Below, piece by piece: positions 1-29,893 of a stretch of 29,893 nt of DNA; within the stretch, counting starts at the first letter, position 1, and every line of letters begins with the position of its first letter. The position numbers were made by a program, and so were the translations under genes. Location: the NCBI GenBank assembly GCA_016235455.1, contig JACRKZ010000089.1:1-29893 (forward strand). The letters are read 5' to 3'. The notes under the pieces are model-generated. The model saw nothing but the letters and a program-made list of their open reading frames with translations, ran no database searches and was not told where the DNA came from. Source of the DNA: Armatimonadota bacterium (GTDB lineage Bacteria; Armatimonadota; UBA10988).

Positions 1-1
1 C

Positions 2-148
2 CCGCGGGCCGCCGCCGCGCGCAAGCTCATCGCTGATAAGCTGGCGGGCTTTAGGTTGGGCCAGCGCGACCATGATGCGTTGTGGCCGAGCGGTGAGTAT
101 GCGAGCTTCAGGCGGGCGGTGGCGGAGGCGATTGAGGGCTTGGGCTGA
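2..148 (+). CDS. 3' end of a gene entering from the left edge (hypothetical; amphipathic C-terminal helix)
   Basis: Frame from nt 2 is open: PRAAAARKLIADKLAGFRLGQRDHDALWPSGEYASFRRAVAEAIEGLG, TGA at 146-148; mostly GC-ending codons. Confidence 0.6.
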   Translation, partial: PRAAAARKLIADKLAGFRLGQRDHDALWPSGEYASFRRAVAEAIEGLG

Positions 149-321
149 GGCTGACGGCCCCAGCCCGAACCGGTGTTGGCGATCGGCCGAGAGCTGGTCC
201 AAGCGCGACTCGCACCCGTCAAAGCGCGGCCAATCGAGGTGGGGTCCGCCGCGCCACTGCCGATGAGTCGTGGCAGGAGTCCTCCGGCCTGTGCGGAATG
301 CCGGACCATCAGAGACTGTCC

Positions 322-1986
322 ATGCGCCACCTCCTCCTACTCCTGACCCTCCTGACCACCACCCTGGCCGGCGCCGCCGAGCGCCGCCTGCCGCTGGCCG
401 ACTATCTGGACCACATGAAGGGCGGCTGGGTCGGACAGATCGCCGGCGTCTGCTGGGGCGCGCCCACCGAGTTCCGGTTCGGCGACAAGATCATCCCCGA
501 GGAGGCCATGCCGAAATGGCAGCCGAAGATGATCAACGACGCCTTCGGCCAGGACGATCTGTATGTCGAGATGACCTTCCTGCGGACCATGGAGGAGCAT
601 GGGCTCGATTGCTCCATCCGCCAGGCGGGCATCGATTTCGCCAACAGCCGCTACCCGCTGTGGTGCGCCAACGATGCCGGCCGCAAGAACCTGCGCAGCG
701 GCATCGCCCCGCCCGACAGCAGCCATCCAAAGTTCAATCGCTGCCCAAACGACATCGACTACCAGATCGAGGCCGACTTCTCCGGGCTCATCGCGCCGGG
801 CCTGCCGAATGTGGCCGTGGCGCTGGGTGAGAAGTTCGGCCGGCTGATGAACTACGGCGACGGGCTCTATGCCGGCCAGTTCATCGGCGCGTGCTACGCC
901 GAGGCGTTCTTCGAGCCCGATGTGCGGCGCATCATCGAGGCCGGGCTGAAAGCCATTCCCGCCCAGAGCCAGTATGCCGAGATGGTGCGCGATATGCTCG
1001 CCTGGAGCCGCGATATCCCCGACTGGCAGGCCTGCTGGCAGCGCATCCAGGCCAAGTACCGCCAGGACCCCGCCTACCAGAAGGCCTCCAACGGTGGCAT
1101 CGACTGCAAGGTCAACGGCGCCTATGTGCTGCTGGGCCTGCTGTATGGCAAGGGCGATATCGACCAGACCATCGTCATCGCCTGCCGCGGCGGGCAGGAC
1201 AGCGACTGCAATCCGTCCAGCGCGGCCGGCATCCTGTGCGCCAGTCTGGGCTTTGCCAAGATGCCCGCGCGCTTCACACAGCAGCTGGACGAGAAGCCGA
1301 TCTTCAGCCACACCGCCTACAACGTGCCCAAGCTGCTGGCCGTCTGCGAGAAGCTGGCCCGGCAGGCGCTCGTGCGCGAAGGCGGGCGCGTCGAAAAGGC
1401 GGCCGACGGCACCGAGACGTTGGTCATCCCCGTCAAGCCCACCCAGCCCAGTCCGCTGGAGCTGAGCTGGTCGCCGGGGCCGATTGCCGACTCCAAGTTC
1501 ACCGACGCCGAGAAGGCCTTGATCACCGCGCCGAGCCCAGCGGCCGAGCTGAAGGCGGCGCTGAACAAGATCGCCCCCGGCTGGTCTATCGCTCAGGTCG
1601 GGCCGGACATGGAGCCCGGCTGGCGCGACGAGTGGCGCGGCCGGCAGGGCGTGCTGCTGACTCATCCGCTGGACCGCAACACGCCGTGCGTCATCAGCCG
1701 CAAGCTGGACGTGCCGGCCCAGGGCCGGACCACGCTTCGGCTGGCGGTCAGCCACTACCCCGAGGGCGACTGGGATCTGGTGGTGCGCGCGGACATGCGT
1801 GAGCTGCTGCGCCAGACCGTCGGGCCGAAGACCGCGCCCAACGGCTGGCTGGAAGTCAGCGTCGACCTGAGCGAGTATGCGGGCAAGACGGTGCTGCTGG
1901 AGCTGTACAACCAGGCCAACGGCTGGGCCTGGGAAGCGGGTTACTGGCAGAAGATCGCGGTTGAGACCGCGGCGGCGGGCCAGTGA
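322..1986 (+). CDS. Secreted ADP-ribosylglycohydrolase (ARH/DraG-fold) family protein with C-terminal beta-sandwich domain
   Basis: Signal peptide MRHLLLLLTLLTTTLAGA; GQIAGVCWGAPTEF, QDDLYVEM and GGQDSDCNPSSAAGI match ARH metal-binding segments; beta-rich C-terminal ~140 aa. ATG 322 preferred over 298. Confidence 0.8.
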   Translation: MRHLLLLLTLLTTTLAGAAERRLPLADYLDHMKGGWVGQIAGVCWGAPTEFRFGDKIIPEEAMPKWQPKMINDAFGQDDLYVEMTFLRTMEEHGLDCSIRQAGIDFANSRYPLWCANDAGRKNLRSGIAPPDSSHPKFNRCPNDIDYQIEADFSGLIAPGLPNVAVALGEKFGRLMNYGDGLYAGQFIGACYAEAFFEPDVRRIIEAGLKAIPAQSQYAEMVRDMLAWSRDIPDWQACWQRIQAKYRQDPAYQKASNGGIDCKVNGAYVLLGLLYGKGDIDQTIVIACRGGQDSDCNPSSAAGILCASLGFAKMPARFTQQLDEKPIFSHTAYNVPKLLAVCEKLARQALVREGGRVEKAADGTETLVIPVKPTQPSPLELSWSPGPIADSKFTDAEKALITAPSPAAELKAALNKIAPGWSIAQVGPDMEPGWRDEWRGRQGVLLTHPLDRNTPCVISRKLDVPAQGRTTLRLAVSHYPEGDWDLVVRADMRELLRQTVGPKTAPNGWLEVSVDLSEYAGKTVLLELYNQANGWAWEAGYWQKIAVETAAAGQ

Positions 1987-4019
1987 CCGGCTTCGGCCGC
2001 CGGCTGGTGCTCGTTCTACTCGCCCTGACCGCCACCGCGCCGGCGCGCGCCGAGGTCACGGTCGAGTCACTGCTGCGCGAGATGACCGACTACGCCGCCG
2101 TCGCGCGCTGGCCCGAGCCAGCCTACACCTGCCGGCAGGCCAGCAGCTACGACCGTGCCACGGTGGCGCCCGACAAGCCGGGCTGGTTTGCCAACAGTGA
2201 CCAGAACCAGTTCGTCCGCGTCGAAACCCACCAGGGCCGGACCGAGAAGGTCATGCTCGATGCCGATGGGCCGGGTGCGTTGGTGCGGTTCTGGCTGACC
2301 ACAGACCGCAACAAGCAGGGCCGGCTGCGCATCTACCTCGATGGCGCGGCCGAGCCGGCGCTGAGCTACCCGGCCTACGACCTGCTCAGTGGCGATCTGG
2401 GCGTCGGCGCGCCGCTGGTGCAGCCGCATCCCGGCTATCAGCCCGACGCCAACGGCGGCAACACATCCTACCTGCCCATTCCCTATGCCCGGCACTGCAA
2501 GGTGACCTGGGAAGAGGCCGGACAGAGCGCACGCTACTACCAGATCAACTACCGCACCTATGCGCCCGGTACGGTAGTGCGGACCTTCACGCGGGCCGAC
2601 CTGGACGCCGCCAGGCCCGCGGTCGCGCGCGCCGGTCGCGCGCTCGCGATGCCGCCCGACCAGCCTGCCGGCCGCGCCGTGAGCCAGACCACCGCGCTGG
2701 CCGCCGGCGGCACGCAGTCGCTTGATCTGCCTGCCGGCCCGGCTGCGGTCAGCCGCCTGGAGCTGCGGGCGCCGGCCGACGAGCGCGCCCTGCGGTCGCT
2801 TATCCTGCGCATGGACTGCGACGGCGAGCGCACCATCTGGTGCCCGGTGAGCGACTTCTTCGGCAGCGGCGTCGGCCTCAACGCGGTCGCGAGCTGGTAT
2901 CGCACGGTCGGCGCCGATGGGACCATGGTCTGTCGCTGGGTGATGCCTTACGAGCGCACCGCCCGGCTGTCGCTGCTCAACCTGGCGCCGGCGCCGATCA
3001 GCGCCAGCCTGGGTGTGACGGTCAGCCCGTGGGAGTGGGACGCGCGGTCCATGCACTTCCGCGCCGTCTGGCACTACGAATCGGGCCTGAAGACGCCGCC
3101 CGAGCGCGACTGGAACTACGTGACCATCGCCGGTCAGGGCGTCTATGTGGGCGACACGCTGGCCCTGTTCAACCCGCTGCCCACCTGGTATGGCGAAGGT
3201 GACGAGAAGATCTGGGTCGACGACGACACCTTCCCTTCGCACCTGGGCACGGGCACCGAGGACTACTACAGCTTCTCGTATGCGCCCAAGCCGGTGCACC
3301 AGACGCCGTTCACGGGCGAGCCGCGACTTGATCAGCCGATGACCCAGGGGCACAACACGCTGATCCGCAGCCGCAACCTCGACGGCATCCCCTTCGCGCG
3401 CCGCCTGAAGTTCGATATCGAGCTCATCGCCTGGCGCCCCATGGCGCTGACCTACGCCGCAACGACCTACTGGTATGCCCGGCCGGGCGCCACCTGCAAC
3501 GTCGAGCCCCAGCCGGCGGAGGCCGCCCTGCCCGTGCCCACGCTGGCCGACGCGGTCGCCGCGTCGAAGCCGCGTCCACGGCCCGGCGCCGTCGACTGCG
3601 AGACGATGACGGTGCTGGGCCGGTCGGGCGACTTCTTCCTCGGCGAACAGGACATGGCGCCGTTTGGCGCGGAACGCTGGGGCGCCGGCGCGCACCTGCT
3701 GGCCAAGACCACCGCTGTGGGTGACTGGTTCGAGGTGCAGTGGCCGGCGGCTGGCGCGGAGGCGCGCCGACTGGTGCTCCATGCCACCCAAGCGCCCGAC
3801 TACGCCATGCTGCGCTTTGCCGTCAATGGCCAGCGCGTCGAGCCGCTGTTCGACGGGTATGCGGACGGCGTGCAGCCGGCGCCGCCGTTCGAGCTCGGCG
3901 TGTTCGCCCCGCATGACGGCAAGTTCACGCTGCGGGTCGAGGTGGCCGGCGCCAATGCAGCGTCGAAGGGCGCGCGCTACTACCTGGGGCTGGACGACAT
4001 CGTGGCTGAGGCCCGCTGA
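1983..4019 (+). CDS. Secreted DUF2961 / GH172-family glycoside hydrolase with extra C-terminal beta-sandwich
   Basis: Signal peptide ending APARA; QASSYDR, DADGPGALVRFW, PVSDFFG, WYGEGDEKIWVD and GTGTEDYY motifs; GTGA start/stop overlap with the upstream gene. Confidence 0.85.
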   Translation: MTGFGRRLVLVLLALTATAPARAEVTVESLLREMTDYAAVARWPEPAYTCRQASSYDRATVAPDKPGWFANSDQNQFVRVETHQGRTEKVMLDADGPGALVRFWLTTDRNKQGRLRIYLDGAAEPALSYPAYDLLSGDLGVGAPLVQPHPGYQPDANGGNTSYLPIPYARHCKVTWEEAGQSARYYQINYRTYAPGTVVRTFTRADLDAARPAVARAGRALAMPPDQPAGRAVSQTTALAAGGTQSLDLPAGPAAVSRLELRAPADERALRSLILRMDCDGERTIWCPVSDFFGSGVGLNAVASWYRTVGADGTMVCRWVMPYERTARLSLLNLAPAPISASLGVTVSPWEWDARSMHFRAVWHYESGLKTPPERDWNYVTIAGQGVYVGDTLALFNPLPTWYGEGDEKIWVDDDTFPSHLGTGTEDYYSFSYAPKPVHQTPFTGEPRLDQPMTQGHNTLIRSRNLDGIPFARRLKFDIELIAWRPMALTYAATTYWYARPGATCNVEPQPAEAALPVPTLADAVAASKPRPRPGAVDCETMTVLGRSGDFFLGEQDMAPFGAERWGAGAHLLAKTTAVGDWFEVQWPAAGAEARRLVLHATQAPDYAMLRFAVNGQRVEPLFDGYADGVQPAPPFELGVFAPHDGKFTLRVEVAGANAASKGARYYLGLDDIVAEAR

Positions 4020-4057
4020 GCCGCCAGCGCAGTCTGTGGGTCGTTGGAGCGTGACTG

Positions 4058-5077
4058 CTATCGACCCGCCAGCCGCTCGGCCAGGCGATCGGCGAGGCGA
4101 TCGTAGAAGACACAGTCGTAGGCGCCCATGCGCGACCAGTTGTCGGCGCCGAACTGCCGCTTGAATCGCGAGATACCGGCGAACAGGTGGTCGGGCCGGC
4201 CGAAGGGATCGTAGCCGTAGAGGTCGTACTCGCGGCAGCCGGCGGCGCGGGCGTCGCGTAGCGCGGTCCATTGCAGCAGGTGGTTGGGCATCAGGCCGCG
4301 GTCAGCGGCCAGCGAGCCGCCGTACAGGTACGTCGCGCGTCGCCCGAAGGTCACCACCAGGATGGCGGCCAGGTCGCGGTCCTGGGCGCGGGCGAAGTAG
4401 AGGCAGGCGCGGTCGCGCGGGAACAGCGTGGCGCCGAGGTTGAGGAAGAAGCCGTACGGCTCGCCAAAGAAGCCCTGCCGGCCGGCCGTGTCATCGAAGA
4501 TGGTGTGGAAGCGCCGCATATCAGCCAGGTCGGTCGAGCGGACGATTGTCACGCCGCGGCGCTGGGCCAAGCGCAGATTGTAGCGGAACTTGGGGTGCAT
4601 GGCGGCCAGCAGCGTGTCGTCGTCGCGGGTCAGGTCGATCATCACGGTATGCTCGGGCGTCAGGTCGACCGGTGCGCGTGACCAGCCGCGCAGCAGCGAC
4701 GGCGCCGGTGCGGGCAGGTGCGGCTCGATGCGCAGGCCCAGGCCACCGCGCGTGGACACATGGTCGCGCACCACCGCCAGCAGGCTGCGCAGGCCCGCGC
4801 GGGCGCGTTCGGTGTCGTACCAGGGCAGCACGGGCCCTTCGGGGCAGACGACGAACCCTTCGCCCTCTTCCGCCGGCCAACTGAGGAGCAGCGCGCCGCC
4901 CCACAGGCCGCCGTCGTCGTCGAACAGCCCGTAGCGATGGGTGTCGAAGCCCTCGGCGCGTTTGAAGGCGGCCCAGGCGCTCGATTGCATGAACCCGGAC
5001 TCATAGGCCGCGCCGGCGAAGGCGTCCCATGGCTCGTCCCACTCGGGTCCCAGCGGCACGGCCGGCGGCACGGTCAC
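4058..5077 (-). CDS. FemABX-family (FemX-like, double GNAT fold) aminoacyl/peptidyl transferase
   Basis: FMQSSAWAAFK, PEGPVL, TVMIDLT-DDDTLLAAMHPKFRYNLRLAQRRGV, ATYLYGGS, PNHLLQWTAL, YDLYG, GISRFKRQFG. GTG at 5077 overlaps the upstream TGA (GTGA). Confidence 0.85.
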   Translation of the reverse strand: MTVPPAVPLGPEWDEPWDAFAGAAYESGFMQSSAWAAFKRAEGFDTHRYGLFDDDGGLWGGALLLSWPAEEGEGFVVCPEGPVLPWYDTERARAGLRSLLAVVRDHVSTRGGLGLRIEPHLPAPAPSLLRGWSRAPVDLTPEHTVMIDLTRDDDTLLAAMHPKFRYNLRLAQRRGVTIVRSTDLADMRRFHTIFDDTAGRQGFFGEPYGFFLNLGATLFPRDRACLYFARAQDRDLAAILVVTFGRRATYLYGGSLAADRGLMPNHLLQWTALRDARAAGCREYDLYGYDPFGRPDHLFAGISRFKRQFGADNWSRMGAYDCVFYDRLADRLAERLAGR

Positions 5078-7380
5078 TTCTCGGCCGCTCCGAACCGCGG
5101 CATCGCCGGGCGCAGGTGGCCCAGGTCGGTCTGCATGCGCTGCGCCTCGCGGGCCAGGTTGTCGCGGTCCGACTGGGTCTGGGTGATGTCGCGCTCCGTG
5201 CGGCTGATGGCGTCCTGCGCGGTGATGGAGTCGGTACCGTAGTCCACGTAGTAGCTGGGCCCATTGGCCCCGCTGAGCCGCTGGTACTCGGTCAGATCCG
5301 TCTTGAGCGTGGCCAGGTCCTTGTCGAGGGTGGACAGATCCGTCCACGTCGCCGCGAGATCGGCGGTCATGTCCTTCTCGAGCTTGGTCATGATGCTGCG
5401 TAGCGCCGCAGCCAGTTCCGGCGGGCAGGCCTGCGAGGAGTCGCCGCGGTCCAAGTGCCGGCCATCGGTGGTCAGCCATGAGCGGTCGGGCTGGCGCAGA
5501 GAAACCTTGCCGTCGGGCGACAGGTAGCCGCCGACGAACAGCTCCACGCTGGTCGGGTCGGGCGCGCCCAACGACTCGCTCGACGCGGGCTTGCCCAGAC
5601 GTTGCACCGACTTGTCCAAGCGTTGGCCAGCGTCGGCCAGGTTGGCCGCCTCCAACCGGTCGGCATTGACCGTTGGCAGGAACCGGGCCCAGCCCACCCA
5701 GCCCAGCCAGTCGCGACGCAACTCCAGTTCCTTGGTCACGGCGCCACGCTGTCGCTGCACCTCGTCGCCCAGCCGCTTGAACAGGTCGGGATCGGCATAG
5801 AGCGCGGTCAAGGGCGTGCCGCTCTTGGTGCTCAGCAGCGATACCTGGCCCTGCGAGGCGACGAGGTAGGCGTCGTCGGCCAGCGTGACCACGACATCGC
5901 CGTTGTCCATGACGAGCACGTCGCTGGCCGCGGCGATGACCGCGTTCTGCTCGGCTTGAGCAGGTGCCGGTCGCGGCCCGCGGTAGCCGTGCCCCAGATA
6001 GATGTGCACGGTGTCCGGGTCATAGAGGAAGCGCCGCGCGCCGGTGGTGCGGCCTTCGATGTCGGTCACATGACCGCGCCCGTAGCCCGCGCCGAAGCCG
6101 CGGCCGGTGACGTGGGCGCTGGCCGTCGATGATCCGCCGCCGATGCTGGTGCTATGCGTGCTGCTGGCATGGCCAAACGAGCCGTGCGCGCCGAAACTGC
6201 CCTTGGCGAACACGTTGTCCGGCGAGAGCAGGTTGGCCATGGTCACCACGAGGTACAGGATGACCAGCACGCGCTGGCACCACAGGCCGAGTCGTTCCAG
6301 CCCTTCGGCGCGGCCGCGCAGGAATTCGCGCAGGCGCACCAACTCGGCTACCAGCTCGGCGGGCAGCCGCGCGGCGCGCTCCAGCAACGCCTGCACCAGC
6401 CGGTCCAGATCGAGCCGCCGCACCGTGCCGACCACGTCGGCGGCCAGCGTCTCCACCATCTCGCGGGTGTGGTAGGGGTGCAGGATACTCAGCGCCGAGA
6501 GCAGTCCGTCGAGCCGGTACGGCTCGTCCTCGCCGTCCGGCGATGCGGGCGGCCGGGTCTCGCGCGGATTGAGGATGAGCGGCAGCAGGCAGGGCTCGGC
6601 CAGCGTGTTGGTTGGCACGAGCGCTTCCACATGCCGCTCACTGCGCGCAAAGCGCGACAAGGCGTGCAGCGCCGAGAAGTCGGCCTGACGGGTGCTGACC
6701 GGGCAGGTCAGGTCGGCCAGTACGCGGCGGCGCAGCGGCCGGCGCGCGGCCAGGAAGAAGCTCCACACGCCGTAGCCATGCGCCCAGAAGCTGGGCATCG
6801 GCACGCGATAGGGCAGGCTGAACAGGCCTGCGGCGCGCATCGTGCGGCGCAGGCACCAGAACGCTTCGGGCGTGCGCTGGGGTGACAGGCCGTTGATCGC
6901 CGCGACGCCGCCCGGCGCCAGCACGCGCTTCATGCGGGCGTAGCCCTCGCGTGTGTGCAGCCGGCACTCGTCGGTGCGGCGCGGCACCGTCAGGTCGACC
7001 AGCAGCACATCGCACGGGTCGGCCTGCTCGAGGTAGTCCCAGGCATCGCCGCAGACGACGGTCACGCGTGGGTCGGCGAAGGCGTTGTGGTTCAGTTCGG
7101 CCAGGCGCCCGCGGGCCAGGTCGACGACCTCATGGCTGTAGTCGACCAGCGTCACCCGCGCCACACCGGGGAAGCGCAGGCACTCGCGTAGCGCCAGGCC
7201 ATCGCCGCCACCGAGGATGGTCACGGTCAGCGCGCCGGCCTGAGCCGGCTCGGCCAGGCACAGCGCCGGCAGCGCCAGGCACTCGTGGTAGTAGGCTTCG
7301 TCATGCGTGTCGAACTGCAGGTCGCCGTCCATGTACAGCGCCAGCGAGCCGTCCGCGCGCTCTTCCAGGTGCAGACCCAT
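5074..7380 (-). CDS. speE: Spermidine-synthase-like aminopropyltransferase fused to a helical linker, TM helix, Gly/His/Ser-rich segment and coiled-coil C-terminal region
   Basis: LYMDGDLQF..DEAYYHE, ILGGGDGLALRE, VTLVD, AFADPRV, GDAW, VLLVD motifs in the first ~270 aa; AAGGAG RBS; 768 aa versus ~290 for standard SpeE. Symbol applies to the N-terminal domain only. Confidence 0.8.
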   Translation of the reverse strand: MGLHLEERADGSLALYMDGDLQFDTHDEAYYHECLALPALCLAEPAQAGALTVTILGGGDGLALRECLRFPGVARVTLVDYSHEVVDLARGRLAELNHNAFADPRVTVVCGDAWDYLEQADPCDVLLVDLTVPRRTDECRLHTREGYARMKRVLAPGGVAAINGLSPQRTPEAFWCLRRTMRAAGLFSLPYRVPMPSFWAHGYGVWSFFLAARRPLRRRVLADLTCPVSTRQADFSALHALSRFARSERHVEALVPTNTLAEPCLLPLILNPRETRPPASPDGEDEPYRLDGLLSALSILHPYHTREMVETLAADVVGTVRRLDLDRLVQALLERAARLPAELVAELVRLREFLRGRAEGLERLGLWCQRVLVILYLVVTMANLLSPDNVFAKGSFGAHGSFGHASSTHSTSIGGGSSTASAHVTGRGFGAGYGRGHVTDIEGRTTGARRFLYDPDTVHIYLGHGYRGPRPAPAQAEQNAVIAAASDVLVMDNGDVVVTLADDAYLVASQGQVSLLSTKSGTPLTALYADPDLFKRLGDEVQRQRGAVTKELELRRDWLGWVGWARFLPTVNADRLEAANLADAGQRLDKSVQRLGKPASSESLGAPDPTSVELFVGGYLSPDGKVSLRQPDRSWLTTDGRHLDRGDSSQACPPELAAALRSIMTKLEKDMTADLAATWTDLSTLDKDLATLKTDLTEYQRLSGANGPSYYVDYGTDSITAQDAISRTERDITQTQSDRDNLAREAQRMQTDLGHLRPAMPRFGAAEK

Positions 7381-7384
7381 GGTG

Positions 7385-7903
7385 CTACTCCTTGACCGCC
7401 AGGCGGCTCACGCCCGCCGCGCACAAACCGCCCACCAGCCCGGCCGCCACGGCCAGCACGCCCGCCACCACGGGGATGGTCAGCAGGGCCGAGCTCGTTC
7501 CCGAGCCCATGCGGGCGCGCACCATGGTCATGGACACCAGGGCATAGCCGCCCATGGCCCAGCCCACGCCACCCGCGGCGCGGCGCAGGCGCTCGCCGAA
7601 GTCGGATCGCGCCTCGGCCACCAGCCCGGCCGCCACACCGGCCACCGCGGGCACCGCCAGCAGCGCCAACGCCGCCCACAGCCCCTGGCCCCAGACGCGC
7701 GGGTTGCGCGTCGCGAGCACCAGATAGCCGAGGCAGGCCACGGCCAGCGCCACTCGCCGCTCGGCTCGCTCACCAGACCGCGCAGCCTCGAGTCGGCTGG
7801 TATGCCGGTGCGACAGGTGCACATGCTCGTTGGGCGCCGCGTGGCTCGCGTGCGCGATCGGCGCCGGCTCCTCGGAGCCGTGTTCACGGTCGTCAATCGG
7901 CAT
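7385..7903 (-). CDS. Small integral membrane protein (about 4 TM helices) with His-rich N-terminal tail, unknown function
   Basis: GGAG RBS before ATG 7903; hydrophobic stretches VALAVACLGYLVL, LWAALALLAVPAVAGVAAGLV, GVGWAMGGYALVSM, ALLTIPVVAGVLAVAAGLVGGLC; overlaps speD by 11 nt and ends 4 nt before speE. Confidence 0.75.
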   Translation of the reverse strand: MPIDDREHGSEEPAPIAHASHAAPNEHVHLSHRHTSRLEAARSGERAERRVALAVACLGYLVLATRNPRVWGQGLWAALALLAVPAVAGVAAGLVAEARSDFGERLRRAAGGVGWAMGGYALVSMTMVRARMGSGTSSALLTIPVVAGVLAVAAGLVGGLCAAGVSRLAVKE

Positions 7904-8276
7904 GGGTCGTCTCCGCGTCGCGCACACCACGCCGTTGCGTGACCACCTCCACCCGCTCGGGCTCGAAGGCGGCGCGCAACACGGGCAGCACGGCGTGCGG
8001 GTCACAGGGCCCGCAGGTGAACACGTCCACGGCGCAGTAGCCGTGCTCGGGCCAGGTGTGCAGGCTCAGGTGCGAGGTGGCCAGCAGGGCGATGGCGGTG
8101 ACACCGCCGCCAGGCGAGAAATGATGCAGTCGGTAATCGATCAATTGCGCCCCCGTCGCCGTCACGGCGTCCAGCAGCGCGGCGCGCACGGCCTCGACAT
8201 CATCGAGCCGCGTGGCGCCCCACAGGTCAATCAGCAGATGCACGCCGCTGGGCAGGGCGACGTGGTCCGAATCCAT
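7893..8276 (-). CDS. speD: S-adenosylmethionine decarboxylase proenzyme (short class 1B type, pyruvoyl-dependent)
   Basis: GVHLLIDLWG, HHFSPGGGVTAIALLATSHLSLHTWPEHGYCAVDVFTCG, C-terminal RG motif; 127 aa. Confidence 0.88.
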   Translation of the reverse strand: MDSDHVALPSGVHLLIDLWGATRLDDVEAVRAALLDAVTATGAQLIDYRLHHFSPGGGVTAIALLATSHLSLHTWPEHGYCAVDVFTCGPCDPHAVLPVLRAAFEPERVEVVTQRRGVRDAETTHAD

Positions 8277-8321
8277 AGGTGTAGACCCCTAACCGGCCGA
8301 ATCCGTACGCGCGATAGGACC

Positions 8322-8351
8322 GTTATACGGCATGACGATCCGCTCGGTCAA
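8322..8351 (-). promoter_or_regulatory. Sigma70-like promoter of the speD operon
   Basis: Minus strand TTGACC (8351-8346), 18 nt spacer, TATAAC (8327-8322), 45 nt upstream of the speD ATG. Confidence 0.55.
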
Positions 8352-8441
8352 GGACAACGCGGCTCTCTGGCCGATCGTTCCCATCCGCAACGGCTCCCGA
8401 TGCGTTGCTCTCAGGTACGGCTACGAAGCGGTGGGAGTCGG

Positions 8442-8700
8442 ATGATGGGCAGACGGGCGTCGTGGTGGTTCGTGGTCGTGGTTCGGATGGCCGGAATGGC
8501 CAGGTCAGCAGACCTGGCAGAGCTGTGACGTGAACGGCACGGTCGGTGGCCAGAAGGTCACGGGCCTGGCCACCGCCGAGCTGGCGCGCGACATCATGCG
8601 GGCGTACACGTCAATCATCCGTCCCGACCCGGCGGCCGTGCCGCCACTGATGCCCCAGCCCCGTTGGCGCCCGCTCCGCACGATTTCGCCTGGCGGGCTG
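8442..8700 (+). pseudogene. Possible degraded remnant of a secreted-protein gene, or a 28-aa small ORF
   Basis: GGGAG RBS then MMGRRASWWFVVVVRMAGMARSADLAEL* (8442-8528); protein-like GC3-rich codons continue in another frame from 8530 (VNGTVGGQKVTGLATAELARDIMRAY). Right boundary is approximate. Confidence 0.3.
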
Positions 8701-8761
8701 CACGAGGAACCGCGGGGCGCCGCCATCCGTCCCAACCCACAGGTTGTGCGGAGACAGTGCC

Positions 8762-11700
8762 TTGACTTACCCCTTGGGGAGCTGGGTCGGGCGCCTTGCC
8801 CTGGTGACCGGGCTGCTCATCACGGCGCCATGGGTCTACGCGGCGGACGGGCCGGGCCGCATCGCCGTGGCCGGGCTCTACCCCATCGGCTATGCCGGCT
8901 GCCTGGCGCGCTGCGGCCTGCCGCGCGACCTGCTCTACGACGCGCAGTTGGCCGACGCCGATGTGCTGCGTGGCTACGACCTGCTGATCATCGCCGGCGC
9001 GCCGGCCAAGGCGGAGCTCAACGAGGCCATCCGCCGCCATGCGCAGGGCGGCGGCACGGTGATCGTCGACTTCTCGGCCACGGCACTACCCATCCCCGAC
9101 CTGCCCGACGGCCGCCGGCTGGTCGGCTGGGCTGATGTCAGCGCGGCGCGACCGGCGGGCTTCGGCGTGTCGGGGCTGGCGCTCAGTCGGCCCGAATGGG
9201 TCGGTGAAGGGGCGACGCTGGCGCCCGATGATGGCGGGGCCGGCTGGGTCAGCGAGTCGTGCGCCGGCTTCGTGGTCGATGCCACTGGGCTGACCGACCC
9301 GGTGGTGCTGGCGCGCTTTCCACATTCGCTGGTGCGGGCCAAGGATGGCAAGGGTTACGACCCCGATGGTGGCCCGGCCGGGCCGGCTGTCGTCAGCGGC
9401 CGGCTGGGCCAGGGCCGGGTCATCCTGTGCGGCCTGCAGGCGGGCATGGGCTCGTCGTACGCCGGGATCGACTTCCAGGCGCTGATGCTCGGGCTGATCA
9501 AGCTGGCCACCGGCGGCCGCGCCCAGGGCCAACTGCTGCCGGCGACGCCGCACGTCGGCTACAACCAGACCCTCGGCGCCGCCAGCCGTGGCGCGGCCGA
9601 CGAGGCCGACGACCCGCAGCCGGACGCCAGTGTCGCGGCTGAGGCGCCGGCCGGTCCCGGCACGCGCACGGCGCCGCCCGCGGGCTTCGCCAGGCTGGCC
9701 GAGGACCCGGCCGACGAGTACGACCTGCGCGGCGCGCTGCCGCCGGGCGAGGCCGAGGTGCTGCTGGCCTACTGGAACGCGGGCAACTGCCTGCGCCTGA
9801 CGGCCCGGCCCACCGGCCTGACCGTGACGCGTGTGAGTTCTGGCCGGTCGACGGTGCTCGACAGCGCCCAGGCGAGCTTGGCCGCTGGCACACGGCTGGT
9901 GGTCAAGCGCCGGCTGGATGCCTTGTTGGTCAGCGCGGGCGAGGCCTGGCTACGGGTCAACCTGGCCGGGCTGCATCGCGGCGCTCTGGCCTGCCGCGGC
10001 CTGGTCGGCGAGGCCGCCTATCAGCCCACGGAGTCGGCCTACTTCACCGACGACTTCATGCGCACGGACGCCGACGCCGGACCGTGGGAGACGTTCGGCG
10101 GACGCTGGACAACGGTGCCGGTGGGCAAGGCGGACATGGGCGCCAACCCGTTCTCCTACAAGTGCGAGGTGCCCGACGGTCCGTCGGCGGCGTTGGCCGG
10201 CTCGGACCAGTGGGACGAGTACCAACTCTCCTGCGCCGTGCGGCCCGGCGCGGGTGGCCCCGCGGCCGCGGTGGGCATCGGCTGGTATGCGGCCAATGAG
10301 CGCAGCATGTACATGCTGCGCGCGGCTGTGCGCGTCGACGGCAAGCCGCGCGCCGACGGCTTCCAGCTGCTGCGGCTGGGTGACGGCAGAGTGGTGGTGC
10401 TGGCCGAGTGCGCCGGCGGACTGGCGTCGGGCCAGTGGTGCCGCCTGCGGGTCAAGGCCAGTGGGCCGTGGATCGGCGCCGAGGTCGACGGTCAGCGGCT
10501 GATGACGGTGCGTGATGCCACCTACTCACACGGTCGCGTGTCGTTGCTGGTCGACCACACCAGCGCCCGCTTCGACGATGTGCTGGTGCAGTCGTCGCTG
10601 CTGCCCGATATGCTGGGCACGCGACTCGACGGCCATGCGCCAGGTTCGGCCGGGCTGATCGACGTTGACTCCTGGGCCGGGCCGGCCATGGCTTGGGAGC
10701 CCGACCCGGCCGTCTCCGGGTTGTTCTGGCGGCGGCACACGCTGTACGGCGACACCGACCTCGACTTCGCCTGGCCCAGCCTGCCCGAGGGCGCCGAGGT
10801 CAGCCTGGCCGCCAACGCGGACGGCCGCGTCCTCGACAGCGGGGCGCTGCTCACGCTGCGGCGAGCCGGTGCGGCGGGTCAGCTTGCCTTGACGGTGGAG
10901 GGCCGGCCGGTGCGGAACGCCACGGTGGCGCTCGACGGCGCCGTGCGGCTCAGCCTGAGGCGGCGCCTTGAGGGAGCCAACGCGCGGCTCGAGGCGGTGC
11001 TCGGCGGCCGGACGGTGGCCTCGGCCACGCTGCCAGCCGGGCGCGGCGGTGGCCGGCTGGCCTTCCGAGTGCGGGGTTTCCGGCCGCGCATCTCGGCCTT
11101 CTCACTGTGGTCCGCCAACCTGATCGACCAGGCCTTCGACAGCGCGCCGTGCGACTGGTGGGTGGGCAGCGGCCAGTGGGACCTGACCAATCGCTGGAGT
11201 TGCGTGCCGGAGTGGTCGTGGTTTGGCGGATACGGCGAGGGCGAATCCGCCGTTTGGTACAAACGCCCACTCGTCGGCGACCAGGAGGTGCACTTCTACG
11301 CCGGCTCCAAGATGCTCGACGACAAGACGCCGGGCTACCGCGGGCCGTCCGTGGAGCGCACCGGCGACTTCAACGTCACGCTCTGCGGCGACGGTCGGTC
11401 GGCCGACAGCGGCTATGCCTTCGTTCTCGGCCCAGCCGCCCGCGGGGAGCATCGCGACCGACACGGCCGCATCAGCGGTTTCGGCGCGCAACTCCGCCGC
11501 CGCGGTCAGGCGGTGGCCCGCAACGACAGCTTCAGCTTCTTCGCCTGCGCCCACAACCGCTGGTCGGACATCCGCGCTGAGAAGCACGGCGCCGAGGTGC
11601 GGCTGCTGGTCGATGGCCAGGTGGTGCTCCGTTGGGTCGACCCCGAGCCGCTGGCCGCGGGCTACGCCGCACTGTGGACCTACGACAACGGCATGCTCAT

Positions 11701-13018
11701 CCCGCGCGTCTCGCTCTCGGCGCAGGGCTATGGCGCCGAACTGCTGTCGCTGCGCCGAAGTCCCGGATCAGTTGGCGTCCCGGACCACCAGCGCGCCGGT
11801 TCGGTCGTCATAGCGCCGGCCGCCGGCGGTGAAGTCGCGCCGCCCGCCGAAGACGTTGCCGGTCGCGTAGCTGGGCAGCTTCGACTCGTTGCGCACGGCC
11901 GTGCCCTGCATGTTGAACTGGTTGCCCTGCACCATGATCAGGCCGGACTCCGGCCCGATACGCAAGCTCACGCGCTTGGGGTTCGATGGCTCGGTGAAGA
12001 TGTTGCCAGCGATCATCACGTCCGACGCGTAGCGCAGGTCGACATCGACCGGCTCGAAGTCGCGCACCTGCCGCTCGGCCGACAGGATGCCGCCGCCGCG
12101 GTCGGTGCAGTAGAACAGGCAGTCGCGCACGAACGCCTGGCGCACGCCCTGCAGCACGAGGCCGGTGTCGCGGTAGGCGATGTGGCATCCGGTCAGGTGG
12201 AAGGCGGGCTCCTCCCAGTTGGCGCTCTCGCGTTTGAGGTCGACGGTCACCCCGCGCTGGCAGCCGACGAAGTAGCTGTCGCGCGCGATGCCGTCCTCGG
12301 GCGCCGTGCGGACGCCGCGGTAGACGAGCCCGTCGCCCGCGTCCCACACATAGCAGTCGGCCAGCAGCGGCGAGTAGCAGTCTTCCAGCAAGATGGCCTC
12401 GGCCAGTGTGTTGACCGCAGGCCGCTGGCCATAGCGGCCGGTGACCTTCACGTTCTCCAGCCGCGGATACCAGGCGTTGCGCACCACCACGCCGCGCTGG
12501 AAGCTGCCCTGGTCGAAGCGCTGCCCGCGGATCAGCAGGTCCTTGGCGTTGAACTGCCGCGAGTGCTGGTCGCCGGGGTTGGCCGTGTCGAAGGACAGTG
12601 CCGTGCCTGCCGGCTCGGTGACCGCCAACAGCGACAGGCCCGAGACCGTGACCGTGAGGCGGGAGATGGCCGTGCCCACGAAGCTCAGCCCGCCTTGCGC
12701 GTTGGCTACCAGCAGTTCGGTGGCGTCTTCGCCGGCGCCCTCGACGTGCAGGCCGTAGCTGTCGGCGTTGCCCTGCGCAGTGAGCATGACCAGCGACTCC
12801 AGGCGGTAGCGCCCGGCCGGGATGACCACATGCACCTGCCGCTCACCACCCACGGCCGCCCACAGGGCGGCAAAGGCCGGCGCGGCGTCCTTGGCGCCGG
12901 TCGGGTCGGCGCCGAAGTCGGCCAGCGACACGGTCCCGGCGCCAGCCGGGCCGAGCAGTGCCAGGAGCAGCAACAGGGGCCAGAGACGCACGGGATTCTC
13001 CGCGCTGAACTGCTTTAG
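8762..13018 (+). CDS. Large secreted multidomain protein (GATase-like alpha/beta N-terminal domain plus several DUF1080/ConA-like beta-sandwiches). Protein-like sequence ends near 11758 but the frame stays open to 13018
   Basis: GGAG RBS then TTG 8762; signal peptide ...ITAPWVYA; LRGYDLLIIAG...GGGTVIVD and RLGQGRVILCG; FTDDFMR, WDEYQLSCAV, GQWCRLRV..G..IGAEVDG...RDATYSHGRVSL...ARFDDVLV; second unit RWSDIRAEKHGAEVRLLVDGQVVLRWVDPEPL. Confidence 0.7.
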   Translation: MTYPLGSWVGRLALVTGLLITAPWVYAADGPGRIAVAGLYPIGYAGCLARCGLPRDLLYDAQLADADVLRGYDLLIIAGAPAKAELNEAIRRHAQGGGTVIVDFSATALPIPDLPDGRRLVGWADVSAARPAGFGVSGLALSRPEWVGEGATLAPDDGGAGWVSESCAGFVVDATGLTDPVVLARFPHSLVRAKDGKGYDPDGGPAGPAVVSGRLGQGRVILCGLQAGMGSSYAGIDFQALMLGLIKLATGGRAQGQLLPATPHVGYNQTLGAASRGAADEADDPQPDASVAAEAPAGPGTRTAPPAGFARLAEDPADEYDLRGALPPGEAEVLLAYWNAGNCLRLTARPTGLTVTRVSSGRSTVLDSAQASLAAGTRLVVKRRLDALLVSAGEAWLRVNLAGLHRGALACRGLVGEAAYQPTESAYFTDDFMRTDADAGPWETFGGRWTTVPVGKADMGANPFSYKCEVPDGPSAALAGSDQWDEYQLSCAVRPGAGGPAAAVGIGWYAANERSMYMLRAAVRVDGKPRADGFQLLRLGDGRVVVLAECAGGLASGQWCRLRVKASGPWIGAEVDGQRLMTVRDATYSHGRVSLLVDHTSARFDDVLVQSSLLPDMLGTRLDGHAPGSAGLIDVDSWAGPAMAWEPDPAVSGLFWRRHTLYGDTDLDFAWPSLPEGAEVSLAANADGRVLDSGALLTLRRAGAAGQLALTVEGRPVRNATVALDGAVRLSLRRRLEGANARLEAVLGGRTVASATLPAGRGGGRLAFRVRGFRPRISAFSLWSANLIDQAFDSAPCDWWVGSGQWDLTNRWSCVPEWSWFGGYGEGESAVWYKRPLVGDQEVHFYAGSKMLDDKTPGYRGPSVERTGDFNVTLCGDGRSADSGYAFVLGPAARGEHRDRHGRISGFGAQLRRRGQAVARNDSFSFFACAHNRWSDIRAEKHGAEVRLLVDGQVVLRWVDPEPLAAGYAALWTYDNGMLIPRVSLSAQGYGAELLSLRRSPGSVGVPDHQRAGSVVIAPAAGGEVAPPAEDVAGRVAGQLRLVAHGRALHVELVALHHDQAGLRPDTQAHALGVRWLGEDVASDHHVRRVAQVDIDRLEVAHLPLGRQDAAAAVGAVEQAVAHERLAHALQHEAGVAVGDVASGQVEGGLLPVGALAFEVDGHPALAADEVAVARDAVLGRRADAAVDEPVARVPHIAVGQQRRVAVFQQDGLGQCVDRRPLAIAAGDLHVLQPRIPGVAHHHAALEAALVEALPADQQVLGVELPRVLVAGVGRVEGQCRACRLGDRQQRQARDRDREAGDGRAHEAQPALRVGYQQFGGVFAGALDVQAVAVGVALRSEHDQRLQAVAPGRDDHMHLPLTTHGRPQGGKGRRGVLGAGRVGAEVGQRHGPGASRAEQCQEQQQGPETHGILRAELL
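11768..12991 (-). CDS. Secreted right-handed beta-helix protein (pectate lyase superfamily / GH28-related)
   Basis: GGAG RBS then GTG 12991; signal peptide MRLWPLLLLLALLGPAGA; VSLADFGADPTGAKDAAPAF...VVIPAGRYRL...VEGAGEDATEL; repeated ADCYV / RDSYF / RDCLF / AGNIF / QGNQF / TGNVF rungs. Confidence 0.8.
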   Translation of the reverse strand: MRLWPLLLLLALLGPAGAGTVSLADFGADPTGAKDAAPAFAALWAAVGGERQVHVVIPAGRYRLESLVMLTAQGNADSYGLHVEGAGEDATELLVANAQGGLSFVGTAISRLTVTVSGLSLLAVTEPAGTALSFDTANPGDQHSRQFNAKDLLIRGQRFDQGSFQRGVVVRNAWYPRLENVKVTGRYGQRPAVNTLAEAILLEDCYSPLLADCYVWDAGDGLVYRGVRTAPEDGIARDSYFVGCQRGVTVDLKRESANWEEPAFHLTGCHIAYRDTGLVLQGVRQAFVRDCLFYCTDRGGGILSAERQVRDFEPVDVDLRYASDVMIAGNIFTEPSNPKRVSLRIGPESGLIMVQGNQFNMQGTAVRNESKLPSYATGNVFGGRRDFTAGGRRYDDRTGALVVRDAN

Positions 13019-13755
13019 AAGGCGCTGAAGCCCTTGACCTGCTCGGTGCCCCAGATGCTGACCGTCTCGATGACGCAGTTGTCGGGCACGTCGATGGTAT
13101 GCACCAGAGTGCGCGCGAACTCCTCTGCGCCGGGGTAGCCGGCCTGCCAGGAATCGTCGAGCCCGGCCGCGTCGCAGAAGCCGGTGCGCGCCGCGCCGGG
13201 AATGAACGTGGTGGCCTTGCCGCCCCATTCAGCCATTTCCAGGTGCAGGCACTTGGTGAAGCCGACCAGACCGGCCTTGGCTGCAGTGTAGCTGGCCCAG
13301 CCGGCCCAGGCATGCCGCGCGCAGGCGCTGGAGACGTTGATGATATGCCCCCGGCCGGCGGGCTTCATCACGCCGATCGCCTCGCGGCAACCGCGGATGA
13401 CCGAGGCGATGTTGATGTCCAGCACGGTGGCGATCTCGTCGTCGCTCATGGCCTCGACGGGGGCGATTTTGACGCCCGCGCCGTGGTTGTTGACCAGCAC
13501 ATCGAGCCCGCCGAAGCGCTCGACCACGGCGGCGATGACGCGCTGCCAGTCAGCGGTGACGCAGGCGTCGGCCTGCACGCACAAGAGGTTTTCGGTCGCG
13601 CCGAGCTCCGCGCGGGCCGTGGCCAGCCGCTCGGCCTGGCGGCCAGTGATGGTCACCCGAGCGCCCATCGCCAGGAGCAGTCGAGCGGATTCGAGCCCGA
13701 ACCCGCTCGACCCGCCGGTGATGATGATGCTCTTGCCCTCGACGTAGTGTTCCAT
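13015..13755 (-). CDS. Short-chain dehydrogenase/reductase (SDR)
   Basis: IIITGGSSGFG, GGLDVLVNN, IINVSS, YTAAK catalytic motif; GGAG RBS. Confidence 0.92.
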   Translation of the reverse strand: MEHYVEGKSIIITGGSSGFGLESARLLLAMGARVTITGRQAERLATARAELGATENLLCVQADACVTADWQRVIAAVVERFGGLDVLVNNHGAGVKIAPVEAMSDDEIATVLDINIASVIRGCREAIGVMKPAGRGHIINVSSACARHAWAGWASYTAAKAGLVGFTKCLHLEMAEWGGKATTFIPGAARTGFCDAAGLDDSWQAGYPGAEEFARTLVHTIDVPDNCVIETVSIWGTEQVKGFSAF

Positions 13756-13775
13756 GCCTGACTCCGGTCTCCAGC

Positions 13776-13826
13776 ATTGTAACGGACCGGGGCCGGCGGG
13801 ACGAGTCTCGGGGCCGGCTGGACAAG
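13776..13826 (-). promoter_or_regulatory. Putative promoter of the SDR and beta-helix genes, with a ~20-nt-period imperfect direct repeat
   Basis: Minus strand TACAAT at 13781-13776; upstream are two copies (plus strand) cggggccggcgggacgag / cggggccggctggacaag. Confidence 0.4.
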
Positions 13827-13877
13827 AACCAGCCCGCTAGCGCGTCAGCGCGGCTGCGGCTGGTGGGCATGCCGCGG

Positions 13878-16511
13878 TCAGCGCCGGCCGAGGATGGTGC
13901 GCACGCGGTCGGCCAGGGCGTCGAGCGAGAATGGCTTGCGCAGGAAATCGTCGTCGCCGACACCGCGATGGCTGAGCAGTTCGGCGTCGTGACCGGAGAT
14001 GTACAGGCAGCGCAGTTCCGGTCTGGTGCGGGCCAGCATGGCGCGTAGCTGGACGCCGTCCATGCCGGGCATGACGACGTCGGTGACCAGCAGGTGGATA
14101 GGGCCATCGTGCCCGTCGGCGGCGACCAATGCCTCGCTCGGGCTGAGCGCGGCGAGCACGCGGTAGCCCTCGTGTTCGAGGATGCGGCGGGCCAGGCTGA
14201 GGATCTGCTGCTCGTCCTCCACCAGCAGGACGGTGTGGTGGCCGACGGCGTCGGGCCGGCGCCGAACGTCGGGGGCGGGTTCGGTGTCGGCCGCTCGGTT
14301 GGCGCAGGGCAGGTACAGGCGCAGCGAGCTGCCGCGGCCAAGGTCGCTCTCCACCTCGATGCCGCCGCCGTTCTGCTTGACGATGCCGAACACGGTAGCC
14401 AGCCCGAGGCCGGTGCCGCGACCCACGTCCTTGGTGGTGTAGAACGGCTCGAACAGGTGCTGGCGCGTCGTCTCGCTCATGCCGGAGCCGGTGTCGGTGA
14501 CCGCCAGCATGACGTAGTCGCCGGCGGGCAGGTCGGCCTGCTCGCCGGTCAGTTGCACGTTGCGCGTGGCCAGCTCGATGCGGCCGTCGCCGTCGATGGC
14601 GTCGCGGGCGTTCACACACAGGTTGATCAGCACCTGGCTGACCTGATTGGGGTCCAGCTCCACCGGCCGAATGTCGGCGTCGGGCCGCCAGACCAGCTCG
14701 ATGTTCTCGCCGATGAGGCGGGCCAGCATGTTGAGCGTACTGGCCACGGTGTCGTTGAGATCGATGACCTTCGGCACGATCATCTGGCGGCGGGCGAAGG
14801 CCAGCAACTGCCGCGTCAGCTCGGCCGAGCGCTCGGCCGACAGGCGGATCTCCTGCAAGTACCCGGCCACCGGGCCATCGGGCATGACGGCGTCGGCAGC
14901 CAAGGCCGCATTGCCCAGGATGACCTGGAGCATGTTGTTGAAGTCGTGGGCCACGCCGCCGGCCAGCCGGCCCACGGACTCCAGCTTCTGCGCCTGCGCC
15001 AACTGCTCGCGCAGCCGTTCGCGCTCGGCATCGGCCCGGACGCGCTCGGTCACGTTGCGGAAGTAGCCGATCAGGCCGTCCACCTCGCCGTCCTGGTTGC
15101 GCTTGGGCACGTAGGTGCCGGCGAAGTACTCCACGTCGCCCGCGGCGTTGGCGAGCGGGGTTTCCAGGTGGTACGGCTGGCCCGACGCCAGCAACTCGCG
15201 CTTGACAGCGGTGAGTCGGGCGGCGTCATCGGGTGTCAGGAAATCACTATCCAGCTGGCCGAGGATCGCCTCCGCGGGGAGACCGAGTGGCGGGTTGACG
15301 ATGAAGGTGTAGCGCAGGTCCTGGTCCTGGACGAAGATGTGGTCCGGCGTGTGCGTGGCGATGACGCGTAGCCGCTCCTCGCTGCTGTGCAGCGCGGCCT
15401 CGGCGCGGATGCGGTCGGTGATGTCCACTGACACGCCGCCGAGCAACACCGGGCCATCGGCGACGGTGATGGGGAACTTCACCGTCCGGAAGGTGCGTTC
15501 GACGCCGAGGGTGTCGACCATCGACTCCTCGACCTCCAGCGGGCCGGAGCGCAACGCCAGCAGGTCGTCGGCCGCCATGCGCTCGCCGACATCGCCGGCG
15601 ATCAGCTCCGTGGTCAGCCGGTCACGCCACTGGTGCATGCCCAGCAGGTCTTCGAGGTAGTGGTTCACGAACACCGTTCGGCCATCGGCGGTTTTGATGA
15701 AGGCGGCCGCGGGCAGGTTGGCCATGAACGCCTCGAACCGCGCCACGCTGGCCCGCAGGGCCTCGTCCGGGGCACGCCGCGCCGCAACATCGCAGACGCA
15801 GGCCAGGATGCGTTGTCGCCCCTCGATCTCGACCACCCGGGCACGTATCTCGACGGCGAACTCCGAGCCGTCGGCCCGGCGATGCGTCGACTCGAACGTC
15901 GCCTCTGGTTGCTCCCGGAGCCGAGCGAACCCGGTGCGGTAGGCATCCAGTTCCAGCGTGGGATCGATGTCCGCGACAGACATGGTCAGCAACTGCTCGC
16001 GCGAGTAGCCCAGCATGGTGCACGTGGCCTGGTTGACCGCAAGCAGCCGCCCGTCCTCGTCGATCAGCTCAAACCCATCGGCAATCTGCTCGACCAGGGT
16101 GTGGAACAGTCTCTCGTCAGCGCACGTTTGGTACCGGGGCTCGCAGACGAGCAGGGCGGCAGCAGGTCTGGCGCCATCGGCCGTCAGGCGATGCAGCGTG
16201 ACGGCCGCCGCCTCGAACGCGCCATGGCGAAGCTGCAGCCGCAGCAACGTCTGCGCCGCTTCGCCGGCCAGCAGCGCGCGTACGACGGCCGCGTCGTCCG
16301 GATGAACGGCTTGTTCGAGCGTGCGCTCCGGCGACGATGGGCTCAGGTCGCCCAGCCAGTCGGCACAACGTGGGTTGGCGCGCTGGAAGCGGCCGCTGGG
16401 CAGTTCGACGCGCGCCACGCGGAGCGTGGTCTGGGAGAAGAGCGCGCACTCGAACGCGGAGTCCGGGCTGACCGAGCCGCCTGCCAGACTCGCCTCTGAG
16501 TTTGTGGTCAT
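13878..16511 (-). CDS. Cytoplasmic multi-PAS hybrid sensor histidine kinase with C-terminal receiver (CckA/NtrB-like)
   Basis: About 4 PAS-like units (VHPDD, HRRADGS, RTVKFPI, PKRNQDGEVDG); H-box GGVAHDFNNML; N-box NLCVNARDA; DTGSGM, FEPFYTTK, GTGLGL; receiver LLVEDE, TDVVMPGMDG, KPF. GGAGG RBS before ATG 16511. Confidence 0.93.
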   Translation of the reverse strand: MTTNSEASLAGGSVSPDSAFECALFSQTTLRVARVELPSGRFQRANPRCADWLGDLSPSSPERTLEQAVHPDDAAVVRALLAGEAAQTLLRLQLRHGAFEAAAVTLHRLTADGARPAAALLVCEPRYQTCADERLFHTLVEQIADGFELIDEDGRLLAVNQATCTMLGYSREQLLTMSVADIDPTLELDAYRTGFARLREQPEATFESTHRRADGSEFAVEIRARVVEIEGRQRILACVCDVAARRAPDEALRASVARFEAFMANLPAAAFIKTADGRTVFVNHYLEDLLGMHQWRDRLTTELIAGDVGERMAADDLLALRSGPLEVEESMVDTLGVERTFRTVKFPITVADGPVLLGGVSVDITDRIRAEAALHSSEERLRVIATHTPDHIFVQDQDLRYTFIVNPPLGLPAEAILGQLDSDFLTPDDAARLTAVKRELLASGQPYHLETPLANAAGDVEYFAGTYVPKRNQDGEVDGLIGYFRNVTERVRADAERERLREQLAQAQKLESVGRLAGGVAHDFNNMLQVILGNAALAADAVMPDGPVAGYLQEIRLSAERSAELTRQLLAFARRQMIVPKVIDLNDTVASTLNMLARLIGENIELVWRPDADIRPVELDPNQVSQVLINLCVNARDAIDGDGRIELATRNVQLTGEQADLPAGDYVMLAVTDTGSGMSETTRQHLFEPFYTTKDVGRGTGLGLATVFGIVKQNGGGIEVESDLGRGSSLRLYLPCANRAADTEPAPDVRRRPDAVGHHTVLLVEDEQQILSLARRILEHEGYRVLAALSPSEALVAADGHDGPIHLLVTDVVMPGMDGVQLRAMLARTRPELRCLYISGHDAELLSHRGVGDDDFLRKPFSLDALADRVRTILGRR

Positions 16512-16677
16512 CGCCCTCCACCTTCCCCTGTGCATCCCCAGCTTGGCACGGACCGGGCGTCAAGGCAAGTCCGCAGCGCCCGCAAGCCGCCCGGCAGGAA
16601 TCACTTCGCGGCTGACCAAACCGCCGGACGTCGGAACTCAGCGGCGCCGCCGGGCGCTAGGGGTGGAGGAGGCGACT

Positions 16678-17112
16678 ATGCAGCCATTCGCGGTCTGGTT
16701 CTCCGCGGCGCTCGTGCTGGGCATCGCCGAGCTGCTCACCGGCACCTTCGTGCTGCTGGTGATGGCCATTGCCGCCGTGGGTGGTGGCGTGGCCGCGCGG
16801 CTGGGTGTGGGCATGCCGGGCCAGCTGGTGGTGGCCGCGGTGATCGGCGTGGTGGGCTGTGCCGTGGTGGCCCGGCTCCATGACCGGCGGCCTCGTCTGC
16901 CGGCCGACGAGAACCCGGACGTCAACTCCGACATCGGCAACGCGGTCCAGGTGGACTCGTGGGCCGGCCGCTGCGCCCGCGTGAGCTACCGCGGCAGCCA
17001 GTGGGATGTGGAGTACCTTGGCGATGAGCCGCCGGGGCCAGGCAAGTACATCATTCGGCGCGTGGCCGGCAGCAAGCTGCTGGTCGGGCCAGACGACGTG
17101 CAGGGAGGTTGA
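16678..17112 (+). CDS. NfeD-family (short, YbbJ-like) membrane protein
   Basis: GGAGGAGG RBS; WFSAALVLGIAELLTGTFVLL TM region and C-terminal OB-fold RVSYRGSQWDV; directly upstream of an SPFH gene. Confidence 0.9.
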   Translation: MQPFAVWFSAALVLGIAELLTGTFVLLVMAIAAVGGGVAARLGVGMPGQLVVAAVIGVVGCAVVARLHDRRPRLPADENPDVNSDIGNAVQVDSWAGRCARVSYRGSQWDVEYLGDEPPGPGKYIIRRVAGSKLLVGPDDVQGG

Positions 17113-17114
17113 CC

Positions 17115-18074
17115 GTGGAAGGCTTGATGGTAGCGGGCGTACTGCTGGTGCTGGTGCTGACGTTCATTGGTCAGACGGTCAAGGTGGTGCCGCAGCAGCA
17201 CGCCTGGGTGGTGGAGCGGCTGGGCCGCTATGACCGCACGCTGGCCCCCGGCCTCAGCTTCGTGCTGCCGTTCATCGACCGCATCGCCTATCGGCACCTG
17301 CTCAAGGAGGTGCCGATGGATGTGCCCAGCCAGGTGTGCATCACCAAGGACAACACCCAGCTCTCGGTCGACGGCGTGATCTACTTCCAGGTGACCGACG
17401 CCCAGCGTGCCTCCTACGGCGCCAGCGACTACGTCATGGCCATCACGCAGCTCTCGCAGACCACGCTGCGTTCGGTCATCGGCCGGCTCGAGCTGGACAA
17501 GACCTTCGAGGAGCGCGACTTCATCAACCACACCATCGTCTCGGCGCTGGACGAGGCGGCGGTCAACTGGGGCGTGAAGGTGCTGCGCTACGAGATCAAG
17601 GACCTTACCCCGCCCGCGGCCATTCTGCACGCCATGCAGGCGCAGATCACCGCCGAGCGCGAGAAGCGCGCCCGCATCGCCACCTCCGAAGGCCGTATGC
17701 AGGAGGAGATCAACGTGGCCAACGGCGAGCGCCAGGCCGCCATCGCCAACTCCGAGGGCGAGCGCCAGGCCGCCATCAACCGCGCCCAAGGCGAGGCCTC
17801 GGCCATCCTGGCCATCGCCGAAGCCAGCGCCGAGGCGATCCGCAAGACCGCTGCCGCCATCGCTGAGCCGGGCGGCGAAGCCGCGGTCAACCTGAAAGTC
17901 GCCGAACGGTATGTTGAGGCGTTTGGCAACCTGGCAAAGGCGGGTAACACGCTGATCGTGCCCAGCAATCTGTCCGACGTGTCGGGGTTGATTGCCACGG
18001 CCATGAGCATTGTCAAGTCGGGGGACACCAAGCCGGCCCAGGTGGCCGGCGCGAAACCGGCGGCGCCGAAGTGA
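17115..18074 (+). CDS. SPFH/band-7 stomatin-like protein (QmcA/YbbK/paraslipin type)
   Basis: KVVPQQHAWVVERLGRY, QVCITKDN, QTTLRSVIG, WGVKVLRYEIKDLTPP, AEREKRA; GGGAGG RBS 6 nt before GTG 17115 (alternative start TTG 17109). Confidence 0.93.
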   Translation: MEGLMVAGVLLVLVLTFIGQTVKVVPQQHAWVVERLGRYDRTLAPGLSFVLPFIDRIAYRHLLKEVPMDVPSQVCITKDNTQLSVDGVIYFQVTDAQRASYGASDYVMAITQLSQTTLRSVIGRLELDKTFEERDFINHTIVSALDEAAVNWGVKVLRYEIKDLTPPAAILHAMQAQITAEREKRARIATSEGRMQEEINVANGERQAAIANSEGERQAAINRAQGEASAILAIAEASAEAIRKTAAAIAEPGGEAAVNLKVAERYVEAFGNLAKAGNTLIVPSNLSDVSGLIATAMSIVKSGDTKPAQVAGAKPAAPK

Positions 18075-19363
18075 CGCCGCGACGGCCAGCCAATGCCGTC
18101 AGGACCTGGTTGCTCGCGGCCATGGTCCTGACGGCGTGGGGGGCTCGCGCGTTAGACGTGGTGGCGACCAACGACCCCGCCGACCCCACTGTTTGGCCCA
18201 ACCGTGCCAGCAGCGCCAATTCCGACCGCTGGCTGGCCGAGCACCATGACCAGCTCCGCTCGATGGCGCCGCGCATCTTGGTGCTCAACTTCGCCAACGG
18301 CTGCACGGCGGCGCGGGCCGAGGTGACCGCGCGCGAGCTGGCCGCCGCGCTGTCCGAGAGCTCGCGCTACCACGGCTACGAGAAGCCCGAGGCCCCGGCC
18401 TTCCTGAGACCGCGCATCCTCAAGGTGGTCGACCTGACCGACCCCGCGCCATTCCCCACCACGCCGGATGGCAACAGCACGCGCTTCCCCCGCGTGCCCA
18501 ACTGGCACGAAGGCATGTTCAACTTCGTCTACCGCGAGCTGTACAGCGACCGCTTCGCCCAGTTCTACGGCATCGCTTCGCCCGACCAGCCCGGCCGGCC
18601 GTTGCCCCTGGCCGAGCTGGTGGCGCGCGGCATCGTGCATGAGGTGTGGTTCCTCGCACACCACGGCAAGGCCGGCGCGCCGTACGAATGCACCGAACTC
18701 AAGCCGGTCTACGACGAGCAGTTCCGCCGCGTGGGCGACGAGCATCGCCATGCGGGCAACGGCGGCGACCCGGACGAGCCCTGGCACGGCCGCAGCCTGC
18801 GCATCACCTTCATCAACTGGCAGCGCGGCATCGGCTGCGCGCTGGAGAACTTCGGCCATGCGCTGGAGGGTACGGCCAGCAGCCGGGTCATCCCCTACTT
18901 CACGCGCTACTTTGGCGAGTACGCGGGGTTCGACCTGGACAAGCGCTACGGCGCGCCGTTCGGCTCGTTCTACGCGGTGAACTACGGTCAGTCGGCGCTG
19001 GTCTACAGCGACCCCGATATGCTCACCGTCACCCATGGCGAACGCCGGGTCGTGCTCTCACCGTACATCCCCATCGGCGGCAACGTCCACTTCCCGCCCA
19101 ACGGCCGGCGCCACTACGACCTGGACAACCCCCAGCCGGTGCGCTCGACCATCGAGCACTACCGCCGCTTCGACGGCCCCGACGGCCGGGATCTGGCCGC
19201 GCCATGGAGCATCGACAGCTTCGCGCGGTACCGCCGGACCATGCCCGACTGCATGGGGCCGTGGCTGACCTACTGGCGCCAGAACATGCCGGGACTGGAT
19301 AACCCGTGCCGTGACGACGCGGGCCGGCCGATGAAGAACTGGTGGCCGTTCCTGTACTACTGA
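18071..19363 (+). CDS. Conserved-looking secreted hypothetical protein with a degenerate zincin-like motif
   Basis: Signal peptide ...LTAWGARA; GTGA overlap with the SPFH stop; GIGCALENFGHALE, GNVHFPPNGRRHYD, WLTYWRQNMPG, KNWWPFLYY. Confidence 0.75.
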   Translation: MTPRRPANAVRTWLLAAMVLTAWGARALDVVATNDPADPTVWPNRASSANSDRWLAEHHDQLRSMAPRILVLNFANGCTAARAEVTARELAAALSESSRYHGYEKPEAPAFLRPRILKVVDLTDPAPFPTTPDGNSTRFPRVPNWHEGMFNFVYRELYSDRFAQFYGIASPDQPGRPLPLAELVARGIVHEVWFLAHHGKAGAPYECTELKPVYDEQFRRVGDEHRHAGNGGDPDEPWHGRSLRITFINWQRGIGCALENFGHALEGTASSRVIPYFTRYFGEYAGFDLDKRYGAPFGSFYAVNYGQSALVYSDPDMLTVTHGERRVVLSPYIPIGGNVHFPPNGRRHYDLDNPQPVRSTIEHYRRFDGPDGRDLAAPWSIDSFARYRRTMPDCMGPWLTYWRQNMPGLDNPCRDDAGRPMKNWWPFLYY

Positions 19364-19372
19364 GTCGGGCGC

Positions 19373-21280
19373 TCAGCGCTTGGCCCAGTGCAGTCGAAGG
19401 GTGGCTGAGCGGACGTTGACCGCCGCGATGACTGGCTCGGCGGTGGTGTCCTGGCCGGGCGTGAACTGGGCTGTCGAGGCGTTGGTCGCGCGGAGTGTGC
19501 CGCCGCCGCTGACCAGGCGCCAGACGAAGCGCGGCCAGCCCACGGGTTTGCCGTCGGCGCCGTAGGCGACCGCCCGCAGTTCGACCATCTGGCCAGACTC
19601 GAGCAGCGGCCGGTCGGTCGTGATCTCCACTCTGTCCACCGGCGTACGCCAACCTGGCGCTGGCCACCATACGGGTGCTCCGTCCTGCTCCTGCTGCACG
19701 GTGACCCGTCGGCCGTCGCAGCCGTCCGGGCGAATGATGAAGATGTTGCCGGTGCCCGCCAACGCCGAGCCGTAGGCTATCCAGCGACCATCGGGCGACC
19801 AACTGGGTCGACCCTTCGCGCCGGCCTGACTGACCAAGTGGCGAACGTTGCTGCCGTCGGCATTCATTGCGTACAGATCGTTCCAGGGCCGGCCCTTGAC
19901 TCGGACGAAGAAGGCGATCTGCCCGCCGCCGGGGCTCCACGCTGGCGCGTGAGCGCCCACTCGGTCCAGCATACGCCGGGCCGCGGCCACACCATGCGCC
20001 GGCCGCATATAGAGGCGCTCCCCATCGTCGTCTTCGCGGGCCCAGACCAGCCATTGGCCGTCAGGCGAGAGAGCGGCCTCCTCGGCCGTGCCGGTGTCGG
20101 CCAGAGGCGCCGACCGGCCCGTGCTCAGGTCGATGTCGATCAGGCGTCGAGGCTCGCCCAGAGACGTGTAGATGAGGCCGTCGCCACCGGGCAGCCAGCA
20201 GGGCTGGCCGGGCAGGCCGACTGAGCTGACCGTGCTCTCGACGCGTGTGTCCAGGTAGAACGTGTGCAGGCCACTAATGCGACCGTCGGGCCTGACCATG
20301 TCGAAGGCGACACGCCGACCACCTGGTTCGGCGGCCAGGTGGCGCACACGGAACGCCGTGGAGATCAGCGAATGCCACTGAAAGTCGGCGCCGTCGGGCC
20401 GGACGGACGAGAGCATCTGGCGGTCCGCGCGTCGCGTGACGAAGAGCAGGCGCGTCTCGCCAAACGGTGACAGGCCGACCGGGATGCGCTGCTGATCCGC
20501 GGCATCGCGTCTGCTGGCCACGGCCAAGCCTAGCAGCAACGCAGCCACGCCCAGGGCCCCGAAGACGGCGCGCATGGTTGCCACACCCCGTCGGTGCTGC
20601 GCGACGAAGTCGAGGGCCTGCTCGGCGAGGCGCCGGTCGAGCGAGCGACGACCGGGCGCCAGCGGCAGAACCACATGGCCCTCGAGCAGGCTGATCACCC
20701 GAGCCAGGCGCTCCTCGCCCAGGCGCTCGTCGTGTTCAGCATTGCGCCAGTGCGCCCAGACTCGCGCGAGCGCGGCCACCGGATCCGCCAAAGCCCGGCC
20801 GTCGAGGATCACGCTAGGGTTGGCCGAGGGCGGCAGCGTGGTGTCGGCAGGCAACTGCACATCGGGCAGGGCGACGGCGTAGGCCTGCGTGAAGCGCCCG
20901 TGACGCCAGCCGCGACTGGTTGTCAGGTAGTGGGTCAGCGCGTGGAGCGCCTCGCTCGCCTGCCGAAGCGGGTCACGCGAACCCGGCCGCGGCTTGCCCA
21001 TCGCGGACAGGCTGACCCAGCCCTTGGCATGACCTCGGTACTCCAGGTGACCACCTTTGACCTCGATGACCATGAGGCCAAGGTCGGGATGGACCACAAT
21101 GAAGTCTGCCTCGCCATCGCGCTGCACACCGCGCGGCGAGACGCCCTGCCAGCGCACGCTGTAGAACACATGGTACGGCGCGGGCAGCCGGCTCAGCAGA
21201 TCGAACAGCCGGCATTCGGCGCGCCGGCCGGGCGACTGGCGGACCGATTCGGGTAGTTGGTTTGGGAACATGCGGGCCAT
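19373..21280 (-). CDS. NERD (PD-(D/E)XK) nuclease domain, TM helix, TolB-like PD40 beta-propeller and Ig-like domain fusion protein
   Basis: AECRLF, GEADFIVVHPDLGLMVIEVKGG, DPLRQA, YAVALPD; TM AVFGALGVAALLLGLAVA; ALSPDGQWLVW, PAWSPGGGQIAF, LYAMNADGSNVRHL, PSWSPDGRWIAY; C-terminal GQMVELRAVAYGADG...FVW. Confidence 0.8.
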   Translation of the reverse strand: MARMFPNQLPESVRQSPGRRAECRLFDLLSRLPAPYHVFYSVRWQGVSPRGVQRDGEADFIVVHPDLGLMVIEVKGGHLEYRGHAKGWVSLSAMGKPRPGSRDPLRQASEALHALTHYLTTSRGWRHGRFTQAYAVALPDVQLPADTTLPPSANPSVILDGRALADPVAALARVWAHWRNAEHDERLGEERLARVISLLEGHVVLPLAPGRRSLDRRLAEQALDFVAQHRRGVATMRAVFGALGVAALLLGLAVASRRDAADQQRIPVGLSPFGETRLLFVTRRADRQMLSSVRPDGADFQWHSLISTAFRVRHLAAEPGGRRVAFDMVRPDGRISGLHTFYLDTRVESTVSSVGLPGQPCWLPGGDGLIYTSLGEPRRLIDIDLSTGRSAPLADTGTAEEAALSPDGQWLVWAREDDDGERLYMRPAHGVAAARRMLDRVGAHAPAWSPGGGQIAFFVRVKGRPWNDLYAMNADGSNVRHLVSQAGAKGRPSWSPDGRWIAYGSALAGTGNIFIIRPDGCDGRRVTVQQEQDGAPVWWPAPGWRTPVDRVEITTDRPLLESGQMVELRAVAYGADGKPVGWPRFVWRLVSGGGTLRATNASTAQFTPGQDTTAEPVIAAVNVRSATLRLHWAKR

Positions 21281-21315
21281 GCAGGCGCCCCTTCTCTGGC
21301 TGGCCGTTGGGTTCC

Positions 21316-21344
21316 ATGATGCTCGTTGGCGACGCCGTCGTCAA
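21316..21344 (-). promoter_or_regulatory. Putative sigma70-like promoter of the NERD fusion gene
   Basis: Minus strand TTGACG (21344-21339), 17 nt spacer, CATCAT (21321-21316). Confidence 0.4.
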
Positions 21345-21622
21345 GGCGCCCTGAGACGGATAGGCACTGGCGGCCGATTCTGTACTACGGAGGGCGGGTG
21401 GACTAGAATCCAGAATGGCGGCGCGCCACGCGCACGAGTGAGGTCACGGTCGAGGTGGGTCGCGACGGCGTCCAGGGCCGGTTCATCACTCGGGGGCGCC
21501 ACTCTACGTCCGATCAAGCGCGCTTCTTCAGCAAGCGACGGTGCATCGCGCCGCTGCGAAGCACTTCGGTGACTGCGGCAGCGCGATGATGGCGTGCAGA
21601 ACGGGCCCGAGGAGCGAACGGC

Positions 21623-22279
21623 ATGGAGACACCAGAGCCGACGGTCAGCCGACCATCGCGTGGGCGGTGGCTATTGCGCCTGCTCGCCCTGGTGTGGCTC
21701 GCCGCGCTCGCCGGCGGCACCAGGTGGTGGCTGCGGCAGCCGTGCGTGGCGACGCGGGTCCTGGCGGTGGCCAGGCTGGACGATGAGACCACGGTCAGCT
21801 TGCTGCGGGCCGACTTTGTCAACCGCTTCGGCCGGTACCGCGACGATGAGGAAGATCAGGTCGTGCTCCGCGTCGACCGGCGCACCAGCCTCTACCACTT
21901 CCGTCACGAGTTCGTGGTGGCCGGCGGCCACTACTTCTCCGACAACCCGCTCGATGTCCGTGTCGCCCAGAGAAGCGTGTATCGATGGCGCATCTGGGTG
22001 GTCAACCCTCGCCCGTCGAGGTCACATGAGTCCCCGTTCGTGGGCGCGGAGGCCCACGCGGTCCTCGCCGCCTACGACGGCGGCAGCGGCCGATTCGTCA
22101 ACGCCCAGGGCTTCGTCGTGCCGGGCCGCATGGCGCTGGCCGAGCAGTGCCGGTGGCAGTTTGGCATGGAGCATGACAGCACGTGGAATCCCGTCGACGA
22201 TGGCCTTGAAATGGGCGATCTGCCGTCGTGGGCCACGCCAACCGGGGGGGCGGTTGTGCTCCGCTGGCAGGGCCGCTAG
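21623..22279 (+). CDS. Hypothetical membrane-anchored protein
   Basis: GAGGAG RBS; N-terminal TM WLLRLLALVWLAALAGG; GC3-biased codons; stop shares CTAG (22276-22279) with the convergent gene. Confidence 0.65.
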   Translation: METPEPTVSRPSRGRWLLRLLALVWLAALAGGTRWWLRQPCVATRVLAVARLDDETTVSLLRADFVNRFGRYRDDEEDQVVLRVDRRTSLYHFRHEFVVAGGHYFSDNPLDVRVAQRSVYRWRIWVVNPRPSRSHESPFVGAEAHAVLAAYDGGSGRFVNAQGFVVPGRMALAEQCRWQFGMEHDSTWNPVDDGLEMGDLPSWATPTGGAVVLRWQGR

Positions 22280-23781
22280 TTCGCTCCCGGCCTGCCGACC
22301 ACCACCGGCAGCTCGATCTCGCTCGACTGGCCACCGTCGACCCAGCGAAGGGTGATCTTGGCCTGGCCGCCGGGCGGCGCGTTCGCGCCGAGCTTGGCCG
22401 TCAGGTTGTAGTAGTAGGCGACCAGCTTCTGCGGCACATGCATCACGAACCGCGGGCCGGCGTCCGTCACGCGGCAGATGAGCCACTCGGCGGAAGACGT
22501 GCAGGTCAAGGTGCCGCGGGTGCGCGTGGTGACCCGGACGGGGAGCCCCATGGGCCCGCCGATGGTGAGCTGCAGGCGCTCCGCGGCGACGACCATCGGC
22601 TTGTCGCCGCGCAGCGCAAACCACTCGGCCACGGCTTCGGCGGCGGCGACCTGCTGCCGGATGGTGGACTTCATCCCGTCGGTCGCGGCGGCCAGGGCGG
22701 CGCGCGCGGCGTCGAGCCCGGCGGTGCCTGCGATTTGTGCCTCGGCCAGCTTGTCCTGGGCCAGCAGCAGCCGGCAGCGTTGCAGGTGCCACAGGCCGGC
22801 GGCCTCGGTCTGGGCCAGGCCTTCGCTGGCGGCGACCAGCCCTTCGGCCGTGTCGACGATGCCCTCGTTGCAGAGCTGGAAGCCGGCGCTGTCCACCGAC
22901 TGGGCCAGGCGCAGCACGGAGCGGTTCCGGACGGCCTGGTTGACGGCGTCGATGACCAGCGCGCCGCCGCGCCGGCGGTCGCCAGAGCGCATCAGATCGA
23001 TGCCGGCGCAGGTCTCGTAGTCGAGCCAGTCGGCGGTGTTGCTGGTGTAGCGTCCGCCGCGCATCCAGGTGGCCACGGCCTTGTCGTACTGCTTGGTCCA
23101 GCGGTAAAAGGTGGCCAGCGTGGTGAGCGGCGGCACCGGCCCGTTCTGCCGGCCAAACTCCGACAGGGCCAGCTCGCACAGGGCGACGCAGCGCTCATCG
23201 CGGCGCCGCATCAGTTCATCGGCCACCGGCTGCCTGGCCACGGCGGGCAAGGCACCGGGCGCCACCAGGTCCAGGCCGCTGTCGACCAGCGCCGCGGCGA
23301 CACGGTACACGAGGCTCAGGTTGACCGGCGACTCGGCCTTGGCGTCCGTCACCGCCTGGATCAGCACCTTGGGCTCGATCAGCCGCAGATTGCGGTCAAT
23401 TTCGGTCGAGCCCTCGCCCGCCTTGATGCGCCGGAAGACCTCGGCGGCGTCCATGGTCACCTGGACGGGCGCGACGCCGGGCAGAGCGGGCTGAACGGGC
23501 GCGGCGCCGGCCGCTGGCGGCACGGTCGGTCCGCCGAGATGCACGGGTGCGACGCCCCCGGCGCCGGCGGCGCGGGGCAGCGGCCTGACGGGCTCCGGCA
23601 GGCCCAGCGAACTGGCCAGTGGCGGGGTCAGCGCGGCCATCAGGTCCGGGCCGAGCTGCAACTGCCGGCACAGCGGCTGCCGCAGGTCGTAGCGCATCGG
23701 CGCCTGCTGGGCGGTGGCCGGGCCGGCGGCGCAGACCACGGCGAGAATGGCGGCATGTGCGAGTGGACGTGGCACACCCAT
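22276..23781 (-). CDS. Secreted hypothetical protein: Pro/Ala-rich linker, helical-repeat (TPR-like) core, C-terminal Ig/BACON-like domain
   Basis: AAGGG RBS then ATG 23781; signal peptide ...VVCAAGPATA; helical segments such as LATFYRWTKQYDKAVATW; LTCTSSAEWLICRV resembles the BACON Trp motif. Confidence 0.65.
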   Translation of the reverse strand: MGVPRPLAHAAILAVVCAAGPATAQQAPMRYDLRQPLCRQLQLGPDLMAALTPPLASSLGLPEPVRPLPRAAGAGGVAPVHLGGPTVPPAAGAAPVQPALPGVAPVQVTMDAAEVFRRIKAGEGSTEIDRNLRLIEPKVLIQAVTDAKAESPVNLSLVYRVAAALVDSGLDLVAPGALPAVARQPVADELMRRRDERCVALCELALSEFGRQNGPVPPLTTLATFYRWTKQYDKAVATWMRGGRYTSNTADWLDYETCAGIDLMRSGDRRRGGALVIDAVNQAVRNRSVLRLAQSVDSAGFQLCNEGIVDTAEGLVAASEGLAQTEAAGLWHLQRCRLLLAQDKLAEAQIAGTAGLDAARAALAAATDGMKSTIRQQVAAAEAVAEWFALRGDKPMVVAAERLQLTIGGPMGLPVRVTTRTRGTLTCTSSAEWLICRVTDAGPRFVMHVPQKLVAYYYNLTAKLGANAPPGGQAKITLRWVDGGQSSEIELPVVVGRPGAN

Positions 23782-23922
23782 GTCTGTCCCCTTGTCGTTG
23801 CGGGCGGCAAATCCCCTGACGGTTCGCCCCCACCCGGGTCTACCACAACCGCCGGCGCCGATCAAGCGAACCTGGGCAGGGGTGACGCCTCGCCCGCCGA
23901 ACACCGACGTTGGGAGCACGCC

Positions 23923-24816
23923 ATGAACCTCGGCCTGGTCAACCTCGACACCAGTCACGTCATCGCCTTCACCGAACTGCTGCACGGCGATCCCGACGCC
24001 TTCGGCGGTCTGCGCGTCACCCACGCCTGGCGCGGCGCCTCGCGCGTGCGCGGCACGGCCGACATCGAGGCCTATGCGGCGCGCCTGCGCGATGAGTTCG
24101 GCGTGACGCTGGTCGACGACCTGGACGACCTGGTGCCGCTGGTCGACGCGGCGCTGATCGAAGCCAACGAGGGCTCACGCCATCTGGCCCACGCCCGGCC
24201 GTTCCTGGCCGCGGGCAAGCGTTGCTGGATCGACAAGCCGCTGGGCGCCACCGTGCTCGAGGCGCGCGAGATCCTGGAACTGGCGCGCGAGGGCCAGACG
24301 GCCGTCTTCTCGGCCTCGGCGCTACGTTTCCTGCCGTCGGTCCGGACGCTGGCCGCCGGGCACGGCAGCATCACCGCCGCCGACGTGCAGACGCCCGCGC
24401 CGCAGCACTGGGCCAACCCCGGCCTGCTGCACTACGGCATCCACGGGGTGGAGATCCTCATGGCGCTGCTGGGCAGCGACTGCCGCCGGGTGCACTGCGT
24501 GCGCGGCGCCGACAGCGAGGTCTGCACGGGCCTGTGGGCCGACGGCCGGCTGGGCACGCTGCGCTGCCGTTACACCGGGCCGCACCACTACGTGGTTACC
24601 GCCGAGCGGCGCAACGAGGGCTCGACGCTGCACCAGGAGCAGCTCATGCTGGCCGACATCTACCGGCCGCTGGTGACCGAGGTGGCCAGCTTCCTGACCA
24701 CCGGGCAGAGCCCGCTGCACGAGGCCGACATGCTGGCCACCATCGCCTTCATCGAGGCGGCGGCGCTGTCGGCGCGGCTGGGCGGCGTCGGCGTGGAGTT
24801 GGAGCGGTGGGTGTGA
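23923..24816 (+). CDS. Gfo/Idh/MocA-family oxidoreductase
   Basis: GGGAG RBS; MNLGLVNLDTSHVIAF, HLAHARPFLAAGKRCWIDKPL, FSASALRF, YGIHGVE. Confidence 0.88.
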   Translation: MNLGLVNLDTSHVIAFTELLHGDPDAFGGLRVTHAWRGASRVRGTADIEAYAARLRDEFGVTLVDDLDDLVPLVDAALIEANEGSRHLAHARPFLAAGKRCWIDKPLGATVLEAREILELAREGQTAVFSASALRFLPSVRTLAAGHGSITAADVQTPAPQHWANPGLLHYGIHGVEILMALLGSDCRRVHCVRGADSEVCTGLWADGRLGTLRCRYTGPHHYVVTAERRNEGSTLHQEQLMLADIYRPLVTEVASFLTTGQSPLHEADMLATIAFIEAAALSARLGGVGVELERWV

Positions 24817-26540
24817 GCGGCGGCCATCTGCGCCATCTGGTGCTGGTCGTTGCCCTGTGCGTGGCTTGCCAGGCCCTGCCCGCCGACCGCCTGACCACCT
24901 GGGACCCCGGCATCCCCGGCGGCATCCCGCGGGTGACGACCCTCCACGCCACGCTCGACGCGGCACGCTACGGCAATGGCACGACCGACGCCACCGCGGC
25001 CATCAACGCCGCCATTCAGGCCGCCGGTGACGCGGCGCGAGCGAACCGGCCGTTGGTGGTCTACCTGCCCGCCGGCACGTACCGCATCACCGGCAGCCTC
25101 GATCTCAACCGTAACCATGTCGTCCTGCGTGGTGCTGGTGCTCGGCTAACCCGCATCAGATACGACTCGGCCGAGCAGAACTTCGCCGTGGGCATGGGGC
25201 TGTTCTGGCCCGACTATGCGCCGCCGGTGGACGTGGTCGGCAGCGTGCCCAAGGGCGCCCGCAGCCTGACCGTGGCGGATGCGGCGGGCATCGAGCCCGG
25301 CGATGTGCTGCAGATCGACCAGCTCGACGATCCTGGCTACGTGAAGATCGGCGATTGGATCTACGGCAAGCGTGGGCCGCGCGAGGCCGACGCCAACGGG
25401 CCGTCGTCGCCTGAAGGCTACCGCTCGGTGGGCCAACAGATCGCCGTGGCGAGCAAGCAGGGCAACACGCTGACGCTGGTCGGGCCGACGCACATCGCCT
25501 TCGACCAGCGCTTCCGGCCGCAGGTGTTCCACACGGCCACCGCGCGCGCGGACCATTCGGGCCGGCAGTGGATCGGGCTGGAGGACCTGTGGCTCGGCGG
25601 TGGACGCAACAACAACATCCAGGTGCTCAACCTGGCCTATGGCTGGATCCGTGGGGTCGAGTGCGACGGCGATCCGGCCACGGGCGGCGGGCTCGATGGC
25701 GACCACATCAACCTGTTCCACGCCTATCGCTGCGAGATCCGGCAGTGCTACGTGCACCACGCGCGGACCATCGTGCCCGGTGGCGGCGCCTACGGCATCG
25801 ACATCGCCAACCAGAGCTCGGACAACCTGGTGGAGGACAATATCGTCCGCTACCTCAACAAGCCGATCCTGACCGTGGCCTCAGGCGGCGGCAATGTGGT
25901 GGCTTACAACTACGTCGACGACGCCTTCATCGCCACCCACGAGAGCTGGCAGGAGAACGCCATCGACGGCTGTCACGGCAGCTTCTCGCACCATGACCTG
26001 TTCGAGGGCAACGACACGCCCAACATCGGCTCGGACAGCACGCATGGCAACTGCGGCTGGCAGACCTTCTTCCGTAACCACGCGAGCGGTATGAACACCG
26101 CTGTGCCGCGCTCGGCCTGCATCCGGGCAGCGGGTGTCGACGGCTACAACCGTGAGCACACCTTCGCGGGCAACGTGCTGCTGCGCCCGGGCCTGCGCAT
26201 CGGCGAGCGGCCGCCCGTGTATCTGAGCACCACGACCGACACCTTCGACTTGGCGGCGGTGTTCCGCGTCGGCGCGGCGTCGCTGGGTGGCGAGTACCAC
26301 GACCTCGACGACGGCACGGCGTTGCGGCTGCTACTGGCCCATGGCAACTTCGACTACGTGACCAACTCGGTCGTCTGGGACCCGCGCCTGGCCGACCACG
26401 ACCTGCCGGCCTCGCTCTATCTGCGCGCCAGGCCGGCCTTCTTCGGCGCGGAGTTGTGGCCCTATGCCGACCCCGCGCGCGAGCCGAAGGTCGGTGTGCT
26501 GCCGGCCAGGCGGCGGTTTGAGGCCATGGCGCGGAGGTAG
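24813..26540 (+). CDS. Secreted right-handed beta-helix protein (pectate lyase superfamily / GH28-related)
   Basis: GTGA overlap; signal peptide ...ALCVACQALPA; YGNGTTDATAAINAAI...VVYLPAGTYRI...VVLRGAG; SSDNLVEDNI, GNVVAYNY, DLFEGN rungs; C-terminal LPASLYL..RPAFFG..WP. Confidence 0.82.
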   Translation: MSGGHLRHLVLVVALCVACQALPADRLTTWDPGIPGGIPRVTTLHATLDAARYGNGTTDATAAINAAIQAAGDAARANRPLVVYLPAGTYRITGSLDLNRNHVVLRGAGARLTRIRYDSAEQNFAVGMGLFWPDYAPPVDVVGSVPKGARSLTVADAAGIEPGDVLQIDQLDDPGYVKIGDWIYGKRGPREADANGPSSPEGYRSVGQQIAVASKQGNTLTLVGPTHIAFDQRFRPQVFHTATARADHSGRQWIGLEDLWLGGGRNNNIQVLNLAYGWIRGVECDGDPATGGGLDGDHINLFHAYRCEIRQCYVHHARTIVPGGGAYGIDIANQSSDNLVEDNIVRYLNKPILTVASGGGNVVAYNYVDDAFIATHESWQENAIDGCHGSFSHHDLFEGNDTPNIGSDSTHGNCGWQTFFRNHASGMNTAVPRSACIRAAGVDGYNREHTFAGNVLLRPGLRIGERPPVYLSTTTDTFDLAAVFRVGAASLGGEYHDLDDGTALRLLLAHGNFDYVTNSVVWDPRLADHDLPASLYLRARPAFFGAELWPYADPAREPKVGVLPARRRFEAMARR

Positions 26541-26582
26541 CGGCCCCGCCGGCGCCGAACTGCACGCCGCACGGAGCCGAAC

Positions 26583-27548
26583 ATGGATAAGGTACGCGTC
26601 GGCGTGATTGGCTGCGGCGGCATCGCCAATGCCATGCATTTCCCCAGCCTGGCCGCCATGCCCGAGGTGGAGATCGTCGGTTGTTGCGATGTGGTGCCGG
26701 CCAAGCTGTCGGCCACGGCCGACCGCTTCGGCATCGCCAACCGCTACACCGACTATCGCCTGCTGCTAGCCGAGCAGTCGCCCGAGGTTGTGCACGTGCT
26801 GCTGCCGCCGCATCATGTGTTCGACGTGGCCATTGCCGTGCTCGACTCCGGTGCTCACCTGATGCTGGAGAAGCCGCCGGGCATTACTGCCGGACAGACC
26901 GCCGCGATGGCGCGAGCCGCCGAGGCGGCGGGCCGGCTGAGCATGGTCGCCTTCAACCGCCGCCACATGCCGGTGCTGGGCGCCTGCCTGGCCGAGGTCA
27001 CCGCGCGCGGGCCGCTCGACCAGTTCGCCGTGACCTTCTACAAGCATCACTTCACAGGCGACTACTTCCGCGGCGCCATCGACGTGCTAACCTGCGACGC
27101 CATCCACGCGGTGGACCTCATGCGGCACCTGGGCGGCGAGCCGCGACGCGTGGCATCGAGCGTGCGCGCCGCCGAAGGCCAGCCGACGCCGTCGCGCTGG
27201 AACGCCTTCATCGAGTTCGAGAACGGCGCGGTAGGCCAGCTCATGACCAATTGGACGGTGGGCAAGCGGTTCCACCACGGCGAGCTGCACGCGCGCGGCG
27301 TATCGTGCCTGCTCGAGTTCGAGCGCGAGGGCACCGTCTGGGCCGACAACGGCGAGCAGCCCGTGGCCCGGCATAGCGCTGAGGAGTTGACCGGCAGCAG
27401 TGAGCCGTATGTCAAGTGGGGCTTCCTGGCCGAAAACCAGTACTTTGTCGACTGCGTGCGGAGCGGCCGGCAGCCATCGTCGCACCTGGGCGACGCGGTG
27501 AAGACGATGGAGCTGGCGGCGCGGATCCTGTCGGGCGGGTGGTGCTGA
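26583..27548 (+). CDS. Gfo/Idh/MocA-family oxidoreductase
   Basis: [37 protein letters not shown]; GGAG RBS. Confidence 0.92.
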
Positions 27549-27553
27549 CCGCA

Positions 27554-27588
27554 TTGACGGGCCCTGCCGGCGGCGCTACAGTCAAGGC
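27554..27588 (+). promoter_or_regulatory. Leaderless sigma70-like promoter of Uma2 copy 1
   Basis: TTGACG (27554-27559), 17 nt spacer, TACAGT (27577-27582), 6 nt, ATG; no clear Shine-Dalgarno. Confidence 0.7.
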
Positions 27589-28167
27589 ATGAGCGAGGTG
27601 CGCCAGGCCAGGTTCCTGCTCACACCAGAGGAGTATCTGGCGCTGGAAGCCGACGCCGAGACCCGGCACGAGTATGTCGCCGGCCGCATCTATGCGCTGG
27701 CCGGCGCCAGTTCCGACCACATCCTGATTGCCGCCAACCTGGGTGGCGCGCTGTGGTCGCATCTGCGTGGCGCGCCGTGTCATTATGTCGGCAGCGATAT
27801 GAAGCTGCGCGTCTCGCACACGGTCTACTACTACCCGGACGCCATGGTCTGCTGCGACCCGACCGACAACGCCAACGGCTATCGTGAGCGGCCGCGGCTG
27901 GTGTTCGAGATCACCTCGGACTCCACACGCGCTATCGATGAGCGCGAGAAGGCGGCCGCCTACCAGCAGCTACCCAGCGTCGAGGTCTACGTGCTGATCG
28001 ATCAGGACCGCTGCCGCGTGGTCGTGCAGCGGCGCGGCACCGGCGATGCCGGCTGGACCGGCGAGGAGTTGCTGGGCGCGGCCGCCGTGCTCCACCTCGA
28101 CCCCATCGGCCTCGATCTGCCGCTGGGCACGCTGTATGAGCGGACCAGCGCGCTCAGGCCAGCTTGA
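27589..28167 (+). CDS. Uma2-family putative endonuclease (copy 1)
   Basis: [61 protein letters not shown]. Confidence 0.92.
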
Positions 28168-29131
28168 CCTCCACCTGCTCGATGTTCTCCGGCTGGTCGG
28201 TGCCCAGGCCACGAGCCGCGGCGGCGCGGATGAACTTGGCGGGCCGACCGACCCGCGCCAGGGGCGCCATGCCCATCTCGCGGCGCCGGGCCTCGATGAA
28301 CTGCCAACCCACGTAGTCGTGCGCGACGGGGTCGGTGGCGGCCATGATCAGGTTGGTGAACAGGCGGTAGCCCGGCTGGAACTGCGGGCCGCCCTCGGGC
28401 TGAGTGCGCGTGCCGTCGCAGAGGATGAGCCGCTGCTTGTCACGTAGGGCCGGCACGGTGTTCAGATCGGCCAGGTAGGGATCGCAGCCGTTCTCGTGAT
28501 GGGCTTCGGGGTTGGAGATCGACCCATAGTGGTTCTTCAGCGCCAGGGTCACGCCGGTCAGGATGTGGTCCTTGAGGAACGGCAGGTTGAGGATGGCGTC
28601 GACCCGCTGAGTGACGATGGTGGTCAAGCAGCCCCGGAACGAGCCCCGCTGGATCTCGGCGTCCCAGCCGACATTGGCCGGCACCACCTGTGCGCCCCAG
28701 GCGCCGTCGAGGCTCAGGCCGCTGTTGTGCAGGTCGGCGGGCAGGCTGTCCCAGATGATGATGTTGCCCGGCTTGACGCCGACGCTCACGAGCCCCGCCA
28801 CACAGGCCTTGATGAGCGGATTGCAGACCGCCACGCCGGCGCCGCCGCGGCCGTTGATCTTGATGCCGACCCGTTCCTCGGGCCGGAAGTAGCGCGCCCA
28901 GGCCTTGTCCGGCGTGGGCTCGCCCGACAGTTCCATCACGGCGCGCTCAACCATCCGCGCCACCGGCTCTGCCTGCACTTCGTCCTTGACGGTCGCACCG
29001 GCGTGACGGACCGTGACGACCCGGCTCTTCTTGGCCGCCGGCTCGGCGCCGGCCGCCGTGGCGGCCGCTGCGGCCAGGGCCATGGCGCCACCCACGAAAT
29101 GCCTGCGGCTGATCGGTTCGTTGCCAGTCAT
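28154..29131 (-). CDS. Tat-exported DUF362-domain protein
   Basis: ISRRHFVGG Tat signal; [50 protein letters not shown]. Confidence 0.88.
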
Positions 29132-29215
29132 CGAGCGGTCCCCGTTGGCTCCGCAGTTCGCCGCTGGGGGCCGGGCACATCCTTGCTTCGGCCTCGGCTT
29201 TGCTCCCGGCTCTGA

Positions 29216-29250
29216 TTGACGAGGCGGGCCGGCAACGCTAGAGTCAGACC
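29216..29250 (+). promoter_or_regulatory. Leaderless sigma70-like promoter of Uma2 copy 2
   Basis: TTGACG (29216-29221), 17 nt spacer, TAGAGT (29239-29244), 6 nt, ATG; same layout as copy 1. Confidence 0.7.
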
Positions 29251-29823
29251 ATGAGCGAGCTGCGCCAGGCCCAGTGCATTGTCACGCCGGACGAGTACCT
29301 GGCGCTGGAAGCGGTCTCGCCAGACAAGCACGAGTACGTGGCCGGCCGGGTCTATGCCCTGGCCGGAGCCAGCCAGAGTCACAACCGCATCGCCATGAGG
29401 CTGTACCGGGCGCTCGGCAACCATCTCGACGGCACGCCCTGCGAGCCGTTCGGCAGCGACATGCGCTTGCGCGTGACGCGGAACGTCTACTACTACCCCG
29501 ACGCCATGGTCTGCTGCGACCCGACGGACAGCGCCGAGCACCACCGGCGTCGCCCGCGCTTCGTCTTCGAGATCGCCTCCCAGGCCACGCGCGCCATCGA
29601 CGAGCGCGAGAAGGCGTTCGCCTACTTCCAGATTATCACCATTGAGGCGTACATCCTGCTCGACCAGGACGACTGCCGTGCCGCGGTGCATCGGCGGGGC
29701 GACGACGGCTGGACCGTGGAGGAGTTGGTCGGACCCGACGCCGTGCTGCGCCTGGAGAGCCTGGCGCTGGCGCTGCCGCTCGGCACGCTGTATGAGCGGA
29801 CCGGCGTCAGCGGGGCCTCATAG
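29251..29823 (+). CDS. Uma2-family putative endonuclease (copy 2)
   Basis: Same motifs as copy 1 ([43 protein letters not shown]); roughly 60-65% amino-acid identity by manual alignment. Confidence 0.92.
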
Positions 29824-29893
29824 CGGTTGGCCGCACTGCTTGCAGAACTTCGCGTCTTCGTCGTTGAGCGCGTGGCACTGCTGGCAGCGCACC
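29818..29893 (-). CDS. C-terminus of a zinc-ribbon-domain protein entering from the right edge
   Basis: Reverse strand reads [24 protein letters not shown], two CxxC pairs. Confidence 0.8.

What the first reader, a model, noticed from the sequence alone, without database searches (positions are those of the whole stretch)
4058..8351. Candidate undescribed envelope polyamine-conjugation operon: SpeD, membrane protein, membrane-anchored aminopropyltransferase fusion, FemABX transferase
Seen: four co-oriented genes behind one sigma70-like promoter with junctions of -11, +4 and -4 nt (GTGA), consistent with a single translationally coupled unit. Known: SpeD makes decarboxylated SAM; SpeE-type enzymes transfer its aminopropyl group to an amine; FemABX enzymes use aminoacyl-tRNA to form amides on free amines, classically on peptidoglycan precursors. 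Housekeeping spermidine synthesis needs no membrane anchor, TM partner or Fem enzyme. Inference: the operon aminopropylates a membrane-associated acceptor (lipid II, a lipid or a protein) and the Fem enzyme acylates the new amine or ligates the polyamine. This would give a polyamine-containing cross-bridge, lipid or protein modification. It parallels the DUF350 / glutathionylspermidine-synthase-like (YgiC/YjfC) neighbourhoods, with a tRNA-dependent Fem ligase in place of an ATP-grasp ligase. I cannot confirm novelty without a search.
Basis: partly seen in the sequence, partly recalled or inferred. Interest (0 to 1): 0.88.

Follow-up and report, generated by a model that had tools for sequence, protein, structure and literature searches.

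The report
Membrane aminopropyltransferase paired with Fem transferase
A four-gene operon links an enzyme that makes the polyamine building block, a membrane-anchored spermidine-synthase-like enzyme and a tRNA-dependent Fem-type amino-acid transferase; the last two genes sit together in several bacterial phyla, which points to an undescribed amine-modifying pathway whose product is unknown.

Summary
On the minus strand lie SpeD (7893-8276), a 4-TM protein (7385-7903), a 768-aa aminopropyltransferase(APT)-TM-extracytoplasmic-domain protein (5074-7380) and a FemAB-family protein (4058-5077). Their junctions are -11, +4 and -4 nt.

The APT and Fem genes form a conserved pair.
- An APT-like gene lies directly upstream of Fem in 39 of 63 loci found with the Fem profile.
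- By record title these loci come from Armatimonadota, Melainabacteria, Sericytochromatia, Cyanobacteria, Thermomicrobiales, Planctomycetales and Omnitrophota.
- All linked Fems fall in one clade. The genome's second Fem, next to MraY-like and MurG genes, lies outside it.

The partner APTs keep GGGDG and the catalytic Asp. They have lost the second Asp of the DxxDP motif, so a putrescine-type acceptor is unlikely.

SpeD is variable. It is the genome's only AdoMetDC here. In most Armatimonadota cassettes its place is taken by DUF2617, a marker of the published SpeD/membrane-APT/DUF350/ATP-grasp systems.

I read this as a Fem-type variant of that poorly understood system. It would make an aminopropyl plus aminoacyl conjugate at the inner membrane face. 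Acceptor, product and order of steps are inferred, not shown. I found no description in the literature I could search.

The parts
8322..8351 (-). Promoter-like TTGACC-N18-TATAAC upstream of speD
   Evidence: Read from the sequence. It was not listed by the consensus scan, whose rule needs T at the last -10 position. No Rfam element was found in 3800-9000.
7893..8276 (-). SpeD, class 1b-type S-adenosylmethionine decarboxylase proenzyme (127 aa). It is the only AdoMet_dc match in this genome.
   Evidence: PF02675 at 4.9e-34. TIGR03330 at 116.7 bits against a cut-off of 75.65. The motif S-H-L-S-L-H-T-W-P-E ... F-T-C-G is visible in the sequence. It gave 1 match in the own genome, which is 93% complete.
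7385..7903 (-). 4-TM protein (172 aa) with an N-terminal soluble helical region. It belongs to a family of its own and is conserved upstream of the APT gene in Armatimonadota.
   Evidence: No Pfam or NCBIfam match. Hydrophobic segments were found. It is present in 18 of 20 sibling loci. hhalign probability is 0.7% against DUF350 and 0.3% against the membrane domain of 7-TM-type APTs.
6571..7380 (-). Aminopropyltransferase-like catalytic domain (residues 1-270) of the 768-aa protein
   Evidence: PF01564 at 2.2e-21. NF002956 matches positions 264-511 of 522. PDB sequence matches 7xif, 1uir and 3anx at about 2e-26. Fold match to 1uir at 3e-15, TM 0.71. GGGDG and D129 are invariant, and V132 stands where Thermus SpeE has the second Asp of DLTDP.
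6226..6570 (-). Conserved helical linker (residues 271-360) and single transmembrane helix (residues 361-385)
   Evidence: AlphaFold model with helices 290-356 and 361-385. Hydrophobic segment at 364-382. A conserved HPYHTR.MVETLA block. The same linker profile matches partners in other phyla (FusMid hits).
5077..6225 (-). Gly/Ser-rich disordered stretch (residues 386-425) and an extracytoplasmic domain (residues 426-768) of beta units and long helices, unlike any described family
   Evidence: AlphaFold pLDDT is mostly above 90 for residues 430-763. No Pfam family above threshold and no PDB sequence relative. No Atlas hit. The domain's length varies, and it is absent in some partners of other phyla.
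4058..5077 (-). FemAB-family transferase (339 aa), compact FemX-like form. It belongs to a clade whose members lie next to membrane APT genes.
   Evidence: PF02388 at 3.1e-33. PDB match 6snr (S. aureus FemX) at 7.9e-17 and Weissella FemX at about 5e-7, with no coiled-coil insert. K39, R165, Y252 and F305-K306 are invariant in the alignment.

Best explanation
The operon encodes a two-enzyme amine-conjugating module that works at the cytoplasmic face of the inner membrane.

Proposed steps.
1. SpeD makes decarboxylated SAM (dcSAM).
2. The N-terminal domain of the 768-aa protein transfers the aminopropyl group of dcSAM to an amine. One transmembrane helix holds this domain at the membrane. The acceptor is not a putrescine-type diamine.
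3. The FemX-like enzyme uses an aminoacyl-tRNA to put an amino acid in amide linkage. The target is either the new primary amine, which resembles the lysine side chain that Fem enzymes normally acylate, or the acceptor before it is aminopropylated.
4. The 4-TM protein and the extracytoplasmic domain of the APT protein would handle, export or sense the product.

It is a Fem-type variant of the SpeD / membrane-aminopropyltransferase / DUF350 / DUF2617 / ATP-grasp systems, whose product is also unknown.

Shown here: the gene families, the operon structure, the conserved APT-Fem pairing, the separate Fem clade, and the kept and lost active-site residues. Inferred: the donor and acceptor chemistry, the order of the steps, the topology and the fate of the product.
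For: Families and junctions.

APT-Fem adjacency.
- 18 of 20 Armatimonadota loci have it.
- 39 of 63 loci found with the Fem profile have it. Of these, 18 lie outside Armatimonadota.

Fem clade.
- All 39 linked Fems fall in one clade of 41 rows with SH-aLRT 90.
- The other two rows are L077, a contig-edge case, and L085.
- The genome's second Fem lies outside the clade and sits beside MraY-like and MurG genes.

APT-like partners.
- All share the plan of catalytic domain, linker, one TM helix and a variable tail.
- All keep GGGDG and the first Asp. The second Asp of DxxDP is replaced by V, A, F, L, S or G, whereas 7 of 7 7-TM-type APTs keep DP.

Demand for dcSAM.
- SpeD is the only AdoMet_dc match in this genome.
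- No stand-alone SpeE was found. The only other Spermine_synth protein is fused to an MFS domain.
- Within this genome's family, the 2 genomes with the cassette (of 6 searched) are the only ones with SpeD.
- SpeD lies directly after Fem in 7 of 18 loci of other phyla. Both such genomes that were checked (G415, G416) carry a second SpeD match on another contig.
- 18 of 18 cassette genomes without DUF2617 have an AdoMet_dc match.

Fem. The FK motif aligns with S. aureus FemX.

Topology. Arginines cluster before the TM helix and few charges follow it (sequence).
Against: No biochemical datum exists for any member, so the chemistry rests on family membership.

17 of 20 sibling cassette genomes have no PF02675 match. 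They also have no PF01536 match, although that control was silent. Either dcSAM there comes from an unknown source or the domain uses another donor.

Loss of the second Asp could also mean a changed or lost activity.

FemAB-fold proteins overlap with the Acetyltransf_6 family, so an acyl donor other than aminoacyl-tRNA is not excluded. No tRNA gene lies in the window.

The 4-TM protein has no detectable link to DUF350, so the analogy with the published systems rests on DUF2617, SpeD and the APT alone.

In one genome (G308 = G414) the cassette genes lie on three contigs.
Confidence: 0.55

Rival explanations
1. Peptidoglycan version. The acceptor is a peptidoglycan precursor (UDP-MurNAc-peptide or lipid II). 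The pair builds an aminopropyl-containing side chain or cross-bridge.
For: The nearest solved relatives of the Fem are peptidoglycan enzymes: 6snr lipid II:glycine glycyltransferase at 7.9e-17 and Weissella FemX. Membrane tethering of the APT fits a lipid-linked substrate. From my own knowledge, polyamines covalently bound to peptidoglycan are known in some Negativicutes (recalled, not checked here).
Against: The genome already has a Fem beside MraY-like and MurG genes, and it lies outside the APT-linked clade. No mur, pbp or other wall gene recurs next to the cassette in the 20 + 63 loci. The recurrent neighbours are DUF2617, SpeD, the 4-TM protein, a PhyH dioxygenase and an unnamed small family.
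Confidence: 0.15
2. Soluble-metabolite version. The APT makes or extends a free polyamine, and the Fem aminoacylates it to give an aminoacyl-polyamine. This would be the tRNA-dependent counterpart of glutathionylspermidine-type amides.
For: In the published systems an ATP-grasp ligase related to glutathionylspermidine synthetase stands beside SpeD, the membrane APT and DUF2617 (PMC11237479). Here no GSP_synth match exists in the genome, and a Fem could fill the ligase slot. From my own knowledge, Fem-like enzymes aminoacylate small amines in some natural-product pathways (recalled).
Against: The residue that holds the far amine of a diamine acceptor is lost in all Fem-linked APTs. A membrane anchor, a conserved extracytoplasmic domain and a 4-TM partner are not needed for a soluble product.
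Confidence: 0.12
3. Ordinary polyamine synthesis. SpeD plus a divergent SpeE make spermidine or a related polyamine, and the Fem gene is an unrelated neighbour.
For: SpeD and the APT-like protein are this genome's only AdoMetDC and one of only two Spermine_synth proteins. The cell may therefore depend on them for polyamines.
Against: The APT-Fem adjacency holds across several phyla, with start and stop codons overlapping or lying close. The Fems form their own clade. The cassette occurs in genomes that also have a canonical speD-speE pair, for example G359. The diamine-binding Asp is lost.
Confidence: 0.08
4. The APT-like domain is not an aminopropyltransferase in this family. It would be a methyltransferase, a SAM-dependent aminocarboxypropyl transferase or a non-catalytic binding module, and SpeD is only an occasional passenger.
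For: 17 of 20 sibling cassette genomes lack any AdoMet_dc match. Weak methyltransferase-family Pfam matches accompany PF01564.
Against: GGGDG, whose Asp is held to exclude the carboxylate of SAM (recalled from the SpeE structural literature), is invariant in 70 of 70 aligned members and in the partners of other phyla. The Q, DE..YHE and catalytic-Asp positions are also kept. SpeD is adjacent in 10 loci in at least four phylum-level groups.
Confidence: 0.1

Closest known systems
SpeD / membrane-associated aminopropyltransferase / DUF350 (YjfL) / DUF2617-DUF4247 / glutathionylspermidine-synthetase-like ATP-grasp operons. Described in Ravi et al. 2024, mSystems, PMC11237479 (passages read). That paper cites Li et al. 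2019, Biochem J, which is not held.
   Same: Both have an AdoMetDC gene or DUF2617 next to a membrane-bound Spermine_synth-domain protein and small multi-TM proteins. In both, the product is unknown and aminopropylation of an unidentified substrate has been proposed. Armatimonadota also carry the classical form. G031 has DUF2617-DUF350-APT. DUF350 lies within about 2-3 kb of SpeD in G011, G012, G019, G026 and G048 (coordinates).
   Different: Here a FemAB-family enzyme stands where those operons have an ATP-grasp ligase, and the genome has no GSP_synth match. The APT has a C-terminal single TM helix plus an extracytoplasmic domain instead of an N-terminal 7-TM domain. It also lacks the second Asp, which the 7-TM type keeps. 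The 4-TM partner is not detectably DUF350. 'FemAB' does not occur in the main text of PMC11237479. Its supplements were not seen.
FemX / FemA / FemB / MurM peptidoglycan branch transferases (PDB 6snr, 1lrz, 1ne9, 3gkr, 4ii9)
   Same: It is a Pfam FemAB member. It aligns with S. aureus FemX and Weissella FemX, including the F-K motif near the C-terminus. Its size and lack of the coiled-coil arm resemble Weissella FemX.
   Different: Its identity to the genome's own wall-linked Fem is only 32%. It lies in a separate clade. Its conserved neighbours are polyamine-type genes rather than wall genes. Its best NCBIfam matches, the PEP-CTERM FemAB and the FemX alanyltransferase, fall far below their cut-offs: 47.8 against 260 bits and 42 against 500 bits.
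Canonical spermidine, thermospermine and agmatine aminopropyltransferases (SpeE; PDB 1uir, 3anx, 7xif, 6bq2, 1inl)
   Same: The fold matches (TM 0.70-0.76 on the target). GGGDG, the Q...DE..YHE block and the first Asp of the DxxDP motif are kept.
   Different: There is no second Asp (V132). The protein adds a conserved linker, a TM helix and a 340-residue outer domain. It scores far below the equivalog cut-offs: 203 against 472 bits for NF002956 and 80 against 250 bits for TIGR00417.
MprF-type aminoacyl-phosphatidylglycerol synthases (recalled, not examined here)
   Same: Both use aminoacyl-tRNA at the cytoplasmic face of the membrane to add a cationic group to an envelope component. In both, membrane domains move the product outward.
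   Different: No homology was tested or claimed. MprF forms esters on a lipid and has no link to dcSAM.

Membership tests
S-adenosylmethionine decarboxylase, class 1b (SpeD) | Match to the family profile above the curated cut-off | tested here: met
   PF02675 at 117.3 bits against a cut-off of 25. TIGR03330 equivalog at 116.7 bits against 75.65.
S-adenosylmethionine decarboxylase, class 1b (SpeD) | Self-processing Ser, catalytic His and Cys, and the Pro that separates true AdoMetDC from SpeD-derived arginine decarboxylases (PMC10407285, passages read; its Figure 8 was not visible) | tested here: inconclusive
   The sequence shows T-S-H-L-S-L-H-T-W-P-E ... F-T-C-G, so Ser, His, Pro and Cys are all present. 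My placing of the diagnostic Pro in H-T-W-P-E is inferred because the figure is not held. Activity was not tested.
Aminopropyltransferase (Spermine_synth, SpeE) | SpeE fold with the dcSAM-binding GGG(D/E)G loop | tested here: met
   Foldseek match to 1uir at 3e-15, TM 0.71. G57-G58-G59-D60-G61 are invariant in 70 sequences and kept in other phyla.
Aminopropyltransferase (Spermine_synth, SpeE) | First Asp of the D-x-x-D-P motif (the catalytic base; this role is recalled from the SpeE structural literature) | tested here: met
   D129 is invariant and aligns with the first D of DLTDP in Thermus SpeE.
Aminopropyltransferase (Spermine_synth, SpeE) | Second Asp of D-x-x-D-P, which binds the far amine of the diamine acceptor (role recalled) | tested here: not met
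   The window has V132, and V holds this position in at least 90% of 79 aligned family members. Partners in other phyla have V, A, F, L, S or G, while 7 of 7 7-TM-type APTs keep D.
Aminopropyltransferase (Spermine_synth, SpeE) | Transfer of the aminopropyl group from dcSAM with release of methylthioadenosine | not testable with these tools
   This needs an enzyme assay.
FemABX aminoacyl-tRNA transferases | FemAB profile match over the paired GNAT-like domains | tested here: met
   PF02388 at 115.7 bits against a cut-off of 24, in three stretches, plus PF13480. PDB match 6snr at 7.9e-17.
FemABX aminoacyl-tRNA transferases | Conserved Lys of the C-terminal F-K motif and the N-terminal Lys (catalytic roles recalled from Weissella FemX work) | tested here: met
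   K39 and F305-K306 are invariant in 14 of 14 cassette Fems and in the housekeeping paralogue. FK aligns with FK of S. aureus FemX.
FemABX aminoacyl-tRNA transferases | Use of aminoacyl-tRNA as the donor, and a peptidoglycan precursor as the acceptor | not testable with these tools
   The context argues against a wall role. The paralogue at contig C24 is the one beside MraY-like and MurG genes.
SpeD / membrane-APT / DUF350 / ATP-grasp system (PMC11237479) | A DUF350 (YjfL) membrane protein in the operon | tested here: not met
   No PF03994 match in the genome. hhalign of the 4-TM family against Armatimonadota DUF350 gives a probability of 0.7%.
SpeD / membrane-APT / DUF350 / ATP-grasp system (PMC11237479) | A glutathionylspermidine-synthetase-like ATP-grasp ligase | tested here: not met
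   No PF03738 match in the own genome, which is 93% complete. A Fem stands next to the APT instead.
SpeD / membrane-APT / DUF350 / ATP-grasp system (PMC11237479) | AdoMetDC and/or DUF2617 next to a membrane-bound Spermine_synth protein | tested here: met
   SpeD is adjacent in the window. DUF2617 is adjacent in 15 of 20 sibling cassettes.

The most novel reading that the evidence does not exclude
The APT-Fem pair makes a class of molecule not yet seen: an envelope or membrane component that carries an N-aminopropyl group capped by a tRNA-delivered amino acid.

In addition, DUF2617 may be a non-homologous supplier of the aminopropyl donor, that is, a new kind of SAM decarboxylase or an equivalent. 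It takes the place of SpeD wherever SpeD is missing.

Support.
- 16 Armatimonadota cassette genomes have DUF2617 and none of them has an AdoMet_dc match.
- 18 of 18 cassette genomes without DUF2617 have SpeD.
- The same alternation shows in the classical DUF350 loci of the phylum.
- It also shows in two control genomes, Corynebacterium glutamicum and Haloferax volcanii, which have Spermine_synth and DUF2617 but no AdoMet_dc.
- DUF2617 keeps an invariant Ser-His, Glu and Cys plus an H-T-Y-P-E block.

Against.
- One genome has both (G401).
- The DUF2617 model is all-beta with no AdoMetDC-like fold match.
- hhalign against SpeD gives a probability of 1.7%.
- Only 2 phylogenetically independent contrasts exist.
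- PMC11237479 says such operons can also encode an AdoMetDC.
Probability: 0.2. Interest if true: 0.88.

Novelty: new variant of a known kind. Interest (0 to 1): 0.7.

Why it matters
The only established use of decarboxylated SAM is polyamine synthesis. The published SpeD / membrane-aminopropyltransferase gene clusters already suggest a second, unknown use.

This cassette adds a new element: the aminopropyl chemistry is tied gene-to-gene to a tRNA-dependent Fem transferase. That enzyme type is known mainly from peptidoglycan cross-bridges.

The pair is kept in Armatimonadota, Cyanobacteria and their non-photosynthetic relatives, Chloroflexota-type lineages, Planctomycetota and Omnitrophota, so it is not a curiosity of one lineage.

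It offers a compact system of two to four genes, which can be expressed, for finding what membrane-bound aminopropyltransferases actually modify. It may also explain how organisms with no recognisable AdoMetDC feed such enzymes.

Tried and rejected
DUF2617 as a diverged AdoMetDC homologue.
- hhalign of 15 DUF2617 sequences against the window's SpeD gave a probability of 1.7%.
- The AlphaFold model (pLDDT 87.3) is all-beta.
- It has no PDB fold match at E <= 0.001; the best E is 8.7e-3.
- I rejected homology. A functional stand-in remains an open idea.

Statistical test of the DUF2617/SpeD alternation on the Fem tree. Only 2 independent pairs exist, giving p = 1, so there is no statistical support.

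The 4-TM protein as DUF350, or as a split-off membrane domain of 7-TM APTs. Both were rejected at this sensitivity.

Identity of the extracytoplasmic domain.
- No Pfam family above threshold and no PDB sequence relative.
- No Atlas hit.
- The Foldseek search of the whole model returned only SpeE-type hits in the listed ranks, because the catalytic domain dominates.

Natural APT-Fem fusion protein as a Rosetta stone. One 1170-aa call (P0102) carries PF01564 and PF02388. Its junction reads like an Arg-rich out-of-frame read-through followed by a normal Fem start, so I did not count it.

Physical contact between the APT (residues 1-360) and Fem. Complex prediction gave no verdict, with a score of 0.15 against a mark of 0.32.

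Expression. No RNA holder was listed for window 4058-8400. Eight DNA runs from two studies hold all or part of it.

Riboswitch or other RNA upstream of speD: none. tRNA genes in the window: none. Class 2 AdoMetDC (PF01536) in the 17 SpeD-less cassette genomes: none, but the control was silent, so this is weak.

Literature.
- 5 papers hold both 'FemAB' and 'spermidine'. None concerns a gene linkage, judging by title and abstract.
- 1 paper holds 'aminoacyl-tRNA', 'aminopropyltransferase' and 'gene cluster', and it is unrelated.
- 3 papers hold 'tRNA-dependent', 'polyamine' and 'FemX', all unrelated.
- Among the 20 papers listed, none holds 'FemAB'.
- Li et al. 2019 and Iyer et al. 2009 are not held. 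Supplements were closed and not requested. The supplementary tables of PMC11237479 could list such variants.

Full report
WHAT IS THERE. The window has about 70% G+C. It belongs to a 6.5-Mb genome of 185 contigs that is 93% complete. Its relatives carry Armatimonadota names in public records.

Four ORFs lie head to tail on the minus strand between 8276 and 4058.
- The first (7893-8276, 127 aa) is an S-adenosylmethionine decarboxylase. It matches PF02675 at 4.9e-34 and the TIGR03330 equivalog at 116.7 bits against a cut-off of 75.65.
- The second (7385-7903, 172 aa) has an N-terminal soluble part and hydrophobic segments. It matches no Pfam or NCBIfam family.
- The third (5074-7380, 768 aa) has a Spermine_synth domain at residues 29-204. 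Its best NCBIfam match covers only the catalytic half (positions 264-511 of 522) of the membrane-fused aminopropyltransferase (APT) model NF002956.
- The fourth (4058-5077, 339 aa) is a FemAB-family protein, PF02388 at 3.1e-33.

There is an 11-nt overlap, a 4-nt gap and a GTGA overlap, each with a Shine-Dalgarno-like GGAG or AAGGAG upstream. The proposed promoter TTGACC-N18-TATAAC is at 8351-8322. The consensus scan did not list it because it requires T as the last -10 base. No Rfam element and no tRNA gene accompany the operon. The flanking genes are an ADP-ribosylglycohydrolase, a DUF2961 protein and a large secreted protein. They are not conserved next to the cassette in other genomes.

ANATOMY OF THE 768-AA PROTEIN. 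An AlphaFold model built on 70 homologues has a mean pLDDT of 84.7. It shows the following parts.
- A confident SpeE-like domain at residues 1-270.
- A helical linker.
- One long hydrophobic helix at 361-385.
- A disordered Gly/Ser-rich stretch at 385-425.
- A confident domain at 430-763, made of small beta units and long helices.

Arginines cluster before the helix and few charges follow it. I therefore place the catalytic domain in the cytoplasm and the last domain outside. This is an inference.

The outer domain matches no Pfam family above threshold, no PDB sequence and no Atlas cluster.

The catalytic domain matches the Thermus, Pyrobaculum and plant aminopropyltransferases by sequence (about 2e-26) and by fold (1uir at 3e-15, TM 0.71). 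The GGGDG loop, the Q...DE..YHE block and Asp129 are invariant in 70 aligned relatives. Where Thermus SpeE reads D-L-T-D-P, this protein reads D-L-T-V-P, and Val fills that position in at least 90% of 79 aligned family members. From the SpeE structural literature, which I recall and did not read here, the first Asp is the catalytic base and the second holds the far amine of the diamine. The family therefore looks competent for dcSAM but not built for a putrescine-type acceptor.

IS THE GENE SET CONSERVED? The last 499 residues of the fusion found relatives in 22 of 401 sampled Armatimonadota genomes, counting the window's own genome (G000). One of these is a weak 73-residue match.

I fetched 20 of these loci and compared them with the window's proteins.
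- Fem follows the fusion directly in 18 of 20. One of the other two contigs ends inside the fusion. The other has about 0.4 kb of sequence after it.
- The 4-TM gene precedes the fusion in 18 of 20.
- SpeD is adjacent in only 1 of 20, the one genome of the same family as the window.
- In 15 of 20 the gene in front of the 4-TM gene is a roughly 170-aa protein. All 4 tested examples match DUF2617 (PF10936, 7e-9 to 7e-15).

I then scanned one genome per species of the GTDB collection with a 14-sequence Fem alignment. This returned 63 loci.
- An APT-like gene lies directly upstream of Fem in 39 of 63.
- 21 of the 39 are Armatimonadota.
- The other 18 carry titles of Thermomicrobiales (1), Obscuribacterales/Melainabacteria (11), Sericytochromatia (1), Cyanobacteria (4, two of them identical in sequence), Planctomycetales (1) and Omnitrophota (1).
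- In 7 of those 18, SpeD lies directly after Fem. In the Thermomicrobiales locus DUF2617 does.
- Every APT-like partner has the same plan: catalytic domain, linker, one hydrophobic helix at about residue 360-500, then a tail of 60 to 500 residues.
- Every partner keeps GGGDG and the first Asp and has V, A, F, L, S or G in place of the second. By contrast, 7 of 7 7-TM-type APTs keep D-[FM]-P-D-P.

A maximum-likelihood tree was built from 59 Fem sequences. Six loci with Fem fragments under 250 residues were left out. The tree puts all 39 linked Fems in one clade of 41 rows with SH-aLRT 90. The other two rows are L077, whose contig ends inside the fusion's last domain, and L085. L085 belongs to a genome (G308 = G414) in which DUF2617 with the 4-TM gene, the fusion, and Fem lie on three different contigs. 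Fems of Comamonadaceae, Chloroflexota, Spirochaetota and the candidate phyla radiation lie outside the clade and have no APT neighbour.

The window's genome has a second Fem (32% identical) on another contig, beside an MraY-like GT4 gene and MurG. It falls outside the clade. The wall-building Fem role is thus already covered, and the operon's Fem belongs to a subfamily defined by its APT partner.

THE ROLE OF SpeD.
- The operon's SpeD is the only AdoMet_dc match in the genome.
- The only other Spermine_synth protein is a 920-aa MFS fusion. No stand-alone SpeE was found.
- Of the six genomes of the window's family that were searched, only the two with the cassette have SpeD, and in both it sits in the cassette.
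- Two cyanobacterial-group genomes whose cassette carries SpeD have a second SpeD match on another contig (G415, G416).
- The sequence shows the Ser, His, Pro and Cys that a 2023 study gives as the marks of true AdoMetDC, as opposed to SpeD-derived arginine or ornithine decarboxylases (PMC10407285, passages read). I could not see its figure, so the placing of the Pro is my inference.

Together these points say that the cassette wants dcSAM.

AN UNEXPLAINED COMPLEMENT. 17 of the 20 sibling cassette genomes have no AdoMet_dc match at all. They are 77-96% complete. They also have no class 2 match, though that control was silent.
- The three that have SpeD, together with the window, are those of the 19 whose upstream region was assembled that lack DUF2617. 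The contig of the other SpeD-less genome, G373, starts inside the fusion gene. In two of the three (G359, G247) SpeD lies elsewhere, and in G359 it sits beside a canonical-size SpeE.
- Of 16 further cassette genomes, 15 have SpeD. The one without is the DUF2617 carrier G414. One genome (G401, Thermomicrobiales) has both.
- In the phylum at large, DUF2617 occurs in 18 of 401 genomes and AdoMet_dc in 146 of 401. The families that hold most DUF2617 cassettes are SpeD-poor anyway: 1 of 32 and 2 of 20 genomes have it.
- The classical DUF350 loci of the phylum show the same either/or. Five genomes have DUF350 within about 2-3 kb of SpeD and no DUF2617. One genome has DUF2617-DUF350-APT and no SpeD.
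- Among the tool's 14 control genomes, Corynebacterium glutamicum and Haloferax volcanii ring for Spermine_synth and DUF2617 but not for AdoMet_dc.

Because GGGDG stays invariant in the DUF2617-linked APTs, they too should need dcSAM, and DUF2617 is the obvious candidate to supply it. DUF2617 keeps an invariant Ser-His, Glu, Cys and an H-T-Y-P-E block. However, it is not a recognisable AdoMetDC. hhalign gives a probability of 1.7%. The model is all-beta and matches nothing in the PDB. On the tree there are only 2 independent contrasts, p = 1. The 2024 paper says that operons with DUF2617 can also encode an AdoMetDC. I keep this as the boldest reading at about one chance in five.

COMPARISON WITH WHAT IS KNOWN. 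Ravi et al. 2024 (PMC11237479, passages read) describe two kinds of operon.
- In one, a spermidine-synthase-like domain fused to an N-terminal 7-TM domain sits with DUF350, DUF4178 and a lipoprotein.
- In the other, a glutathionylspermidine-synthetase-like ATP-grasp ligase sits with DUF350, DUF2617, DUF4247, an AdoMetDC and a polyamine oxidase.

They propose that these systems monitor polyamine concentration or the aminopropylation of other substrates. For the AdoMetDC linkage they cite Li et al. 2019, which is not held.

The present cassette shares SpeD or DUF2617 and a membrane APT with these systems. It differs in four ways.
- It has a Fem instead of an ATP-grasp ligase, and the genome has no GSP_synth match.
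- Its APT architecture is different.
- Its APT has lost the acceptor Asp.
- Its 4-TM partner is not detectably DUF350.

'FemAB' does not occur in the main text of that paper. Four literature searches found no paper that links Fem enzymes with aminopropyltransferases or SpeD. Unseen supplements and the two papers not held could change this.

MOST LIKELY MECHANISM. SpeD supplies dcSAM. The tethered APT adds an aminopropyl group to a mono-amine or other non-diamine acceptor at the inner face of the membrane. The Fem then uses an aminoacyl-tRNA to acylate a primary amine of that molecule. I favour the order APT first, because an aminopropyl amine mimics the lysine side chain that Fem enzymes acylate. 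This order, the acceptor and the fate of the product are inferences. The 4-TM protein and the outer domain suggest that the product, or a signal about it, crosses the membrane.

I give this general model 0.55. The peptidoglycan version gets 0.15, a soluble aminoacyl-polyamine 0.12, a non-aminopropyl activity 0.10 and plain polyamine synthesis 0.08.

OTHER ATTEMPTS. A predicted-complex job for the APT with Fem gave no verdict. No RNA run holds the stretch. One 1170-aa APT-Fem fusion call looks like a frameshift read-through.

VERDICT. I class it as a new variant of a known but unsolved kind of system, and I score interest at 0.7.

Noticed in passing
L037-L056, L070-L092 (sibling cassettes); not in the window: DUF2617 and SpeD alternate. 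16 Armatimonadota cassette genomes have DUF2617 and none of them has an AdoMet_dc match. 18 of 18 cassette genomes without DUF2617 have SpeD. One genome (G401) has both. DUF2617 keeps an invariant S-H, E, C and H-T-Y-P-E, but it is all-beta with no PDB fold match.
   Followed up: partly
L092:3514-3855, L095:9267-10621, L103:9993-11475, L114:752-2226: An unnamed family lies just downstream of Fem in 4 loci of other phyla. It carries the motifs FGRIP ... LRDW.EN.NT.GL ... DWL.NWNA.GDPGPPGP. It occurs both as a protein of about 120 aa and as the C-terminal domain of a multi-TM protein. It has no Pfam match. It could be a substrate or an adaptor.
   Followed up: partly
L044:10571-11368 and its cluster in L047, L049, L051, L052: A PhyH-family Fe(II)/2-oxoglutarate dioxygenase (PF05721, 1e-31) lies next to the cassette in 5 of 20 Armatimonadota loci, either upstream or downstream.
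   Followed up: partly
G000 contig C24, L064:2379-7592: A second FemAB gene (363 aa, PF02388 at 1e-43) lies directly after an MraY-like GT4 gene, MurG and an APH-family kinase-like gene. It is probably the peptidoglycan side-chain enzyme of this organism.
   Followed up: partly
G000 contig C168, L063:5600-8362: A 920-aa protein fuses an MFS transporter domain to a Spermine_synth domain. It is the only other aminopropyltransferase-like gene in the genome.
   Followed up: no
G308 (= G414): L040, L067, L085: In one Chthonomonadaceae genome the cassette is split over three contigs: DUF2617 with the 4-TM gene, the fusion, and Fem. Each piece has unrelated flanks. This is either a real dispersal or an assembly artefact.
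   Followed up: partly
G011, G012, G019, G026, G048 (coordinates); L065 (G031): Armatimonadota also carry the classical system. Single-repeat DUF350 genes lie within about 2-3 kb of SpeD in five genomes. G031 has a DUF2617-DUF350-APT locus (APT ORF of about 585 aa) and no SpeD in the genome.
   Followed up: partly
P0102 (1170 aa): One database protein carries both Spermine_synth and FemAB domains. Its junction is Arg-rich and reads like an out-of-frame read-through, so it is probably a frameshifted gene call rather than a true fusion.
   Followed up: yes
window 298-4019 and 8744 onwards: The flanking genes are an ADP-ribosylglycohydrolase (PF03747), a 678-aa DUF2961 protein with a signal-peptide-like start, and a very large secreted protein with weak DUF6250 and 3-keto-disaccharide-hydrolase matches. 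They are not conserved with the cassette.
   Followed up: no

Follow-up and report, generated by a model that had tools for sequence, protein, structure and literature searches.

The first membrane-bound defence nuclease to be shown was SNIPE of E. coli, described in 2026 (Saxton et al., Nature 2026; PMC13190303), and according to that account the location of a nuclease can stand in for sequence or modification in the distinction between self and non-self. A second point of reference is SmdA of Staphylococcus aureus (Myrbraten et al., mBio 2022), which is described as septal and as required for normal division (PMC9040797). In the NERD endonuclease ZwsA, as summarised by its authors, substitution at each of four E/D/E/K residues impaired antiphage activity (bioRxiv 10.64898/2026.04.06.716636). 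NERD is enriched in defence islands according to Mestre et al. (2022), whose survey is also reported to include a NERD+helicase cluster (‘cluster 485’) that adjoins 7 of the 17 UG34 reverse transcriptases (PMC9226505). Here we describe P0001, in which an N-terminal NERD nuclease module is joined in one polypeptide to a predicted transmembrane (TM) helix, a TolB-type PD40 beta-propeller and a further C-terminal beta domain; judging by titles and abstracts, the combination of NERD, transmembrane segment and PD40 was not found in the literature.

The gene lies on the minus strand of the window, by which we mean the whole stretch of 29,893 nucleotides that was analysed (contig JACRKZ010000089.1 of an Armatimonadota bacterium, assembly GCA_016235455.1), and its features, with their basis in brackets, are as follows:

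19373..21280, minus strand: whole coding sequence of P0001, 635 aa plus stop (ORF calling, ATG start)
21288..21294, minus strand: Shine-Dalgarno-like GAAGGGG, 7 nt before the ATG (read from the sequence)
21316..21344, minus strand: sigma-70-like promoter match, TTGACG-17-CATCAT (consensus match only)
20657..21280, minus strand: predicted cytoplasmic NERD / PD-(D/E)xK nuclease module, aa 1-208 (Pfam, PADLOC, model)
20570..20656, minus strand: juxtamembrane helical linker, aa 209-237 (model, ortholog identity)
20513..20569, minus strand: single predicted transmembrane helix, aa 238-256 (Kyte-Doolittle hydropathy)
19646..20512, minus strand: predicted extracytoplasmic linker and TolB-type PD40 beta-propeller, aa 257-545 (Pfam, NCBIfam, model)
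19376..19645, minus strand: C-terminal seven-strand beta domain, probably Ig-like (Big_2-like), aa 546-635 (model, ESM Atlas)

A first-pass annotation, made from the letters of the window, had described one uninterrupted frame with its own promoter. The 635-aa open reading frame is indeed intact, with 0 internal stops, an ATG start at family consensus position 1 (MARMFP) and a coding-like pattern of GC by codon position (0.73/0.54/0.82). Upstream, one sigma-70-like match (1 seen against 0.1 expected from shuffles) and the GAAGGGG before the ATG agree with the proposed promoter at the level of a consensus match.

The gene for P0001 is genuine and very rare. An ortholog from another genus, P0002 (identical to the copy in genome G004), has 637 aa, 49% identity and the same layout, and the full-length architecture was present in 2 of the 401 phylum genomes searched and in 2 of the 6 genomes of the family; it was not found in G001, a genome of the same genus that is 80% complete. 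Among 5.8 billion proteins searched, the architecture was found once more, and PF08378 and PF07676 were combined only in P0001 and P0002 among the best 120 matches listed. A database search with the junction (aa 150-330) matched the query alone, a search insensitive enough to miss the known ortholog P0002 as well. Because there are only two orthologs, no enrichment statistic is possible. Both natural copies come from uncultured groundwater or freshwater bacteria.

The source is a metagenome-assembled genome of 185 contigs, which would suit an assembly chimera or a mis-called gene, an explanation that is scarcely credible in view of three observations: the independent assembly of another genus (G004) carries the same end-to-end architecture; the TM-coding junction is crossed, at 0-1 mismatches, by contigs from an independent study (X4 record 10, 20457-20654; X6 record 17, 20373-20619); and GC3 shows no step at the junction. 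The doubt raised in the first-pass annotation, that the architecture might be confined to this assembly and its junction unspanned, is thereby answered, as a second genus has the architecture and independent contigs cross the junction.

Pfam PF08378 (NERD) matched P0001 at aa 18-119 (E 1.3e-10; 42.2 bits against a gathering threshold of 22.1). The N-terminal NERD domain with intact residues that had been read from the sequence is borne out: all four members of the catalytic set (E22, D59, E73 and K75) are intact, and none of these residues, nor F60, G76 or G77, varies among the 66 sequences aligned, both fusion proteins included. The module is modelled with pLDDT 93-99 over aa 1-200. In a VIA structure search with the module, the top rows were nearly all PD-(D/E)xK nucleases (Can2, Card1, McrC, NucS, HsdR) at Z 5-8.4, a range that the tool rates as common and that amounts to a modest likeness to solved nucleases. 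Foldseek with the module returned nothing at E<=0.001, and a sequence profile (A3) for solved relatives of the N-terminal module returned helicases only, matched via helicase columns. Judged by its residues, the NERD module is catalytically intact and would be an active endonuclease, and the example of ZwsA suggests that its substrate could be RNA rather than DNA.

Sequence comparison places the descent of this module within a large family of ~560-aa NERD-SF1 helicases (PADLOC RTasNERD-Hel, PDLC03813). RTasNERD-Hel matched P0001 (E 3.8e-27) over profile positions 1-186 of 519, whereas helicase relatives match it across positions 1 to 514-518 of 519; an HMM built solely from helicase-bearing relatives gave 212 bits on P0001, confined to aa 1-208, and the module is 30-45% identical to many members of the family. 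P0001 and the NERD-SF1 helicases have in common the invariant E/D/E-K residues, W44, P104-Q107 and P139-D140. Where the latter carry the helicase with its Walker A motif (profile positions about 190-519), P0001 has the TM segment, the propeller and the probably Ig-like domain instead. Both statements of the first-pass annotation on this point proved correct, namely that this N-terminal type usually precedes a superfamily-1 helicase and that no Walker A follows here: a Walker A regex found none in P0001 and, with the same regex, the motif was present in 119 of 149 other top relatives. No helicase Pfam families were found in P0001, a search of the rest of the genome, which is 93% complete, gave no helicase part of the NERD-SF1 family such as a split gene would leave, and none of the 20 ORFs scanned in the window matched a reverse transcriptase family. 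In G004, two PADLOC candidate models (C3a187, PDC-S01) are matched by genes within about 2-6 kb of the helicase paralog. A further relative of 252 aa with a hydrophobic stretch, P0259, was considered as a possible case of the same architecture and rejected; its sequence diverges from that of the family from about aa 160 onwards, and it resembles a fragment.

In the family tree the fusion pair (support 0.97) groups with the helicase genes P0187 (G004) and P0189 (G001, 99% identical) in a clade with support 0.96. These closest paralogs come from the same bacterial family and carry the helicase, so the swap of helicase for membrane module was probably local, and the domain replacement probably took place within that family. 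The first-pass annotation had noted a lower GC3 than in neighbouring genes and taken it as a hint of foreign origin. The compositional observation stands (GC3 0.82 in P0001 against 0.89-0.92 in most neighbours), but the hint is a weak one: a value of 0.82 or less is seen in 207 of 2950 long ORFs, which places the gene in the lowest 7% of a genome with a mean of 0.882 (sd 0.036), GC3 is uniform in both halves, and the closest NERD relatives are from the same bacterial family. P0001 thus offers a clean example of domain replacement in which the helicase-bearing parent persists in sister genomes, and the effect on a nuclease of losing its motor and gaining an anchor is open to direct comparison with that parent.

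A gene carried by two genomes only, with GC3 below most genes, might also be the by-product of a recent domain swap whose function is under little or no selection, or a scaffold without nuclease activity. This we consider quite unlikely, given that the frames of 635 and 637 aa are open at 49% identity and that both orthologs keep every catalytic and family-invariant residue, which together point to long purifying selection across two genera; conservation is also higher in the nuclease module (62% identity) than in the periplasmic part (41%).

The sole segment of P0001 above 1.6 on the Kyte-Doolittle scale is that at aa 238-256 (19-residue maximum 2.27), and P0002 has a hydrophobic segment at the same position (2.07), in keeping with the one TM helix proposed earlier. 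P0001 has no signal peptide, and the charge bias flanking the helix is weak (3 K+R vs 2). From the hydropathy plot and the absence of a signal peptide we infer that the N-terminus lies inside and the C-terminus outside, a topology that would give a single-pass membrane anchor with the nuclease on the cytoplasmic side. The order proposed earlier, of nuclease, TM helix and propeller with beta-sandwich tail, is supported. The linker before the helix is modelled as two helices (211-228 and 230-241, pLDDT about 57-73) and is identical to the ortholog at 18 of 29 positions, as high as the nuclease (62%). One origin considered for the TM helix was evolution in place from the Walker A strand and helix of the helicase, as MAFFT set the P0001 TM segment on the GxGKT columns and pairwise alignments reached aa 255-265. 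That reading was rejected: a profile of 64 helicase rows aligns to aa 1-208 only, and aa 234-270 score no better against the helicase profile than shuffles do, the real score being matched by 169 of 300 shuffles for P0001 and by 300 of 300 for P0002.

The PD40 repeats named in the first-pass annotation were recovered by Pfam (PF07676, E 7.5e-13), and the model of aa 260-635 (pLDDT 85.6) shows a TolB-type propeller that superposes on TolB 7mx5 with Z 32.5 (rmsd 2.4 A over 272 residues, 20% identity; Foldseek against TolB, E 2.6e-16). The TolB model of NCBIfam (TIGR02800) reached 77.1 bits against a cut-off of 343.15 and matched profile positions 199-332 of 418 only. A VIA search with the whole C-terminal model gave a list filled by propellers, and ESM Atlas with the whole of P0001 gave no usable match. 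For the tail, the Ig-like assignment is confirmed in part only: there are seven modelled strands (block pLDDT 76-89) and ESM Atlas look-alikes that are Big_2 clusters (score 0.91), but a Pfam search with the tails of both orthologs, Big_2 PF02368 included, returned nothing at E<=10. On the model, aa 546-635 are probably Ig-like; the tail is 48% identical to that of the ortholog.

Among PD40 relatives, 16 of 116 have an internal TM segment before the propeller, and all 16 relatives with a named output domain carry a TM segment (3 wHTH, 11 kinase, 1 TIR and 1 STAND). The extracellular propeller of PknD (PDB 1rwi) aligned with the P0001 propeller at Z 19.9.

The neighbours of the P0001 gene are ordinary genes. 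The first-pass annotation had suggested abortive infection or the cutting of incoming DNA, a functional reading that remains a proposal, with the context of homologues as a check. PADLOC did not reveal a defence island, matching 0 of 5 immediate neighbours tested at P0001 and 0 of 9 at the ortholog; its sole matches in the window were two Uma2 genes (candidate PDC-S03), 6-8 kb from P0001. As for a conserved partner, when the window was compared by tblastx with the 20-kb locus of the ortholog, the P0001 gene was the only match, and there was no synteny. Signs of mobile elements were likewise absent: the window has no tRNA, and none of the 20 ORFs scanned in it is an integrase.

Ordinary neighbours might be expected of a housekeeping factor of the envelope or of cell division, in which, at the division site, the propeller would dock on partners that are Pal-like or associated with peptidoglycan, and the NERD domain would join the membrane to the nucleoid or clear DNA from the site, as proposed for SmdA. 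The best structural match of the propeller, TolB of the Tol-Pal system, and SmdA itself, described as septal and division-linked with an N-terminal TM segment and a cytoplasmic NERD-like domain (PMC9040797), lend this idea substance. Yet the distribution is patchy (2 of 6 family genomes, with no copy found in the same-genus G001, 80% complete), genomic context is not conserved, the TolB N-terminal domain is missing and the TolB model falls short at 77.1 of 343.15 bits, P0001 descends from a defence-linked helicase family, and SmdA, as described, is without several conserved NERD residues that are all kept in P0001. We regard a housekeeping role as unlikely. Still less probable by far is a nuclease of the inner membrane that would handle DNA from transformation or conjugation to the benefit of the cell. 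A membrane-held cytoplasmic nuclease would in principle be compatible with the processing of incoming DNA; however, neither the 20 ORFs scanned in the window nor the neighbours of the ortholog included a gene for competence, conjugation or type IV pili, and the uptake nucleases known to us are extracytoplasmic, which also speaks against such a role.

The reading that we tentatively prefer, as the best of those considered, is that of a membrane-tethered defence nuclease with a periplasmic module for targeting or sensing. P0001 would be a single-pass inner-membrane protein with a cytoplasmic NERD domain (aa 1-208), a conserved linker, a TM helix and ~380 periplasmic residues, derived from a resident NERD-SF1 helicase gene whose motor was replaced, within the bacterial family, by the membrane and periplasmic module. 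The tether would hold the nuclease at the membrane and off most of the chromosome, the propeller and Ig module would bind a component of the envelope or of an invader, and such binding would position or activate the nuclease at the entry site of foreign nucleic acid, where it would cleave phage or other invading DNA. Ligand, activation step, nuclease activity and defence role are thus proposed properties of P0001. The proposal draws support from the E-D-E-K pattern, the same as that needed in ZwsA; from the defence-linked parent family of NERD-SF1 helicases; from behaviour expected of an accessory gene (2 of 401 genomes, no synteny, GC3 in the lowest 7%); from TM-PD40 as a recurrent sensor module; and from a nuclease that is more conserved than the periplasmic part, as in SNIPE. 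Against it we count the lack of known flanking defence genes and of mobile-element signs, the modest structural match of the nuclease, the weak charge bias at the TM helix, and the role in cell division of SmdA, a membrane-anchored NERD protein.

A more specific proposal, which we hold to be doubtful, is a transmembrane immune receptor-nuclease in one polypeptide, in which the ectodomain would recognise a phage component on its passage through the envelope, or the resulting damage, and clustering across the TM helix would switch on the NERD domain; such a protein would be of recent origin, a defence helicase-nuclease having exchanged its motor for an outside-facing sensor. If true, bacteria would have in it a counterpart to receptor kinases or Toll-like receptors, with direct nucleic-acid cleavage as the output. 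An abortive-infection version of the receptor, in which a periplasmic cue (for example damage to the envelope, or a tail or ejection protein of a phage) would cluster the ectodomains so that the NERD domains degrade all DNA and the cell dies, shares the architectural evidence with the membrane-tethered defence nuclease. Single-pass receptors signal only via a change of oligomer state, the linker next to the membrane equals the nuclease in conservation (62%), and a TIR-TM-PD40 relative (P0115) exists, TIR being a known suicide effector; all three are in its favour. A tethered nuclease can, however, reach membrane-proximal DNA only, and on balance this version seems improbable.

Compared with described systems, P0001 shares with TolB of the Tol-Pal system the propeller fold (Z 32.5), but it lacks both the N-terminal domain of TolB and a signal peptide and carries a predicted membrane anchor and cytoplasmic nuclease. 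Ser/Thr kinase-, wHTH (Trans_reg_C)- and TIR-TM-PD40 proteins show the same order of output domain, one TM segment and propeller, and in P0001 the output is a nuclease. ZwsA, a defence effector, is described as likewise encoded by a stand-alone gene and as having the E/D/E/K pattern; unlike P0001, it is by description cytoplasmic, with a VHS, DUF647, NERD and S4 architecture. SmdA resembles P0001 in being membrane-anchored with a cytoplasmic NERD-like domain, and its gene is reported as monocistronic (PMC9040797). By the same description SmdA is a conserved division factor with an N-terminal TM anchor, no extracytoplasmic domain and several conserved NERD residues missing, whereas P0001 has an internal TM segment (aa 238-256), keeps all of the conserved residues and is patchily distributed.

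The closest functional analogue appears to be SNIPE, a likeness that we infer for function. In its published description SNIPE matches the layout proposed for P0001 in that it crosses the inner membrane once, keeps its nuclease in the cytoplasm, presents a variable part to the envelope and is encoded by a stand-alone gene, and its most conserved region is the nuclease, as in P0001 and P0002 (62% vs 41%). The two are not homologous: SNIPE is described as combining a GIY-YIG nuclease and DUF4041 with a TM segment near the N-terminus and a short periplasmic part, and neither GIY-YIG nor DUF4041 appeared in a Pfam scan of P0001 at E<=1, where the NERD domain is at the N-terminus, in the opposite orientation, and the predicted periplasmic domain spans about 380 aa. 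If active, P0001 would be a simple one-gene case for periplasmic control of a cytoplasmic nuclease and would show that the membrane-nuclease strategy arose more than once, its layout resembling that of SNIPE from unrelated parts, with the addition of a large receptor-like ectodomain that is absent in SNIPE.

The gene under study encodes a protein of 635 aa (P0001) and has the following extent:

19373-21280, minus strand: uninterrupted ATG-initiated coding sequence, 635 codons

Its GC by codon position (0.73/0.54/0.82, in a genome of 70% GC) is the pattern of a real gene, and a single sigma-70-like site was located 36-64 nt upstream of the ATG (shuffles gave 0.1), with GAAGGGG 7 nt before the start codon, in keeping with the open frame and own promoter described in the first-pass annotation. 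The Pfam search placed a NERD domain at aa 18-119 (42.2 bits, cut-off 22.1, E 1.3e-10) along with PD40 repeats (E 7.5e-13), and a hydropathy scan returned one hydrophobic segment (best window aa 238-256, value 2.27), so that the nuclease domain, repeats and single transmembrane (TM) helix of that annotation were all recovered. The NCBIfam TolB propeller match was partial (aa 405-540; 77.1 bits, far under the 343.15-bit cut-off), while aa 1-199 aligned to positions 1-186 of the 519-position PADLOC model RTasNERD-Hel (E 3.8e-27).

When the N-terminal module was aligned with those of 64 helicase-bearing relatives and one ortholog, E22, D59, F60, G68, E73, K75, G76, G77 and P139 were invariant in all 66 sequences, confirming that the residues were intact; the E...D...ExK set is the catalytic signature of PD-(D/E)xK nucleases. 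In the NERD endonuclease ZwsA, substitutions at the corresponding residues impaired antiphage activity in four of four cases (bioRxiv 10.64898/2026.04.06.716636). The AlphaFold2 model of aa 1-270 had pLDDT 93-99 over aa 1-200, after which helices of pLDDT 57-73 continued through the TM segment. Foldseek matched this model to no solved structure at E<=0.001, the weak matches being Bax1, Shedu SduA, Cas4, McrC, Can2 and NucC, whereas a wide structural search gave Z 8.4 for the SLFN12 linker domain, 8.2 for Can2 and 6.7-7.9 for VC1899, Cdn1, Can1, SLFN11, McrC, NucS, Card1 and HsdR. Nearly all of the latter are PD-(D/E)xK nucleases, and since their Z values lie in the range that the tool calls common, the predicted fold class is supported, yet without a close solved relative.

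A separate observation concerns the NERD-helicase family, whose helicase part matches the helicase domains of human Schlafen 11 (E 7e-20) and Schlafen 5 (E 7e-17) in sequence. The SLFN12 and SLFN11 (Z 7.6) linker domains, among the top structural matches of the NERD module, sit directly ahead of the Schlafen helicase domain, and the entire bacterial NERD-helicase may be a counterpart of the linker and helicase part of long Schlafens.

The model of aa 260-635 (mean pLDDT 85.6) had TolB as by far its top structural match (Z 32.5, rmsd 2.4 A, 272 residues; next family 25.8; Foldseek E 2.6e-16). The TolB propeller consists of six four-stranded blades, and the 20 modelled strands of at least 3 residues ahead of the tail, with short bridges, fit this arrangement. 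The last 90 residues were modelled as seven strands (block pLDDT 76-89); ESM Atlas look-alikes were Big_2 clusters (score 0.91), and the best ten family-bearing Atlas matches all shared Big_2 or its clan. With moderate confidence, this predicted tail is Ig-like, as first annotated, although Pfam gave no match to it even at E<=10.

P0001 lacks a signal peptide and begins with a globular nuclease of 200 residues. An internal TM segment precedes the propeller in 16 of 116 PD40 relatives and, among the PD40 matches listed, was present in those with wHTH (3/3), kinase (11/11), TIR (1/1) and STAND (1/1) domains, so that PD40 behind a single TM helix recurs as a sensing module outside the cytoplasm for output domains within it. 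From these features we infer an N-in, C-out topology. Two PD40 relatives, P0115 (TIR-TM-PD40, 609 aa) and P0117 (STAND/AAA-TM-PD40, 784 aa), indicate that immune-type outputs other than NERD also precede the membrane-propeller module.

The architecture proved very rare. A word-indexed whole-protein search of 5.8 billion proteins listed 120 matches, among which the only full-length homolog was P0002 (637 aa, 49% identity, 100% coverage; from a Fimbriimonadaceae MAG and listed at NCBI as a PD40 protein), the other 118 being PD40 proteins at no more than 48% query coverage and two NERD helicases; PF08378 and PF07676 were paired only in P0001 and P0002. Searching with aa 1-265 found 69 proteins including these two, and the other 67 were of 417-594 aa, 65 of them with precomputed helicase or P-loop Pfam families. 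Five helicase-bearing relatives spanned RTasNERD-Hel from position 1 to 514-518 of 519, so this N-terminal type does usually precede a superfamily-1 helicase, as first annotated. With aa 1-270 as query, HMMER run exhaustively against 1.84 billion representatives found 2574 matches at E<=0.001 (882 at E<=1e-10), of which the best 150 were inspected together with P0002. A Walker A motif was present in 119 of these 151 (104 of at least 480 aa; 15 shorter) and absent from both P0001 and P0002, as had been noted for the former; a further 30 of the 151 lacked the motif, 28 of them being of 329 aa or less and probably fragments. Only P0001 and P0002 among the 151 combined its absence with a TM-like segment and SPDG repeats. 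Beyond the best 150 of the 2574 matches, more distant NERD types may likewise occur in such fusions, and no description of NERD with TM and PD40 was found in the literature searched.

In the MAFFT alignment the TM helix fell on the Walker A motif, and the pairwise alignments extended to aa ~265, suggesting that the P-loop region had itself turned into the helix. This was rejected: a profile from the 64 helicase rows alone covered aa 1-208 of P0001 and of P0002, beyond which the true tail scored no higher than shuffled tails. The shared module is aa 1-208, with the swap point between about aa 208 and 237.

P0002 is encoded exactly by G004, which belongs to another genus of the same family, so the architecture is not unique to one assembly. 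Full-length matches occurred only in the window's genome (G000) and G004 among 401 genomes sampled across the phylum (2/6 in the family), and five further genomes had matches to the N-module only. A chimeric assembly was excluded by this second occurrence, by flat GC3 across the TM-coding junction (0.79-0.84) and by contigs from another study (at least 99% identity), which span it at 20457-20654 (X4, 1 mismatch) and 20373-20619 (X6, 0 mismatches). A main rival explanation, that P0001 is a recent and nearly functionless fusion, is opposed by the retention of the open frame and every invariant residue in two genera.

G004 also carries a helicase paralog (P0187, 570 aa). The 80%-complete G001, from the same genus as the window, yielded a 577-aa helicase (99% identity to P0189) but no fusion gene; in the window's genome (93% complete) the fusion is present and no helicase part of the family was found. 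An unrooted FastTree phylogeny of 121 N-modules united the two fusion proteins (support 0.97) and grouped them with P0187, P0189 and P0188 (support 0.96). On the simplest reading, a common ancestor of both genera would have had a resident helicase gene whose motor was replaced by a TM-propeller module. The foreign origin suggested earlier from codon usage is weakly supported: GC3 is indeed lower, but 0.82 is a modest outlier (1.7 sd under the genome mean; 207 of 2950 long ORFs equal or lower), and the tree favours a local origin.

Neighbouring genes in the window are ordinary or uncharacterised, Gfo/Idh/MocA and pectate-lyase-like genes among them. The remaining features, with the helicase-paralog locus of G004, are:

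16321-19363, plus strand: NfeD-like, SPFH/Band 7 (17109-18074) and 430-aa (18071-19363) genes, consecutive 4-nt stop-to-start overlaps
21623-22279, plus strand: 218-aa ORF, divergent from the P0001 gene, GC3 0.86
22276-24024, minus strand: 582-aa ORF, GC3 0.89
27589-28167 and 29251-29823, plus strand: Uma2 paralogs (putative restriction endonuclease), PADLOC candidate PDC-S03, E 5.5e-21 and 2.5e-23
1987-9609 of G004:C79 (L013): helicase-paralog locus with 640-aa NERD+UvrD (PADLOC C3a187, E 7.5e-114) and DUF4143 ATPase (PDC-S01, E 4.9e-152)

The first three genes look like one operon; the 430-aa product is a secreted protein with an N-terminal signal-like segment, its gene ends 9 nt from the P0001 stop, with no terminator found in the gap. 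Neither this protein nor the 218-aa and 582-aa ORFs, which are convergent with ends overlapping by 4 nt and have good coding GC3, matched a Pfam or PADLOC family. The Uma2 genes, 6-8 kb away, were the sole defence-library matches nearby, and the window contained no tRNA. The P0002 gene is flanked by a BPL_N-like gene and a homocysteine methyltransferase/MTHFR gene. Since none of its nine neighbours matched PADLOC and the two loci share nothing but the gene itself, the fusion gene is solitary, without a conserved partner. The helicase paralog, unlike P0001, lies within about 2-6 kb of the C3a187 and PDC-S01 genes, and the group resembles a small defence island. Another unusual PD40 fusion (668 aa, G004:C96 6172-8178), with an aspartyl-protease-like N-terminus, was observed some 2 kb away from the P0002 gene. 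This variable context, together with the patchy distribution and fully intact catalytic residues, argues against another main rival, in which P0001 would serve the envelope or cell division as a housekeeping protein, in the manner of the membrane NERD protein SmdA (PMC9040797).

By analogy with SNIPE, we infer that P0001 would be tethered at the inner membrane, its propeller and Ig module providing targeting or a trigger from the periplasmic side; having lost the helicase, it could not track along DNA and so would act only on nucleic acid arriving at the membrane. The remaining main rival is that this device would instead act by suicide, in abortive infection. The gene, confined to two uncultured lineages, is topical and approachable singly, and its function is putative. 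All of its parts are known and membrane-bound defence nucleases are an established kind, of which P0001 appears to be a new, very rare variant. In SNIPE (PMC13190303), the inner-membrane tether can prevent self-damage and allows phage DNA to be cut during injection, and a conserved nuclease is joined to a variable envelope-facing adapter; P0001 and P0002 resemble this pattern, with identities of 62% in the nuclease, 62% in the juxtamembrane helices, 42% in the TM helix, 40% in the propeller and 48% in the tail.
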